A program made the translations under genes and the position numbers. Positions 1 to 64,000 of a stretch of DNA of 64,000 bases are shown piece after piece (position 1 is the first letter of the stretch; each line of letters starts with the position of its first letter). The DNA is from Acidimicrobiia bacterium. GTDB taxonomy: Bacteria; Actinomycetota; Acidimicrobiia; Spongiisociales; ZC4RG35. The stretch covers positions 1,568,001 through 1,632,000 of the forward strand of contig CBDBCY010000004.1 in NCBI GenBank assembly GCA_965203555.1, given 5' to 3'. A model generated the notes under the pieces. It did no database searches. It was not told the origin of the DNA and worked only from the letters and a program-made list of their open reading frames with translations.

Positions 1-523
1 TGATGATGACATCTCTGGGGTCGGGAATCTCGTTGTTGAAAATCGCCTGGCTGATGCGGGTCCTGACGAACTGTACCCCACCTCCTCCTGCGGCGCCGTT
101 GAACAGTTCCGCGCGTCCCTTGGCGCGAGCCAGCGTCCAGTAATCGCCGTCGTGGTGTTCCAGGATCCTCAGGTCGACCAAGCGATCCAGAGTCGAATCG
201 ATGATCGACTCCGCATGGGGAGCGAGCCGTTCGATCCAGTACTGAGCGTTCCGTTCGACCGACTCACCCGCGATTTCCTCCAGGATGGGGTCCAGGGCGG
301 GATTCCCCGTTTCTGTCGGGTCGAGAAGGAAAAGGGAGTCCATGTCCGTGTCGATGCGGGACCGCAGCGACAGTTCCGCCAGAACGGCGCCGACGACGGC
401 GCAGTTCAAATCCCAGCCGGGCACCTGGTGAAAGTAGCCGTTCTCCTCGTTGAGGAGCATCAGCACGAGTTCTTCCGGCAAACTCAGCGGATTGGCCGTC
501 ACCTCTGTTGCCGAAGTAACCAT
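1..523 (-). CDS. GPP34/GOLPH3 (Vps74)-family domain protein, N-terminal part; runs off the window edge
   Basis: Not in the ORF track because it has no stop in the window. Hand translation from ATG 523: MVTSATEVTANPLSLPEELVLMLLNEENGYFHQVPGWDLNCAVVGAVLAELSLRSRID... has the LPEEL.LL / GAVLAEL.L..RI pattern of GPP34. Purine-rich RBS upstream. Confidence 0.7.
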   Translation of the reverse strand, partial: MVTSATEVTANPLSLPEELVLMLLNEENGYFHQVPGWDLNCAVVGAVLAELSLRSRIDTDMDSLFLLDPTETGNPALDPILEEIAGESVERNAQYWIERLAPHAESIIDSTLDRLVDLRILEHHDGDYWTLARAKGRAELFNGAAGGGGVQFVRTRISQAIFNNEIPDPRDVII

Positions 524-599
524 GACTTACCTCTCTCAAACGGCCTCGAAACCCCGACCAACGGAGGTTGCTGCTGTGAAGGGAAGTATAGGGCGGGAC

Positions 600-869
600 C
601 CCGACCGGGGTACGGAAACAGCTTCAGAAACGCCACTATCAAACCGGCCATCGCCATCATCGCCCCACCCAACCAAACAGTCAGCCGGCAACTCCATCTC
701 CTTTCAAGGCCAGTTCCATATCCTTGAAAGCCGCGTACAGAGTCGTATCCGGATACGTCTTGGTCACCAGATCCTCGTGGCGGGCATCTATCACCCCGAT
801 CGTCGCCGCGGCCTGCGAATCGGTGAAACCCGCCTCCATCAGCCTTCGAGCCTCCTGGTAGGCGTCCAA
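600..869 (-). pseudogene. DUF1640/CCDC90-like coiled-coil membrane protein, frameshifted
   Basis: N-terminus MDAYQEARRLMEAGFTDSQAAA. The typical C-terminal TM helix LTVWLGGAMMAMAGLIVAFLKLFP lies in another frame after ~690. Confidence 0.55.
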
Positions 870-1028
870 CCTTCCCTCCGTTCTCCCGTCCTCTTACCGC
901 TCATGTCATATCACCCCCTGCGGTGGGAGGCCTCGTTCGGCGGCGGGATTGCCGCTCTCCCGCCGAACGCGCCCGATTCTGACACCGACATCCCCTCTCA
1001 CCGCGGCGAGTTGTCGCCGGTGATTCTC

Positions 1029-2417
1029 TCAGGCCTTCGCTTTCTTGAAACGCCAGCCGTGCATGAGGCTCCCGTAATGGTTGAACGACCGCCTCACCTC
1101 GAGATCGTCGAAGGGATAATCCGCGCCGATCTGGGTGGCGGCGGCCAGTCCGCTCACGAAACAGGTCTCCTGGCTGTTGACCAGCGTATGGGCCCCGCAG
1201 TGCCAGGTTCGTCTCCTGCCCTGGATGAAGCGGAACAGATAGACGAGCCACGCAACTTGACGCACATCATGCACGATGTGTTGGAACCACCACCTTCCGA
1301 TGATCTTCTGCCCATCGATCCGGCTGATCGGGTTGTAGGTCACCAGACAGGGCTTGTCGGACCGATTGGCCCATGGCTGCTGGTTGTGCATGATGTAGGT
1401 GATTTCATAGTTGTCCGGCCTGGCGCCGTACTGTTCGATATGGTTGCTCCGCGTCTTCAGGGGACTCGCTTCGTTGTCCGGAAGTACCGAGGAGTCCGAA
1501 TGCACGATCGTATGGTTATGGAGTTCGCTCTCGTACCGGATCGACGAGAGGATGTATCGCTCCAGCATCGTGGGCTGGTCGAGAATCATCAGCGTCTGGT
1601 TCGCATTGCATGCGAAAATCACGTCGTCGAACGTCTCCTTCACGCCGTCTTCGTCCTCGACCACAACGCCCGACGACCGCCGATACACTTTCCGGACCGC
1701 CCGGTTGAGGTATATCTTGTCCTCGAAATCGGCTGACAGGTTTTCATAAATGCGTCTCGTCCCCTGGTCCCACGTCTGCATGGGGGTGGCGGTCTCGATA
1801 TCGAAGAACTCGAGATACCTGGAAAAGAGCGCCGCGGGCATATCGAACACGTTCGTCGCCATCAGGAAGTTGACGAACATGGGCTTCAGTATTTTGTACC
1901 GGAAGTCCCCGGAGAATCCGCCCAGATTCAGAACCGTCCCCATGCTGATGTAGTTGAACGGGTTGAGGGCGTTCAGAAACTTCGACCGGGAACGGGTCAG
2001 GGCGCCAAACCTATGCAGACGTTTCAGGACTCGTTGAAACTTTGCAATCTCGGATTGAAGCTGCTCTCTGATCTCGGAGTCGAAATCGTGGGCGTAGACC
2101 TGGCCGCGGTACTTCACGCTGTAGCTGAACCTGGTGTCGATCAACTCAATGCCGAACCGTTTCATCAGCGAGACGATGTGCTGATACACCGATGGAATAC
2201 AGGCGGTGACCGAAATGTCAAAGGGAATCGAGCCGCCGTCATCCTGCGGCATGTCAACCGTGACCGCATTTCCGCCGATTCGATCCCCGGCCTCGAACAG
2301 CCGGAAGTCAAATCGACCCGGGTGGTGATGCAGTCCCCATGCGGCGCCCAGCCCTGAAATCCCCCCGCCGACAATGACTACACGCCGAGGCTTCATCCCG
2401 GGTTCGCCGGTTGCCAT
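1029..2417 (-). CDS. FAD-dependent oxidoreductase (amine oxidase / COG2907-like)
   Basis: VVIVGGGISGLGAA Rossmann motif, FEAGDRIGGN, C-terminal HCGA...QE..FVSG. Alternative start at 2396. Confidence 0.85.
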   Translation of the reverse strand: MATGEPGMKPRRVVIVGGGISGLGAAWGLHHHPGRFDFRLFEAGDRIGGNAVTVDMPQDDGGSIPFDISVTACIPSVYQHIVSLMKRFGIELIDTRFSYSVKYRGQVYAHDFDSEIREQLQSEIAKFQRVLKRLHRFGALTRSRSKFLNALNPFNYISMGTVLNLGGFSGDFRYKILKPMFVNFLMATNVFDMPAALFSRYLEFFDIETATPMQTWDQGTRRIYENLSADFEDKIYLNRAVRKVYRRSSGVVVEDEDGVKETFDDVIFACNANQTLMILDQPTMLERYILSSIRYESELHNHTIVHSDSSVLPDNEASPLKTRSNHIEQYGARPDNYEITYIMHNQQPWANRSDKPCLVTYNPISRIDGQKIIGRWWFQHIVHDVRQVAWLVYLFRFIQGRRRTWHCGAHTLVNSQETCFVSGLAAATQIGADYPFDDLEVRRSFNHYGSLMHGWRFKKAKA

Positions 2418-2562
2418 GAGTCCCTCATCCTACCGGTGTCGCTCCATCAGGGTCCGCACATGCCGGTTCAAGCCGGAAGGCGCCACAAACCGGAGGTGTT
2501 GTCGTTTCGGGTGACGACGGGTCCCGATTCTCCGCCCCTGGTGGCCTGTCCCCGTTTGGACG

Positions 2563-2817
2563 CTATTTCGGTCTGAGATGCTCCAATATCTCTTGGAATC
2601 CTCGATCGAGTTTTTGGTCCGTGGCTCTCTGATTAACATCCACTTTGACGTCGAGCAGGTGAACGTCGTGCTTCAGTTCGGCCACGTCCCCCTTCAGTTC
2701 GGCCATGTCCTCCCCGATGCGTCTCTCCAGGCTGTTGAGCGCCCCAGCGGTCATCGAGGCGAAATCCCTGGCGTCCATGTTCCCGACCATAGCGCAAATC
2801 GGAAGCTTCCGGGACAA
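2563..2817 (-). CDS. small coiled-coil hypothetical protein
   Basis: Heptad repeat DMAELKG/DVAELKH encoded by a 21-bp tandem duplication at ~2671-2712. True start probably later (MDARDF). Confidence 0.5.
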   Translation of the reverse strand: MSRKLPICAMVGNMDARDFASMTAGALNSLERRIGEDMAELKGDVAELKHDVHLLDVKVDVNQRATDQKLDRGFQEILEHLRPK

Positions 2818-2926
2818 GCAGCCGATGGCGATCCTCGCACACCGACGGCTTGCCCACCAGGTGGGGAGACAAGTCGGCGACGGTGAGACGGCGCACCCCA
2901 GGGAGAGGACTTGCGCCCGGTCGTGG

Positions 2927-3035
2927 TTATTGGTTGCGGGCTCGGTTGAGGAAGGTGGCCATCTGGGCGCGGGTGGTGGGCTGGTCGGGACAGACCCTCA
3001 AGATAATGCCGGCTGTTCCCACCGGGACTGCCTCA
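2927..3035 (-). pseudogene. S-layer homology (SLH) domain fragment
   Basis: CPDQPTTRAQMATFLNRA* is the canonical end of an SLH repeat; no intact upstream ORF. Confidence 0.5.
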
Positions 3036-3318
3036 CTCCGGCAGGCCCCCGGCCATGATTGGCCTGCAGAGAAGACTCCAGATCCCAACTCGGCAGTTCG
3101 GTCATCCCCTCCAAACGCTCCGGTCGTCGCACTCGGTGTTCCCTCAATGGCCACATCGAGGGAGACATGCGGTTTGTGGGAGTGGGAATGATCCAAAATG
3201 GCATTCCCCGAACCGGGTTTCCGCAACATGGGTAAGAGCAACCTTGTATTCCCCAACCGGGGATCGGCCTACAATTGTGCCTACAGAGGTGTTTCGGTAT
3301 GAAGGGGAGAGAAGTCCG

Positions 3319-3684
3319 ATGAGCACGACGGCCGACACATCGGCGAGTGACTCCCCAAGGGGAAGGTACCATGGGTGCCTTTCCTCTCCGTCGATCCGTA
3401 GGAACGACGTGTTGGTGACTCACCGCGCCGCGATCGTCAAAGCGGCGAAGCGCAGGAACTTTCGCGGTGTCGCCTTGGTGGGTTCCGTTGCCCGGGGGGA
3501 GAACGCGTCCGACAGTGATGTGGACTTTCTGGTCGAGTGCGACCCGGAAAGGTCGACCCTCTTCGATTTGAGCGGATTGGTGTCCGACCTCCGGCAGCTG
3601 TTGGGCGTGGATGTGGATGTCGTGCCGAAGGGCTATGTGCGGCCCTCGTGTCGGGGTATGTTCGAGAATGCCATACCCTTATGA
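3319..3684 (+). CDS. minimal nucleotidyltransferase (MNT) antitoxin
   Basis: LVGSVARGE...SDVDFLVE (GSx10DxD) and VDVDVV motifs; ATGA overlap with the downstream HEPN gene. Confidence 0.8.
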   Translation: MSTTADTSASDSPRGRYHGCLSSPSIRRNDVLVTHRAAIVKAAKRRNFRGVALVGSVARGENASDSDVDFLVECDPERSTLFDLSGLVSDLRQLLGVDVDVVPKGYVRPSCRGMFENAIPL

Positions 3685-4003
3685 CCAGGGGAGACCGGGA
3701 TAGGGTCGAGGACATTCTTCGGGGCATCGACCGGCTACGCTAGATTAGAAATCTGGGTCGCTCGGCGTTCAATGGGAACCGGATGGTCAGAAGCGCCGCG
3801 TGCTACGGGCTGCTGGTGATAGGTGAATGGCTCAACGCCTTGTCCGACGAGTTCGTGACGGCATATTCCGATTTGCGGTTAGCGATGCCGTAGACCTCCG
3901 CAACGTGCCGGCGCATGAATACTTTCGAGCGGATGACGATATCCTGTGGAACACCATCTCCATCGACATACCGGGCCTCGCGGAGATGCTGGCCGGAGCC
4001 TAG
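3681..4003 (+). pseudogene. HEPN/DUF86 (HepT-like) toxin, disrupted
   Basis: MTRGDRDRVEDIL... with an in-frame TAG at 3741, then LLVIGE, a frameshift near 3890, then RNVPAHEY (Rx4H) and DILW. Confidence 0.8.
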
Positions 4004-4044
4004 GTGTACTTCCAAAAGACGTGGCTGACAGATGCGCTTCGTTA

Positions 4045-5043
4045 TCAATCGAGAAGACCGTCCACCAGGTGACAGGAAACCAGTCGACGGCCGCCTTTGT
4101 CCTCCAACGGTGGGTGAGGAGTCGTCCGGCAGATGTCGGCCGCCTGGGGGCAGCGATCGACGAACCTGCATTCGGGCGCCGGGTTGACAGCTTTGCCGAT
4201 GCCTCCCTTGATTTCGACCTGTGGCGGAGGCAGTGCCGGGTCGGGAACCGGTACTGCAGAGAGAAGCGCCTGGGTATAGGGGTGCAGCGGGTTGGCGAGC
4301 AGTTGTTCGGTCTCTCCTATCTCCACCACCTTCCCCAGGTACATGACCGCGATCCGGTCGCACATGTAGCGGGCCACCGCCAAGTCATGGGTGATATACA
4401 GGTATGAGACACCCATTTGCCGAGCCAACCTGGACATCAACTCCATGATGGAGATGCGGATGCTGACATCCAGCATGGAAGTGGGTTCGTCGGCGACCAC
4501 CAGACGGGGCTGCAGGATGAGGGCGCGGGCGATGGCGACCCGCTGGCGCTGCCCGCCGGACAGTTCGTGGGGGTAGCGAAACATGAATGACTCCGGAGGG
4601 CTCAGTCCGACCTTGCCCAGCATCTCCCTGATCTGTTCTTCACGGGTGCTCAGATCGCCGATCCCGTGAATGAGAAGCGGCTCGGCGATCGTCTCGTACA
4701 CGGTCCGCCTCGGGTTGATCGACTCGTAGGGGTCCTGGAAGATCATCTGCACCTGGCGGCGAAATTCCGTCCTCTGATCGGCCCTCAGATTGACGACATC
4801 CATCCGGGTCCCGTCGGCCTGGCTGAGAACGATGCTTCCCTCATCGGGATTCTCCAGGCCGACCAACATGCGGCCGGTGGTGGTCTTTCCGCACCCGGAT
4901 TCCCCCACCAGCCCGAGACTCTCCCCTGCCGCGATCTCGAAATCGAGATCGTCCACCGCGTGCACGAATCCCGTGTTGCGACGAAACAATCCCGGCGAGA
5001 CGGGGAACAATCTGCGGAGCCCTTCCACCCTCACCAGGCTCAT
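4045..5043 (-). CDS. oligopeptide/dipeptide ABC transporter ATP-binding protein (OppF/DppF-like)
   Basis: [28 protein letters not shown], oligo_HPY C-terminus; ATGA overlap with the upstream gene. Confidence 0.93.
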   Translation of the reverse strand: MSLVRVEGLRRLFPVSPGLFRRNTGFVHAVDDLDFEIAAGESLGLVGESGCGKTTTGRMLVGLENPDEGSIVLSQADGTRMDVVNLRADQRTEFRRQVQMIFQDPYESINPRRTVYETIAEPLLIHGIGDLSTREEQIREMLGKVGLSPPESFMFRYPHELSGGQRQRVAIARALILQPRLVVADEPTSMLDVSIRISIMELMSRLARQMGVSYLYITHDLAVARYMCDRIAVMYLGKVVEIGETEQLLANPLHPYTQALLSAVPVPDPALPPPQVEIKGGIGKAVNPAPECRFVDRCPQAADICRTTPHPPLEDKGGRRLVSCHLVDGLLD

Positions 5044-6071
5044 GGGAGTTGCTCTCCCATCTCGGGAACCTGCTCGGAGTTCCAGCACGCCGCCCATTGA
5101 GAAGGTCCGATCGGCATCATCGGCGGCGTCTCCTGGCGACACTGTTGCGTCGCCCACGGACACCGGGGATGGAATCGGCAGCCTGCCGGAGGCGCCAGCA
5201 GGTTGGGCGGCGTCCCTTCCAGCGACATGGGCCTGCGGCGGGGACCGGTCACCGACGGAATGGAGGACAGGAGCAGATACGAGTACGGATGGCGGGGCCG
5301 GTGGAAGACTTCCCGGGTGGACCCGAATTCCACCAACTTCCCGGCATACATGACTCCGATGGTGTCCGTCACCTGGGCGATCACCGCCATGTCGTGGCTG
5401 ATGTAGAGAATCGAGAGCCCCAGGTCCTGCTGGATCTCTTTCAACTCCTCGAGGATCTGGGCCTGAACGATCACGTCCAAGGCGGTGGTGGGCTCATCGG
5501 CGATGATCAATTTGGGCTCGCACGACAGGGCCATGGCGATCACCGCCCGCTGGCGCATCCCCCCCGAGAGCTCGTGGGGATAACGGTTCTGCACCGCCGA
5601 ATCAAGCCCCACCAGCCGGAACAATTGGTCAATCCGCCGGTCTGTCTCCGAGGAACCGAGCGGAGGATCGAAGTGCTGATCCATCGCCTCGCGAATCTGC
5701 GCTCCCACCCGGTACACGGGATTCCAGGCGTTCATCGCCCCCTGGAAGACCATCGAGATCTCCGCCCACCGGTACTCCCGCATCTGCTTGTCAGAAAGCT
5801 TCAACAGATCCACACCCTCCCAACGAACCGACCCCGATTTGAACCGGGCGTTGTCGGGCGCCAGGCGCAGCAGGGAGAGCGCCACGGAAGTCTTCCCGCA
5901 ACCCGACTCCCCCACCAGTCCCATCGCCTCTCCGCGGCCCAACGAAAAACTCACATTCTCCACGGCCGAAACCTCGCCGGCTTCGGTGTCATAACGCATC
6001 ACCAGGCCGTCGACCTCCAGCAGGCTGGGGCGGACACCGGAGTCTTCCAAGGGGACCTTCTGGGTGGTCAT
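5040..6071 (-). CDS. oligopeptide ABC transporter ATP-binding protein (OppD/DppD-like)
   Basis: [37 protein letters not shown]. Confidence 0.93.
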
Positions 6072-7189
6072 CGTCTACGCAACCTCGGATTGACGATCTC
6101 GTCCATCCCCCTTCCCACCAGAAAGAAAGCCGCGGACAGAAGAGTCACCGCCAAACCCGGCGGGATCGTGAGCCACCAGAAATCGGTCACCTGCAGCAGG
6201 TAACCCTGGGTCCTGGCCAGATTCATCATCAGGCCCCAAGAGGTGTCGGTGTTGAGAATCCCCAAGAAGGACAGGATCGCTTCGGATTGAATGGCGCCGG
6301 TGACGGTGAACATCATGTAGAGGACGCTGAGCGGCATCACGTTGGGAATCAGGTGATAGAAGATGATGTGACTTGCAGATCCCCCCGCCACCCGGGCAGC
6401 GTCGATGAACGGTTTGATCTTCACGGCCAGCGCCTGGGATTTGAGCACGATGGCCGTGCCGCCGAAGCCCGACAGTATGCCGATCACCACCGCCAGATGC
6501 CACAGTTGGAAGGTGAACAGCCCTCCGATCACGATCAGCAGGGCCACGCCGGGAATCATGATCAGCAGGTCGGCGAACCGCATCAGGGAAGCGTCCACGA
6601 TCCCCCCGAAATAGGCGGCCACCGATCCGATGGTGGTGCCGATCACCACCGTCACCACCGCCGCCAGGATTCCCAGGAAGAACGAGGCGCGCGCGCCGTG
6701 CATCAACTGGGACATTATGTCCCGTCCCAGGGGATCGGTCCCCAGCCAGTGCCGACCGTCGGGGGGGGCAGGCTGCAGGGGAAGGTCGAAGGTGTCGCCT
6801 ATTTGGAGAGTGTCGGGAATTCGCCCGTCCAATAACGCCGCGCGGCGATCTATCTCGGTGTTGGGATCGGATATACGCTCCACCATGGTCATCGTGCGGG
6901 TAGGGGGATCGAGTTCCAGGCCGGTGACCGGGTCATACACCGCCGGATTCCAGAACCCGGTGGCGAAGAACACGGTGGGCAGGGTCGCCATGATCGCCCA
7001 GAAGGCGATGATCACCAATCCAAAGACGCCCACCTTGTTGCGGCGAAAGATCCTCCAGTTCTCCCGGAAGGACCGTCGCATCAGGGCCAGGCGGATCTTC
7101 CACCAGGAATCCACATCCTGAACGATGGCTTCCGAGATGAAGGGATCCTCTGTGCGAGTCTCCTCCGGGGCGTTCATCATCTCAGCCAT
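6068..7189 (-). CDS. oligopeptide ABC transporter permease (OppC-like)
   Basis: HWLGTDPLGRD, EAA-like loop FIDAARVAGG, multiple TM helices. Confidence 0.92.
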   Translation of the reverse strand: MAEMMNAPEETRTEDPFISEAIVQDVDSWWKIRLALMRRSFRENWRIFRRNKVGVFGLVIIAFWAIMATLPTVFFATGFWNPAVYDPVTGLELDPPTRTMTMVERISDPNTEIDRRAALLDGRIPDTLQIGDTFDLPLQPAPPDGRHWLGTDPLGRDIMSQLMHGARASFFLGILAAVVTVVIGTTIGSVAAYFGGIVDASLMRFADLLIMIPGVALLIVIGGLFTFQLWHLAVVIGILSGFGGTAIVLKSQALAVKIKPFIDAARVAGGSASHIIFYHLIPNVMPLSVLYMMFTVTGAIQSEAILSFLGILNTDTSWGLMMNLARTQGYLLQVTDFWWLTIPPGLAVTLLSAAFFLVGRGMDEIVNPRLRRR

Positions 7190-8360
7190 GCTCGGTCACC
7201 CGAATGCGAGGATCGAGCACCCCATAGAGCACGTCCACCACGAAATGCCCGATCAACGCCATTATCCCGATGAAGGAAAAAGCCCCCACCGCCAGGGGTA
7301 TGTCCTCACTCAGAACCGAGGAGATCAGAATCTCGCCCATGCCCGGCCAGGAGAAAACCGCTTCGGTGATGACTCCCCCGTCGATCACAGTCGCCACCGC
7401 CAGGACCAGGGAGGTCGCCACCGGTAAAAGCGCAGTCCGCGCCGCGTGGCGATCCCGGACAACTCCCTCCGGCAGGCCCTTGGCCCGGGCCGTGAGAATG
7501 TAGTCCTCCCGCAACGTCTCCAGCATGGAACTTCGGGTCAAAAGCATCACCCCTGCGAAGTTGATCAGGGTGAGAGTCAATACCGGAAGGATCATGTGAA
7601 AGCCGATGTCGCCGGCGTACACTCGCATATCCTGGCCAGATTCGGTGCCGAACCAGTAGAAGAGTATCCAGACCGCTCCCAGGGCAATCCCTCCCCACCG
7701 TAGGGCCCGTTCCAGCCGACGATTGTTGGTCCGATGCGATGCGAAACTTGCCGCGAATATCGCGATTGCGCCGATAAGAGTCACCCAGAAGAGACGCATG
7801 AACACCTGATTCGCTCCGAACGGGGCATCCCGCCACTGCTCGGGATCCAGGAACTTGGAGAGCGGCAGCAGACCCAACTGGACACTGAAGAACCAGATCA
7901 GCATCAGGGCGAAGAACGGCAGGAACATCGAATAGAGCCCTACCCCGGAAACCGTCACCAACATCTCGCCTCGATTCCCTCGGCGCCAGGCCAGATATTT
8001 GCCGGCCAGGAATCCGGCCCAGTAGTAGGTGACCAGCGCGGCCAGGAACAGGACCAGGGTGCGCGGGAGCCGCTCGCCGATGATCTCGACGACGGGCCGC
8101 GGGTATTGATTGAAGGAGACTCCCAGATCTCCTTGGAAGAAGTTGAACATGTAGTCGCGGAACTGGATGAGCACCGGTTTGTCCAGACCCAGTCGCTCCA
8201 GCGCCACTTCCCGGGCCTCGGGCGGGATGTTGGGGTTGCCGGCATACTTCAGCGCCACCGCATCGCCGGGAAGGATGTAGAGGAGGAACCATGTCACCGT
8301 CAGGAACACCAGAAACAGCAGCACCATCTGGATCAAACGGCGTGTCACATATCGGATCAC
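7182..8360 (-). CDS. oligopeptide ABC transporter permease (OppB-like)
   Basis: GLDKP...GDLGVS, EDYILTARAKGL, EAVFSWPGMG. Confidence 0.92.
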   Translation of the reverse strand: MIRYVTRRLIQMVLLFLVFLTVTWFLLYILPGDAVALKYAGNPNIPPEAREVALERLGLDKPVLIQFRDYMFNFFQGDLGVSFNQYPRPVVEIIGERLPRTLVLFLAALVTYYWAGFLAGKYLAWRRGNRGEMLVTVSGVGLYSMFLPFFALMLIWFFSVQLGLLPLSKFLDPEQWRDAPFGANQVFMRLFWVTLIGAIAIFAASFASHRTNNRRLERALRWGGIALGAVWILFYWFGTESGQDMRVYAGDIGFHMILPVLTLTLINFAGVMLLTRSSMLETLREDYILTARAKGLPEGVVRDRHAARTALLPVATSLVLAVATVIDGGVITEAVFSWPGMGEILISSVLSEDIPLAVGAFSFIGIMALIGHFVVDVLYGVLDPRIRVTEHG

Positions 8361-8401
8361 GTTCCTATACCGTCAACTTCTCAGTCCCTCTTGCCAGAAC
8401 C

Positions 8402-8436
8402 GTGGGGAGCCGTCGCCGCAAGTGACGGCTCCCCAC
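8402..8436 (-). terminator. stem-loop between the substrate-binding gene and the permease (terminator or mRNA stabiliser)
   Basis: 13-bp perfect inverted repeat GTGGGGAGCCGTC / GACGGCTCCCCAC ~20 nt after the stop codon. Confidence 0.6.
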
Positions 8437-8455
8437 AGTCGCGTTCGGTAGATGA

Positions 8456-10534
8456 TCAGCCGATCGTGACCACTCCCGTCAACGCTCCCACGGCTTGCAA
8501 ACCGTCGAGGATGCTCGTGTACGGGAAGTTGAGTTGGTTCGAGTATGCCTCGATCAACGGTGTGTTGAACAGCGTCACGTAAGGCAGATCCTCGGCAATC
8601 ATGGCATCGGCCTGGTGGATCAGATCACGCGCCTCTGCCAGGGTCTTGGCCCGATCGAACTGATCGGCCAACTCGTCGAAGGCGGGATTGGAGTATCCCG
8701 GCGTGTTGAATCCACCCAGGGCGGAGTCGTTCGCGGAGCGGAAGAAGTCGAAAACGTGATCCGGGAACGGAGTGAGTCCCCACCCCAGGATGTAGATGTC
8801 CCAGAGCAGCGGATCGCCCACGAAGACCTTGTCCACGATCACCGAGAACCCGGTGGGTTCGGCATTGAGCGGTATGCCCAGATCGGTGGCCCACTCCTCG
8901 ATGAAGAGCGAGTAGGTGGCCCTCATGGGGTCGTAACCGGGTCCGGGAGCGAGCAGGGTCAGGGGATCGATGGTCTCTCCGCCGGGACCCAGCAGGCCTT
9001 CACCCTTGGGGATCACGTCACGGTTGCCCTCGTCCCAGGCCGGCTCCACCTCCCAGGTCCAGCCGCCGTCCTTGAGGATCTGCACCGCCGATGCGACCCT
9101 CTCCTGTGAACTCTGGCCAGCGCACGGCGCGGTGATATCGGGGTTGTACCAATAGGCGTTGCCGGGTGGGACCAGCGAGTTGATCGAGTAGGCCGTGCCT
9201 CCCAGCACCGTGTTGGCCACGAAGTCCTTGTCGATCATGCAGGCCAGCGCCCGCCGGAAGGAGGCGTCGTTCATCGGGAACTTGCGAGTGTTGTAAGCGA
9301 GATACCTCATACCGTTCTGATCGTTGACCGCCACTTCGAGACTGGGCGCCGCCAGGATCTCGTTGCGCAGACCGGCCTGCAGACCGAGCGGGTTCAGCAG
9401 GAAGTCCACCTCGCCCTCGGTGAGCGCCAGCACCGCGGCGTTCTGATCGGTGTAGATCGAATAGAGACTCTCGGCGATGAACGGACCTTCGGTGTAGTCG
9501 GCAAGGACGTCACCGCCGGGTTCTCCACCCCAGGTTTCGGTGGCGCCGTCCTTGGTGTACTCCACAGCTCCCGAGCTGTAGACCGTGTACTGGCTACCGG
9601 AGTCCCAATAGGAATCGATTGCCACGTTGCGCCAGAATGCGCCCGGTTCCCACTCCGAGGAGTTGAAGGCGGAAGCGTTGGGAGCACCCAGTCCAGAGGC
9701 GGCGTAGAGCGTCTCGAAATCGTCGGACTCGTCGACGATCGGTCCCCAGAAAGCCTCCTGGAAGATGGAAGCCAGACCCACCGACAGCGGCCAGATGGCC
9801 AGCCCCGGCTCAAAGTTGAAGGTGATCTTGACTGTATGGTCGTCAAGGGCCTCCACCGACGAGACGCCCTGGGAGGATTCGTCGTCCTCGGTGTCGGGAT
9901 CGTCGTCACGGGCCAAAGGCCAGATGCTGGGGAAGTTGCCGCCCAGACCGTTGTACTTCTTGATGGTGTTGAAGGTGAACACCGCGTCGTTGGCCGTGAT
10001 GGGGGACCCGTCCGACCAGGTGATACCTGACAGCAGATTCACAGTGACGGAGAAACCGTCTCCGTCAGCCTCGACCTGGGGGGGGCTCGGGTCTGCCGCC
10101 AACACCGGCACCACCGTGTAGGTCGGACCCTGGTAGGTGTAGAGGGAAATCTGACCGGGAATCACATAGGTGTTCCAGATCTCTGCCTCGGTGTCGAGCG
10201 CCGCCCACGGGTTGTCGGTAGTGGGCGCCGAGAAGATACCCAGCCGGTAGGTGGCGCCCATCGGCATCTCCTCAGGTTCATCCATCTCCTCAGGCTCATC
10301 CATCTCCTCAGGCTCATCCATCTCCTCAGGCTCATCCATCTCCTCAGGCTCTTCCATCTCCTCGGGCTCTTCCATCTCCTCTGGAGCAGAGGTGGTTTCC
10401 GGAGCGGGCGCCTCGGTGGTCGCGGGGGCGTCCGTGGAAATGGTCTCGGTATCTTCGGCGCCGTCCCCACAGGCCGCCGCCACCAAAGCCAGTGCTGCCA
10501 TCAGACAAAGCAAACGTAAAGTTGTGGTTCTCAT
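8456..10534 (-). CDS. ABC transporter substrate-binding lipoprotein, family 5 (OppA/DppA-like)
   Basis: Lipobox VAAAC, WSDGSPITANDAVFT motif, first gene of the opp operon. Confidence 0.92.
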   Translation of the reverse strand: MRTTTLRLLCLMAALALVAAACGDGAEDTETISTDAPATTEAPAPETTSAPEEMEEPEEMEEPEEMDEPEEMDEPEEMDEPEEMDEPEEMPMGATYRLGIFSAPTTDNPWAALDTEAEIWNTYVIPGQISLYTYQGPTYTVVPVLAADPSPPQVEADGDGFSVTVNLLSGITWSDGSPITANDAVFTFNTIKKYNGLGGNFPSIWPLARDDDPDTEDDESSQGVSSVEALDDHTVKITFNFEPGLAIWPLSVGLASIFQEAFWGPIVDESDDFETLYAASGLGAPNASAFNSSEWEPGAFWRNVAIDSYWDSGSQYTVYSSGAVEYTKDGATETWGGEPGGDVLADYTEGPFIAESLYSIYTDQNAAVLALTEGEVDFLLNPLGLQAGLRNEILAAPSLEVAVNDQNGMRYLAYNTRKFPMNDASFRRALACMIDKDFVANTVLGGTAYSINSLVPPGNAYWYNPDITAPCAGQSSQERVASAVQILKDGGWTWEVEPAWDEGNRDVIPKGEGLLGPGGETIDPLTLLAPGPGYDPMRATYSLFIEEWATDLGIPLNAEPTGFSVIVDKVFVGDPLLWDIYILGWGLTPFPDHVFDFFRSANDSALGGFNTPGYSNPAFDELADQFDRAKTLAEARDLIHQADAMIAEDLPYVTLFNTPLIEAYSNQLNFPYTSILDGLQAVGALTGVVTIG
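10266..10381 (-). repeat. 18-bp tandem repeat encoding (EPEEMD/E)n acidic linker
   Basis: About 6-7 copies of CATCTCCTCAGGCTCATC on the + strand. Confidence 0.9.
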
Positions 10535-10808
10535 GTTGGCGTCTCCTTTCTCAATCTGTTCGGATATTTCTTCTGTCAGTTCGGATCGTCCTATTTTGCT
10601 AAAGCAAAAGATAGCCGATTACCAGGCTAAATGTTCCCCGTAGGGGCAGTGGATATATCAATTGCCCATTTCTTCCAACGAATATACGCGGCCAAGGCCA
10701 ACCCTACGCGACCAACTCACTTTCCCCAAACACCTAAACGCAAGATCCTCCTGGTGATCGCTCCCGGCGGACCACTGTCGAAAAGAGGGGCTAACGCCAG
10801 ACGCGAGC

Positions 10809-10830
10809 AATGCTATCATTGATATCATTG
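10809..10830 (+). promoter_or_regulatory. putative FitA operator
   Basis: AATGCTATCATTGATATCATTG contains TGCTATCA, the Neisseria FitAB half-site, ~40 bp upstream of a fitA-like gene. Confidence 0.5.
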
Positions 10831-10854
10831 TCGCGGATTAGCAAAGGAGAAGAC

Positions 10855-11097
10855 GTGGCCAGCATCACGGTCCGTAATCTCGATGAGAGTCTGGAGCGGC
10901 GACTCCGCATCCGGGCGGCCCAGAACGGGCATTCCATGGAGCAAGAGGCGAGAGAAATCCTAAGCGAGGCGTTGCGGAAACCTCTGACAGGCAAGGATCT
11001 GGTGGATGCAATTCGTTGGACTTTCGAGCCCCTCGGGGGGGTTGAGTTGGAACTGCCACCCCGCGGGCCCATGCGCGAACCGCCCACATTCGACTGA
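10855..11097 (+). CDS. FitA-like ribbon-helix-helix antitoxin, copy 1
   Basis: ASITVRNLDESLERRLRIRAAQNGHSMEQEAREIL; GTG start after AAGGAGA. Confidence 0.85.
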   Translation: MASITVRNLDESLERRLRIRAAQNGHSMEQEAREILSEALRKPLTGKDLVDAIRWTFEPLGGVELELPPRGPMREPPTFD

Positions 11098-11176
11098 GCC
11101 AGGGCACTGATCATCCTCGACACCAATCCGTTCGATCAAGCGGCGCATTGACTCCGATAGAGCAGGGAGAAGCAAT

Positions 11177-11422
11177 ATGGCCACCATCACAGTGCGCAAC
11201 CTGGACGAAGACCTGAAGCGACGACTCCGCATCCGGGCAGCCCGGAACGGCAACTCCATGGAACAGGAAACCCGGAACATTCTGAGAACGGCCCTCTACC
11301 AGGAACCCTTGACGGGTGCAGACTTGGTGAAAGCGATCCGTGCCCGATTCGAGCCCCTCGGCGGCGTTGAACTGGAGTTGCCGTCCCGCGAGCCCATGCG
11401 CGAGCCTCCCACATTCGATTGA
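11177..11422 (+). CDS. FitA-like antitoxin, copy 2
   Basis: MATITVRNLDEDLKRRLRIRAARNGNSME; directly upstream of a PIN toxin. Confidence 0.9.
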   Translation: MATITVRNLDEDLKRRLRIRAARNGNSMEQETRNILRTALYQEPLTGADLVKAIRARFEPLGGVELELPSREPMREPPTFD

Positions 11423-11431
11423 GCCAGGGCA

Positions 11432-11866
11432 ATGATCATCCTCGACACCAATGTCGTATCCGAACTGACGCGTCCCGATCCGGATATCGGCGTTATCGAC
11501 TGGGTCACCCGGCAAGCACCTTCGAACTTGTACGTCTCGTCCATCAGCGAGGCCGAAATGCGTTACGGTGTCGAGATCATGCCAGCAGGCAAGCGCCGTG
11601 ACAGATTGCGCGCCGAGATCAAGGGAATGCTGCGGGAAGACTTTGCGGGGCGCATCCTTCCCTTCGACAGCAACGCCGCTCGATCCTATGCCGCAATAGC
11701 CGCCGACCGCCGCTCTGCCGGACGCCCCATAAACCAGGCCGACTGCCAGATCGCGGCGATCGCCCATTCGCTGGGAGCATGGCTCGCAACCCGAAACACA
11801 ACCGACTTCGCAGGATGCGGCATCGACGTGATCGATCCCTGGTCGGACACCCGGGTCAGGGACTAA
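11432..11866 (+). CDS. FitB/VapC PIN-domain toxin
   Basis: MIILDTNVVSE, ADCQIAAIA, LATRNTTDF, IDPW. Confidence 0.92.
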   Translation: MIILDTNVVSELTRPDPDIGVIDWVTRQAPSNLYVSSISEAEMRYGVEIMPAGKRRDRLRAEIKGMLREDFAGRILPFDSNAARSYAAIAADRRSAGRPINQADCQIAAIAHSLGAWLATRNTTDFAGCGIDVIDPWSDTRVRD

Positions 11867-12054
11867 CCCGTGAGTCGCCACTCCTTCAACATCCCAACCC
11901 GGCCGGTTACAGATAGCGGGCGTGAAACACTATGCATAGTTCGCGTTCGGCCCGATGGTCGAGACGCAGTCCTACTGTGCACCCCACGTTTCAAAGCAGA
12001 TTCAAGGAACCGGAACAGGGCGTTTTCGGTCGGTCAATAGGCCCTCGGCACCTT

Positions 12055-12429
12055 TCAGCCCACGGCGGGAGCGGAAGGTCGGATCTCTCCCAGCAGGGGA
12101 ACAAGCCCCTCGACGGGATCCCGATAATACTTGAGATACTCCTCCGTACCGCGGCGGTGGGAGTAGGCGAGGCGTTCTCGTTCGCTCTCCGGGTAGCCAC
12201 ACTGGGTGATGATGTCATCCAGGGTTGAGGTCAGATAGTTGAATTTCACCCACCGATCCTCCTGCCGGTGATGAACCCAGAAAGTGGGATCATCGACATC
12301 GTAGGGACCAAACTTCTCCAAGTCATCCGCCCACCTGCTCACCAAAATGCGCTCTTCTTCACCGAGTGGGTAGGGAGGGCACTGGTGACCGGTCTCACCG
12401 TGTTTGGAACTGTCCATGGGAACCCACAT
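12055..12429 (-). CDS. hypothetical protein downstream of the Type ISP cassette array
   Basis: 124-aa ORF with protein-like composition, co-oriented with the RM gene; family not recognised. Confidence 0.45.
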   Translation of the reverse strand: MWVPMDSSKHGETGHQCPPYPLGEEERILVSRWADDLEKFGPYDVDDPTFWVHHRQEDRWVKFNYLTSTLDDIITQCGYPESERERLAYSHRRGTEEYLKYYRDPVEGLVPLLGEIRPSAPAVG

Positions 12430-12813
12430 TAATCCGCCGCTCTGGATTCACTCCTCCCCATATCCCTGTTTGGCTATACCCGTTCCCGGGGTACCGCCCT
12501 GCCGGCGGGATCGACGGTGTGGAGGTCGGGCAGCATCCCCGCCGCCAAAGCCGCGAAACGGGTTCGGTTGGAGGGGCTGGCGATCAGGATGGCCGTCTGG
12601 GCAGGCTTCGGGTGGGTCGGCCCGTCACATGCAGGTCGGTCAGCGTCGTGGTCACGAGTGTCGCGAACGGGAGTTGCTGGTCTCTCATGATCAGGATGGC
12701 GGTCGTCTGGGTGCGCATCGGGTCTGCCGCCCGGTGGCGCACAGGTCGAAGAGACGGTCGGTTGCGATGATCCCGAACGGAAGTTGGCGGGTGAGGCTGA
12801 CCAGGATCGCCGA

Positions 12814-12825
12814 CCCCCCCCCCCC
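12814..12825 (-). repeat. poly-G tract 3 (G12), selects among C5/C6/C7
   Basis: C12 on the + strand immediately before cassette 5. Confidence 0.9.
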
Positions 12826-13067
12826 GGTCGGTTACCGGGGCATCACCCGGGTCTGCTGACCCGGTCCCATGGCGTGCAGGTCCGGAATCAGACCGGTCGC
12901 CATCACCCCGAAGATCGCCATGTTCGACGGCCCGGTCATCGCTATCGCCTGCGGGGAATAGCCCGGCTCGGCTGGTTGACTCCGGCGGCGCTGAGGTCCG
13001 GAAGGCAGGTTGTGGCAAGGGATCCGAAGATCGCCCGGTTGTTCGGGGAGGTGACGACGAACGCCGG

Positions 13068-13077
13068 CCCCCCCCCC
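13068..13077 (-). repeat. poly-G tract 2 (G10), selects C3/C4/bypass
   Basis: C10 on the + strand immediately before cassette 3. Confidence 0.9.
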
Positions 13078-13196
13078 GGTTTATCGTGCCAGACTGCGTG
13101 GTATCACCCGCGTCTGCTGCGACCCCTTGATCGCCGCCAGGTCTGGCAGAGTCGTCGCGGCCAACGCCTGAAAGGTCATGTTCGAGGTCCCCGAGA

Positions 13197-16100
13197 TCAG
13201 GATCGCCGACGGGGTATGACCCGGCAGGCTTGTGATATTCCTCCCCCTTTGAGATCGCAGATCCGAGCGGTGGCGAGGACTGAGAAGATGGTGGAGTTCG
13301 ATCCCGTGGAGACGAGAATTCCCCGAGCCCCCCCCCCCGCTTCCCTATTTGTGCTTTCCTCGCGTGGGAACATCTTGGAAACGGTCTTCACAGACGAGAG
13401 GATGCGGTCATCCTCATACAGCCACAGTTTGGTGAACGGGCGATAGAGCACCTCCCTAACGCGAGATTCGTCAAATATGATCTCCTTGTTCGCTTTCAGG
13501 GCCTGCTTCAAGGTGGCGGTCCATTTGATGGTTTTGAGATTGTCGTTCCTAGTGGCTTGCCGGAAGGTGATTTCACCCTCCTCAACAAAGAACCGCATAT
13601 CTTCATACTCGTCAATGAGCGCCTTGATTCTGGCAATCAGATCGTCCCGAGAAAACGAATACACGTAAGTATCGCAATTGGTTTTCACGCCCGATGCGTG
13701 CTCCGCAACAGCACTACGCTCCTGCTTGTTCGTGGAACAGACCGGCAGCAGCTTCTCAAAGGTACCGTCGGTCAGGTTCACCCAGTCGTGGCGATCGTTG
13801 ACCGGCACCGTCTCGAACTGATCGCTGGTCACGTCCCCCAGTTCCGCCAGCCAGGCGAACTTCTGATCCAAGGTGGAGTATTCGGGTACTTCCGCGTAGC
13901 GGAGAGCGCCGGAGCCGGTCAGGCCCTCCCGTGGATTGCGGACCAGGACGGTGATCTGCACGCCGTTGCGCGATCCCCCACCGAACAGTTTGTCACCCTC
14001 TCGACGAAACTCCTCACCGCTCTTGTAAGCGTCCCCCCGCAGGTTGACCACATAGAGGTCGGTGAATTCGTCGCGTAACGCGGCCCGCATGCCCGCCAGG
14101 GCGGTACCCGTAGCGAGGGAATTGGGATGGATGAACGCCAACACCCCCCCCCCCCGCGGCGCGTCTGGAGTCGCCCAGTCGGTCCGAGGCCCACCGGAAC
14201 GACTTCACATACATATTGCCCGCCGCGTTGCCGCCCGGGGCGCGTCCGGTGACTTCCTTGTGCCGTCTTCCGTAGGTGTCTCTGACCCGTTGTTCGACGT
14301 CCTCATGGACGATGTTCGGGTTGTCGTCCCCGGCAGACTTCTGCCCGGCCGACCAGGGAGGATTCGCCGCTATCACCCGGATGTCCCGCTCGTCCTGGGA
14401 GACCGCCCGTCGAGGGTTCCGGTCCAGGCCGAGCCTTCCCGTCACCGCTCCGGCCAGCGTGTCCCGCAGAACTATGCCCTCGAACGGACGATACCCATCC
14501 TCGAACACTCCGCGAGAGGCGGCGGCCTGCTCGATCTTGAGAGCGGCGATGTAGTAGGCCAGCAGCACCAGATCGTTGGCGTGCAGTTCCTGTTCGTATT
14601 TGCGGACCGCGTCCCGGTCGGATATGAGCGGTTCCCCGTCGGTGTCCGCCAGGGTCAGCAATCTGGAGATGAAAGTGCCGGTCCCGGTGAAGGGATCGAG
14701 TATCTCCACGGCCGGTTCGCTCAGGGAGTAGCCGAAGTGCTTCCGGCACACCGCCTGGGCGCTGCGGAGCATGAAGTCCACCAGGGGAATCGGGGTGTAG
14801 ACGATGCCCAGACGCGCCACCACCTCGGGAACCGCCGATTTGAAGAACCCCTCGTACACGTCCTGGAGGACCTGCAGCTTGGAGGCGACGGGATCGGCGT
14901 CCTCGGAGACATCCTCGAACACCCTGGCAATGCGGTCGTAGGAGCGCTGCAGGGGCTCGATCAGATGATCGAAGTCGAGCCCGGCGTCCCTCAACTCCTC
15001 CATCACCGCGTTGAGGTGTTGGGAAACCGGATTCCGGTCAGCGAAGAGGTGCTCGGCGAAGAAGGCGTCGAACACCGGGATGGTGACCGCATGCTGGGCG
15101 ATCATCTCGGCAGCCTCGGCGCGGCTGAAGGTGGGTATGACGGTTTCTCGGATCTGTTCGGCGAAGGTGTCCAGGGCTTCCGCCGCCCGCCCGTGGCCGG
15201 TTTTGCTCCGAATCTCCGAAAGCACCTTCCGGTAGACCCCGGCGGCCCGGTTGCCCCAGGACGCCCAGTAGTGCCGGTCGCCCACCTGTTCCACCAGCAC
15301 CGACGCTATCTTCGGCAACAGATCGATCTCGGGAAGAGTCGGCTGGTCAGGTTTTCCGGCTGAGGGGTCGTCACCGGTCTTGTCGATGATTCGCAACGGC
15401 GCCTTCTCGGCCAGGCCGGGAGCGTTGACCAAGGCGTCGAAACGCTCGTCGTGGGCGCGGAGTGCCCGGCAGACCCTCCACACCTGTTGGAATGCGGAAC
15501 TTTTCAGAAACTCCTCGGATTGGAGGGTTTCCCCGTCGGGCACCAAAACCGGCACCACGATATAGCCCCTCTGCTTGCCGGGAGCGCGTCTCATCACCCG
15601 CCCCACCGCCTGCACGATATCGATCTCCGACTGACGGGGCGCCAGAAACAGCACGGCGTCCAAGGCCGGGATGTCCACCCCCTCGGAGAGGCAACGGGCG
15701 TTGGTCAGCACCCGGATGGTGCCGGGCGGCTGATCGGCGCCCTTCAACCATCCCACCCGTTCCGACCGCACATAGGCGTTCTGCTTGCCGTCGATGTGTT
15801 CCACGTCCAAGGCCAGCACCGCTCGATTCCGATAATCCTTGGAACGGTCCTGCTGATAGCTGTCGCACAGCCGGCGCCAGTGCTCGGCGACCTTCTTGGA
15901 GTTGACGATCTTGTTGGTGAAAGCGATCGCTCTGCGGCAGTGGTAGTCGGGGTTGAGCATCCCGGCGGCCCGGTCTCTTTCCACCCCCAACGTGGTGGGA
16001 TCGGCCAGGGCGTCCCAGCACCCCACCAACTGCACCCAGTCCTCGGCGTTGAGAATCTGCGACCGGGGCACTTTGCCGGTGGTCTCCCCGTACTGTTTCT

Positions 16101-17361
16101 GGTAATTCTCATAGCTTTCTATGGCATGCTGCTCGCGGTAGGCGATCACCACCACCTGGTAGTCCGACAGCAACTCCGCCTCGATGGCGTCATAGAAACT
16201 CTGCTCGTAGAGAAGCGGCCCATAGAGGAACTCGTCGTCCATGGAATACACCTCCCGCCCTGACCTCCTCCAACCCGCCGCGTAGATCCGCTGGGTGGCG
16301 GTCATGAACAGGCGCCTCCGAGCGTCGAGGCGAGCGGGGTTGTGCACCAGTTGGAAGGGACTCTCCTTTTCTTTGGACCGTTCCACGCCGGTGGTGCGGT
16401 GGGCCTCGTCGCAGATCACCAGATCGAACTCGGGCACGCCCAGGTACTGAGCGTCGCAGACCACCGGCAGCGACTGGTAGGTGGAAAAGACCACGGTCAT
16501 CGCCTCCGGCGCCTCCCGTTTGAGCTTGGAGGCGATCCTCTCGGCGCTGGTGGTGGGTGGCATGGCCAGTTCCATCAGATCGGCGTCCTCGGAGTCCCGG
16601 CCCGACCGGGCGTCCGAGCAGACCGCCAGGTAACGGTGCGGAATCTCCGGATCGCCCTGATATGCCCAGGTCCGCATGGTCTGGCTCATCAGGGCGATGG
16701 AGGGAACCAGATAGAGCACCCGGCCACCCAGACCCACGTTGCGCTCCGCCGCCCACAATCCCACCTCCGACTTTCCCGACCCGCAGGGCATGAGCACCCT
16801 CCCCCGGCTGGAGGGGTGCGAGCCGAACAACCCGTTGCCGATCGCATCCAGCGCTTCTTCCTGGTGCGGGCGGGGAATGTGACGTTCCTCGCCCCAGCGC
16901 AGAGTCTGATCGGGGCGTTCGATAAGATTTCGCCAGTCCCCCACCGGCCAGTTGTCGAGATCGTTCTTGGTGATGATCTGGGTGGAGGCGTCGTTGAGTT
17001 TCTTGCGGGCATTGGCGGAATAGTTGCCGGTGGCCACAAAGATGCGCTCCTCCCACACATCCGCCACCGTGTTGGACAGGAACTTGTTCACCTCGGTGAT
17101 ACTGACCGAACCCGACTTGTAGAACTTGCACTGAATGGCGCACAGCCCGCCCTCTTTCAGTTCACCCACCAGGTCGATGCCGATATCGCCGCCGCCCCGG
17201 CCGGGCCACTCCGACCACAGCCACAGTTTGTCGAAGCGATCCCGGTACTGCGGATTGACCAGGAGGGCTTTGCGGATCAGCTTCTCGAAGGCCCGACCTC
17301 GCTGATACCTCCCGGTGTGATCGGCTCGCAGGCGATCCAGCGCTTCGGCGAGATGCGGCAT
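13197..17361 (-). CDS. Type ISP restriction-modification enzyme (LlaGI/LlaBIII-like: Mrr nuclease, SF2 helicase, N6-MTase, partial TRD); frameshifted at poly-G, probably phase variable
   Basis: FEKL..DIGIDLV..AIQCKFY nuclease; PCGSGKS and DEAH helicase; LGIVYTP, DPFTGTG and NPPW MTase; GVKTNCD, LYRPFTK TRD start. About 1387 aa if the tract is G11. Confidence 0.92.
13328..13338 (-). repeat. poly-G tract 1 (G11), selects C1/C2/bypass
   Basis: C11 on the + strand immediately before cassette 1. Confidence 0.9.
14144..14155 (-). repeat. poly-G ON/OFF tract (G12, OFF) inside the Type ISP methyltransferase domain
   Basis: C12 on the + strand at the junction of ORFs 14014-17361 and 13197-14144; G11 joins them in frame. 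Confidence 0.9.
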
Positions 17362-17452
17362 CAGACTCTTTCTATCAAGTTCTGGCTACTGTCGAATACA
17401 TTGAACACAAGGGTACAATGAGAAGACCGTCCGCATATTTCTCCCGTAGCCC

Positions 17453-18187
17453 ATGTCCGTTCCCCCCGGCACGCTCATCGAACTGCCTCCCGAGCAGCAC
17501 GACCGCGACAACATCACCGACTGGTGCCTTGACCAATTCCGGGACCACTATGGAGACGGGGCCATCACCAAGGACGACATCTGGGAGTATCTGTACGGGG
17601 TGATGCACGCCCCCGACTGGCGGGAGCGATACCGGCACGACCTGCAGCGCAACCTGCCGCGGGTGCCGTTCGCTCCCGACTTCGAGGCATTCGCCGCGGC
17701 GGGCCGTCACCTCATGGATCTGCACATCAACTACGAGACCGTCCCCGAATGGCCGCTTACCTGCCTGGTGGACGATCAGCCCGACGAGGGCGGTTCCGAT
17801 CCCGACGCCTACCGGATCACTCAGAGGAAGATGAGGTGGGGGAAAGACGCAGCCACCAGGACCGCGGACCGCAGCGTGTTCATCATCAACGACCGGTGCC
17901 GGCTGGTGGGCATACCACCCGAAGCCCACGAATACACGGTTTCGGGACGTTCACCGCTGGAATGGGCCATCGACAGCCTGCGCTGGAAACACAACAAGGC
18001 GTCGGGGATAACCGACGATCCCAACGGCTGGCATGCCTGGGCGGACGAGCCGTTCAACCTGATCCGCCACCTCCGCCGCCTCGTCCACATCTCGATCCAC
18101 ACCGCCCGAACCGTGAAGTCCCTGCCGCCTTCGCTGGCGGAACCACAGTCCCCGGGCTCGGCAGACAACCCAACCCCCGAACACTGA
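17453..18187 (+). CDS. stand-alone C-terminal part of the Type ISP specificity domain
   Basis: DNITDWCLDQFR..ITKDDIWEYLYGVMHAPDWRERY..DLQRNLPRVP..LMDLHINYE..GIPPEAHEYTVSGRSPLEW..SGITDDPN: the region that follows the variable segment in single-chain Type ISP enzymes. Confidence 0.88.
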   Translation: MSVPPGTLIELPPEQHDRDNITDWCLDQFRDHYGDGAITKDDIWEYLYGVMHAPDWRERYRHDLQRNLPRVPFAPDFEAFAAAGRHLMDLHINYETVPEWPLTCLVDDQPDEGGSDPDAYRITQRKMRWGKDAATRTADRSVFIINDRCRLVGIPPEAHEYTVSGRSPLEWAIDSLRWKHNKASGITDDPNGWHAWADEPFNLIRHLRRLVHISIHTARTVKSLPPSLAEPQSPGSADNPTPEH

Positions 18188-18436
18188 TGTGATCACCTGA
18201 AAGACACCGGTACTTCCCTTCCCATTTTTGGGCACGGAATACCTCGGTCCGTCTTCACATCCACCAGGACCACTATCGGAATCCCCCCTGTGGTGAACCC
18301 TCCGATTGCCGCGCGACATCTTTGCGAGGAAAGTCCATCTCCACTCCGTACGGCCTGGCAAGGACTCCGCGGATTTCTGTTTCGGAGAACCTCTTCAGCG
18401 CTGAGGCGAGGACCTCGGAAACGCCGAGGGGTGCGA

Positions 18437-18751
18437 TCAAGAAACGCCGGCGGGTATCAGCGCGGTGATCTCTTTCGCCAAGTCGGCCGGCATGAGAGAG
18501 AGGATGGCTGACCGCTTCTGGTCGGACATTCGTGCCAGTCGCCTTGCCGATATGTGAGCCGGCAGCTCACGGGTGTCCCCGATCTGCTCTTCGAGGGAGC
18601 ACTGGTAGAACAGGGAGTCCGCAAGGTCAGCCAACCAGGCGCGCTCTTCCGGAGTGGCAGGCCGACTACGGACATCGTCGAAGGACACATTCGGGTCCTC
18701 ACACAGCGCGATGATCTCCTCATGATCGAGCTTCCCCATAGACCAAAACAT
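18437..18751 (-). CDS. hypothetical protein
   Basis: 104-aa ORF with protein-like composition; unrecognised. Confidence 0.4.
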   Translation of the reverse strand: MFWSMGKLDHEEIIALCEDPNVSFDDVRSRPATPEERAWLADLADSLFYQCSLEEQIGDTRELPAHISARRLARMSDQKRSAILSLMPADLAKEITALIPAGVS

Positions 18752-18867
18752 AGTGGTCGGTCGAGACCGGACAGGCCGGTGGTTGGCTGGCGTCGCAAAT
18801 GTCGCCGCCCAGAGGACCGAACACGGCGTTTTCCCACGCGGTCACAACCGCGCTGTTTTCGGTCTTT

Positions 18868-19185
18868 TTATCGAACCGCGGTCACCTCGAGGTGGACGCC
18901 CTCGTGCTGCTGGATGCGGCTGATGACCTCGAACAGGTTGCGGGCATGGGGATTGCCGTCCGGTCCGAACATGCGCATGAGACTCTTGGGATGCTTATTC
19001 GTCAGAGAGCCAAGCTTCTCGAACCCCATGGTGGCGTTTATGTAGTCGCGCAGTACGATCTTGCCCGCATCTAGGTCCCCCGCCAGCAGACATTCGACAC
19101 TTTCTTTGAGCAATTCTTCTCGAAACGCCGGGTCACCCTCGGCGCGGGCCTGCACAGTCTCTTTGAAGTCACAGGTTAGTGGCAT
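18868..19185 (-). CDS. HigA-like (HI1420-type) addiction-module antidote, HTH
   Basis: LRDYINATMGF..L..MFGPDGNP..NLF; overlaps the upstream toxin gene. Confidence 0.85.
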   Translation of the reverse strand: MPLTCDFKETVQARAEGDPAFREELLKESVECLLAGDLDAGKIVLRDYINATMGFEKLGSLTNKHPKSLMRMFGPDGNPHARNLFEVISRIQQHEGVHLEVTAVR

Positions 19186-19517
19186 CTTTTACCTCCTGTT
19201 TCTTGCGATGCTTGTACTCTTGCCAAAGTTCACGAGCGCTTTCAATGTCCCTTTGCCGGCGCGCTTTGGTCCCACCGCCGAGCAGGATTATCAATGCGCC
19301 TCCGTCTTGGCCGAAATAGACCCGGTAGCCCGGGCCGACTTGTATGCGGCGCTCCAGCACACCGCTGCCGACACCCTTCACATCGGACAGATTTCCCGCC
19401 TCCAGAACGTGCAAGAACCGTCCTCACCCTGGATGCGGCACTGGCGTCGAGCCTGCCGAACCAGCGACCGAACGGACTGCGGCCCCAGTAATCGACGTAT
19501 TCCCTGACCTCCGTCAT
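19169..19517 (-). pseudogene. RelE/HigB (HI1419-type) toxin, frameshifted near 19405
   Basis: MTEVREY..GRSPFGRWF in one frame; EAGNLSDVKGVGSGVLERRI..GPGYRVYFG..LLGGGTK in another. Confidence 0.82.
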
Positions 19518-19579
19518 ATGGTAACGCTACCGTTACCGTCATGCAGAAGCTGGATGTTCGGCATGCTTCATCCTCCACT

Positions 19580-19806
19580 CTTCCGCCCCTCGAGTGGGCG
19601 ATCGACAGCCTGCGCTGGAAGCACGACAAGGCATCAGGAATAACCGACGATCAGAACGGATGGCCTCCTGGACCGACGAACCGTTCAACCTGATCAGACA
19701 TCTGCGGCGGCTCGTGTACGTGTCGGTCGAGACCGCCCGGATCGTGAAATCGCTACCGCTCCCCCTGGAGCCTCAGCAACCCGACTCCTCCGAAGAGAGT
19801 TGCTGA
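19580..19806 (+). pseudogene. 3' remnant of a second Type ISP C-terminal gene
   Basis: Diverged nucleotide copy of ~17950-18150 (PLEWAIDSLRWKHDKASGITDD...DEPFNLIRHLRRLV) with a frameshift. Confidence 0.85.
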
Positions 19807-19892
19807 AGCTCTGAACATCGCTCCCGGCGGTACGTCCGGCGGTGATAAGGTCATGGTCGAGGGGGCCCCGATACGAACAGAAGGAGCGTCTG

Positions 19893-20900
19893 ATGACCCC
19901 TATGTACTTTGAGGAGGATTCCGACCTGAGGCATCTCGCAGGCCGGACCATCTGCATCGTCGGATACGGCAACCAGGGTCGCTCGCAGGCCCTCAACATG
20001 CGGGACAGCGGGCTCGGGGTAATTGTGGGGAGCCGTCGGGACGCCTCTTACCAGACAGCCCTGCAGGACGGCTTCGCGGTGTTTCCGGTTGGGGAAGCGG
20101 TAGCGCGTTCCGATGTGATCTTCCTTCTGGTTCCCGACGAGGTGATGCCCCAGGTCTACGAGGAGGATGTCGCCCCCAACCTCGTGCCCGGCAACATGCT
20201 GGTTTTTGCCAGCGGCTACAACATCGCCTTCGGCCTGATCACACCCTCCTCCGATGTGGACGTGGTCTTGATCGCTCCTCGAATGATCGGCGCAGGAGTC
20301 AGGGACACCTACCTGAGCGGAGAGGGCTTTCCCAGTCTCGTCGCCGTTCACCATGCCGCCACCGAGACGGCCTTCGAGCGGATGCTGGCCCTCTGCGAAG
20401 GGATAGGGTCCACCAGGATGGGCGTGATCGAATCCAGTTTCCTGGAGGAGACGACCGTGGACCTGTTCGCCGAACAGGTGGGCTACCTCTACGCGGTGCG
20501 CCGCTATTGCGAAGTACTGGTGGAGGCCGGTTGCAGTCCCGAGGCGGCCATGCTGGAATTCTATGCCTCGGGTGAGGGCATCGAGACCGCCAAAGCGTAT
20601 CGTGACATCGGGCTCTGGGACCAGATCACCCTGCATTCCCGCACCAGCCAGTACGGGCAGGAAGTGACCAGCCGACTCTCCGCCGAGGAGGAGGAAACCG
20701 AGCGGGACAGGCTGAGAGCGATCATCGCCCACATCCAGGACGGGTCTTTTGCCCGGGATTGGACCGCGGAACAGCAGTCTGGATTCCCCGAGTTCAACCG
20801 GGTCAGGGCGCTGAACATGGCCCATGAAATGCGAACGGCCGAGAGAAGGCTCTACCAAGTGCTGGGACGGATACCGGACAACGGGACAGCTCTGTCCTAA
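19893..20900 (+). CDS. ilvC: ketol-acid reductoisomerase (class I IlvC-like, divergent)
   Basis: IVGYGNQGRSQALNMRDSG, LVPDE, EETTVDLFAEQ, HSRTSQYG, IQDGSFARDW. Confidence 0.8.
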   Translation: MTPMYFEEDSDLRHLAGRTICIVGYGNQGRSQALNMRDSGLGVIVGSRRDASYQTALQDGFAVFPVGEAVARSDVIFLLVPDEVMPQVYEEDVAPNLVPGNMLVFASGYNIAFGLITPSSDVDVVLIAPRMIGAGVRDTYLSGEGFPSLVAVHHAATETAFERMLALCEGIGSTRMGVIESSFLEETTVDLFAEQVGYLYAVRRYCEVLVEAGCSPEAAMLEFYASGEGIETAKAYRDIGLWDQITLHSRTSQYGQEVTSRLSAEEEETERDRLRAIIAHIQDGSFARDWTAEQQSGFPEFNRVRALNMAHEMRTAERRLYQVLGRIPDNGTALS

Positions 20901-20941
20901 GCCCAGGTCTACGGGGTTTTCGAATAGGGTGAGGTGGGTGT

Positions 20942-22078
20942 CTATGACGGCCAGAGCAGACCGTCCCTCAGGACCCGGTGAAAGGTGGCCAACGGCCAAA
21001 CCTGGATACCGTCCTCGGACTGGAAGGACCGCCGCCCGTTATAGACCAGAATGCGGCGGGTTAGCCCAGCCAGGCCTGCTATTGCCCGCAGACCCTTGAG
21101 CATGGTGAGGTTGTATTGACTGGTCGATTTGACTCCGATCGCCAGCCGCTCGTTGTCGCGGGTCAGAACGAAGTCGACCTCGGTCTGGGATTGAGCCGGC
21201 GCCCAGTAGGCGATGTCATCGAACAGAGGCTGCCACTGGGCATGGGCGCGAATCGCGCCGAACACCCACCCCTCGAACAGGGCACCGCGTTCCTCGGGGG
21301 TGACCGGCCCGAATTGCCGCTTCACGGCCCGCACCAAATCGGGATCCACCCAGTAGAGCTTTGGACGGCGCCTTTCCCGAACTCTCAACTTGGTCTCCAG
21401 TGCCGACAGTCGGGTGATCATGAGAGTGTCCTCCAGGATTCCCAGATAACCGGCCACCGTCGATCGGGCCACGCGGGCATCCCGGGCCAAGCTCGCCGAG
21501 TTGACAGTCTGGGCATCCATGAGGGCAGCAACCGGAAGGAATCGAACGAACCCCGGGAGGTTCCGCACGGCCGCCTCCGCCCTGACTTCCTCGCGCAGAT
21601 ACAGCTGTGTGTAGCTCTGAAGCACCCGTCGGCGGTCACCGGACGTCCACACCAAAGGGCTGGTTCCGTACCGGAGCGCATCGACGAGTTTGAAGTCCTT
21701 GCCCAGTTCGGCGGCGGTGGGCGGATGCATCTCCACGTGGAGAGCCCGCCCGGCCAGCAGGTTGGTCCCCGCCGTCTTCAGTTTGTGCGCGCTGGAACCC
21801 AGCAAGGCAAACCGGATGCTCCGGGTCTCGATCAGCCTGTGGATCTCGTTGAGCAGACTCGGGATGCGCTGGACCTCGTCGACCACCACCCATTCGCCAC
21901 CCCGTCGTTGTGAAACCAGATCACGGAACAACACCGGATCGGCCAGCAGATCGGTGAACAGGGCTTCGTCCAGCAGGTCGAAATAGATGGCGTCCGGAAA
22001 GGCGGAACGAGCCCACGTACTCTTTCCAACCCCTCTGGGACCGAACAGAAAGAAGCTTCGGTCGGGAATCCCGGTCAA
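20942..22078 (-). CDS. AAA+ ATPase, AAA_14/DUF4143 family
   Basis: GPRGVGKST, VDEVQR, LAGRA, KLYWVD, EVDF C-terminus. Confidence 0.88.
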   Translation of the reverse strand: MTGIPDRSFFLFGPRGVGKSTWARSAFPDAIYFDLLDEALFTDLLADPVLFRDLVSQRRGGEWVVVDEVQRIPSLLNEIHRLIETRSIRFALLGSSAHKLKTAGTNLLAGRALHVEMHPPTAAELGKDFKLVDALRYGTSPLVWTSGDRRRVLQSYTQLYLREEVRAEAAVRNLPGFVRFLPVAALMDAQTVNSASLARDARVARSTVAGYLGILEDTLMITRLSALETKLRVRERRRPKLYWVDPDLVRAVKRQFGPVTPEERGALFEGWVFGAIRAHAQWQPLFDDIAYWAPAQSQTEVDFVLTRDNERLAIGVKSTSQYNLTMLKGLRAIAGLAGLTRRILVYNGRRSFQSEDGIQVWPLATFHRVLRDGLLWPS

Positions 22079-22217
22079 CCTCGGATAGATCGCAGTTGGA
22101 GAGAATTGTGCGTCATACCGTCAAAAAACGCCGATAAGTGACGGCTATGTATGCATTTTGCACAATGCGTGAGGGATCCGGAAGGCCTGATCCGGGTCCC
22201 GGCCACCTGCGTATCTT

Positions 22218-23504
22218 CTAAACCTCCTGAACGAGTCCTTCGCACCGCCTGCGGGTCCCTTCCTCAGTGACTGCCGGTTCTGGACGTTTCCATAGGCGTA
22301 CGATGAACCGATGTTCCTCTTCGATCAAGTCGGGCTCGGTTCCATTGTGAGCCAACATGGCCGGGATCACCTTGCATCGTATCCCCATGCCGCGGGCGTC
22401 CACATACCGATAGTCGCGCATCACGTTGACCAGCGTCTGGTTCCGGGCGTAGCGCATGCCCGATTTCATTCCCTCCAACGTAACGGTGTTGGGCAATCTG
22501 CCCGGGCTGTGAACCTCGAGCCGGTCGGAGAAGATCAACAGGGTTACGTCCGTGCCGACGATGCTGTAATCTCGATGGACCAGGGCGTTGACCAGGATTT
22601 CCCGGACCGCTTCTTCAGGAAACTCCCAACCGTCGATCCGTCTGGGCCCTTCCAAACGAGCAAACGGTGTGGTGTTGCGCCGAACGAAGTCCCACGCCCC
22701 CTCGACAACCCCGGTTTCGACAATCCGGCCGTCCCTGGAAAGCAGAGGAACCAAGGCGCCCTTGATCGACTCGTCCGCCCGCACCGTATAGTCCGGTTCC
22801 TCGCCGGGATAGCATATGGCCCGGATTCCGGACTGCGGCAGGAAGCGTCCCGTGTTCAGCCCGAAGATGAGCATCCCATCGACAGTGGGCACGGTTTTCC
22901 CTCCCGAAACCACCGCAAAACCCAGGTTGCGCAACAGCGTCTCCCATCCGTCAGAACCTTGAGAGGGAATGTCGCCGTAGTCCAAAACGCGGGTGAAGTA
23001 ATCCTGCAACCGGCGATGATCCACATCTTCGATGTCAGCACCCAACACGGGTTTCAGCCCGTAACGAAGCCCTCCCGACTGCTGATACAGTCGTTGCTCC
23101 TCTTCACGGGAGGCGTCTCGAGTGGTCGTCCCCGCTCGTACCTTGGTTATCCACCCACCTCCCTGTTTGACCTTGTAGGGCTTGTCCGGCGCATTCTGAG
23201 CCAGGTAGATGACACCGATGCCGATACCCGACCCCAACTGCAACACCTGCCACGAAGGTATCAGGGCGGGCTGAATATGATCCCTGGCCACTTGCATGAT
23301 CCATTCTTCAGTTTCTTTCGACTCACGGGCAAGACCGGTGATCGTTCCGTCGTCCTCGACCCCCAGAAGGATGTGTCCGCCTTCCAGGTTGAGCAGAGCA
23401 GCCACTTCGGCCGCAAGCTTCCCTGGGCGGACATCGTCACGCTTGAACTCAACAGCAGAACTCTCGCCGTTTCTTATCATCTCCAGCAGGTCGGTTCTGT
23501 TCAT
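22218..23504 (-). CDS. AlbA_2 (Schlafen-like) + HATPase_c_4 domain protein
   Basis: GESSAVEFK..LNLEGGHILLGVEDDG..G; REILVNALVHRDY; SPG; RN..L..G.G. Confidence 0.85.
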   Translation of the reverse strand: MNRTDLLEMIRNGESSAVEFKRDDVRPGKLAAEVAALLNLEGGHILLGVEDDGTITGLARESKETEEWIMQVARDHIQPALIPSWQVLQLGSGIGIGVIYLAQNAPDKPYKVKQGGGWITKVRAGTTTRDASREEEQRLYQQSGGLRYGLKPVLGADIEDVDHRRLQDYFTRVLDYGDIPSQGSDGWETLLRNLGFAVVSGGKTVPTVDGMLIFGLNTGRFLPQSGIRAICYPGEEPDYTVRADESIKGALVPLLSRDGRIVETGVVEGAWDFVRRNTTPFARLEGPRRIDGWEFPEEAVREILVNALVHRDYSIVGTDVTLLIFSDRLEVHSPGRLPNTVTLEGMKSGMRYARNQTLVNVMRDYRYVDARGMGIRCKVIPAMLAHNGTEPDLIEEEHRFIVRLWKRPEPAVTEEGTRRRCEGLVQEV

Positions 23505-23557
23505 GAGCCGGTCCCCGACACCAGGGCGTGTTGACGCTTTTGGGGGGGCAGACTTCT

Positions 23558-24775
23558 TCATTTTCGTTGTTTGATCGGGCGTCGGCGCGTGGATCGGCGT
23601 CGGCCGCTCCGGTACTTAGGTCGGGGTGGGCGTCCCCATTGGGTGGGTGGCGGGCGGAGCCGGTAGGCGCCGGTTGTAGTGCGTTCAACCTGCCAGTCAT
23701 TGTCGTGTACTTTGTGGTGGCATCTGCTGCACAGAAGACACATGTTGTCCAGGTTGGTGGGACCCCCGTCTTGCCAGTGGACAATGTGGTGGGCCTGGCA
23801 CCAGGAGGCTTTGGCGCCGCAACCGATGCAGGCCCGGTCGCGGGCGACCAGCGCGGCCCGTTGGGAACCGCTGGCCGTCCGCCGGGCCCGTCCCAAATCC
23901 AGCGGTACCGACGGTCCCGAGAAGATGGCCGGGAGGACTTGCGCGTCGCAGGCCAACTCGCGTAGCGTCTGGGCGGGGAGGGGGGTTCCGTTCTCTAGGC
24001 GAGGGTTGCCCAACTGTTGGCTGACCGCGTCGTAGTCGGCGATCAACAACAACCTCACGTCCTGAGACCGACCGTCTTTTCCTTGGCGGGTGACCAGTTC
24101 GGCTATGGCGTCGGCCATCCGCTGACCCGCAGTAGCCCGATCGGTGGGGTCCTCTTTGTGCCACAGATCCTTCATCATGTGAGACACCGCCGTCTCGACC
24201 CGGGCACCGGTGACCGGGTCGAAACGCCCATACAACACGGTCATTCCGTCGTCTTGGTCGGTGGTGAGCTTGGCGAACCGGCGGGAACGCTGATGCTCCA
24301 ACTTCGACACACCATCATCCTCTGAACGCTTCTGTTCGTGTTTGCGGACCATGCGGGCGAACTTGTCAGGAGACTGGGAACGGGCACCGTCCAACAATTC
24401 ATTCTCGTCAATGGTTCCCCTCTGGTTGGCGCCCGCCAGGATACGCGCGTTGTCAGCAGAGATCTCTCCCTTTTGGAAACCTTCCCGCGTCTTGGGCAGT
24501 TCCTCCAACCCCCGGGCGGTCTCCACCTCCGACCGGGCCTTCCGACGGCCCAACAGCCCGTCCTCCCGCAATATCGTTTCCACCTTCTCCGTTCCCTGGC
24601 GGCGGCGCAACTCCGACACCGCCTGGGCGCGGACCGCCGCCACTTGGTTCTGGACGCGGATGGTGGACTGTATACGCTGTTTCAGTTCTTCGACCGACGC
24701 CTCCACGACCGGCATGGTGGGTGACAGCAACTTGGCCAGGTTGGCGGACCGCCGACGGTTGACTGCTTGTTTCAT
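23558..24775 (-). CDS. DUF222-HNH endonuclease (13E12/REP13E12-like)
   Basis: QRMADA, LACDA, RDRACIGC..CQAHHIVHWQDGGPTNLDNMCLLCSRCHHKVH; likely leaderless start at ATG 24775. Confidence 0.9.
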   Translation of the reverse strand: MKQAVNRRRSANLAKLLSPTMPVVEASVEELKQRIQSTIRVQNQVAAVRAQAVSELRRRQGTEKVETILREDGLLGRRKARSEVETARGLEELPKTREGFQKGEISADNARILAGANQRGTIDENELLDGARSQSPDKFARMVRKHEQKRSEDDGVSKLEHQRSRRFAKLTTDQDDGMTVLYGRFDPVTGARVETAVSHMMKDLWHKEDPTDRATAGQRMADAIAELVTRQGKDGRSQDVRLLLIADYDAVSQQLGNPRLENGTPLPAQTLRELACDAQVLPAIFSGPSVPLDLGRARRTASGSQRAALVARDRACIGCGAKASWCQAHHIVHWQDGGPTNLDNMCLLCSRCHHKVHDNDWQVERTTTGAYRLRPPPTQWGRPPRPKYRSGRRRSTRRRPIKQRK

Positions 24776-24781
24776 GCCTAC

Positions 24782-24804
24782 AGTATGCACAGGGGGTGTG
24801 ACAA
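24782..24804 (-). promoter_or_regulatory. RecA-NDp/PafBC-like promoter motif
   Basis: TTGTCAC-ACCCCCTGTG-CATACT, 6 nt before the ATG; near-identical motif at 35252. Confidence 0.55.
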
Positions 24805-24983
24805 AACATCACCAAGTTGTGAAAACAAACACTAAAATACCGAAAAATCTCACCCCAGAGGTCTACGGCTACCGAAAAGCACCCACCGGGCGCCAGCGAC
24901 AAAACCGGCCTCCCGGTCGGTCAAGATTCCTCCCTCTTATCACCTCCACCTCATCCGCGGCGCGTTTGTAATGTGAACCCGCC

Positions 24984-25859
24984 CTACCCTGTCCACCCTT
25001 CGGCGGGGCGGTCGAACCAGACGTGGACCTGGCCGGTGCCGGTGGCGTTCTCGTAGTCGGAGAATTGGCGGCCCGGCGCCCGGCACCGCTCTCCGCCGAC
25101 CGAGGCGACCATGGCCAGGTAGTGGCCGAACCCCGCTTCCGGCTCATGGGGGAGGTACTCGGGCATCGTCCCGATGATCCGGGCATGATCACCATCCGCC
25201 ATCCACGCTAGGCGCTCCTCGTCGGCGGCCCGAGCCTCCGGAGTGAAAATGTGAACCGGATCGGATGCTTCATGGTCGATCAACTGCCGAAGCGGCCAGA
25301 ACCGATGGGTCATTCCTCCTGACGCCAGCACCACCACCCGCCGGTCCACCGAAGCAACGGCTCTGCCGAGCGCTTCCCCCAGGTGCAAGAAATCTTCGGT
25401 CTCCCCGGTCTGCACCATGCTGACCGACAACACCCTTTCGCTGCGGCACAGATAGTGGACCAGGTTGATCGTCCCGTAGTGGACCGGCAGGTAGGGATCG
25501 GAGATAGGGGTGCCTTTCACTCCGTTCCCGGTCACCTCCTCGGCAGCGGCTTCGGCCAAATCCGGGTCTCCCCGATAGTCGTAGGGAAGCTGGGAGATGC
25601 CGCGGGGAAGTTCCTCGGAGGTGTACCTGCCGCTGCGCCGCTCGTGGGAGGCGAACACATGCTCCACGGTGGTGTGCCAGTGGGTGTCGAATATCACGAT
25701 CGTATCCGGGGAGAGAGCGTCCAGCACCTCAGAGCGCAGCCTCCTCAGACCGGGCACCAGGCTGATCTCCTTGCCCTCGTTCAGTTCGTATCTCACCTCC
25801 CGGGGAAGCATCACCGTCGGAGCGTGGGAAATCAGTCCCACTCCCACTATCTCACCCAT
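24984..25859 (-). CDS. LigB-family extradiol dioxygenase (HpaD-like)
   Basis: SHAP, DTHW, YGT, LASGGMTHRFW, E..FGHY, YENATGTGQV. Confidence 0.85.
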   Translation of the reverse strand: MGEIVGVGLISHAPTVMLPREVRYELNEGKEISLVPGLRRLRSEVLDALSPDTIVIFDTHWHTTVEHVFASHERRSGRYTSEELPRGISQLPYDYRGDPDLAEAAAEEVTGNGVKGTPISDPYLPVHYGTINLVHYLCRSERVLSVSMVQTGETEDFLHLGEALGRAVASVDRRVVVLASGGMTHRFWPLRQLIDHEASDPVHIFTPEARAADEERLAWMADGDHARIIGTMPEYLPHEPEAGFGHYLAMVASVGGERCRAPGRQFSDYENATGTGQVHVWFDRPAEGWTG

Positions 25860-27327
25860 GATCGGTCTCCTCTCTCCAGCCCCCAGGACCGAGGACCGTG
25901 TTGTTCAGATCGCAGTAGAAGTCAAAGCTGTACGCGCCACCCTCCCGACCGATCCCGGAATGCCGGCTTCCGCCGAACGGGGCTCGCAAATCACGCACAT
26001 AGAAGCAATTTACCCAGGTGGTGCCCGACACGATCTGGTCGGACAACCGTCGGGCACGATCCGGATCGCCGGTCACCAACGCCGCCGCCAGCCCGTACCT
26101 GGTCGAGTTGGCCATTTCCACCACCTCTGCGTCCGAAGCGAACGCCTGGAGGGTCAGCACCGGACCGAACACTTCCTCGGTCAGAATCTCCGAACCCGGC
26201 GGCGCGTCCAGAAAAAGGGTGGGGCGATAGTAGAGACCTCCCAGTGCCCGGTTCGGCCCACCCCCCAGCACCGGCCGCGCCCCCCCGGCCGCGGCTCGGC
26301 GGACAAAGCCATCCACCCGCTCCAGGTGAGCCCGGGAAATCAGCGGACCCAGATCCGTACCGGCGGAGCGGGGATCACCCTGCACCAAACTCCCTGCCTT
26401 TGCAAGGAACCGATCCAAGAAATCGTCGAACAGAGACTGGTGAACCAGGAGCCGGGTGGCGGCCAGGCATACCTGTCCGGCATTGTCATACTGCTCCACC
26501 GCCAGATCCACCGCCATGTCGAAATCGGCGTCGTCCAGGATCACCAGCGGGGATTTTCCTCCCAATTCCAGGCTGAGCGGGACCAGGTTGGCGCCGGCCG
26601 CCGCGCCTATCAGTCGGGCCGTTTCCACCGATCCGGTAAAGCTGATCCTCGCCACCCGGGGATCGGAGACCAGCGCCGCGCCAGCCTCCTCCCCGTAACC
26701 CTGCACCACATTGAAAACCCCCGGAGGAAGACCGGCCTCCTCGGTGATGTCGGCCAGGAGTGAGGCAGTGAGCGGCGACCATTCGGCGGGTTTCAACACC
26801 ACCGTGTTCCCGGCTGCCAGGGCGGGCGCCACCTTCCAGGTCGCCAGCATCAACGGAGCGTTCCAGGGAGTGATGAGAACCGTCACTCCCGACGGTTGAT
26901 GGGAGACCCGGTTGCGGTGACCGCGGGTGTCGAACTCGGGGTAACCGAGTTCCAGGAGGTAGTCGGCGAAGAACCGGAAATTGTACGCCGAGCGGGGCAT
27001 GAGCCCTCGAAGATTGGAACGCAGCAACGAGCCGTTGTCCATCGTCTCGACCGCCGCCAGTTCCCCGACCCGCTTCTCGATCCCCTCGGCGATCCGGTGG
27101 AGCGTCTCCGCCCTTTCCTCCCGGGACGTGCGACCCCAGACCGAAAACGCCTGCTCGGCGGCTGACACCGCCGCGGAGGCCTCATCCGCCCCGCCCCGGG
27201 CCACCGAAGCCAGATGCGACTCGTCGATGGGAGAAAAATCGGGGAAGATCCCATCGGAGGCAACCCTCCGACCCCCTATCCAATGATCGAGAGCGATCTG
27301 CGCCCCCGCCACCGAAGCGGTTCTCAT
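25852..27327 (-). CDS. aldehyde dehydrogenase (HpaE / hydroxymuconic semialdehyde dehydrogenase-like)
   Basis: ITPWNAP, KPAEWSP, FTGS, LELGGKSP, GQVC, EEVFGPV, DLRAPFGG. Confidence 0.88.
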   Translation of the reverse strand: MRTASVAGAQIALDHWIGGRRVASDGIFPDFSPIDESHLASVARGGADEASAAVSAAEQAFSVWGRTSREERAETLHRIAEGIEKRVGELAAVETMDNGSLLRSNLRGLMPRSAYNFRFFADYLLELGYPEFDTRGHRNRVSHQPSGVTVLITPWNAPLMLATWKVAPALAAGNTVVLKPAEWSPLTASLLADITEEAGLPPGVFNVVQGYGEEAGAALVSDPRVARISFTGSVETARLIGAAAGANLVPLSLELGGKSPLVILDDADFDMAVDLAVEQYDNAGQVCLAATRLLVHQSLFDDFLDRFLAKAGSLVQGDPRSAGTDLGPLISRAHLERVDGFVRRAAAGGARPVLGGGPNRALGGLYYRPTLFLDAPPGSEILTEEVFGPVLTLQAFASDAEVVEMANSTRYGLAAALVTGDPDRARRLSDQIVSGTTWVNCFYVRDLRAPFGGSRHSGIGREGGAYSFDFYCDLNNTVLGPGGWREETDHG

Positions 27328-27669
27328 CTGGAACCTCCATCACCCGCAGGCCGGCCACCGGCCGACACTCGCGAAAACCCATCCCTATCCCGCGAAACCC
27401 GGCTGACCCCTCCTACCCGTTGGGCCCCGCCCCCGCCACCACCTTTCCGTTGATGAAAGCGCGCTCCGCAGGTCCCGCCAGGGGTCGCTTTCGAGGATAT
27501 GACCTCCTGTTTCTGCCGCGGTCCGATCGACGCCGGGAACGGACCGGGAGGTGTTTTTCGTGACATTGCCAATATGTGACGAAGCTGAGACACAATCAAC
27601 ACCCTGTCCTTCGTTTCCTGCGCGATTCTGTCATGTTTTTCACACCCCAATGGCATTCTGTCCGCTCTC

Positions 27670-28863
27670 TCAGCCGGATGAGACCCGCGCCATCTCCAGC
27701 GAGGCCCGGACTCTCTCCCCGGCTGCCCGCAACGCGCGGTTTTCCTCTTCGGAAAGGGTCATCTCCACCACTTCGATCAAACCGCCCCTGCCCAGCAGGG
27801 CCGGCACGCCCAGCACTATCCCCTCCATGCCGTATTCGCCCTCCAGCATCACCGACACCGGCGTCATTCCGGCCCTTTGGCCCCGCAGAGCATCCAACAC
27901 CTCACAGATGGCGTGTCCGGGGGCCAGGAATGCCGACCCGGTCCGGCGCAGGGACACCACCGCCCCACCGCCGCCTATGGTTCCCTCGACGCACCTTGCG
28001 ATCTGTTCGGAGGACAGCACCCGCCCCACCGGACGTCCCCTGATGGTCGCCCGGGACAGGACCGGCACCATCTCCGGACCGTGGCGGCCAAGGCAGAATG
28101 CCTGAACATCACGGGGAGCAACCCCGGCCTCCCGGGCCAGCAGGTAGCGAAAGCGGCTGGAATCCAGGGTGCCGGCCATTCCCAGGACCTGCCTGCGTCC
28201 AAAGCCCGACGCCGAGAGGGCCTCGACGGTCATTTCGTCCAACGGGTTGGTCACCACCACTATCACCGCCTGCGGGGCGTGGGCCGCCACCTCCTCCGCC
28301 ACCGAACGGACCACCCTCCCGTTGACGGCGATCAGCCCGGCCCGGTCCATTCCCGGAGAACGGGGACGACCGGCAGTGATCACCACCACTTCCGCATCGG
28401 CGAGCAGCGCCGACTCGGACCCACCCCTCACCCTGACCGAGGCGCCGGTTATCCCGGAGGTGTGCTCCACGTCGAGGGCCACCGAGGCGGCAAGTCCCGA
28501 CACCACATCCACCAGGGTGATTTCCGATGCCATATCCGAGACGGCGGCCAGGTGGGCAACAGTGGTTCCCACATTCCCGGCGCCGACCACCGCCAGCCTG
28601 GTCAGACGCCGCGGTCGCATTCCCACCGGAGGATCCGGCGCCATCCAACGGGGAGCGCTTCGGTACAGGACCCGCCGTACCGCGGTGGCGGGATCGACAG
28701 CCCGCGGCTCGGGGACGGGCACCGGCCCCTCCACCAACTCCAAGCCGAGGGTGGCGATCACCTCCCGGGCCTGGGGAGTGATGATATCCCCGGGTAGGAA
28801 GACGATCTCGCGGCGTCCCCTCCTCGCCTCCTCCCGGACCAGGGACTCACCGATCACAACCAT
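27670..28863 (-). CDS. malate/lactate dehydrogenase-family enzyme with EutQ-like N-terminal extension (BMC-associated)
   Basis: VVGAGNVG, ITAGRPRSPGMDR, VTNPLD, GTLDSSRF; ~75-aa N-terminus containing IITPQAREV. Confidence 0.85.
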   Translation of the reverse strand: MVVIGESLVREEARRGRREIVFLPGDIITPQAREVIATLGLELVEGPVPVPEPRAVDPATAVRRVLYRSAPRWMAPDPPVGMRPRRLTRLAVVGAGNVGTTVAHLAAVSDMASEITLVDVVSGLAASVALDVEHTSGITGASVRVRGGSESALLADAEVVVITAGRPRSPGMDRAGLIAVNGRVVRSVAEEVAAHAPQAVIVVVTNPLDEMTVEALSASGFGRRQVLGMAGTLDSSRFRYLLAREAGVAPRDVQAFCLGRHGPEMVPVLSRATIRGRPVGRVLSSEQIARCVEGTIGGGGAVVSLRRTGSAFLAPGHAICEVLDALRGQRAGMTPVSVMLEGEYGMEGIVLGVPALLGRGGLIEVVEMTLSEEENRALRAAGERVRASLEMARVSSG

Positions 28864-28871
28864 GTTCGCGC

Positions 28872-29495
28872 CTAGCGGCCTTCCACCGCCTCCACCGCCT
28901 CCACCGCCGCCTCCAAAGCGGTGGCCACGTTCTCCTCGGATCCGCTGATGAAAAGCCGCCCGTAACGACCCACCGCTCGGACCTGCACGATGCTGATCAG
29001 CGCCGACTTCTCGGCTGCATTGGCGCCGATGGCGATATACCCGGCGGGAGCGCACTCCACGATGCCCAGGGTCTCCCCCGGCACCACCATGCTGCCCCGG
29101 CGCCACTTGTTCAGCAACTGGGCCTGGTAGGGCTCCACCGAATTGATGCGCTGGACACTTTCGATCCGGGGTTTGAGCCGGTCATGAAGCGACATGCCCA
29201 GATGAGCCAGAATGGCTTCCCGGGCCACCGTTATCTCCGATGGAACCCGTGAGCGAAGAATGAAAAACCCGAATTCCCGTTCCACGATCTGGCTGGTGGC
29301 CTCCACCGTGGCAGCTTTGAGGGCGATATCCACCAGTCGGAACACCTCGTTGCCCGGCGCCATCTCGCCCACCAGCACCGAGTCGCCGGCCAGGGGAATC
29401 GATCCCTGCACGGTGGCCCCGTTGTAGGCGGCGAATTTGGGCTGCAGGCCGTCCAGTTGGAAAAAAGCGCGGATGGTCAACGAGTTGTCCGTCAC
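28872..29495 (-). CDS. BMC-T shell protein (CcmP/CsoS1D-like double-stacking type)
   Basis: LQPKFAAY..P..GD..EMAPG..DIALKA..QIVEREFG; second domain with GRYGRLFISG. Confidence 0.88.
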   Translation of the reverse strand: MTDNSLTIRAFFQLDGLQPKFAAYNGATVQGSIPLAGDSVLVGEMAPGNEVFRLVDIALKAATVEATSQIVEREFGFFILRSRVPSEITVAREAILAHLGMSLHDRLKPRIESVQRINSVEPYQAQLLNKWRRGSMVVPGETLGIVECAPAGYIAIGANAAEKSALISIVQVRAVGRYGRLFISGSEENVATALEAAVEAVEAVEGR

Positions 29496-30877
29496 CGGAC
29501 CCCTCCGAACTCATCCCACAGGTTGCGCCACGGACGGTTCTGGTAGGCAATCCGTTTGATGTTGATCAGATGCAAGGCGGTGATGTTGTCGGAGGATATC
29601 GAGCCCGACCAGGTGCCGGTGCCCAGCATGAAGCTCGGCTCCAGATCCACCGAATAGCCCATGCCGCCGTAAAGGCAGGGAGTGTTTACCAGGATCCGCC
29701 CGGCGGGGAGTTTTCCGAACAACGCCACCTCGTCGGGGTCGTGGGAATGAACCGCCAGCGTGTGGCCGATCCCACCGAAGTCCAGAATCTCCTCACACCG
29801 CCGAAACCCGGCCGCCCGATCGGCTTCCTCGTAGAAGGCCAGCACCGGATTGAGCTTCTCGTGAGACAGCAGGTGCTCCCGACCCACCGCTTCCAGTTCG
29901 GCGATCAGCACCCGCGTACCGGGCGGGGTGTCGAAGCCGGCCAGTTCGGCCAGCCGGACCGCCGATTGGCCCACCGTGGAGGGAATGATGCTTCCCCTCT
30001 GCCCGAAGATCACCCGTCCCAGCCGATCCGCTTCCCTCGGCGTGCAGAAGTATCCACCCGCCAGCCGCAGTTCGGTTCGAAGGGCGGGGGCTATCCGCCG
30101 GTGAGCGACTATCGCCTGCTCGGCCACGCAGGCGGTGCCGTAATCGAAAGACTTGGAGTTGATGATCTGCTCGGCCACCTCATCCAACTCGTTGACCATG
30201 GAAGGACCCACATACACGGGGACGTTCCCCGGTCCCACCGCCAAGGTGGGCTTTCCGGACGAGTAGGCGGCCCTCACCATGGCGGTGCCGCCGGTGGCCA
30301 TCACCACCGACGTGCGGCGATGGCGCATCAACTCGCCGCTTCCCTCCAGAGTCACCTCGGTGAGACAGTTGATCAGACCCTTGGGCGCCCCGGCCGCCTC
30401 CGCAGCTTCGGCCATGATTCGGGCGGTCTCCGCGCAGCACCGCACCGCTCGGGGATGGGGAGCGCAGACAATCGCATTACCCGCCTTGACCGCGGAGAGT
30501 ACCTTGAAGATCACGGTCGAGGTCGGGTTGGTGACCGGGATTAGAGCCGCCACCACCCCCATCGGCTCCCCCACCGCCATCACCTTGGTGGTCTCGTCAT
30601 GCCACAGCACTCCCACGCACCGGATCTTGCGAAGCCACTCCCACACTCCCAGGGCGTTATAGAGATTCTTGTACAGCTTGTCCTCGGCATTGCCGTACCG
30701 GGTCTCGACGGCCGCCATCTCTCCCAGCCGACCGCACTCCGGTTCGATGGCCACCACCATCGCTTCCACTATCCGGTCGATGGTTTCCTGGGATGCGCCG
30801 CGGAATCTCTCGAAGGCCGACCGGGCCGACGTAACCGCCTGCCGGGCCTGGGCGATGCTGCGAAGATCAGCGTCCAT
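29492..30877 (-). CDS. acylating aldehyde dehydrogenase (EutE/PduP/AdhE-N family)
   Basis: IPVTNPTST, PHPRA, ATGG..MV..AYSSGKP..VGPGNVP, SKSFDYGTAC, EKLNPVL. Confidence 0.9.
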   Translation of the reverse strand: MDADLRSIAQARQAVTSARSAFERFRGASQETIDRIVEAMVVAIEPECGRLGEMAAVETRYGNAEDKLYKNLYNALGVWEWLRKIRCVGVLWHDETTKVMAVGEPMGVVAALIPVTNPTSTVIFKVLSAVKAGNAIVCAPHPRAVRCCAETARIMAEAAEAAGAPKGLINCLTEVTLEGSGELMRHRRTSVVMATGGTAMVRAAYSSGKPTLAVGPGNVPVYVGPSMVNELDEVAEQIINSKSFDYGTACVAEQAIVAHRRIAPALRTELRLAGGYFCTPREADRLGRVIFGQRGSIIPSTVGQSAVRLAELAGFDTPPGTRVLIAELEAVGREHLLSHEKLNPVLAFYEEADRAAGFRRCEEILDFGGIGHTLAVHSHDPDEVALFGKLPAGRILVNTPCLYGGMGYSVDLEPSFMLGTGTWSGSISSDNITALHLINIKRIAYQNRPWRNLWDEFGGVR

Positions 30878-30882
30878 TGCTC

Positions 30883-32013
30883 CTATCCCGCCCTTCCCAC
30901 CGACCGCCGCACCGCGTCCAGATCGGCGTCGGCCCATCCCAGGGCCTCCAGACGACGGCCCTCGGCCATCAGATCACGTCCGCACATGGCCGACACCACC
31001 GTCACCAACGACGAGGTGACCGGCACCGGGACGGAAGCCAGTGCGGCCGCCGAGCAGAGCGACACCAGCGACCCCGCCGCACCATCCAGCACCGAACGAC
31101 GCAGAGCCTCCCCCTCGGATCCCGCGGCGGTGTTTGCTATCGGCGCCTGAGGAGCGCGAACTCCCCAGCGGGCCGCGACCGATGCCCGCTCCCCCCGGAG
31201 AGCCTCCACCAGGGCTTCGGTCTCAGGTGAAGGCGCGGCAGGACGCGCCAGGGGGGTTGCGCCCGGCAGCAACTCCCCGGGAGTCTCCCGGGTCAGGGGG
31301 CCGTCCAGAATCCCTCCGGGCACCACCGACCAGGAACTCTCGGTGAGACTGGTGTGCAGGACGGTGGGCAACAGGTCCATCGCCGGGAAGAATCCCGCCA
31401 ACGATTGGCGAGCCCCCTCGCCCCGGTCAGCCGGGTAGGCCGCCAGGGCTGCTCCGGAAGGGGAGTCCGACCACCGTAACCGACCGGTCCCCGAGGCAAC
31501 CACCGAGAACGGACAGGATTGCAACTCGACCAGGGTTATCGCTTCGTTTGACCCTCCCGTACGCAGCCACCAGGCCATCTCCAAGGCCCCGAAGGTGCGG
31601 CCCGGCGATATTGCCACGGTTTGCCCCTCGTTCAGCAGGCCGGCCAGCCGCATTCCCACCGCTCGCTGGTCGGTCAGAGATCCCACCACCAGCACCAGAT
31701 CGGTCCCGGCCACGGCCTGATCCATCCAGGGGATGGGACGAATGGCGTGATCGGCTTCGGGATCCACCCGGTAGTTTCCCACCGGACCGCCGTCCCGCAC
31801 CGAGATCCCGGAAGAGGTGAGCCGGGCTGCTTCTTTCCCCCTCGACGTCCACCAGCGGACCCGGGCGTCGCCGGCCGCAAATCCGGCCGCATACGCCCAC
31901 GCCTGGGCACCCGATCCCAATACCGCGATCTCGCTCCACGCGGGAGCGGGGACCGGGTGTTCGGACGTGGTGGCGCTCAGAGCGGCTACGACCGCCTCAA
32001 AGTCAGACAACAC
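30883..32013 (-). CDS. NAD/NADP octopine/nopaline (opine) dehydrogenase-like protein
   Basis: IAVLGSGA Rossmann start, PGRTFGALE, C-terminal VPVPVT.....S...GRDL..EGR.LEALG; divergent. Confidence 0.65.
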   Translation of the reverse strand: MLSDFEAVVAALSATTSEHPVPAPAWSEIAVLGSGAQAWAYAAGFAAGDARVRWWTSRGKEAARLTSSGISVRDGGPVGNYRVDPEADHAIRPIPWMDQAVAGTDLVLVVGSLTDQRAVGMRLAGLLNEGQTVAISPGRTFGALEMAWWLRTGGSNEAITLVELQSCPFSVVASGTGRLRWSDSPSGAALAAYPADRGEGARQSLAGFFPAMDLLPTVLHTSLTESSWSVVPGGILDGPLTRETPGELLPGATPLARPAAPSPETEALVEALRGERASVAARWGVRAPQAPIANTAAGSEGEALRRSVLDGAAGSLVSLCSAAALASVPVPVTSSLVTVVSAMCGRDLMAEGRRLEALGWADADLDAVRRSVGRAG

Positions 32014-32032
32014 TCAGTTCCGAAAGGTGTTT

Positions 32033-32317
32033 TCAGGACCTTCCGCCCAGTTGTGGCAGCATCTCGACCCCCGCATCGGGACGGGCAATCACGTGGACAG
32101 CCACAACTTCGCCCACTTTGTTGGCGGCGACTGCGCCCGCGTCGGTGGAGGCTTTCACCGCTCCCACTTCTCCTCGTACGAAGACCGACACCAGGCCGCC
32201 TCCGATCTTTTCCAGCGCCACCAAATCGACGTTGGCGGACTTCAACATGGCGTCAGCAGCTTCCACGGCGGCAACCATGCCCCGGGTCTCAATCATGCCT
32301 AAAGCTATTTTGTCCAA
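32033..32317 (-). CDS. BMC-H shell hexamer (EutM/PduA/CcmK-like)
   Basis: [47 protein letters not shown]. Confidence 0.96.
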
Positions 32318-32380
32318 GGCTTCTCTCCTTAGTGTTCGGCTGTTGGCGGGGCCACTGGGGGTCCCGGTTTTGGTCTGTTG

Positions 32381-32641
32381 TTACTTGGCTCTCTTGACAT
32401 CGTCAACGATCATCACCGCCGCCGCATCGGTGGGAAGACCCCGGAGAGCGGCGGCCTGGCGGGCCGCCGATCCCTCGGCGACCAGGATCAATTCTCCCGC
32501 CCCCGCTCCGACCGCATCGGCCACCACCGTCTCCTCACCGCCCTCGTCTTCCACCGACTCGGCCAGCAGCAGGGTCACCCCCTGGAGGCCGGGGTCCTTG
32601 ATGGTCCCGGTCACCTTGCCCGTGACACGGCAGAGACGCAT
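32381..32641 (-). CDS. BMC-P vertex pentamer (EutN/CcmL)
   Basis: MRLCRVTGKVTGTIKDPGL.G..VADAVGAGAGE..EGSAAR..DAAAVMIVD. Confidence 0.93.
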   Translation of the reverse strand: MRLCRVTGKVTGTIKDPGLQGVTLLLAESVEDEGGEETVVADAVGAGAGELILVAEGSAARQAAALRGLPTDAAAVMIVDDVKRAK

Positions 32642-32645
32642 CTGA

Positions 32646-33956
32646 TCAAAAGGCTTCCAGATAACGGTCCCGCTCCACTTGGGTGACATCGTTCTGCCAT
32701 CCTTCCGGGTCGGACTCCACCATGAAATTGTGTTCCCGCTCGGCTTGCTGGACCAAGGTGATGCGCAGCGGCTCGGGAAGGACTTCGGCGATCAACTCGG
32801 AGCCTTGGAACAACTCCACGGCGGTCGGGATATCGCTGGGAAGACGTTGGTGGCGAGTGGCGCCGTAGCCGTCGCTCAATTCCTTCTCGGTGGGCTCGGC
32901 GCCTTCGGCGATTCCCTTCAGGCCCGCCGCAAGTTGCACGGCGGTCAACAGGTAGGGATTGGCGTCGGAGGATCCGTCCCGCTGCTCGATGCGGGTGGAA
33001 CTTTCGCTGCCCTCGATCACTCTCAGTCCCACCGTGCGATTGTCCCCGCCCCAGGCGTTGTTGGCGGGGCAGAAGGTGTAGTCTTGCCGACGCTTCATGG
33101 CGTTGGGAGTGGGAGCGGATATGAGGGCGGTCTCCGCCATGTGCTGCTGGAGTCCCCCCAGATAGGAACGTCCCAGCGCCGACAGGCGACCCGCGTCGGA
33201 GAAGACGTTTCTTCCGTCCTTCCACAGCGACTGGTGCATGTGGAAACTGTTTCCCGATTCCATGAAGAAGGGCTTGGCCATGAAAGTGGCCAGGTATCCG
33301 TGGTTGTAGGCGATCTCCTTGACCGCGTTGCGAAACAGCATGGCGTTGTCGGCGGAGACCATCGCCTCCCGGTAACGAAGGTTGATCTCGATCTGCCCGG
33401 GGGCGTATTCGGGATTGGACATCTCCACCTGGATGCCCATCTCGGTGCAGAGATTGCGGATCGGCCCCACGACATGCTCGAACATGGCGCCCCGGGCCAG
33501 TCCGTAGACGGAGATCCCCGAATCCACCAGGTTCTTGGTCTCCAAATCGAGCAGGTAGAACTCGAATTCCACCCCGGTCATCACCTCGTAACCCTGGTCG
33601 GCGGCCCTGTCGAGCTGCTCAACCAGGACGTTGCGCGGGTCACAGACCACCGGACTCCCGTCCGTCTCCTCCGCTCGGCCGACTACCAGCACGACTCCTT
33701 CCTCCCAGGGGACCCGTCTCATGGTCTCGATCATCGGAACGACGTGGAAGTCGGCGTAGCCGTTCTCGAAGTTGGCGTACGGAGTGTCCCAGATGTCGTT
33801 GGTCACATCCATCTGGAAGATCGCGTTACACATTCCTATCCCGTGCTTGAATTCCTCCCACACCCCGGCGTGCATCCGCTTGCCCCGGGCGATCCCATTC
33901 AAGTCCCCCAGAGCGACGATTACCGTGTGAGTGCCCTTCGGCAACGATTTAGCCAC
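32646..33956 (-). CDS. glutamine synthetase-family gamma-glutamyl:amine ligase (PuuA/GlnA2-4-like)
   Basis: DLNGIARGK, GVEFEF, EYAPGQIEIN, ATFMAKP, GNSFHMHQS, WGGDNR, RIEQR, ANPYL. Confidence 0.88.
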   Translation of the reverse strand: MAKSLPKGTHTVIVALGDLNGIARGKRMHAGVWEEFKHGIGMCNAIFQMDVTNDIWDTPYANFENGYADFHVVPMIETMRRVPWEEGVVLVVGRAEETDGSPVVCDPRNVLVEQLDRAADQGYEVMTGVEFEFYLLDLETKNLVDSGISVYGLARGAMFEHVVGPIRNLCTEMGIQVEMSNPEYAPGQIEINLRYREAMVSADNAMLFRNAVKEIAYNHGYLATFMAKPFFMESGNSFHMHQSLWKDGRNVFSDAGRLSALGRSYLGGLQQHMAETALISAPTPNAMKRRQDYTFCPANNAWGGDNRTVGLRVIEGSESSTRIEQRDGSSDANPYLLTAVQLAAGLKGIAEGAEPTEKELSDGYGATRHQRLPSDIPTAVELFQGSELIAEVLPEPLRITLVQQAEREHNFMVESDPEGWQNDVTQVERDRYLEAF

Positions 33957-34079
33957 GGAACTCTCCTCTCTGTACCGTGTTTGATGTTCTTGGTGGGATT
34001 CTGCTTCTTCCTGCCTCCCAACAAGTAGCGGTATACCATCATAGTGGAATCTTCATCAACCGGGGGTTGGAGGAAGCCC

Positions 34080-35222
34080 TTGAGACGAGCCGTCGAAGCG
34101 GTGGTGGTGGGCGCGGGAATAGCCGGGGCCATGACCGCCCTGTATCTGCGCCGCGCCGGACTATCGGTGTGCCTGGTCGACGCCTGGGATCCCGGCCACG
34201 CCAGAGCCGCTTCCTCCGGAGTCCATCGGCTGATCCGATCCACCCACGGGACCGACGAACTCTACACCCTGTGGAGCAGAGAAGCCCGCCTGCGCTGGAT
34301 GGAGTTGTCCCAACAACTCGGACAACAGTTCTATTACGAATCGGGGGTGGTGATCCTGGCGGCGGAGGGTCACTCCCAGTGGGAGGATGCCACCCAGGAC
34401 ACCTTTTCGCGACTGGGCATACCTTTCTTCATCGTTCCCCCTCACGAACTGCCTATCAGGTTGCCGGTGGTAAACCCCCGGGGGATCTCCTACGGGCTGT
34501 GGGAGCCCGAGGCCGGATTCATCATGTCCCGGGACGCCTTGGTGGCGACGGTGGACCTGTTCAGATCCGAAGGAGGCACGTTCATGCGAGGCAAGGTGGA
34601 AACCGACGAGAACGAGCGTCCCATCCTCAATGGAAAACCCCTGCAAGCCGATCTGGTGGTCATGGCCTGCGGGGCCTGGATGGGCAGGCTGTTCCCCCGC
34701 ACGCTGGGCAGGCTTCTGGCCATTGTCCGGCAGGATGTGATCCTGGTATCCCCGTCGGCAGGCGATACCCGGTACGACTGGCGGAACATGCCCGGATGGA
34801 TCGACCACGGTTACCCCGCCTACGGAGTGCCCGCCGTCAAGGGTCACGGTTTCAAGGCGGCCTTTGCCTGGCACCACGGCATGATGGACATAGACAGTTC
34901 CGACCGGGTGACCGATCCCTCCACCGTGGCGAGGTGCCGCCGCTACCTGGCCACCCGCTTTCCGGAGTTGGCCGACTCGGTGATAACCGACCAGAAGGTG
35001 TGCCAGATCGTCAACACGCCGGATCGGCACTTCGTCATCGATCGCCACCCCGACCATGAGGACCTGGTGCTGGTTACCGGCGGGTCGGGACACCTCTACA
35101 AGCACGGACCGGTGCTGGGCGATTTCGTAGCGGGGTTTGCTCTCGGCAAGCACGGGACCAACCGGCGTTTCCGGCTGGGCCACGCCCGCACCGCTTCATC
35201 GGCTTCCGACGACCCTCAATAG
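34080..35222 (+). CDS. FAD-dependent amine oxidoreductase (sarcosine oxidase/DAO family)
   Basis: VVVGAGIAG, TPDRHFVIDRHP, GGSGH.YKHGPVLG; divergent from the BMC operon. Confidence 0.85.
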   Translation: MRRAVEAVVVGAGIAGAMTALYLRRAGLSVCLVDAWDPGHARAASSGVHRLIRSTHGTDELYTLWSREARLRWMELSQQLGQQFYYESGVVILAAEGHSQWEDATQDTFSRLGIPFFIVPPHELPIRLPVVNPRGISYGLWEPEAGFIMSRDALVATVDLFRSEGGTFMRGKVETDENERPILNGKPLQADLVVMACGAWMGRLFPRTLGRLLAIVRQDVILVSPSAGDTRYDWRNMPGWIDHGYPAYGVPAVKGHGFKAAFAWHHGMMDIDSSDRVTDPSTVARCRRYLATRFPELADSVITDQKVCQIVNTPDRHFVIDRHPDHEDLVLVTGGSGHLYKHGPVLGDFVAGFALGKHGTNRRFRLGHARTASSASDDPQ

Positions 35223-35251
35223 ACATCCCGGTCGCGCCGGGCCGGCGGGAG

Positions 35252-35274
35252 TTGTCACACCCCCGTCGTACATT
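35252..35274 (+). promoter_or_regulatory. RecA-NDp/PafBC-like promoter motif upstream of dnaB
   Basis: TTGTCAC-ACCCCCGTCG-TACATT. Confidence 0.55.
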
Positions 35275-35462
35275 CGGAACTGTGAAAAAATCTCCCGAAA
35301 GTCAACAAAAAACCTCCTAAACCGTCAAAAGTCCAAACTACCTGCTAGAACCCCTCTGCTGATTCAAAGTTGCGAAAGCCGATGCTAAGTCGGGAAAACT
35401 CGTCATTTACTTTTCGTTAATGGACACAACTTGTAACCGGTGCGATAAGAGACTCCATCCAT

Positions 35463-36872
35463 ATGGCATACGACAGATATCCCGAAGATGAATACCCGGA
35501 CCACCCACCCCCGCGGGGAAGGGTAGGGCGAGTACCTCCACACTCCAGGGAGGCCGAGGAGTCGGTGCTGGGAGCGATCCTGTTGAGCCGGTCCGCCACC
35601 AACCAGGTAATGGAACGGCTGGAAGCCGACGACTTCTACGAGCCGATCCACGGGTTGGTGTTCGAAGCCGCCCGCCGACTCTTCGACGAAGGCAGGGCCA
35701 TTGATGTCCTGACCCTGGCCGAGGAACTGCGGCGCACCGATTCCCTGGAGAAAATCGGGGGGCATGAGAGACTGGCCGATCTCAGCCAAAGCGTCCCCAA
35801 CATTTCACATGCCGACCGGTATGCGGCCATCGTGCTGGAACACGCCCAGAGAAGGCGACTGATCGAGGTGAGTCAGCGGGTCACCGATCTGGCCATGAAC
35901 CTGGACCAGACCACCGACACGGTGATCGATCAGGCCGAGCGGATGATGCTGGAAGTCAACGACGAGTCGGTCGAGGAAGGACTCCAGCCGGTCAGGAACC
36001 TGATGAAGGGCGTCTTTGAGGGAATAGAGCGCCAGGGGAACGAACTTCCCGGACTGGCGACCGGGCTGAAGGATCTCGACGACAAGCTGATGGGTCTCAA
36101 CCCGGGAATCTTCCTGGTGGTGGCGGGCCGTCCCTCGATGGGCAAATCGGCCTTCGCCCAAACCCTCGCCTCCCACACGGCGCAGGAAGGGGGCGTAGTC
36201 GCCCTGTTCTCGCTGGAAATGTCGAAGGAGGAGGTCTTGACCCGCCTTCTGTCCATGGTCGGCGAGGTGAACTCGTCTCGCCTCCGGTCAGGGGTGGCGA
36301 ATAACCAGCGGCTGTGGGACAGACTCTTGGAGGCGGGAGGAAAGATCCACGATTGGAAGCTCTACCTGGACGACACGCCGGATCCCACCGTTACGGAGAT
36401 ACGGGCAAAGTGCCGCAGGCTCCGCCACGACGAAGGCCTGGATCTGGTAGTTGTGGACTACCTGCAGTTGATGCCCTCCGGCGGCAGTTCCTCTTCAAGA
36501 AACCCCGAGAACCGCCAACAGGAAATAGCCGAGGTGTCCCGTTCCCTGAAGGCCCTCGCCAGGGAGTTGGACGTGCCCGTTATCGGCATCTCCCAACTGA
36601 ACCGGGCAGTCGAGCTTCGCAAGGACAAGCGACCCATGCTGTCGGATCTGAGGGAATCAGGCGCAATCGAACAGGATGCCGACATCGTGCTGTTGCTGTT
36701 CCGGCCCAAGTACTACGACAAGAATATGCAGGACGACGTGGCTGAAGTCATCGTCGCCAAACACCGGTCCGGCCCCACCGGCATGGTGCGAACCGCTTTC
36801 GCCCAGGAATACACCCTCTTTCGGAATTACACCGGAGAACTCCCCCCGGACGAGGACCAGGGCTACCGGTAG
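35463..36872 (+). CDS. dnaB: replicative DNA helicase
   Basis: PPHSREAEESVLG, GRPSMGKS, FSLEM, VDYLQL, SQLNR, SDLRESGAIEQDAD. Confidence 0.97.
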   Translation: MAYDRYPEDEYPDHPPPRGRVGRVPPHSREAEESVLGAILLSRSATNQVMERLEADDFYEPIHGLVFEAARRLFDEGRAIDVLTLAEELRRTDSLEKIGGHERLADLSQSVPNISHADRYAAIVLEHAQRRRLIEVSQRVTDLAMNLDQTTDTVIDQAERMMLEVNDESVEEGLQPVRNLMKGVFEGIERQGNELPGLATGLKDLDDKLMGLNPGIFLVVAGRPSMGKSAFAQTLASHTAQEGGVVALFSLEMSKEEVLTRLLSMVGEVNSSRLRSGVANNQRLWDRLLEAGGKIHDWKLYLDDTPDPTVTEIRAKCRRLRHDEGLDLVVVDYLQLMPSGGSSSSRNPENRQQEIAEVSRSLKALARELDVPVIGISQLNRAVELRKDKRPMLSDLRESGAIEQDADIVLLLFRPKYYDKNMQDDVAEVIVAKHRSGPTGMVRTAFAQEYTLFRNYTGELPPDEDQGYR

Positions 36873-36927
36873 ATACCGGTCCCATCCGAAAGTTTCGCCA
36901 CCCGGCTGTCATCCCCCGGGTCCGGTG

Positions 36928-39219
36928 TCAACCCGCGGTAGTGGTGGTCGTCTCCTCCGGTTCGCCGCCCGGCTCTCCCGTGGTGGGGGTGGTGTCCTCG
37001 GATCCGGTCTCAGGGTCCCCGGTGGTGGGGGTGGTGTCCTCGGATCCGGTCTCAGGGTCCCCGGTGGTGGAAGTCGTCTCGCCGACCCCTTCCGAGACAA
37101 CCACCAGCACCGGACTTCCGGCTTCGATGCTCTCCCCCGCCCCCGGCTCGGTCCGGACAACCCCCCCGGCGGGCACCGACTCGGAAACCTCCGTCGCCTC
37201 CACCCAGCCCAGACCCGCCTCTGACAAGGCCACCAACGCATCGCTGCTTGCCAACCCCACCACGTCGGGTATCACCAGGAAGCCCAAGCCTTCGGAGATC
37301 ACCACCGAAACCTGGCCGCCGGACTCCACCCTCTCTCCCGCCCCCGGCTCGGTCCGGATAACCCCCCCGGCGGGCACCGACTCGGAAACCTCTCTCACCT
37401 CCACCCACCGCAGTCCCGATTGCGCGAGAACAACCAGGGCCTCGCTGCTCGGCAGCCCCACCACATTGGGAACCACCACCAATCCCACCTCGGGCGCCGG
37501 CTCGGTACTTGCGGAAATGACGACCACCACCTGATCGGTGGCGGCGATTCCACCACCAGCGCCCGGTTCGGTCCGGATGACCTGACCGGCGGGCACCGTC
37601 TCCGAACTCTCGATGGTCTCCACCCATCTCAAGCCTGATTGAGCCAACACCGAGAGAGCCTCGCTGCCGGGCAATCCCACCACGTCGGGGACGACCATCA
37701 AGCCGGGACCGGTTGCCACCACGAGGTCGATCGGCGTCCTTGTCGGCAGGAGCGGTCCGGGCAGGGGGTTCTGGTCCACAACAGTCCCCACCTGGCGGCC
37801 GCTGTTCTCCATGAATTCGACTTGGCCCACCAAGAATCCCTGGGCGAGTATCAGGTTCTCCGCGGTGCCCTGCGTCTGGCCGATGACCAAAGGAACGTCG
37901 AATCTCTCCAGACCGCTGGAGACCACCACCTCCACCTCGGTTCGAGATTCCACCCGGACCCCGGCCGCAGGATTGGTGGCGATCACCCGGCCCTCCGGCA
38001 TTTCCTCGCTGCTCTGACGCACCACCCGCACGATCAACTCCGACTCCTGGATGGAGGCGAAGGCATCCGTTTCCCATCTGCCCACCACATCGGGGATGGC
38101 GACCATCACCGCGCCAGGCTGCGGCGCCGGCGCCTGAAGGAGATTCCACACCACCCAGCTCAGGCCGGCCAGGGCCACAAGCAGCACCAGGACTCCCATC
38201 ACGAACGGCAGCGGCACAGAACGCCGCTCCTGCATGGGCGAGTGGTAGCTCTGGGAGAGCAACCTTCCCCCGCGGGGCGCCCGGGCAGGCATTCTCGTGG
38301 CGGGAACCGGTTGCCTGACCATCACCGGAGGCTGTTGGGGAGCAGGGGGGGCAACCGAAGGCTGTTCCCCGGCGGCGCCGGGCAAATCCTCCCCCCTCAG
38401 CCATGCCTCCAGATCCTGGAGGAAGGGCTCCGTGTCCTGGTAGCGATTGTCGGGATCCTTGCTCAGCGCCCTGAGCACGATTAGATCCAGCTCCGGAGGC
38501 AGATCCCGATTGCGATGCGAAGGCGGTGGCACCTCCGCCGAGACGTGCTGATAGGCGACCGACATCGGTGTCTCACCCCGGAAGGGGGGGCGACCCACCA
38601 GCATTTCGTAGAGAACGACCCCCAACGAGTAGATGTCCGAGCGCATGTCCGCCGGTTTTCCCTGGGCCTGTTCGGGGCTGAAGTAAGTGGCGGTCCCGAT
38701 CACCGATCCGGTTTGAGTCAGTTCCGTCGCTTGATTCCAGGCCCGCGCTATTCCGAAGTCGGCCACCTTCACGGTTCCGTCCGAGGTAAGCATGATGTTC
38801 CCCGGTTTCACATCGCGATGAATCACGCCCAATCGGTGGGCAATGGCCAGGGCCAGAACAACCTGGCGGACAATTTCGACCGCCCTCCGAGGCGGGAAGG
38901 GCTTCCCATCGCCGGTGATATCCCGCAGACAATCCCCTTCCACCAATTCCATGACCATGAAATAGGCGCCCTCCGCCTCTCCCCAGTCGTAGATCCCCAC
39001 TATGTTGGGATGGTTCAGGTTGGCCGCCGATTGGGCCTCGCGGCGGAACCTTCTTACAAAGGATTCATCCTCGCTGTGAGATCTGGGGAGGAGTTTGACG
39101 GCCACTCGTCTGCCCAGGGCCAGATCCACCGCCAAATAGACGTCGGACATGCCCCCTCTAGCCAAATGGCTTACCAATCGGTAGCGATCAGCCAGGGTAT
39201 AGGGGAGTTCCATCTCCAT
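36928..39219 (-). CDS. pknB: Ser/Thr kinase with five PASTA repeats (PknB-like)
   Basis: HRDVKPGN, DFGIAR, GTATYFSPEQAQG, TM helix, VPDVVG-type PASTA repeats. Confidence 0.92.
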   Translation of the reverse strand: MEMELPYTLADRYRLVSHLARGGMSDVYLAVDLALGRRVAVKLLPRSHSEDESFVRRFRREAQSAANLNHPNIVGIYDWGEAEGAYFMVMELVEGDCLRDITGDGKPFPPRRAVEIVRQVVLALAIAHRLGVIHRDVKPGNIMLTSDGTVKVADFGIARAWNQATELTQTGSVIGTATYFSPEQAQGKPADMRSDIYSLGVVLYEMLVGRPPFRGETPMSVAYQHVSAEVPPPSHRNRDLPPELDLIVLRALSKDPDNRYQDTEPFLQDLEAWLRGEDLPGAAGEQPSVAPPAPQQPPVMVRQPVPATRMPARAPRGGRLLSQSYHSPMQERRSVPLPFVMGVLVLLVALAGLSWVVWNLLQAPAPQPGAVMVAIPDVVGRWETDAFASIQESELIVRVVRQSSEEMPEGRVIATNPAAGVRVESRTEVEVVVSSGLERFDVPLVIGQTQGTAENLILAQGFLVGQVEFMENSGRQVGTVVDQNPLPGPLLPTRTPIDLVVATGPGLMVVPDVVGLPGSEALSVLAQSGLRWVETIESSETVPAGQVIRTEPGAGGGIAATDQVVVVISASTEPAPEVGLVVVPNVVGLPSSEALVVLAQSGLRWVEVREVSESVPAGGVIRTEPGAGERVESGGQVSVVISEGLGFLVIPDVVGLASSDALVALSEAGLGWVEATEVSESVPAGGVVRTEPGAGESIEAGSPVLVVVSEGVGETTSTTGDPETGSEDTTPTTGDPETGSEDTTPTTGEPGGEPEETTTTTAG

Positions 39220-39258
39220 AGGCGATGATAGAAAGGCCAACTTTGCCAATAACCCTTC

Positions 39259-40641
39259 TTACCCGCGTACCTGGATTCGCTGAAACCAATACGAGAACAA
39301 TTCGGAGGCGACCGGAGCGGCGGCGGTTCCCCCGGTAACGGACTCACCGAATTCCCCTCCCGGTTCGATCATCACCGCCAGGGCGATGGTGGGGTCCTCC
39401 ACCGGGGCGAACCCCACGAACCAGGCGTGGTTGCGCCCCTGGGTGTCCCGCCCGGTCCCGGTCTTTCCGGCCACACGGTGCCCGGCCACCGTGGCATCCA
39501 TGCCGGTACCTTCGGTAACCACCCGCTCCATCATCCTGGCCATCTCCGAGGCCGTTTCCTCGGAGATCGCTCGCACTCCGGGGACAGTGCCTCTCACCTC
39601 CAGGACCTCGCCGTCCGCATCGGTCCAGGCAGCGGTCAGGTACGGAGCGATCATCTCGCCTCCGTTGGCCACCGCGGCAGCCACCACCGCCATGTGAAGA
39701 GGAGAGGACATGGCCAGCCTGCCGGCGCCGGCGGAAGCCAATAGCGCGGTATCCGAGGATCGCTCGCCACCGAACAGCGGCGCCGGAGCAGGGAGTGGGA
39801 ACTCGATCTCCACCCCGAATCCAAAAGCTGTGGCGTAGCTCTCCAAGATCTCCGGCCCCATCTCCAGAGCCAGCTCCGCGAAGACCACATTGCAGGAAAG
39901 GACAAATGAGGTAAGCAGGCTGACCTGGGGAGCATCACCACATGGAACATTCCCGGGATTGACAATGGCAAAGGAGCCTTCGGGAATCTGCCACGAAGCT
40001 CGGTCTTCGAACGAGCTCTGCGCATCGGCGACCTGTGTGTCCAGGGCAGCCGCGGCGGTGACGATCTTGAATGCCGACCCCAGCGGATAGCGGTCACCGG
40101 CGGCTCTCTCCGCCAGTGACGGTCCCGGTGAGGAAACCAGCGCCAGGACTGCTCCGGTATACGGGTCGACGGCCGCCAATGCCCCCCGGCGCCCCGCCAG
40201 AATGTCATAAGCGGTCTGCTGAAGGTCGGGATCCAAGGTGATTTGAAGACCGCGGGGACGGAGGTCTTCGCCAAAGAACGCCGCCATCAGATCCGAGACA
40301 CTCAGGTCCCGGCGGGAACGAAGCTCGTCTTCATACACGTCCTCCAACCCTCCGGTCGATGCTCCCGTGCCCATAACCGCGGCGAAGGCTTCCCCCGCCG
40401 GATACCGGCGGACATAGGACCGGGGACTTTGAGGGTCCTGCGCGGAGTAGGCCAGGACGGTCCCCGACACCGTGCTTATCAAGCCCCGTTCCTTGCCGGC
40501 CTGGAAGAGTGCGATCCGACGATTGTCGGGATGGCCTCGGTAACGATCGGCCATTACCCCCTGATGCCAGGTGGCACCCACCACCAACACGGCCATTCCC
40601 GTCAACAGAAAGAGGGCAAGGCTGCGGATGGGCCGATTCAC
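39259..40641 (-). CDS. pbpA: class B penicillin-binding protein (PbpA-like)
   Basis: SAFK, SCN and KTG motifs; synteny with rodA/pknB. Confidence 0.85.
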   Translation of the reverse strand: MNRPIRSLALFLLTGMAVLVVGATWHQGVMADRYRGHPDNRRIALFQAGKERGLISTVSGTVLAYSAQDPQSPRSYVRRYPAGEAFAAVMGTGASTGGLEDVYEDELRSRRDLSVSDLMAAFFGEDLRPRGLQITLDPDLQQTAYDILAGRRGALAAVDPYTGAVLALVSSPGPSLAERAAGDRYPLGSAFKIVTAAAALDTQVADAQSSFEDRASWQIPEGSFAIVNPGNVPCGDAPQVSLLTSFVLSCNVVFAELALEMGPEILESYATAFGFGVEIEFPLPAPAPLFGGERSSDTALLASAGAGRLAMSSPLHMAVVAAAVANGGEMIAPYLTAAWTDADGEVLEVRGTVPGVRAISEETASEMARMMERVVTEGTGMDATVAGHRVAGKTGTGRDTQGRNHAWFVGFAPVEDPTIALAVMIEPGGEFGESVTGGTAAAPVASELFSYWFQRIQVRG

Positions 40642-41912
40642 AGGGGACCCCGTTCTTCATCACTGATTCTTAGTAGCAGGCCTATCACCAGCCATCCCGC
40701 CAGCAGGGAAAAGCCGCCATGAGCCAGAAAGGGCAATGTCATCCTGGTGGGTGGCGTCAGACGCTCCAGTCCACCCGCTCCAGCCAGGAACATCAAGCCC
40801 AGGAGAGCAGTCAAAGACCCTGCGGCCACCTTGCTGAAGAGATCACGAGAACCCAGCGCCACCCCCATTCCCACTGCAATCACCAACGCATGGAGCGCTA
40901 TCACCGCCACGGTCCCGGCCAACCCCAACTCCTCGCCCAGGGCAGCCAGAATCCAGTCGCTAGCGGCGTGAGGCACCAGATCGGGATCACCCATTCCCAG
41001 CCCGGAGCCGGACAGGTTGCCGCTGCCCCAGGCCAGCAGGCTCTCTCGCAGACCGATGTCTCCCTCAGCCCTTGAAAAGGGATCCAGCCAAACCCCAATC
41101 GTCTCCCTCACCCGAGATGAAGTTAGACCCAAAAGGGCCCCGCCTCCCACCAGGACCAGGGCGGTCCATGCCACCCGATACTCTCCCGTCGCCAGGAAAG
41201 CAACGCAGGCGGAGAGAACAACCACCGTGATCCAGGCGGTGAGATCACCGGTGGCCCACAGCATAGGAAGGGTCGCCAGCCACACTGCGGCGATCACCAA
41301 CAGATGGCGCCACCTCAGAAGCCAGATTCCAGATTGCGTCGTCGCCGCGACATCCGCCGCCCATCGAGAATGGATACCGGCCAGGCCGACCGCCAGGAGG
41401 ACCAGGCCCAAGCCGAAGGGTTGGATCAGGAATCGTTCTCCTCCCCGGTCCAACGACAACCACAGACCGAGATCGTCATCGGGGAGACTCCTGAACAGAC
41501 GGGAGAGAAACGGCACGACGATCAGGAACAGCCCGCCAATGGCCAACGGGTAGCCTGCTGACACAATCCTTCCCACTCCCCACCGGAAGGCCAGGAGCAC
41601 ACCTGTCGCCGCCACGACACCCGCAACCACCCACCACATTTGCAGGGAACCCGCGCCAGGATCGATGCGATAGATTTCCACGAGGCCCAGGGCCACCAGC
41701 AGAGCGGTGGGCGGTAGCAGGAAAGGAGAGGCGTCGGGGGCCCAACGGGCCACCGACGCCAGCAGACCCGCCAGGGCGCCGGCGTACACGAGCAGAAACA
41801 CCAACGGCGTCCACCCGATCTGCCCGCTCTTCCCGAAGTCGACCAGCGCCGCTCCCAAGCCGGCGCCTGCTGCCGAACCGGCCAGCAGGGCCGCCTCGGT
41901 AATCCTTCTCAT
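40638..41912 (-). CDS. rodA: SEDS family protein (RodA/FtsW)
   Basis: GSGLG.G..P....D......GEELG, LPFLAHGG; synteny. Confidence 0.82.
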   Translation of the reverse strand: MRRITEAALLAGSAAGAGLGAALVDFGKSGQIGWTPLVFLLVYAGALAGLLASVARWAPDASPFLLPPTALLVALGLVEIYRIDPGAGSLQMWWVVAGVVAATGVLLAFRWGVGRIVSAGYPLAIGGLFLIVVPFLSRLFRSLPDDDLGLWLSLDRGGERFLIQPFGLGLVLLAVGLAGIHSRWAADVAATTQSGIWLLRWRHLLVIAAVWLATLPMLWATGDLTAWITVVVLSACVAFLATGEYRVAWTALVLVGGGALLGLTSSRVRETIGVWLDPFSRAEGDIGLRESLLAWGSGNLSGSGLGMGDPDLVPHAASDWILAALGEELGLAGTVAVIALHALVIAVGMGVALGSRDLFSKVAAGSLTALLGLMFLAGAGGLERLTPPTRMTLPFLAHGGFSLLAGWLVIGLLLRISDEERGPL

Positions 41913-42610
41913 AGGGTTATGTCAGCAACAACTGCGGTGACGTTGTCCGAGGCGCCTCTACCCAACGCCGACTCCACCAGACTCCACACACACTCCTCGG
42001 TATCGCCGGTGGCGAGGATTCTCTTCAGTCGGCGATCAGAGAGCATCCGGTAGAGCCCGTCGGAACAGACCAGCCACCGGTCGCCATCCAGCACACCGGT
42101 CTCCGTCTCCTCCACCTCGAGCCACTGATCGAATCCCAGGACCCTGACCAGGCTCCCCGCCTTGGGCATGTTGTGGGCCACCCTCGGGTCAACCCCTTGC
42201 TTGATTCGCTGCCATGCCGCGGTGTGATCGTTGGTCAGCACCGTGATACGGTTGTTCCGAAGTAGATACGCTCGGGTATCACCGACATGGGCAATACGGG
42301 CCATCCCTTCGCCAAACTCCATCAAAGTCAGGGTGGTGTAGGTCCCGGTCCAGCGGGGCTCCTTCTCAACCAGGTCCAGGATGGCCTGGTTGGCCGCTCT
42401 TGCCCGATCAGAGGGAGATCCGTCGGCGCCCTGGGCAGTGTTGACCGCCAGATCTGCAGCCACATGTCCGAACTTCTCCCCTCCCAAGCCGTCGGCCACC
42501 ATGACGACCACCGGCGCCTCGGAACTTCCCGAGCCAAGCGGGAACATCCGATCCTGGTTGATTTCAGGACCGAATCCGATGTGGGTAGCCGAAGCCCACG
42601 TGCAGTTCAT
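41909..42610 (-). CDS. PP2C-family Ser/Thr phosphatase (PstP-like, no TM)
   Basis: NQD, VADGLGG, HVGDTRAY, CSDGL, DNVT. Confidence 0.9.
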   Translation of the reverse strand: MNCTWASATHIGFGPEINQDRMFPLGSGSSEAPVVVMVADGLGGEKFGHVAADLAVNTAQGADGSPSDRARAANQAILDLVEKEPRWTGTYTTLTLMEFGEGMARIAHVGDTRAYLLRNNRITVLTNDHTAAWQRIKQGVDPRVAHNMPKAGSLVRVLGFDQWLEVEETETGVLDGDRWLVCSDGLYRMLSDRRLKRILATGDTEECVWSLVESALGRGASDNVTAVVADITL

Positions 42611-43020
42611 CTGACCTCCAGCACCGTTCTCCCCACTTGCAGGGCGTCTCCCCGCACCAAGTCAACCGGGTTTCGCAGTTTGCGTCCGTTGAGATAGGTA
42701 CCGCTGGCGCTACCCAGGTCGCTGGCCGACAGCTTTCCCCGACGACGGCTGATCCGAAGGTGGAACTCCGACGCGTAGGGGTCATCAATGGGAATGTCGG
42801 CGTCAGGGCTTTTGCCCAACACCACTGAGTCCGCCACCGCAAAATGCATACCCGCCTGGGATTCGGAGCGAACAAACACCAGCCTGGATCCACGCCGGGA
42901 AACGCGGGTGGGGATGCGCAGTCCCATGTATTCGACAAGGGCCCGAGCCACGTACCAGACGAAAAGGTAAATCAACGCCAAGAAGATGAAGCGAAGTGCG
43001 GTAAGCAAGAAATCCGTCAC
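42607..43020 (-). CDS. FHA domain protein (FhaB/FipA-like)
   Basis: N-terminal TM helix, GK..DDPYAS..H, DLGS..GTYLNG. Confidence 0.88.
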   Translation of the reverse strand: MTDFLLTALRFIFLALIYLFVWYVARALVEYMGLRIPTRVSRRGSRLVFVRSESQAGMHFAVADSVVLGKSPDADIPIDDPYASEFHLRISRRRGKLSASDLGSASGTYLNGRKLRNPVDLVRGDALQVGRTVLEVR

Positions 43021-43155
43021 CGATGGCTTCTCCCTGACCAGTCCGCACGGCACATAATCCCCAATTGTATGTCTTCGGGAAAGTCAGACACCCTCCCTTT
43101 GATCGATATCTTTCTTCACACCCGGTCAGGGCAGGTTACAATCAGAAATCCGTAG

Positions 43156-43244
43156 GGGCGAGTGGCGAAATTGGCAGACGCGCAGGATTCAGGATCCTGT
43201 GGGCTTTAAAACCCGTGGGGGTTCAAGTCCCCCCTCGCCCACCA
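43156..43244 (+). tRNA. tRNA-Leu(CAG)
   Basis: GGGCGAG/CTCGCCC acceptor stem, CAGGA-TTCAGGA-TCCTG anticodon arm, long variable arm, TTCAA loop, CCA. Confidence 0.96.
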
Positions 43245-43562
43245 CGGGGTCTTAGCGATTCAGCGGGGACGCGCCGGTGTTTGCCTGGGTTTGGGGACTG
43301 TGACCGTTTCGGGCGTGTTTGAAGCTGGTCGGCAGCGGTGTGGTGGTTGCCCGTTGAGTGAGGTTTGTGTTTCCGGGGGCGTGAGGTTGCGCCTTGAACC
43401 CGTGGAGGATCGCGCCCTGGGCGCATAACTGTCCGGCACCGGATCTCCCAGCAGGGATCGGCGTCGACGAAAGCACTGCCCTTGGCAATGCAGGACAGAA
43501 GATTAGTCTCCAAGCTTTACCGGTACCGTAGCAGTCATCCCAAACGGAGACGGAGGAGCAAC

Positions 43563-44234
43563 ATGTTGAAGGTTTCGCTGGACAGGCTTGGCGGATGGTC
43601 TCTGATCTGCGGCCCCTTGCTGGCCATAGTCTTCTTCCTGGTCGAACCCGGGGGCCTGCTGATCGACACAGCCGATCCGTTGGACCCGGTGGAGGCTGCC
43701 ACGGCCCTGGCGTCCAACTCCGTACTGACGGACATTACGGCGCTGGGGGCTGCGCTCGGGACGGTCTTGGGGTTGTTCGGGCTGTTCGTTGTCCAACGTC
43801 AAGGGAGGTCCACTGACGAGGGATACGCCCTGTCGCTCCTGGGCTTCTTCTTCGTGGCCATCGGCATAACGGGGTCGGTCATCATCCAGGGGCTGAACCA
43901 CGTAGTCGCGCACGCGAAGAGCGTGGAAGCGGCTTTGCCCGTATACCAGGTGAGTTGGGGCATGGGACTGACAACGGGGATCTTCCTCGCGGTGGGGTTA
44001 CTGGGATTCAGTCTTGGCCTGGCCTGCCGGGACGACATCAACAGGACAATGGCCCTGCTGGTGGCCCTGGCTTCAGCGTTGTCCCTGGTCTGCCTGGTCA
44101 TCGGAGTGGTTGCTCCGGCAGACTCGCAGTTGAGCAACCTGATACTGATTGCGGGCGTGGCGTATGTCGTATGGATTCCCTGGACGGTGGTGCTGGGAGT
44201 CGGACTGATCAGGAGCGAAGCGAATACTCCATAG
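43563..44234 (+). CDS. multi-pass membrane protein, unknown function
   Basis: About six hydrophobic segments; GGAGGAG RBS. Confidence 0.7.
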   Translation: MLKVSLDRLGGWSLICGPLLAIVFFLVEPGGLLIDTADPLDPVEAATALASNSVLTDITALGAALGTVLGLFGLFVVQRQGRSTDEGYALSLLGFFFVAIGITGSVIIQGLNHVVAHAKSVEAALPVYQVSWGMGLTTGIFLAVGLLGFSLGLACRDDINRTMALLVALASALSLVCLVIGVVAPADSQLSNLILIAGVAYVVWIPWTVVLGVGLIRSEANTP

Positions 44235-44354
44235 CCGGAAGAACGGTGGTTTGTGGGGTGGGCGAGGGTGAAATGCTGTGAAGTGCCTCTCTGACCTGGG
44301 AAAGTAGCCGTAAGCAAAACAGAGCTGTGCCCTGGGCAGAGGAGGCACTTCTCA

Positions 44355-44620
44355 TGGGAATGACAGCCAATTCTTTGACCGGTTGGAGGTGAGGTTCGAC
44401 GAGGGGTCCTTGGTGGCGGGAAGTCTTCTGTCCCGGTTGGGTGTGGAACGGTTGGTGGACGACACGGTGAGCATGGACGGTCGCCCGGGCGGCGCCCGTC
44501 GGGTCGCAAGATACTGTCGTTGGTGGCGTCGATGCTGTTGGGCGGCACCCATATCGATCATGCCGATCGGCTGGGGTCCGCAGCCACCCCGTAGGGTGCT
44601 GCCGTTTCGGGTGATGGATT
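44355..44620 (+). mobile_element. IS1380-family transposase remnant
   Basis: RLEVRFDEGSLV...LVDDTV...GRKILSLVASMLLGGTHIDHADRL...VLPFRVM across frameshifts and a stop. Confidence 0.65.
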
Positions 44621-44946
44621 CCCGCCGCGGGATGACGAAAACAACCTGTCGCGATTGGCCGACGAGCCCATCTGCACACCTCGGACCGATGCCGGAGGCA
44701 AATGCGCGGCGTCCCATCAGCACCGTGGTCTAACCGGAACCTGTTCTCAGGTCCGAGATACGCCGACCGCCCGCAGGCAGGCGGTCGCCCGGTCCCCCAG
44801 GAAGATGAAATCTCATCGTCATCTAAACTGACACACCTGGTCGCGCTATTGTGGTTGGCGGCCCCCAACCTTGTGGTAGCCGGAGGAAACCCGAACCGGC
44901 CCGAGACGCAAAGCCCCGATTACAGCCCTGCTAAAATTGCCGCTAA

Positions 44947-44965
44947 AGTGATAATGATTATCACT
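44947..44965 (+). promoter_or_regulatory. Zur/Fur-family box upstream of znuA
   Basis: Perfect 9-1-9 palindrome AGTGATAAT-G-ATTATCACT. Confidence 0.8.
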
Positions 44966-45025
44966 ATCGGCGATTCGCCCGCGAATACGCCGATGAGCGA
45001 AATGGAGTAAAAGGAGAAACCTGAA

Positions 45026-46414
45026 GTGTTGAAAATGCTAGATCGCTATATAGGCCCCGGACGTCTGGTTCGGGCGTTGACTGTGGGCCTTGTCATACTG
45101 GGTGCGGTTTTCCTGGCTGCCTGCGGGGATGACCAGGACACGCAGACAACGGAAGAACCGCAGCAAACTACCACCACGGAAAGTGCCCCACCCTCCGAGC
45201 CCCCCATCCAGGTGGTGACGACCACCAACTTTGTGGCTGACTGGGCTCGGATAGTAGGTGGAGAAAGGGTGGAGGTCTTCGGCCTGCTGCCACCGGGTGG
45301 CGACCCGCACTCATTCCAGCCGGGAGCGCGCGACGTTGCCAGGGTGGCGGATGCGGATGTCGTGTTCACCGTCGGTCTCGGCTTGGAGGCCGTCTGGCTG
45401 GAAGAACTGGTACACAGCGCCAGCGCCGATGAGTCCAAGATTGTGGCGCTTGGTGAGGTGGTCGATCCCATGGAGTTCGCCACGGCCGATATGCATGACG
45501 ACCACGCCGACCACGACGATGAGGCCGATATGCATGACCACGAAGACGAGGCCGACCATGACGACCACGCCGACCACGACGACGAGGCCGATATGCATGA
45601 CCACGACGACGAGGCCGACCATGACGACCACGCCGACCACGACGACGAGGCCGATATGCATGACCACGAAGACGAGGCCGACCATGACGACCACGCCGAC
45701 CACGACGACGAGGCCGATATGCATGACCACGACGACGAGGCCGACCATGACGACCACGCCGACCACGACGACGAGGCCGATATGCATGACCACGACGACG
45801 AGGCCGATCACGACGACCACGCCGACCACGACGACGAGGCCGATATGCATGACGACGGGCATGACGATCACGGACACGCGCACGGTCCTTTGGATCCCCA
45901 CTTCTGGTTCGATCCGATCCGGGTGAAGGCCGCGGTCAATGAAATAGCCAACCGGCTTTCGGCCATAGATGCCGAGAACGCGGATGTCTATCGTCAGAAC
46001 GCCTCGGATTATGGGAAGCAGCTCGACGAGCTTCACGCCTGGATCCAGGAGCAGGTCGGTATGTTGGCGCCGGAGCGCAGACTGCTGGTCACGTCGCATG
46101 ACAGCCTCTCGTACTTCGCAGAGGTCTATGGATTCGAGGTGGTCGGACTGGTGATACCGTCCTTGGCGACTCATGTCGAGCCCTCTGCGGAGCACATTGC
46201 GGGGCTGGTCGACGTGGTACGGGAACACAACGTTCCGGCCCTGTTCGGCGAGACAACGGTCAGCGACAAGTTGGCGCAAGCCGTGGCGAATGAAACCGGC
46301 GCCAGCCTTGTCCAGCTCTACTCGGGCTCCCTCGGGGCGGAGGGCAGCGGCGCTGACACTTACCTAACCATGGTGCGAACCAACGTGGAACGCATTGTCG
46401 GGGCATTGAAGTAA
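45026..46414 (+). CDS. Zn/Mn ABC substrate-binding lipoprotein (ZnuA/AdcA-like) with very long His/Asp loop
   Basis: Lipobox LAAC, DPHSF, DPHFW, HDSL.YF. Confidence 0.93.
   Translation: MLKMLDRYIGPGRLVRALTVGLVILGAVFLAACGDDQDTQTTEEPQQTTTTESAPPSEPPIQVVTTTNFVADWARIVGGERVEVFGLLPPGGDPHSFQPGARDVARVADADVVFTVGLGLEAVWLEELVHSASADESKIVALGEVVDPMEFATADMHDDHADHDDEADMHDHEDEADHDDHADHDDEADMHDHDDEADHDDHADHDDEADMHDHEDEADHDDHADHDDEADMHDHDDEADHDDHADHDDEADMHDHDDEADHDDHADHDDEADMHDDGHDDHGHAHGPLDPHFWFDPIRVKAAVNEIANRLSAIDAENADVYRQNASDYGKQLDELHAWIQEQVGMLAPERRLLVTSHDSLSYFAEVYGFEVVGLVIPSLATHVEPSAEHIAGLVDVVREHNVPALFGETTVSDKLAQAVANETGASLVQLYSGSLGAEGSGADTYLTMVRTNVERIVGALK
45524..45838 (+). repeat. five 63-bp tandem repeats encoding ADMHDH(E/D)DEADHDDHADHDDE
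   Basis: Unit starts at 45524, 45587, 45650, 45713 and 45776, plus partial flanking copies. Confidence 0.92.
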
Positions 46415-46424
46415 TAGGGGCATA

Positions 46425-47192
46425 TTGATCACCGATCCGACCTCGCACCGGGCGACCATGTCGCTTCAGGGCGTGACCGTCGAGTTCGACGGGTACCAGG
46501 CCCTGAGCGATGTCACCTTCGAGGTTGATGCGGGCACCCTGATGGGTGTCGTGGGACCGAATGGCGCCGGCAAGAGCACTCTTTTCAATGCGATTGCCGG
46601 CGTCCTTCCGGTCCGCCGGGGCAAAGTAACCCTCCACCATGCGGGAGAAGAAGGCGGAGAGTTGGCGTACGTGCCTCAACGGGAAAGCGTCAACTGGCGG
46701 CTGCCGGTGACCGCGGAGGAGGTCGTGATGATGGGCCGCTGCTGCAAACTGGGATGGTTCCGGCGGCCCGGGAAGAGAGATCGAGAGATCGTCCATGCCT
46801 GCCTGGGTCGAGTGGGCCTGTGGGATGAACGCTCCACTCTGATGACGGAGCTGTCGGGAGGGCAGCGCCAGAGGGTGTTCATCGGCAGGGCGCTGGCCCA
46901 GGAGGCAAGCGTGCTCCTGTTGGATGAGGCCTTCAGCGGGGTTGACGCCGGCGCCCAGGAAGACCTGATCGAGGTCCTCCAGACCCTCCGAGACGAAGGG
47001 CGAATCATCCTTGTGGCGACCCACGACCTGACCAACCTGGCCGGTCGCTTCGACCAGGTCCTGTGTCTGAATCGCCACGTGTGCGCCTGCGGTCCTCCCA
47101 ACCAGGTGTTCACGTCCGAGGTCATGGAGGAGATGTACGGCGCCCACGGTGTGCACCTCACCACGGACGAGGAGCGCCAACCCTCGACGTGA
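46425..47192 (+). CDS. metal ABC ATP-binding protein (ZnuC-like)
   Basis: GPNGAGKST, YVPQR, LSGGQRQR, LLDE. Confidence 0.92.
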   Translation: MITDPTSHRATMSLQGVTVEFDGYQALSDVTFEVDAGTLMGVVGPNGAGKSTLFNAIAGVLPVRRGKVTLHHAGEEGGELAYVPQRESVNWRLPVTAEEVVMMGRCCKLGWFRRPGKRDREIVHACLGRVGLWDERSTLMTELSGGQRQRVFIGRALAQEASVLLLDEAFSGVDAGAQEDLIEVLQTLRDEGRIILVATHDLTNLAGRFDQVLCLNRHVCACGPPNQVFTSEVMEEMYGAHGVHLTTDEERQPST

Positions 47193-48007
47193 TGGATTTC
47201 CTCGTCGTACCACTGGAGCACAGCTTCATGGTGAGAGCCCTGATCGGCTCGATTCTGGTGGGCGTGATGTGTCCCCTGGTCGGAGCGTACGCCGTCACCA
47301 GGAACCTCGCCTTCATCGGGGACGCTCTCGCCCACGCCGTGCTTCCGGGAATTGTGCTCGGGTTCATAGTCGGCATCAACCCGGCGATAGCCGCAGTCCC
47401 GACCGGGGTCGCCGTCGCCATGCTGGTCAGGACATTGAGCCAGCGGGCGGGTCTCAGCTCGGATACTTCCATAGGCATTCTGTTTGCGACCATGTTTGCC
47501 CTGGGACTGGTGATGCTGGCGACGTCAAGGACGATCACGGTCGATATTGAAGACCTGCTTCTCGGGCAGATCCTGGCAATAACCCCCTCCGACATCTACG
47601 TGTCGCTGGTGATAACCGTGATGGTCATCCTGGGGCTGTTCGCCTTCCACCATTGGCTGCTCTTTACCAGCTTTGACCCCCTGGGGGCGCAGGTCGTCGG
47701 CGTACGCGCCAACATCGTGGAGTACGCATTTTTGGTCCTGCTCGCCCTCGTCATAGTGATAGGGATTCAGGCGGCGGGCATCGTCTTGGTCATGGCAATG
47801 CTGGTAACACCCGCCGCCACCGCCTACCTGTTGGTGAAGCGTTTTGTAACGGTCATAATGACGGCCGCGGCGTTGGGGACCGCGGCCGCCGTCACCGGCC
47901 TCTACGCCTCCTACTATTTCAATCTGCCGACCGGTCCGGCCATGACCCTGGCGGCAAGCGGGTTCTTCGTACTGGTCGTCTCATTCAGACGAAGAGCCCC
48001 GGTGTGA
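47189..48007 (+). CDS. metal ABC permease (ZnuB-like)
   Basis: GDALAHAVLPG, LLGQIL, SFDP. Confidence 0.92.
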   Translation: MMDFLVVPLEHSFMVRALIGSILVGVMCPLVGAYAVTRNLAFIGDALAHAVLPGIVLGFIVGINPAIAAVPTGVAVAMLVRTLSQRAGLSSDTSIGILFATMFALGLVMLATSRTITVDIEDLLLGQILAITPSDIYVSLVITVMVILGLFAFHHWLLFTSFDPLGAQVVGVRANIVEYAFLVLLALVIVIGIQAAGIVLVMAMLVTPAATAYLLVKRFVTVIMTAAALGTAAAVTGLYASYYFNLPTGPAMTLAASGFFVLVVSFRRRAPV

Positions 48008-48122
48008 GAGCCCTCTGATTCGAGAGCAGTTCATGGTCGGGGTCCCGCATTCGGGCCGATCGAGTCCCCCGCCCATGGCGGCTGCAATGCCCTTGACGCA
48101 GGTCGCGTAGGGCTTGAACCGT

Positions 48123-49934
48123 CTATTCGGTGGAAACACGCCGGGCAGCCTCGGTCTGTGCCGCGATCAGCGAAGGGTAGGCAAAGCCGTGAGCAAGAAG
48201 GTGGTCGTGGGTGCCCTGTTCCACGACTCGCCCTTCCTCGAGGACGACAATACGGTCGGCGCTGCGAATCGTCGACAGCCGGTGAGCGATGACCAGTGTC
48301 GCCCGCCCCTCACGCACGGCTTGGAGCGCCAGGTTGAGTTCCTGCTCGTTGCGAGTGTCCAGACTCGAGACGGCTTCGTCGAGGACCAGCACCGGTGAGT
48401 CCTTCAGCAGGGCGCGGGCGATCGCGATACGCTGGCGCTGGCCGCCGGACATCTGGACGCCGCGCTCGCCTGCGACAGTGTCGTAGCCCCGGGGCATTTC
48501 GGTGATGAACTCATGCGCCTGGGCCGCCCGGGCTGCGTTCTCCACCTCGGCGTCGGTGGCGCCGGGGAGCGCCATGCGAATGTTCTCCCGTAGGCTCGTA
48601 TTAAAGAGGTAAATGTCCTGGGGCACCCAGGCGATGGTCTCTCGAAGGAAATGCTGGGGCAGGTGGCGCACGTCGTGTCCCCCGACGGCAATGGTCCCGG
48701 CGTCAGCGTCCCAGAATCGCATCAGCAGACTGGCGCAGGTGGTCTTCCCGGCCCCGGAATGGCCCACCAGCGCCACGGTTTCCCCGGGTGTAATCTCGAA
48801 TGAGACGTCCTGGAGCGCGGGATCCCCGCCGCCGGGGTAGCCAAATGTCACCCCTGCGAAAGTGACACGGGGCTCCACGTCGAAATCTGGAGGTGTGGCC
48901 CCCGGCGCGTCCGTTACCGGCGCCGGTTCGCGCAACAGGTGGAAGGCGCGATCGGCTGAGGCGAAGACGATCCCCAGGTTCTGGGCCACCGAGGCGATGG
49001 CGTGAATCGGGCCGAAGACGAAGATCGCCAGCGTAACGGCCACCGGATAGTAGGCAGGATCGAGCTCACCTTGGTTGACCTGGACTGCGGCAACCGCCAC
49101 GACGCCCAGCATGCCGCCGCTCACGAACGCCGCCACGGCAGCCTGCTCGACCCCGGCCCGCATCCCATGGGCCAGCTGGGAGCGGACCAACCGGTTGCTG
49201 TGGGACTCGAGGTTGGCGAGAAACCTCCGCTGGTACCCGAAGGACACCAACTCCCGCAGACCCTGAACGCCGTCCACAACCTCGGCGTTCAGATTGCCCA
49301 GGTCGGCCCTCAGCGCTCCTCCCTGCCTGGCGGCGCGGCGGCGCAGCACGAATGGCACGGTCGCCACCAGCAGGGCGAACGGGAGAAGCGTGAGCGGCAG
49401 GGTCCAGTGCATCAATCCCAGCGTCACGAATGCCATGAGCGGCACAAGGACAGCCACGAAGAACGTTCCGACAGTATGGGCATAGAACCACTCGACGGTT
49501 TCGATGTCGGCCATGGCGGCAGACGCCACGTCGCCGGACCGCCGCTGCATCAGGTACCCGGGGGCGAGCCTTTCAATTGCGTCATAGAGGTGACCGCGCA
49601 GGTCGGCAAGTATCCGGTAGGCCAAATCGTGCGACAGCCACATCTCCGCCCAGGCCATCACGGCCCGAAGGATGACGGCAGCCGCCAGGGCCGCCGCAGG
49701 CCCACGAAGGTCGGCGGCCGTGGCGCCGCCGGCGACCTGGCCGACCATATAGGCGCCGAGCGCGGCAGAGGCAATCGTGGCGCCGTGGTTCAACACGCCT
49801 GTCACCATCGAGAGGGTCATCAGGCCGAAGTAGCCTCGGATCATCCACAGGAGCTGCCAGAACCCCGAGGAGAACCGTGTCTTTTTCTCTGCGTTCTCCG
49901 TCCGCTCGGTCATCCGGTTGGTCATGGTGCTCAC
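48123..49934 (-). CDS. ABC transporter permease/ATPase (YbtQ/IrtB/CydC-like)
   Basis: TMD plus GHSGAGKTT and MSGGQRQR; paired with the next gene. Confidence 0.88.
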   Translation of the reverse strand: MSTMTNRMTERTENAEKKTRFSSGFWQLLWMIRGYFGLMTLSMVTGVLNHGATIASAALGAYMVGQVAGGATAADLRGPAAALAAAVILRAVMAWAEMWLSHDLAYRILADLRGHLYDAIERLAPGYLMQRRSGDVASAAMADIETVEWFYAHTVGTFFVAVLVPLMAFVTLGLMHWTLPLTLLPFALLVATVPFVLRRRAARQGGALRADLGNLNAEVVDGVQGLRELVSFGYQRRFLANLESHSNRLVRSQLAHGMRAGVEQAAVAAFVSGGMLGVVAVAAVQVNQGELDPAYYPVAVTLAIFVFGPIHAIASVAQNLGIVFASADRAFHLLREPAPVTDAPGATPPDFDVEPRVTFAGVTFGYPGGGDPALQDVSFEITPGETVALVGHSGAGKTTCASLLMRFWDADAGTIAVGGHDVRHLPQHFLRETIAWVPQDIYLFNTSLRENIRMALPGATDAEVENAARAAQAHEFITEMPRGYDTVAGERGVQMSGGQRQRIAIARALLKDSPVLVLDEAVSSLDTRNEQELNLALQAVREGRATLVIAHRLSTIRSADRIVVLEEGRVVEQGTHDHLLAHGFAYPSLIAAQTEAARRVSTE

Positions 49935-51667
49935 GCGACGCCCTCCCGCTGGGCGCGGACCAACTGCGCGTAGTGGCCGTCGCGCGACACCAGATCGCCA
50001 TGCAGTCCCGACTCGGCGACCCGTCCGTTGTCCAAGACCACGATGCGGTCGGCGTGGACGACCGACGAGAGGCGATGGGCGATGACGATGGTGGTCCGAC
50101 CTCGAGTGAGGAGGCCGAGCTCCTGCCGGATGGCGGCCTCGTTGGCGCTATCGAGGTTCGAGGTAGCCTCATCAAGAATGAGCACCGGCGCATCCTTCAA
50201 CAGAGCCCGGGCGATGGCGATGCGCTGGCGTTCGCCGCCCGAGAGCTTGGCGCCCCGCTCCCCGACGATGGTTTCGTAGCCATTCGGAAGCGACAGGATG
50301 AAGGCGTGGATGTTCGCCTTCTCGGCGGCGTCCCTGATCTCGTCCGGGCTGGCGTCGGGCCGACCGATCCGCAGGTTGTCCTCGATCGTCCCGTAGAAAA
50401 GGTACGTGTCCTGGGATACGTAGCCGATCTGGTACCGCAGGTCCTGCAGGGGAACGTCGCGGAAGTCGGTTCCGCCGAATGTCAGCGTGCCCTCCTGCGG
50501 ATCAAAGAATCGAAGGAGGAGCGATGCGACCGTGGTCTTGCCGGCGCCGGAGCGGCCGACGATCGCTACCGTCTCGCCCTCGCCGATCTCCAGGGACACA
50601 TCGGAGAGAGCCGGGCGGGCGTCATCTGAGTAACTAAAAGTGACATCGTGGAGGGCGATCGCTCCTTCCGGCGATGCGGCGGCGCCGGTCCTCCCGGCGG
50701 GGGCGGCAGGGACCCCCGGTTCGGCGTCGAGCAACTCGAAGATGCCCGTAGAAGCCGAAATCCCCATGTAGCCGGCGTGCCAGTAGACGTCCAATTCGAC
50801 GAGAGGGCGGAAGCACTCGGCCGAAAGGAAGAGAATGATGAGCAGCGCGGCGATACCCAACTCCCCGCCGGCCACTTTGAAGCTTCCTATCCCGACCGCG
50901 AGGGCCACTCCGGCGCTCATCGCGAACCCGACCAGTCCGTTGCGGATCATCGAGATCGAAAGCTGTGCCATGGTGGCTCGGTAGAGCGCCTGGCTGGCGC
51001 CGCGGAGTTCTTCCCCTCGCCGTTCGCTGGCATTGAGCGCTTTCAGCGTGACCATGCCCTGCATGGAGTCGACGAACCGGGAATCCAGCGACGAATAGGC
51101 GGCCCAGTGCCGCTGGCCGTACTCCCCCAGGAGGCCGTCCCAGATTCGGGGGATTAGCGGCACGGCCAGCGCGCAGGCCAGGACGACCACGCCGATGAGG
51201 GGATCGAGAAACACGACGACGCCGACAATGCAGATGGGAACGACGACCGACACCACGGCCTGGGGCAGGTAGTAGCCAACATACGACTCGAGCGCCTCGA
51301 CCCCATCCACCAGGGCCGATTGCACCTTGCCCGTTTCGGTGTGCTCCAGGTAACCGGGTCCAAGCAGGAGCAGCTGAGCGAACAGCCGGCCGCGCAGTTT
51401 GGTCTTGACAACCGCCGCGACCTTCTTCGCCATGACCTCGCGGGCAAAGAGCAGCCCCGCGCGGAGCAAAGTCAGGCCGGCCACCACGGCGACGAAACCC
51501 GCGATCGCAGTCCAGCCGCCGCCTTCGAGGATTCGCCGCACGATGATGGCGATGAACACCCCTTGGGCGACCCAAGTGGCGGAGATCGAAAGGCCAAGCG
51601 CAACCGAGAGGGCCAGGAGCGGACGCACGCCGGCAGTCAGCCCCACAATGCGCCGGTGGATCATCAT
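49931..51667 (-). CDS. ABC transporter permease/ATPase (YbtP/IrtA/CydD-like)
   Basis: TMD plus GRSGAGKTT, LSGGERQR, DEATSNLD. Confidence 0.88.
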   Translation of the reverse strand: MMIHRRIVGLTAGVRPLLALSVALGLSISATWVAQGVFIAIIVRRILEGGGWTAIAGFVAVVAGLTLLRAGLLFAREVMAKKVAAVVKTKLRGRLFAQLLLLGPGYLEHTETGKVQSALVDGVEALESYVGYYLPQAVVSVVVPICIVGVVVFLDPLIGVVVLACALAVPLIPRIWDGLLGEYGQRHWAAYSSLDSRFVDSMQGMVTLKALNASERRGEELRGASQALYRATMAQLSISMIRNGLVGFAMSAGVALAVGIGSFKVAGGELGIAALLIILFLSAECFRPLVELDVYWHAGYMGISASTGIFELLDAEPGVPAAPAGRTGAAASPEGAIALHDVTFSYSDDARPALSDVSLEIGEGETVAIVGRSGAGKTTVASLLLRFFDPQEGTLTFGGTDFRDVPLQDLRYQIGYVSQDTYLFYGTIEDNLRIGRPDASPDEIRDAAEKANIHAFILSLPNGYETIVGERGAKLSGGERQRIAIARALLKDAPVLILDEATSNLDSANEAAIRQELGLLTRGRTTIVIAHRLSSVVHADRIVVLDNGRVAESGLHGDLVSRDGHYAQLVRAQREGVA

Positions 51668-51742
51668 ATGAGTTCCCTGTGCTTTCCGCGCCTGTGTGCC
51701 GGAAGGTCGGCGCGAACCGTGTGATTATGATACCGAATGACT

Positions 51743-51761
51743 GAGAATGATAATCATTATC
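51743..51761. promoter_or_regulatory. Fur box in divergent promoter region
   Basis: GAGAATGATAATCATTATC, 18/19 match to the classical Fur consensus. Confidence 0.85.
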
Positions 51762-51794
51762 ATCACCCGGGACTGACAATTCACTATCCATCGA

Positions 51795-52892
51795 ATGGAG
51801 GACCAGAAGATGCCTGGACGACTGCTACTTACACTGATTGCGGCCGTGGCATTGCTGACGGCCGCGGCTTGCGGCGGGGAAACCGACGACAGCGCAACCA
51901 CGGTGGCCACCACCGTAATGGCCGAGACCACAACCACGACCTCCGCACCCCCAACGACCGAAGACCACGAGGACGAAGCCGACGACCACCACGAGGACGA
52001 AGCCGCGGATGCAGCGACGCCTGACCAGCCCATTGCTGTCGAGGACGCTACCGGTGAGTTGGTCACGCTGGAGGCGCCGGCGGTCCGGGTCGTCTGCCTC
52101 ACCGGACTCTGCGTCGATACGATGTTCGTGCTCGGGGTCAAGCCGGTGGCTGCCAATGACTTGCTCCACCGGGATCCCGCCTACTGGGGACCGGAGGAGA
52201 GTGAAATCGGACCCGTCAGCGGTTCGTTCTTCGAGCCAAGCCTGGAAGACATCGCGGTGGCGAACCCCGACATAGTCATCGGGCTCGGCGGGGTTCATGA
52301 CGGCCTGCGCGCCGGCCTTGAGAGCATCGCACCACTGTTCATCGTCAACCCGATCGGCGTCGACGGGATGCTCGCGCATGTCGCGGAGGTCGGCACCCTT
52401 CTCGGCATGGAAGAGGAGGCCGAGCACGCAGTGACGGAATTCGCATCCCGGCTTGAGGAATATGTTGCGGGAGTTACCGCCAAGAGGTCTGTGATGGTGG
52501 TGTACGGGTCCGATGTCAATATCGGGGCCGATACGGTGTGCACACCGGCGGTTGATGCGGTGGCTCATGCAACGGTATATCCCCCGGAGTTCTCCGGATG
52601 TGATGTCCACCAGCCGTTCCCGAGCTTCTCGGTGGAGCAGTTGCTGGGTATCGATCCCGATGTCATCTTCGTCCAGACGTACGGATTCGGCCCAACACCC
52701 CCGGAGCCGGTGTCCGAGCAACTCGTTGACCATGTGATCTGGAGGGAGCTGGCGGCGGTGCAGAACGGCGAGGTATACGAGGTGGACTTCTTTATCTGGG
52801 GCACCTCCCGAGGTATTAACGGCACGAACTTCGTGCTTGACGAGGCGATGCCGAAGATCTACCCGGAGGTATTCCCGGCACCTCTGCCTTGA
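51795..52892 (+). CDS. Fe-siderophore/cobalamin-type ABC substrate-binding lipoprotein
   Basis: Lipobox AAAC, LGVKPVA, PSLEDIAVANPD, W..L.AVQNGEVY. Confidence 0.88.
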   Translation: MEDQKMPGRLLLTLIAAVALLTAAACGGETDDSATTVATTVMAETTTTTSAPPTTEDHEDEADDHHEDEAADAATPDQPIAVEDATGELVTLEAPAVRVVCLTGLCVDTMFVLGVKPVAANDLLHRDPAYWGPEESEIGPVSGSFFEPSLEDIAVANPDIVIGLGGVHDGLRAGLESIAPLFIVNPIGVDGMLAHVAEVGTLLGMEEEAEHAVTEFASRLEEYVAGVTAKRSVMVVYGSDVNIGADTVCTPAVDAVAHATVYPPEFSGCDVHQPFPSFSVEQLLGIDPDVIFVQTYGFGPTPPEPVSEQLVDHVIWRELAAVQNGEVYEVDFFIWGTSRGINGTNFVLDEAMPKIYPEVFPAPLP

Positions 52893-53929
52893 GCACACAC
52901 CCGGGCCAGGCGGCGACACCGGGCCGACCCTGGTTCCTGGTGATCGTCGCCGCAGCGATACTGGTGGCGCTCGCCGCCCTTGCCGTAGTACACCTGAGCA
53001 CGGTTGAGCCGAGGGTGGCGCCCGGGCAACTGCCCGGCATCCTGTTGGGCGAGTCCGGCGACCGGATCGAACGGCTCGTGGTCCGCGAGTTGGGGTTGCC
53101 GCGGCTGATCCTGGCGCTTTTGTCCGGCGCGGCGCTCGGGCTCTCCGGGGCCATCCTTCAGGTCGTCCTCAGGAACCCGCTGGCCTCGCCGGGTCTGCTC
53201 GGCGTGTCGGCCGGAGCATCACTGGCAATGGCGATCATCCTGCTGCTGAACGCACCGGTGCTGTTCGCGCTTCATCCCGTCGTGGCTCTGGCCGGGGGGC
53301 TCGGCGGCGGACTGATCGTCCTGGTGGCGTCCCGGGGAGCGCGAACCCCGGTGGAGGCGGCGCTGACCGGCGTCGCGGTTGCGGCGCTCCTCAATGGGAT
53401 CATCCTGGCGGTGATCGGCCTCGCCGCCTCATCCGGCGCGGTGCGGGTCTTCTTCCTCTTCACGGTCGGCAACCTATCGGGAAGGACCTGGGATCATGTC
53501 CAGCTGGTGTGGCCCTGGGTCCTGGCGGGGGTTCCCGCAGCCTTCATCCTCGCGCGAGGCGCCAATGTGCTCCAGTTGGACGAGGATGTCACCTCGTCGC
53601 TGGGGATGCAGGCCAAACGCATGCGCATGCTCTTCATCACCCTGGCGGCGTTGCTCGTCGGGAGCATTGTGGCCGTCGCCGGGCCCATCGCCTGGGTGGG
53701 GCTCCTGACGCCACACATCGCTCGCCTGATCGTCCCACGGTCGGATGCGAGGCTTCTCTTTCCGGTGTCCACGCTGATCGGAGCGCTCCTGTTACTGGCC
53801 TCCGACGTGCTTGCCAAGGTAGTCATCTATCCGGGCGAGATTCCGGTGGGGCTGTGCACGACCCTCCTGGCCGCCCCGCTGATTCTCCTGCTCCTCCGCC
53901 GTTCAAACCTGGGACTGAGCCGCTCGTGA
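52889..53929 (+). CDS. FecCD-family permease
   Basis: LPR, RNPLASPGLLGVSAGA, GEIPVG. Confidence 0.9.
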   Translation: MSTHPGQAATPGRPWFLVIVAAAILVALAALAVVHLSTVEPRVAPGQLPGILLGESGDRIERLVVRELGLPRLILALLSGAALGLSGAILQVVLRNPLASPGLLGVSAGASLAMAIILLLNAPVLFALHPVVALAGGLGGGLIVLVASRGARTPVEAALTGVAVAALLNGIILAVIGLAASSGAVRVFFLFTVGNLSGRTWDHVQLVWPWVLAGVPAAFILARGANVLQLDEDVTSSLGMQAKRMRMLFITLAALLVGSIVAVAGPIAWVGLLTPHIARLIVPRSDARLLFPVSTLIGALLLLASDVLAKVVIYPGEIPVGLCTTLLAAPLILLLLRRSNLGLSRS

Positions 53930-54951
53930 CTTCGACGCGCTCGTTCGTGGCCCTCCTGGTGCTCACCGGCATGGCGGCTGTTGCGCTCTTCATCCTCCAC
54001 CTCGGCCTGGGCACCGTCTGGATCCCACCGGATCGGGTCATCGGCGTCCTGGTGGACGGACTGGCGGATTCCACGGATCGGACGATCGTGTGGGACCTGC
54101 GGATGCCTCGGGCGATTCTCGGGCTCCTGGTGGGTGGCATGCTGGGCCTTTCGGGGGCGTTGCTGCAGGTCGTCATGCGCAATCGTCTCGCCGAGCCCGG
54201 ACTCACCGGCGTCTCCACGGGGGGTATCCTGGCGGCGGTGCTGTTCCTGGCGGGCATCTGGGGACTGCCACAACCCGGCCGCCTGCTTCCTTTCGTGGTG
54301 CTCGTGGGGGCCCTGGCGGGGGGCATACTGGTGCTCTTGGTGACTTCGCGGCGCGGACGCATCGATCCCTTGCGAATGATCCTTACGGCAGTAGTCGTCA
54401 ACGCCATCCTCGGATCGCTGACTGCGATCGTCATGCTGCGCTCCAATTATGCGCTGGGAAACATCCTCTCCTGGCTCATCGGGTCGCTGCATGGCCGGGT
54501 CTGGGATGATGTCTGGCTGGCGCTGCCGTGGGCTGCCGTCGCCATCCCCGCGGGATTGCTGGCTGCCCGCGCCGCCAACATCCTTCAGCTTGACGACGAA
54601 TCCGGCCGCGCTCTGGGCCTGCCGTTGCAGCCTGCCCGGGTGGCGCTGTTCGGGCTGGCCGGGGTCCTGGCCGCCGGAGCTGTGACTGTATCCGGCGCCA
54701 TCCCATTCGTCGGCCTGATGGCCCCGAACGCGGCGCGGGCGGTCGTCGGCGCCGACGCCCGTCGTGTCCTGCCCCTGGCCGCTCTCATCGGCTGCCTGCT
54801 CCTGTTGGCGGCCGACCTCGTTGCCCAATCATTTTCCATCAAGCCGCCGATCCCCTCCTCGGCCTACCGGGTGGGCCTTCCCGTCGGCGCAGTACTGGCC
54901 ATCTTCGGGGCGCCACTGCTCATCATCCTGATTCGGCGGAGCACGAGATGA
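53926..54951 (+). CDS. FecCD-family permease
   Basis: LRMPR, RNRLAEPGLTGV, FVGLMAP, LPVG. Confidence 0.9.
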   Translation: MTSTRSFVALLVLTGMAAVALFILHLGLGTVWIPPDRVIGVLVDGLADSTDRTIVWDLRMPRAILGLLVGGMLGLSGALLQVVMRNRLAEPGLTGVSTGGILAAVLFLAGIWGLPQPGRLLPFVVLVGALAGGILVLLVTSRRGRIDPLRMILTAVVVNAILGSLTAIVMLRSNYALGNILSWLIGSLHGRVWDDVWLALPWAAVAIPAGLLAARAANILQLDDESGRALGLPLQPARVALFGLAGVLAAGAVTVSGAIPFVGLMAPNAARAVVGADARRVLPLAALIGCLLLLAADLVAQSFSIKPPIPSSAYRVGLPVGAVLAIFGAPLLIILIRRSTR

Positions 54952-55745
54952 ACGACATCGAACCGATCAGGCTGGAACAGGTCAGCGCCGGCTATGGGCA
55001 GCGCATCGTGCTCGAGGGTCTCGACTTGGGGCTCCAACAGGGGGCTATCACCGCCATCGTCGGGCCGAACGGGTCGGGGAAATCCACGGTGATCCGGACA
55101 ATGGCCCGGCTGCTCCCGGCGCGAAGCGGCGTCGTGCTCCTCGACGGGCGAGACATCCGGAACTTCGGATCTCGCGATGTCGCCCGCCTGGTCTCCGTTC
55201 TTCCCCAATCTCCATCGAGCCCGCCAGGGCTGACGGTTCGCGAACTCGTCGAGTTGGGTCGCTTTCCCCATACCGGGCTGTTCGGACGACTCGGCGCCGA
55301 GGGCAGACGCGCCGTGGAGTCTGCGCTCACCCTCACGGGTCTGGGCAGTTTCGCGGAGCGACCCCTGGACGAACTCTCCGGGGGCGAACGCCAGCGCGCC
55401 TGGATCGCGCTCGCTCTCGCTCAGGGCGCAAGCACTCTACTTCTGGACGAGCCGACCACATTTCTTGATGTCCGGCATCAGTTCGAGGTCCTGGACCTCG
55501 TTGCATCCCTCTGCGCGAGCGGCGGTATGACGGTCGTAATGGTGCTGCACGACCTCTTGCATGCCGCCAACTACGCCGACCGGGTGGTGGTGGTGGACGG
55601 TGGCCGAATCGTGGCGGACGATGCGCCTTCCGCGGTGCTCACCGTCGAGCTGATGCGGTCGGTGTTCGGCGTGGCGGCAAGGATCTTCACCGACCCCGAA
55701 TCCGGCCGGATGATCTGCCTGCCGATCGGTCCCGGCGGGGGTTGA
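54948..55745 (+). CDS. Fe-siderophore ABC ATP-binding protein (FepC/FecE-like)
   Basis: GPNGSGKST, LSGGERQRAWIA, DEPTTFLD. Confidence 0.92.
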   Translation: MNDIEPIRLEQVSAGYGQRIVLEGLDLGLQQGAITAIVGPNGSGKSTVIRTMARLLPARSGVVLLDGRDIRNFGSRDVARLVSVLPQSPSSPPGLTVRELVELGRFPHTGLFGRLGAEGRRAVESALTLTGLGSFAERPLDELSGGERQRAWIALALAQGASTLLLDEPTTFLDVRHQFEVLDLVASLCASGGMTVVMVLHDLLHAANYADRVVVVDGGRIVADDAPSAVLTVELMRSVFGVAARIFTDPESGRMICLPIGPGGG

Positions 55746-55877
55746 TCTCCGGTTCCGGCCGGCTACCGCGGCCGCCCTTTGGCGGTGCAGGTTCTGCAGG
55801 AAAGTGCTGCGGTGGGACGGACCCCACCCTCCCGGCAGAACGAGACCGCTATTCCACCCTGCCGCTACCGCCACCGG

Positions 55878-56960
55878 TCACGACTGCCGGGCACCGCCAC
55901 GCCCGGTGGCCAGATGACGAACGACCGCCAAGGTCGCGATCAAGCCTACGATGGCTATTCCCAGCAGGATGGTCCCGGCCGTGGAAGCCGCCCGATCCGA
56001 CTGATCCGCTTCAGATGCTGCGTTCCGTTGAATCTCCTCGACGAGTCCGTCGATTTCCGCACCGAGCCTGTCCAGTATCTGTTGATTGAGGGCGATCAAC
56101 TCCCGCTCGGCCACCGCCAGGGACAGTCTCGCTCTAATCTCATCAAAATAATTGATCGGGTCGGGGCCCGTCTGGAACAACTGTTCGGCAAGAGGAATGA
56201 CCGATTCATCAATCTCCGGTCCGCCTTCAGCCGAAAGGAATTCCATGCTCAGTCTGGCCCGGTGCCGCTCGGAATCGAACGCCTCTTCCAGGCTGGTGAC
56301 CAGGGTCGGATCCGTCATCCTGCTGGCGGATTGCAGAACCAGATACCCATTGGTGGTGGCAGAAGCCAGGGTGTTGAAGTGACGGAAGCGTAATACTTCC
56401 AGGTTGTTGAGGCTGTCCGCTTCCGTATCCCGGAACTCGCTCCTGCCGGTCATCATGTAATAGGTCTGGTTGTCCACGCTATTGGTGAGGGCGAGGGTGA
56501 GGTTCCTGGAGGCGGCGTCTCTCAGTTCCACGCGTTTCGCCTCCCCGGCCAGAATCGCCCTCAACAATTCAGGCCGTCCCGCCTCGATTAGATCGACATT
56601 GGAGGTCAGGAGGCCAACCTGCTCTGCCAGGTTCTCCACCCTGGCCGCATAATCCCCACCGGCCAGAATTGACATCTGCTCATCCAGTTCGGCCTCGTGT
56701 TCGGCTATGGCGGCCCTGCCCGCAATCACGCTGTCTCTCGTCATACCAAGGTTGCTCTCCACCGCTCCCAGCAAAGCCAGGGCGTCGGCGTGGCGAGCGA
56801 CCCCCAGAACAGCACTCAAAGCCTGGGTATCGCCATTGCTTTGGTCCTGACCCTGCAAGCCCCCCACAATCCGCCATCCAACCGCCGATGATGCAGTAAT
56901 GAGTATCAGGGCAGCTGCTACGGCTATCACCAACGGGGCGCGACCGGTCCGGGCCATCAT
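55878..56960 (-). CDS. two-TM protein with large helical extracytoplasmic domain and no cytoplasmic output domain
   Basis: TM helices at both ends; TorS-like sensor-domain character (inference). Confidence 0.6.
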   Translation of the reverse strand: MMARTGRAPLVIAVAAALILITASSAVGWRIVGGLQGQDQSNGDTQALSAVLGVARHADALALLGAVESNLGMTRDSVIAGRAAIAEHEAELDEQMSILAGGDYAARVENLAEQVGLLTSNVDLIEAGRPELLRAILAGEAKRVELRDAASRNLTLALTNSVDNQTYYMMTGRSEFRDTEADSLNNLEVLRFRHFNTLASATTNGYLVLQSASRMTDPTLVTSLEEAFDSERHRARLSMEFLSAEGGPEIDESVIPLAEQLFQTGPDPINYFDEIRARLSLAVAERELIALNQQILDRLGAEIDGLVEEIQRNAASEADQSDRAASTAGTILLGIAIVGLIATLAVVRHLATGRGGARQS

Positions 56961-58222
56961 GGCGTTCCTCCTAAACGTTCAACCTGATGAAATCTCCCAT
57001 CATCACCGATAACCGTCACAAATACGGCATCGGATCCCTGATTGTCGTCGGGGCCGTATAAGAGCTCCCACCCATCAATGTCAATAGTCCCGGCATCCCG
57101 AACTGCGCTGAGGAAGCAGGCCCGGCTGAGATCGGCGCCGCAACTCCTGAGACCTTCGATAGCCAGCCGTCCGGCCAGGTATCCCTCCAGGGAACCGAAG
57201 CCAGGTACCGCGTCGGCTTGGTACGCCTTCAGTGCCTTCTGATAGGCCGCCACCACGGGCACACCCCCATCCTCGGGGAGAGGAACGACTTGAGTGATGT
57301 AAACGCCGACGCCTTCCGGCCCCAACTCTTCCGCCATAGCTCTGCTGCCCACGAAGGAGACGGACATGAACACCGGGTCGATATCCTGGCGGACCATCCT
57401 GATTGCCTTGGCAACCGGAGAGTACGCTCCGATCATGATGATCGCCTCGGGATCATGTTGCACGATGTGCAGTACCCCGGTCTTGACGGCGGTCGTGTTG
57501 CGCCGGTAATACCAGGATGCCACGGGCTCCAGACCTCGGCGTTCCAAGGCGAGACGCGTTCCCTCGAGTCCGTCCTGCCCGTAGGAGTCGTTCTGGTACA
57601 GGACCGCCACTCTGGTAATACCCAGATCTTCGGTGAGGCGCTCCACCATTTCCTCGGTCTCCTGGTGGTAGGAGGCGCGCACATTCAGGACATTGGCCAG
57701 GCCAGGATCACGAAGGAAAGCCGCACCTGTGAAGGGACCGACAAAAGGCACCCCCTCCGCATTGGCCAGCGGCGAGACGGAACGGGAAGTAGGCGTACCG
57801 ACTTCCCCGATCAGGGCGAAGACCCCTTCGCGGTTGATGAGGCGCCAGGTGTTGGCGAAGGCGGAGTCCGGCTCATAGCCGTCGTCCAGTGTTACAAGAT
57901 CCAGCATCCGCCCGTGAACTCCGCCGGCTTGGTTCTGCTCCTGGAACGCCGCCTGGATACCGAGCCGCATTTCCTTGCCAAGTTCCGCCGCCGGCCCGCT
58001 GAACGCGGCGGATTGTCCGAACAAGATCCGACTGTCGGTGATGCCGGGGTCGCTCAGCTCGGCCTCAGCCAACGCTTCTTGAGATTCTCCGGAACTCTCA
58101 GGGGGAGGCGCGGTACCTTCATCCGACCCCTGGCACCCGGCGAGAAACGCCATCAAACCCACAGACAGCACAACCGCTTTGAGCAACAGACGCAACGACA
58201 ACCGGTGCCTGGTGTCGGCCAT
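56957..58222 (-). CDS. LivJ-type (Peripla_BP_6) substrate-binding lipoprotein
   Basis: Lipobox LAGC, GQSAAFSGPA, GGVHGR..L..LDDGYEP, VGTPT. Confidence 0.88.
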   Translation of the reverse strand: MADTRHRLSLRLLLKAVVLSVGLMAFLAGCQGSDEGTAPPPESSGESQEALAEAELSDPGITDSRILFGQSAAFSGPAAELGKEMRLGIQAAFQEQNQAGGVHGRMLDLVTLDDGYEPDSAFANTWRLINREGVFALIGEVGTPTSRSVSPLANAEGVPFVGPFTGAAFLRDPGLANVLNVRASYHQETEEMVERLTEDLGITRVAVLYQNDSYGQDGLEGTRLALERRGLEPVASWYYRRNTTAVKTGVLHIVQHDPEAIIMIGAYSPVAKAIRMVRQDIDPVFMSVSFVGSRAMAEELGPEGVGVYITQVVPLPEDGGVPVVAAYQKALKAYQADAVPGFGSLEGYLAGRLAIEGLRSCGADLSRACFLSAVRDAGTIDIDGWELLYGPDDNQGSDAVFVTVIGDDGRFHQVERLGGTP

Positions 58223-58937
58223 AGCCGATCGGGCACCCGTGTGCATACCGGATCCCTGGTATAAGTGAAACAGTCGCTTCAACGTTGACCCTGCCTTTCG
58301 TCTTTCGGAGCGCCCCATCCGTCGCCCGCCCCGGCCGATCCGGCGCACACACTCGCGGTGGGCGCTCTCCAGGCCGGTGAGGCCATCGCCGCGGTGGTTT
58401 CCGTGGGCGGTCGTGTTCGGTTCAGGCCTTGTCCTCATTTGGTATAGGTTTAACCTCTCATCAATAATCATATAGTAGCTAAGTATTCTCAAAACGTGGA
58501 GTATTCTCGAAACACCCCGCCGAGGTGCGGGTTCAGAGGACGTCGCCAACAGCCCTCCACCCGCCCACAACCACTCGACGTATGCAACGGGTCATTGTTT
58601 CTCTCAAGGGGTGGGAATACCGGCCAAGCTCACCGCGACGGCGCAGGGGTAGCACCGGCTTTACCGGTCCTGTCCAAATCGCGCTTCCCCATGTGGCGTC
58701 GCCTCTTTTTGAATGTGGACCCCACCTGGCAATCCCCGCAGGGGGGCAGTTCAGAGGTGGGGCTTCCACCCGTCCCCGGCGGTGTCACCGCAGTCGGCTC
58801 AGCGGCCATCGGCGGTGCTTTTCGTCCGGTCTGATCTCAATCAACCCGGCAGGCGCTAGCGACGCCAACCGCCTCAGGAGGGCGCCCGCCGACCCGGAAA
58901 GGCCTGCGTTCACAGATCGTCCGGTTCAACCCAGGGC

Positions 58938-59636
58938 TCAGAAGGGAAGACCGACCGCGGTTGTCAGGAACTTCACGTAAGGGACGGCTTGGCGGCAGAC
59001 ATCGGCAAATCCCTCCAGGAAACCGGGCGATGTCGCCTCCTGCTCATCGAACTCGACCCAGGCGATGTGATCCTTGCGCTTGAGATCATCGATTCGGGGG
59101 TGGTTCGCATCGAAGCCTCTCGGCGAGCGTTTCAGGGAGTCTCCGATCACAGAGAACACGCTCAGAAACTCCGGTTCCTTTGAAGCTTGTTCCCATCTGT
59201 CCGGATCATCGACGATGGCGGTTCGGATCTTGAGCAGCGCGGGGCCGCCGGGCCGCCACAGGCCGACACCCGCCCCCACCTCCCCGGGCGCCAGGTGGAG
59301 ATAGAAGCCGGGCGCATGCGCCGTCCTGCCGGCCTCATGCCGGAAATGGGCGGCGGCCTGGGTCTTGTAGGGACTCTTGTCCTTGCTGAACCGCAGGTCA
59401 CGATAGATGCGGAACATCGATCCGCCGTTGGAGCGAGAGTCCGCGACGAAGTGCTCACTGATGGAATGCAACAACGGCCCGAAGTCTTCAATGAAGCCGA
59501 GCATCGGCTCCTTGACATGCTGCTCGTAGCGGTCTCTGTTGACCTTGAACCATTCACGATCATTGTTGGCTCGCAGGTCCAGCAGAAACTCGAACAGGTC
59601 CGGTGTGAAATGGGTTTTCATGATCATCGCCCTCAT
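58938..59636 (-). CDS. DUF2461 (TIGR02453) family protein
   Basis: NNDREWF, FRIYRDLRFSKDKSPYK, PGFYLH. Confidence 0.9.
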   Translation of the reverse strand: MRAMIMKTHFTPDLFEFLLDLRANNDREWFKVNRDRYEQHVKEPMLGFIEDFGPLLHSISEHFVADSRSNGGSMFRIYRDLRFSKDKSPYKTQAAAHFRHEAGRTAHAPGFYLHLAPGEVGAGVGLWRPGGPALLKIRTAIVDDPDRWEQASKEPEFLSVFSVIGDSLKRSPRGFDANHPRIDDLKRKDHIAWVEFDEQEATSPGFLEGFADVCRQAVPYVKFLTTAVGLPF

Positions 59637-59830
59637 TTCATCGGCGGCGGCAATAGGAAAGTTGCGGGTGCGCCTTCGTCTGACCGAATATCGAACTCTA
59701 CCTGTTGGCAGGACGATCCCGGTTGCCGGCCCTTGCCGCGTTTGCCGATGAAGGAACCTGCCTGCTGGGGTGAACCCCCAGGTAAGGGAAGTGCGATGTT
59801 TCGACAATCGCCATAACCTACTATCGAGAA

Positions 59831-60817
59831 GTGACCTCTTATCGCACCCAACCGACCCGGTCCCGCGGCAAGTGGTGGCTTCTCGCCCTCGTACTGGTGC
59901 TGGTGCTGGGGTGGGCATTCAATTCGCTTCTCAACACCACACGAGCCGAGACCACCCTTGCCGAGGAGCTTCGCAGCCACACGATCACCTTGGATCGAGC
60001 GGCTCGGTCATTCGTCAGGCTGATCGAACAAATCGACACCATGGACCGTTCCGAGCTTGCTTCCACTATCACCCAGTCCAGGGACTCTCTTGCTGCGGTG
60101 GACGCCGCATTGGATCAGGCGACCGACTCCGCCAGCAGCCTGATCGGTCTCTTCGGCGCCTCTCTCGATCTGTGGGACCAGGGTCTGGCCGACTTTGAGG
60201 AGGCCTTCCTGTCGGCGGTCGACGATCCGTTCAACTACGTAGTGGAGGAACAACTGATCGCCTCGTTGGTGAGCATTCGCAGCGGCGACCGCATATTTCA
60301 GGCTTTCCTGGAGGAAACCGCCGCAGATCCCGACATCCAGACCTTCTCCGACTTCCGGACGGTGGTCTTCCTGCCTGCGCAGTACCCGGTGGTGGACACC
60401 GCCGAGTTCCTAACCACCTACGCGCGTCTGTCCCGGCCATCACTGGAGTTCAATACGGACTTGGCCATAGAGCAGATCACGTCCCATCCAGAATGGATCT
60501 CCGACCTGGAGGGCCGTCCGGTCGTCGTTCCCACCGACAGTTTCGACCTGTTGGTAGTGGTGGCCAATCGGGGCAACGTGGAGATAACGGCTGAAACTTC
60601 TCTGGAGTTGGGCATCTGGCCACCGGGCGGGGCCATCCGGACCCGGGTCCTTGACGTGCCGCCTCTGCAGCCCGGAGAAAAGACCACGGTTACGTTCTAC
60701 GAACTGGCGGTGACCCCCGGAACTTCCTATCAGGTGGAGGTGCGTCTGAGTTATGTGGAAGGAGATCAAACCCCCGATGACAACAGTTACGGATTCACCC
60801 TGCAGGTTGGCGGCTGA
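59831..60817 (+). CDS. membrane-anchored hypothetical protein with C-terminal CARDB-like domain
   Basis: N-terminal TM; VANRGN..LQPGE..DDN beta-domain pattern. Confidence 0.6.
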   Translation: MTSYRTQPTRSRGKWWLLALVLVLVLGWAFNSLLNTTRAETTLAEELRSHTITLDRAARSFVRLIEQIDTMDRSELASTITQSRDSLAAVDAALDQATDSASSLIGLFGASLDLWDQGLADFEEAFLSAVDDPFNYVVEEQLIASLVSIRSGDRIFQAFLEETAADPDIQTFSDFRTVVFLPAQYPVVDTAEFLTTYARLSRPSLEFNTDLAIEQITSHPEWISDLEGRPVVVPTDSFDLLVVVANRGNVEITAETSLELGIWPPGGAIRTRVLDVPPLQPGEKTTVTFYELAVTPGTSYQVEVRLSYVEGDQTPDDNSYGFTLQVGG

Positions 60818-60863
60818 GATCGCCGGACGGTGGAAGGCTCTCCGCCGGTAGCATCTTCTCGCA

Positions 60864-62123
60864 GTGCTTGACATTGCCCTGCTCCGCACCTGCCCCGAGG
60901 TGATCAACCGTTCCATGGAGCGGCGCGGGCTGGACATTCCCTTGAAAGACCTGGTGGGAATGGAGGCCCGGATCAGGCAGTCGCGCCACCAGGCCGATCA
61001 ACTCAGAGCGTCCCAGCGGTCCCTGGGCAAGAAGATCGCCACCCTGAAAGGGGACGAAAAGCGACAGGCCATCGTAGATGCCGGCGCTCTCTCCAGCCGG
61101 ATCAAGGATCTGAACTCGCAGGCAAGCGCTCTTTCCGAACAGTTCTATCAGCAGTGGCATACCCTTCCCAACCTGGTTGATCCGACTGCCGCCGACGGAC
61201 TTACCGATGAGGACTCCGAAGAGATCAAGCGGGTGGGCGAGATCCCCCGGTTCGACTTCGAACCCGCCGATCACGAGACACTGGGCGAGACACTGGACGT
61301 TATCGACACGAAGAGGGCCGCCAAGATGGCGGGATCACGATTCGGATACCTGAAGGGCAAGGCGGCGCTGTTGGAGTTTGCGCTCATCCAATGGTCCATG
61401 GACCATTTGGTGGAGGCCGGCCTGGTTCCCATGGTCACGCCGGTGCTGGTGAGGGAGATGGCCCTGTTCGGCACCGGTTTCTTTCCCGGGGACCGGCAAC
61501 AGGTGTACGAAGTCCCCGCCGACGACCTATTCCTAGCCGCCACGTCGGAGATCAGCTTGGCCGCCTATCACGCCGATGAGATCCTGAACCCCGATGATCT
61601 CCCCCTCCGCTACGCGGGGTTCTCCAGTTGTTTTCGGCGAGAAGCCGGAACCCACGGCAAGGACACCGGGGGGATCTTCCGGGTACACCAGTTCGACAAG
61701 GTGGAGATGTTCTCCTTCACCCGGCCGGAGGACTCGGCCACCGAGCACGAGCGAATCCTGGGGCTGGAGGAGAAGCTGGTCCGGGAACTGGAACTTCCCT
61801 ACCGGGTAGTGAACGTAGCGGCCGGGGACCTGGGCGCCTCCGCCGCCAAGAAGTACGACATCGAGGCCTGGTTTCCCTCCTGGAGCACCTACCGGGAGAT
61901 AACCTCCTGCTCCAACACCACCGACTATCAGGCCCGAAGGCTGCGGATCCGGACGAGAGAGCCGGGAGGCAACCGATTGGTCCATACATTGAACGGCACG
62001 GCGGTGGCCATCGGCAGGGTGATCATCGCAATGTTGGAGAACCACCAGCAAAGCGACGGTTCGGTGGTCATGCCCGAGGCGCTGCGGCCTTACCTGGGCT
62101 TCGACCGGATAGATCCCCCCTAG
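60864..62123 (+). CDS. serS: serine--tRNA ligase
   Basis: TSE, CFRREAG, FRVHQFDKVE, EITSCSN, HTLNGT. Confidence 0.97.
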   Translation: MLDIALLRTCPEVINRSMERRGLDIPLKDLVGMEARIRQSRHQADQLRASQRSLGKKIATLKGDEKRQAIVDAGALSSRIKDLNSQASALSEQFYQQWHTLPNLVDPTAADGLTDEDSEEIKRVGEIPRFDFEPADHETLGETLDVIDTKRAAKMAGSRFGYLKGKAALLEFALIQWSMDHLVEAGLVPMVTPVLVREMALFGTGFFPGDRQQVYEVPADDLFLAATSEISLAAYHADEILNPDDLPLRYAGFSSCFRREAGTHGKDTGGIFRVHQFDKVEMFSFTRPEDSATEHERILGLEEKLVRELELPYRVVNVAAGDLGASAAKKYDIEAWFPSWSTYREITSCSNTTDYQARRLRIRTREPGGNRLVHTLNGTAVAIGRVIIAMLENHQQSDGSVVMPEALRPYLGFDRIDPP

Positions 62124-62130
62124 GGACGGC

Positions 62131-62781
62131 ATGCCTGTGACGGGGCTTTCACCCGACCACATCTTCTCGCGCATCCACCGACGCTACGACCGGCTGAACC
62201 GGGTCCTCTCTCTCGGCCAGGATCAAGCCTGGAGGAAGCGGGGCATCGATCTACTCCCCGATGGCCTGATCCTGGATCTGGGCGCCGGCACCGGGGTGGC
62301 AATGTCGCTGTTCCGGGCGGACCACCGGGTTGTGGCTCTCGATCCGGTCTGGCCGATGCTCTCTGTCAATCCCTCGCCTCATCGGGTGGTGGGGAAAGGA
62401 GAGCATCTACCTTTCGGGAATGAGACTTTCGACGGCATATGGTCCGCTTTCGTATTCCGCAACCTCGAATCGGTGGACCAGACCCTGGAGGAGGCAGCGC
62501 GCGTGCTGCGTCCGGGAGGGAAGATGGTGGTGGTTGATGCCGCCAGGCCCACCGGTCGGCTGGCCAGGACGCTGCACCGGATGGGAACCTCCGTCTTCAG
62601 CCCACTGGTGGGGCTGATGGCGGGGGCGGTCCGGGAGTACTGGTATTTCCACCGCTCTTTGGACAAACTCCCTCATCCCGAAGAGATGTTCAACCACGGA
62701 GAACTGCGGGTCGACAAGCTGTGGAGAATGGGGCTGTTGGGCGGGGTGTACGGAGTGATCCTGGTGAAACACCGGGATTGA
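62131..62781 (+). CDS. class I SAM methyltransferase (UbiE/MenG-like)
   Basis: YDRLNRVLSLGQDQAWR, LDLGAGTG, RVLRPGG. Confidence 0.85.
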   Translation: MPVTGLSPDHIFSRIHRRYDRLNRVLSLGQDQAWRKRGIDLLPDGLILDLGAGTGVAMSLFRADHRVVALDPVWPMLSVNPSPHRVVGKGEHLPFGNETFDGIWSAFVFRNLESVDQTLEEAARVLRPGGKMVVVDAARPTGRLARTLHRMGTSVFSPLVGLMAGAVREYWYFHRSLDKLPHPEEMFNHGELRVDKLWRMGLLGGVYGVILVKHRD

Positions 62782-62807
62782 AATCGCACAGACGCTTCTC
62801 GATTAGA

Positions 62808-63078
62808 AGCGTGCACCCCGCTTTCGGGCTCGACACCTCCGGTCGGTCGACAAACCGCTCGCTCGGACCAGGCACCCCCGTGGCGCCCGGGCAATTCGCT
62901 TAGGGCTGCTTCCTTCCGGACCTGACCCGGTTCACGACCACCCTGACTCACGGGACCCGGTCGTCATCGCCGCGCTTTTGCCTCCAAACCAGGGCTCGCC
63001 ACCCTCCAGCGGGGAGTTCGGCCCCGCATGTAGAGGATTTCAGGTTCAGGGAACCCCTAGCGCCCCGCTTAGCACGCC
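62808..63078 (-). ncRNA. ffs: large (Alu-domain-containing) bacterial SRP RNA
   Basis: S-domain GAACCGGGTCAGGTCCGGAAGGAAGCAGCC; 5' GGCGTGC pairs with 3' GCACGCT; Alu-like 5' region; ~270 nt; follows tadA. Confidence 0.9.
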
Positions 63079-63111
63079 GTTCAGACCCTACCACGCTCCG
63101 ATGTGGCAGGA

Positions 63112-63585
63112 TCAGCCATTACCGCCTCGTTTGCTGCTGAAGAAGGACCGCAAAAGCTCGGCGCTTCGAACGGCGCCCACTCCCGCCACTATCTCGCACC
63201 GGTGGTTGAGGCGCTGGTCGCCGGGGATGTTGTACAGACTCAAAGCCGCCCCCGCCTTCGGGTCGGCCGCTCCGTACACGATCCGCCTGATCCGACCGGA
63301 GACGGCGGCGCCGGCACACATCGAACAGGGCTCCAGGGTGACGTACAGGGTGTGTCCCAGCAAACGCCACGAACCCAACCGCCGGGCCGCCTCGGACAAC
63401 ACCAACACCTCGGCATGGGCGGTGGGGTCCTGCCGTTCCTCCCGCCGGTTGTGATCCGAAGCCACCACCTCACCGTCGGCGTCAACTATCACCGCCCCCA
63501 CCGGCACGTCGCCATGCTCCGGCGCCAGGGCCGCCTCTGCCAGCGCCACTTCCATGAAGCGCATGTGATCAGTCGAATCTGGCAT
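63112..63585 (-). CDS. tadA: tRNA adenosine(34) deaminase
   Basis: VPVGAV, PTAHAE, TLEPCSMC, DPKAGA. Confidence 0.95.
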   Translation of the reverse strand: MPDSTDHMRFMEVALAEAALAPEHGDVPVGAVIVDADGEVVASDHNRREERQDPTAHAEVLVLSEAARRLGSWRLLGHTLYVTLEPCSMCAGAAVSGRIRRIVYGAADPKAGAALSLYNIPGDQRLNHRCEIVAGVGAVRSAELLRSFFSSKRGGNG

Positions 63586-63670
63586 ATTCTCCGAGTCCTC
63601 CGGCGATCTGCTTTGCTAATGTTCGGGTCGAACTGAAGCGTTCTTAAAACATATCCGAATTATGGATGCT

Positions 63671-63764
63671 GGAGGGATCGCATAGTCTGGTCTAGTGCGC
63701 GGCACTGGAAATGCCGTTGGGGGTGACCACCCCCTCGTGGGTTCGAATCCCACTCCCTCCGCCA
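63671..63764 (+). tRNA. tRNA-Ser(GGA)
   Basis: CGGCA-CTGGAAA-TGCCG anticodon arm, long variable arm, GTTCGAATC, CCA. Confidence 0.96.
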
Positions 63765-63804
63765 GCGTCAAGGAGTAACCACTCCGTTCGAAGCTAAACC
63801 GAAA

Positions 63805-63897
<93 letters not shown>

Positions 63898-64000
63898 AGC
63901 CTGCCATGGCCCATCTAGGCCCGTTCGTGTAGTCCATGAAACACACAGCAGATAAGATCCTTCGTGTATGACCACAAGGTCCAAGCGGCCGCCAAGAACA

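Follow-up and report, generated by a model that had tools for sequence, protein, structure and literature searches.

Among the catalogued bacterial microcompartments (BMCs), the closest described type is MIC2, a 'metabolosome with incomplete core' for which Sutter et al. (2021) listed 22 loci, already including two actinobacterial members, and gave the function as unknown (PMC8217296). Its entry comprises an aldehyde dehydrogenase (AldDH) without encapsulation peptide (EP), a pfam00120 glutamine synthetase (GS), a pfam02866 malate/lactate dehydrogenase (MDH/LDH) with a BMC-specific N-terminal extension and a member of the 6PGDH-like superfamily whose N-terminus is short and helical; all of these are shared by the locus described here, and the two cores do not differ in any element (PMC8217296). 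The catalogue text and its HMM table make no mention of a divergent sarcosine-oxidase-like gene, RidA, a synthase-like trio or transporters (PMC8217296). In the case of MIC1, with 45 actinobacterial loci and two BMC-H genes in the 2021 catalogue, the AldDH is the closest one, likewise without EP, and the MDH N-terminal domain is of the same kind (PMC8217296). A MIC1-like locus of Nocardioides (L064) showed the same order of BMC-H, opine-dehydrogenase-like gene, AldDH, BMC-T and MDH, but the GS-like gene was absent in the 12.8 kb examined, and its DAO-family enzyme, 25% identical, lies downstream on the same strand. By AldDH phylogeny, the next closest characterised type is RMM1, the aminoacetone-utilisation BMC of Rhodococcus and Mycobacterium (PMC8217296). 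Its cargo set differs, and the 56 open reading frames (ORFs) scanned in the window, i.e. the whole 64,000-nucleotide stretch analysed here, included neither an amino-alcohol kinase nor a phospho-lyase. RMM1 is an organelle of Actinobacteria for an aldehyde derived from an amine.

Two pathways of amine degradation also share elements with this locus. In the N-methylglutamate pathway (gmaS, mgsABC, mgdABCD), a GS-family ligase gene lies beside a divergently transcribed sarcosine-oxidase-family enzyme, as it does here, and the mgsABC-type trio makes the N-alkylglutamate during methylamine use (PMC6237917, from which operon layout and domain content were taken). The canonical form of this pathway has no shell, acylating AldDH, opine-dehydrogenase-like enzyme or MDH, and its oxidase is the four-subunit MgdABCD, whereas the oxidase here is of the monomeric kind. 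The Puu/Pau pathway, which gamma-glutamylates polyamines, combines a GS-like ligase with a DAO-family flavoenzyme and an AldDH in such a way that the amine is tagged before its oxidation to an aldehyde.

The present locus is almost certainly a MIC2-type metabolosome locus in an Acidimicrobiia genome (Table 1). An earlier note on this DNA had found no match among the EUT, PDU, GRM, PVM and RMM types known to its author, but the locus is not without a match, as it fits the catalogued MIC2 (PMC8217296, supplementary file 4). The gene content and order given there were recovered gene for gene, with all eight genes at 27670-35222: seven on the minus strand, in the order GS-family ligase, BMC-P, BMC-H, opine-dehydrogenase-like enzyme, acylating AldDH, BMC-T and MDH, and the flavoenzyme divergent from them. 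Families were assigned with Pfam and NCBIfam, and gene starts were revised from the longest ORFs using the onset of the domains and the stop of the upstream gene. The revised starts are ATG 28863 for MDH, ATG 30877 for AldDH and ATG 32641 for BMC-P; in the longer BMC-P ORF, the PF03319 domain sets in only at residue 17. Altogether, the earlier interpretation is supported in part: its gene content, gene order, shell and families stand, its unmatched type does not, and its Puu-like version fits less well than an N-alkyl amino acid route.

Table 1. Features of the locus and its downstream neighbours, in window coordinates.
Feature	Position	Strand	Evidence
MSOX-like FAD enzyme	34044..35222	+	PF01266 E=1e-43
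GS-family ATP-dependent ligase, operon gene 1	32646..33956	-	PF00120 E=4e-84
BMC-P (pentamer, vertex) shell protein	32381..32641	-	PF03319 E=5e-23
BMC-H (hexamer) shell protein	32033..32317	-	PF00936 E=7e-27
Opine-dehydrogenase-like NAD(P) enzyme, 376 aa	30883..32013	-	PDB 1bg6 (CENDH) full-length match
CoA-acylating AldDH (EutE/AdhE type), 461 aa	29492..30877	-	TIGR02518 485 bits
BMC-T, tandem-domain, CcmP-like	28872..29495	-	NCBIfam CcmP 201 bits
MDH (LDH-like) with extra N-terminal domain	27670..28863	-	NF004863 ~317-318 bits
Spacer 3' of the MDH gene, 342 bp	27328..27669	-	110-aa ORF without family match
HpaE-like and HpaD-like pair, clade-specific, downstream	24984..27327	-	TIGR02299, TIGR02298
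HpaE-like NAD-dependent semialdehyde dehydrogenase	25852..27327	-	TIGR02299 502 bits (cut-off 638)
HpaD-like LigB extradiol dioxygenase	24984..25859	-	TIGR02298 131 bits (cut-off 316)

The shell is as minimal as had been proposed, consisting of one H/P/T set. BMC-H is 61-96% identical across 64 related loci. The CcmP model matched BMC-T over its full length (positions 4-204 of 213), with PF00936 on the second half; at its start, the BMC-T gene shares 4 nt with the end of the AldDH gene. The absence of classical signature enzymes was likewise confirmed: among the 56 window ORFs of at least 80 aa (19 + 37), Pfam gave no match for PduL, Pta, acetate kinase, Fe-ADH, EutBC, PduCDE, glycyl radical enzyme or class II aldolase.

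The arrangement was compared in 63 related loci. Order and strand of the seven genes were identical in all 53 loci holding all seven, from Acidimicrobiia and mostly marine Proteobacteria, which is far beyond chance; the GS-like and opine-dehydrogenase-like genes are thus kept beside shell genes in all 53. Of the loci whose sequence extends 1300 bp or more upstream of the GS-like gene, all 55 have the divergent flavoenzyme (57/63 overall, the remaining 6 contigs stopping at or inside that gene). Other neighbours were more variable. Of the 49 evaluable loci, 42 carried a RidA gene (46/63 overall), which in 40 of these 42 follows the MDH gene at -15 to +235 nt. A trio of class-II GATase, GXGXG and FMN glutamate-synthase genes, matching the domain content of MgsA/B/C (PMC6237917), occurred in 22-23 of the 63 loci and in 17 of the 38 with full flanks; its position relative to the ligase and the divergent oxidase is that of mgsABC relative to gmaS and its oxidase in the methylamine pathway (PMC6237917). 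A LIV-type (amino-acid-type) ABC importer was detected in 32/63 loci; the actinobacterial L009 and L064 have an APC permease, and L033 carries a BCCT transporter. The regulator that accompanies the genes belongs to the GntR-FCD type. RidA, importer and trio are additions in the proteobacterial versions: none of the three was found beside the locus in the six closest relatives (L001-L006) or anywhere in the window's 64 kb, and therefore the argument from accessory genes rests on other lineages. In those lineages, RidA, the N-methylglutamate-synthase-like trio and the amino-acid- or amine-type transporters lend indirect support to the catabolism of an amine, or of a secondary amine, suggested earlier.

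In the case of the opine-dehydrogenase-like protein, this designation was borne out by a full-length match to 1bg6, N-(1-D-carboxylethyl)-L-norvaline dehydrogenase (CENDH), with E=1.2e-15 for the single sequence and E=7e-50 for the family profile, and by the fold, since 1bg6 was also the best Foldseek match of the AlphaFold model (TM 0.76/0.82; pLDDT 85.7). The two-domain fold is common to this protein, CENDH and octopine dehydrogenase (OcDH) over the full length, but identity to CENDH is 24% and the locus protein carries 27 extra N-terminal residues. In the model, a helix spans residues 2-14 (low confidence at 14-19), and residues 15-27 form a disordered linker; relatives across phyla keep the motif xxFExxxxAL at the N-terminus, and ordinary opine dehydrogenase homologues (355-370 aa) align only from query residue 28-30. 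As such a helix and linker are typical of encapsulation peptides, the protein is probably encapsulated cargo. The GxGxxA dinucleotide motif and the cleft motifs PGRTFGALE, ER..VA, GSLVPL and GRRLE, common with CENDH, are conserved across phyla, which points to selection on a ligand-binding cleft. No Pfam family, Octopine_DH (PF02317) included, matched at E<=1e-3, while ordinary homologues match Octopine_DH strongly. In HMM alignments, most family members have Asp/Glu where CENDH has His202, a residue that together with Arg292 we take to be catalytic in CENDH, and the clade of the window shows a gap there; the Arg292 position is not conserved either. The 'opine dehydrogenase' chemistry may therefore differ. 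The position of the pyruvate-carboxylate-binding Gln of OcDH holds a conserved Arg, the roles of OcDH H212 and Q118 being taken from PMC6033044.

The nearest matches of the AldDH are acetylating acetaldehyde dehydrogenases (5j78, E=1e-123; 3k9d, E=1e-112), and the PduP-type 5jfl reached only 5e-41. TIGR02518 matched from residue 2, so that no encapsulation peptide is present. The MDH scored above the NF004863 cut-off of 283, and the model matched 32/32 members. Its extra N-terminal domain of ~87 aa carries a conserved motif 'rViG..IvT..Are'; in 6 of the 32 members, it weakly matches the N-terminal part of EutQ (best E=5e-4). Across 52 sequences, the equivalents of R102, R109, D168, R171 and H195 are kept; they are presumably the catalytic set, with the Arg that selects oxaloacetate among them, and their conservation makes the NAD+ recycling previously assigned to this enzyme plausible.

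For the GS-like ligase, Pfam did not report the GS N-terminal domain family, and NCBIfam scores remained below the cut-offs (type III GS, 215 vs 470; gamma-glutamylputrescine synthetase, 197 vs 650). The best PDB match was 5dm3 (E=8e-58), with only ~1e-36 for the glutamate-methylamine ligases 9qur and 7cql. By these cut-offs, the protein does not qualify as a GmaS or PuuA orthologue. The ligase differs in this from that of the N-methylglutamate pathway, whose trio is also absent from the window. The flavoenzyme, separated from the ligase gene by 87 bp, is sarcosine-oxidase-like as noted before, judging from PF01266 and from monomeric sarcosine oxidase (MSOX) as its best PDB match (1zov, E=5e-32; family profile against 1el5, E=7e-47); the NCBIfam N-methyl-Trp oxidase score of 186 bits is under the cut-off of 257. 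Equivalents of MSOX R49, R52, K265, C315 and K348 are conserved in the family. We take the Cys to be the site of covalent FAD attachment and Arg/Arg/Lys to bind the substrate alpha-carboxylate; the better fit to the enzyme would therefore be an N-substituted amino acid, and not a gamma-glutamyl amide whose amine is distal. It shows no recognisable encapsulation signal.

These observations are consistent with a locus that catabolises a small amine via an N-alkyl amino acid, with the aldehyde trapped in the shell and turned into acyl-CoA, a reading to which we give roughly even chances. What kind of substrate is used, how the steps are ordered and directed and which proteins lie inside the shell are our inferences, whereas the families, the conserved active-site residues, the N-terminal extensions and the synteny given above are observed. 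A small primary amine or N-substituted amino compound would be taken up and activated with ATP by the GS-family ligase as a gamma-glutamyl amide. This could be converted into an N-alkyl amino acid, i.e. a secondary amine resembling an opine or an N-alkylglutamate, by the neighbouring synthase-like trio in many Proteobacteria, or by the opine-dehydrogenase-like enzyme through NAD(H)-dependent condensation with a 2-oxo acid, a step that might also run in reverse. Oxidation of the alkyl-side C-N bond would then yield an aldehyde and the regenerated amino acid; it could be carried out by the opine-dehydrogenase-like enzyme inside the shell, by the flavoenzyme, or by both, and RidA, where present, would speed imine hydrolysis. 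The EutE-type dehydrogenase would convert the aldehyde, expected to be C1-C3 as its nearest relatives use acetaldehyde, into acyl-CoA, which would have to exit the shell unchanged since no phosphotransacylase is encoded. The encapsulated MDH would re-oxidise NADH by reducing oxaloacetate to malate, replacing the alcohol dehydrogenase of EUT/PDU organelles. Several points count against this reading. The accessory genes come from other lineages, the GS-like ligase falls short of the GmaS and PuuA families, and the opine-dehydrogenase-like protein lacks the residues presumed catalytic in CENDH. The trio lies within 10 kb in less than half of the full-flank loci; the flavoenzyme, if it forms the aldehyde, would release it outside the shell; and no single linear pathway explains both the flavoenzyme and the opine-dehydrogenase-like enzyme.

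The gamma-glutamyl amine to gamma-glutamyl aldehyde route favoured by the earlier note fits less well than the N-alkyl amino acid route, given the MSOX residues and the N-alkylglutamate-type trio. In this Puu/Pau-like alternative, the ligase would gamma-glutamylate a diamine or amino alcohol, the flavoenzyme would oxidise the distal group, forming a gamma-glutamyl aldehyde for the encapsulated acylating dehydrogenase, and a hydrolase would later remove glutamate. The amine-tagging logic and all three Puu enzyme families are found at the locus, the ligase does reach 197 bits on the gamma-glutamylputrescine synthetase model, a class-I glutamine-amidotransferase-like gene, possibly a PuuD-type hydrolase, occurs in 10/63 loci, and a gamma-glutamyltranspeptidase gene adjoins L047. 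We nevertheless consider it unlikely: that ligase score is far under the cut-off, the AldDH is CoA-acylating and not of the PuuC type, the flavoenzyme is MSOX-like with its presumed alpha-carboxylate-binding residues kept, the hydrolase gene is missing from the window and 53/63 loci, and the opine-dehydrogenase-like enzyme and the trio are left without a role. Slightly less probable again is the catabolism of opines, in which an imported N-(carboxyalkyl) amino acid of the strombine, alanopine or tauropine type would be cleaved in the shell by the opine-dehydrogenase-like enzyme into an amino acid and glyoxylate or another reactive 2-oxo compound, with AldDH and MDH processing the product. Such opines are compounds of marine invertebrates; judging from record titles, most carriers are of typically marine taxa, and sponge hosts are hinted at by a few isolate labels, the reading as habitats being ours. 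The importer is of the amino-acid type, and among solved structures the closest relative is an opine dehydrogenase of bacterial origin, from an opine enrichment, that also takes oxaloacetate and glyoxylate; the conserved Arg at the carboxylate-binding Gln position of OcDH would fit as well (PMC6033044). However, the universally conserved ligase and the trio would have no role, the AldDH is nearest to acetaldehyde and not to known glyoxylate enzymes, and the presumed catalytic His of CENDH is not conserved.

Two further explanations appear very improbable. In a reductive biosynthetic organelle, the AldDH would run from acyl-CoA to aldehyde, the opine-dehydrogenase-like enzyme would couple this reductively to an amino acid with NADH from malate oxidation by MDH, and the ligase would further process the N-alkyl amino acid. 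The three putative cargo enzymes all depend on NAD(H) and could in principle run either way, the cofactor balance would close, and opine dehydrogenases run naturally in the reductive direction (PMC6033044). Against this, the transporters found with these loci are permeases and importers that depend on binding proteins, and a GntR-FCD-type regulator, RidA and an oxidase are present. GntR-FCD regulators are usual for catabolic operons, and we know of no biosynthetic metabolosome. An equally remote explanation is that the opine-dehydrogenase-like protein is a non-enzymatic scaffold whose N-terminal peptide recruits the EP-less AldDH to the shell, the flavoenzyme alone making the aldehyde. This would account for the encapsulation peptide on the one protein and its absence from the other, for the non-conserved His and Arg presumed catalytic in CENDH and for the missing Octopine_DH match, but not for the GxGxxA and CENDH-like cleft motifs conserved across phyla.

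Compared with MIC2, the window's clade carries an additional HpaE-like/LigB pair downstream, which follows MDH in 5 of the 6 close Acidimicrobiia loci and in 0/57 others. The two genes overlap by 8 nt, with a PDB match to 8iq8 (E=3e-25). The 110-aa ORF in the spacer between this pair and the MDH gene is probably non-coding; in L001, L002, L005 and L006, the next gene begins ~20-35 nt past the MDH match.

Between 27670 and 35222 we found exactly the genes that the earlier note had listed, namely seven tightly packed genes on the minus strand and a divergent flavoenzyme gene. The GC content of the window is about 62%. For three genes the longest ORF was trimmed to a start in keeping with the domain limits and with the stop codon of the preceding gene: malate dehydrogenase (MDH, ATG at 28863), CoA-acylating aldehyde dehydrogenase (AldDH, ATG at 30877) and BMC-P (ATG at 32641). 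The Pfam scan of 56 window ORFs detected no phosphotransacylase, acetate kinase, Fe-alcohol dehydrogenase, EutBC, PduCDE, glycyl radical enzyme or class II aldolase, and no Rfam RNA family was found between 24000 and 36000. Promoter and terminator scans returned sites no more numerous than in shuffled sequence.

Features of the locus and of the flanking defence/mobile-type run in the window
Feature	Position	Strand	Remarks
GS-family ligase	32646-33956	-	PF00120, E=4e-84; first operon gene
BMC-P	32381-32641	-	shell protein
BMC-H	32033-32317	-	shell protein
Opine-DH-like protein, 376 aa	30883-32013	-	without Pfam match
CoA-acylating AldDH, 461 aa	29492-30877	-	TIGR02518
BMC-T, tandem-domain, CcmP-like	28872-29495	-	shell protein
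MDH, 397 aa	27670-28863	-	pfam02866 type
DAO-family flavoenzyme	34044-35222	+	divergent, 87 bp from the GS-like gene
DUF222-HNH endonuclease	23558-24790		defence/mobile-type run
Schlafen/AlbA_2 protein with HATPase_c_4	22218-23561		defence/mobile-type run
AAA_14/DUF4143 ATPase	20942-22078		defence/mobile-type run
Ketol-acid reductoisomerase gene	19842-20900		unrelated, within the defence/mobile-type run
Separate Type_ISP_C ORF	17453-18187		strand opposite to the Type ISP enzyme
Type ISP restriction enzyme	14014-17361		defence/mobile-type run
FitA-like/PIN toxin-antitoxin pair	11177-11866		defence/mobile-type run

This gene content corresponds to MIC2, the 'metabolosome with incomplete core' type of the BMC catalogue of Sutter et al. 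(2021). There, MIC2 comprises 22 loci from Acidithiobacillia, Alpha- and Gammaproteobacteria and two Actinobacteria (PMC8217296, supplementary file 4), its nearest types are MIC1 and then RMM1 (PMC8217296), and the locus HMMs include HMM00120_1_mic2 and HMM02866_2_mic12 (PMC8217296, supplementary file 6). Each MIC2 feature that was compared is present in the window. The operon encodes one each of BMC-P, BMC-H and BMC-T, and the 56 ORFs scanned in the 64 kb include no other shell gene. The pfam00171 AldDH lacks an encapsulation peptide, as TIGR02518 aligns residue 2 of the 461 aa to model position 1 and no N- or C-terminal extension goes beyond this alignment. The pfam02866 MDH carries an N-terminal extension, described in the catalogue as about 70 aa with EutQ-like similarity. 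A pfam00120 glutamine synthetase family gene (GS-like in the following) is part of the locus, and the opine-dehydrogenase-like (opine-DH-like) protein represents the 6-phosphogluconate-dehydrogenase-like superfamily protein with a short helical N-terminus.

Thus, the idea that the locus matches no known type has to be given up: it is a member of the catalogued, functionally cryptic MIC2, and a clean actinobacterial example of it. The earlier note had staked its reading on there being no match to a catalogued type with known function; the match exists, but not to a type of known function. Overall, the observation of the earlier note holds, and its interpretation finds support in part. The catalogue text gives MIC2 no function (PMC8217296), and our literature search found no paper assigning one to MIC2 or MIC1. 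As catalogued, MIC2 is one of the types having an AldDH without a recognised aldehyde-forming signature enzyme.

To obtain related loci, one genome per species was scanned with a 10-sequence alignment, which gave 65 loci. Among these, 63 are MIC2-like, with 8 of Acidimicrobiia type (L001-L007 and L009) and 55 from Pseudomonadota. The family of the opine-DH-like protein has few members: in 1.84 billion representative proteins, 17 matches are found at E<=1e-30, rising to 68 at E<=1e-10 and to 349 at E<=1e-3. The Pseudomonadota records are mostly metagenome-assembled (Rhodobacterales, Granulosicoccaceae, SUP05-clade Thioglobus, Halioglobus, Geminicoccaceae and others) and, judged from the taxon names, the carriers are probably largely marine; one of them is a cultured strain, Aliishimia ponticola MYP11 (L020). 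The nearest loci are those of Acidimicrobiia, where the opine-DH-like protein is 70-83% and the AldDH up to 94% identical and where flanking dnaB and pknB genes are common to the window, which therefore belongs to this clade. In tblastn with the window proteins, all 53 loci that hold the seven co-directional genes have them in the same order and strand, so that the GS-like and opine-DH-like genes do remain beside shell genes. Of the two remaining loci, L065 is an unrelated distant homologue and L064, from Nocardioides, is MIC1-like. The latter has BMC-H, opine-DH-like, AldDH, BMC-T and MDH genes in MIC2 order, together with a GntR regulator, a different DAO-family enzyme, a metallo-beta-lactamase-fold protein, an APC permease, BMC-P and an MgsA-like amidotransferase, and no GS-like gene in its 12.8 kb. 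As it retains the opine-DH-like, AldDH and MDH genes without the ligase, this triad appears to be the cargo common to MIC1 and MIC2.

The divergent flavoenzyme gene is found in 57 of the 63 loci, and in 55 of 55 in which the sequence extends 1300 bp or more beyond the ligase gene on its upstream side; in the six loci without it the contigs stop at or inside the ligase gene. The flavoenzyme therefore belongs to the MIC2 locus. It is absent from the catalogue's MIC2 text, and the catalogue's HMM table has a DAO model for MIC6 only (PMC8217296). In comparison with the catalogue, new here are the 63 species-level genomes against 22 loci, the universally linked sarcosine-oxidase-like gene and the accessory genes described below.

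In a quick AldDH tree of 50 loci and the window, the window and L001-L006 form one well-supported, long-branched clade. The Acidimicrobiia row L007 lies outside this clade, and gammaproteobacterial rows (Granulosicoccaceae, Halioglobus, Chromatiales) are nested among alphaproteobacterial ones. This placement and this mixing suggest repeated lateral transfer of the whole locus.

The opine-DH-like protein bears out its earlier assignment both in sequence and in a structure model. It matches CENDH, the opine dehydrogenase of Arthrobacter (PDB 1bg6), over its full length, with E=1.2e-15 alone and E=7e-50 as a 27-sequence profile. The AlphaFold model (pLDDT 85.7, pTM 0.85) shows the two-domain opine dehydrogenase fold with an N-terminal dinucleotide-binding domain, in which the GxGxxA motif is conserved. 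In Foldseek its best match was again 1bg6 (E=1e-24, TM 0.76/0.82), followed by octopine dehydrogenase 3c7d and further by ketopantoate reductases and staphylopine-family dehydrogenases. A helix at residues 2-14 with the motif xxFExxxxAL, conserved from Acidimicrobiia to Gammaproteobacteria, is joined by a low-confidence linker up to residue 27 to the Rossmann fold, which begins at residue 28; ordinary opine dehydrogenase homologues (355-370 aa) align only from query residue 28-30. Since helix and linker are the usual build of an encapsulation peptide, the opine-DH-like protein is probably a cargo protein.

In other respects the family departs from its relatives. The window protein matches no Pfam family at E<=0.001, Octopine_DH (PF02317) included, whereas the ordinary homologues P0061, P0069 and P0078 match Octopine_DH at 1e-34 to 3e-48. 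Motifs shared with CENDH are conserved. In the HMM alignment to 1bg6, which is uncertain in this loop, the catalytic His202 of CENDH is aligned with Asp or Glu in the majority of members and with a gap in the clade of the window. Likewise, Arg292 of CENDH is aligned with a variable column and is not conserved. The protein belongs to a divergent branch, and its chemistry may differ. At the position of Gln118 of octopine dehydrogenase, which binds the pyruvate carboxylate in an enzyme with H212 as catalytic histidine (PMC6033044), the family has a conserved Arg.

Possible joins of the opine-DH-like and AldDH genes were seen at two places. In L054 (9992-12259) the opine-DH-like frame, covering query residues 3-286, continues in frame into the AldDH gene, and the 630-aa homologue P0083 has an opine-DH-like N-terminal part joined to an Aldedh domain; both may be natural fusions of these putative cargo enzymes or assembly artefacts. 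An 822-aa ORF of L060 was discarded as a fusion, as it is the AldDH frame extended upstream across the opine-DH gene, which lies in a different frame.

In the case of the AldDH, the closest structures are acetylating acetaldehyde dehydrogenases (5j78, 1e-123; 3k9d, 1e-112), with PduP-type enzymes far behind (5e-41). In the case of the MDH, the Ldh domains begin only at residue 88-89 of the 397 aa, preceded by an N-domain of about 87 residues that is conserved in 52 sequences. Its similarity to the EutQ N-terminus is weak (E=0.004 for the window protein, E<=0.01 in 6 of 32 members). All 32 members match the MDH model, and the equivalents of Arg102, Arg109, Asp168, Arg171 and His195 are conserved in the 52 sequences; Arg102 is the oxaloacetate-selecting residue.

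The nearest match of the flavoenzyme is monomeric sarcosine oxidase (1zov, 5e-32; profile against 1el5, 7e-47). In the profile alignment of 29 sequences to 1el5, Arg49, Arg52, Lys265, Cys315 and Lys348 of sarcosine oxidase have their counterparts in R62, R65, K271, the Cys of 'KVCQ' and K353 of the window protein, each of them invariant or the consensus residue; His269 is not kept. Cys315 is the site of covalent FAD attachment, and Arg49, Arg52 and Lys348 bind the substrate carboxylate. The retained flavin Cys and carboxylate-binding residues would thus suit an N-substituted alpha-amino acid as substrate. With scores below the NCBIfam cut-offs (186 against 257 bits for SolA, 145 against 480 bits for soxA_mon), the flavoenzyme is, as far as its sequence goes, a relative and not an orthologue of these enzymes. 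In the GS-like ligase, motifs for metal, ATP and glutamate binding like those of glutamine synthetase can be made out by eye. It remains under every NCBIfam equivalog cut-off, the source names of its homologues are all generic, and among PDB entries it is nearer to the structural-genomics GS-like protein 5dm3 than to glutamate-methylamine ligases.

Accessory genes were collected by clustering all ORFs of the 65 loci and scanning representatives with Pfam, with counts given for the 63 MIC2-like loci. The most frequent is a RidA-family imine/enamine deaminase, present in 46 of 63 loci and in 42 of the 49 whose sequence extends 2.5 kb or more beyond the MDH gene; its start lies -15 to +235 nt from the end of the MDH match in 40 of these 42. 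A LIV-type ABC importer follows (binding protein in 32 loci, permease in 31, ATPase in 33). Upstream of the flavoenzyme lie, consecutively, a class-II glutamine amidotransferase (22 loci), a GXGXG protein (22) and an FMN glutamate-synthase domain protein (23), a trio that resembles N-methylglutamate synthase and is complete in 17 of 38 loci with full flanks. A GntR-FCD regulator occurs in 18 loci and a class-I amidotransferase-like protein in 10; APC-family permease and MgsA-like genes occur in the actinobacterial L009 and L064, and a BCCT transporter in L033. None of the accessory genes was given a specific name by NCBIfam, and in the PDB the ABC binding protein matched unnamed receptors only. 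None of these genes stands next to the locus in the window and its six closest relatives, and tblastn detected no RidA, trio or matching binding protein in the 64-kb window. At 56957-58570 on the minus strand, 22 kb from the locus, the window encodes a 537-aa Peripla_BP_6 binding protein of the same Pfam family as the proteobacterial MIC2-adjacent one; tblastn with that representative gave no match at E<=1e-3.

A known system with a similar arrangement is the N-methylglutamate pathway. In Methylobacterium, mgsABC-gmaS is encoded beside a divergent N-methylglutamate dehydrogenase operon (PMC6237917, Table 3). The trio has the domain content of MgsA, MgsB and MgsC, and the GS-like and sarcosine-oxidase-like genes of MIC2 stand in places corresponding to gmaS and the dehydrogenase. 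However, the ligase is not GmaS-type (TIGR03105, 215 bits against a cut-off of 470), its matches to glutamate-methylamine ligases in the PDB (about 1e-36) are weaker than those to ordinary glutamine synthetases, and look-alikes of mgsABC exist in 22-23 of the 63 related loci but, by tblastn, not in the 64-kb window.

Taking the observed families, conserved residues, extensions and synteny as starting points, we propose the following as the most likely mechanism. Judged from their families, the conserved enzymes as a set deal with amines or secondary amines, 2-oxo or 2-hydroxy acids, and aldehydes with NAD(H). The GS-like ligase would trap a small amine, from which the trio, where it occurs, or the opine-DH-like enzyme acting with a 2-oxo acid, or the two together, would form an N-alkyl amino acid. 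Oxidation on the alkyl side would give back the amino acid and release an aldehyde, which the acylating AldDH would convert to acyl-CoA inside the shell. The MDH would reduce oxaloacetate to malate, regenerating NAD+, and malate would export the reducing equivalents. For the aldehyde-forming step inside the shell we favour the opine-DH-like enzyme, because it and the MDH bear the extensions; the model is weakest in how the work is divided between this enzyme and the flavoenzyme. We infer the class of substrate, the direction and order of steps and the choice of encapsulated proteins. The proposed route follows the logic of the N-methylglutamate pathway and of the saccharopine pathway.

Four other explanations, each less likely than the amine route, have to be weighed. 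A Puu-like route would also begin with gamma-glutamylation by a ligase of this family, but the GS-like protein scores 197 bits against a PuuA-type cut-off of 650, the AldDH is acylating and not PuuC-type, and the window has no PuuD-type class-I GATase hydrolase. In direct opine catabolism an opine itself would be degraded; the CENDH-like fold is compatible with this, and the lack of the catalytic His202 speaks against it. The loss of His202 and Arg292 would fit an opine-DH-like protein that is a non-catalytic scaffold, but its dinucleotide-binding motif is conserved. A reductive organelle would use the same NAD(H)-linked enzymes with the steps reversed, and malate oxidation by the MDH would supply the NADH.

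We regard it as possible, though rather unlikely, that MIC2 is the first metabolosome fed with aldehyde by a secondary-amine shuttle and not by a lyase, dehydratase, aldolase or radical enzyme. A small amine, captured with ATP as gamma-glutamyl amide, would be transferred to a 2-oxo acid to give an N-alkyl amino acid, and this would be split oxidatively inside the shell, so that the aldehyde is kept from the cytoplasm and reducing power leaves as malate. If so, the substrate would be a scarce small amine, e.g. methylamine, ethylamine or ethanolamine, and the aldehyde possibly even formaldehyde. MIC2 would then follow a variant of the N-methylglutamate or saccharopine logic that is enclosed in a shell and balanced in its cofactors, and gene transfer would have carried it among probably mostly marine Acidimicrobiia, Alphaproteobacteria and Gammaproteobacteria. 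The amine route proposed above, if it holds, would be a new way to feed a metabolosome, with NAD+ recycled through malate/oxaloacetate, and an unrecognised small-amine sink in bacteria of mostly marine taxa. The candidates for the missing steps of MIC2 are the flavoenzyme, the opine-DH-like protein tagged with a putative encapsulation peptide and the GS-like ligase, joined in many genomes by the trio, RidA and an amino-acid-type importer. With 63 loci, a linked flavoenzyme and accessory genes pointing to an N-alkyl amino-acid route, the function of MIC2 becomes directly testable, and the cultured A. ponticola strain offers a carrier for experiments.

Directly downstream of the MIC2 operon, at 24984-27327 on the minus strand, lie genes for an HpaE-like NAD-dependent semialdehyde dehydrogenase and an HpaD-like LigB extradiol dioxygenase with an 8-nt overlap. 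Of the 6 close Acidimicrobiia loci, 5 have this pair after the MDH gene, against 0 of 57 others. In L001, L002, L005 and L006 it starts only about 20-35 nt after the MDH gene and thus probably belongs to the operon; in the window the pair is set apart by a 342-bp spacer (27328-27669), whose MDH-proximal part is by eye less GC-rich and which holds a 110-aa ORF without family match and no Rfam match. The pair might indicate a connection with a catecholic compound that is specific to this clade, or it may be no more than a neighbouring operon. It had raised the suspicion of an ARO microcompartment, in which the genes of a two-subunit 2-aminophenol dioxygenase adjoin those for ARO-specific shell proteins and for an IclR regulator (PMC10470539, section 5). 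This candidate was rejected: the window has a single dioxygenase gene and a different shell set, and outside the clade of the window the locus occurs without the pair. The LigB protein, which has no N-terminal extension, is closest to 3,4-dihydroxyphenylacetate (homoprotocatechuate) 2,3-dioxygenase (8iq8, 3e-25), against only 2e-14 for the beta subunit of 2-aminophenol 1,6-dioxygenase (7txy_B).

On the other side, dnaB and a pknB-pbpA-rodA-PP2C phosphatase-FHA cell-division cluster follow at 35463-43053. As dnaB and pknB flank the locus likewise in L001-L004 and L006, it has a fixed chromosomal place in this clade. A run of defence/mobile-type genes flanks the locus at 11177-24790; within it, the Type ISP enzyme and the separate Type_ISP_C ORF are possibly parts of a broken or rearranged gene.
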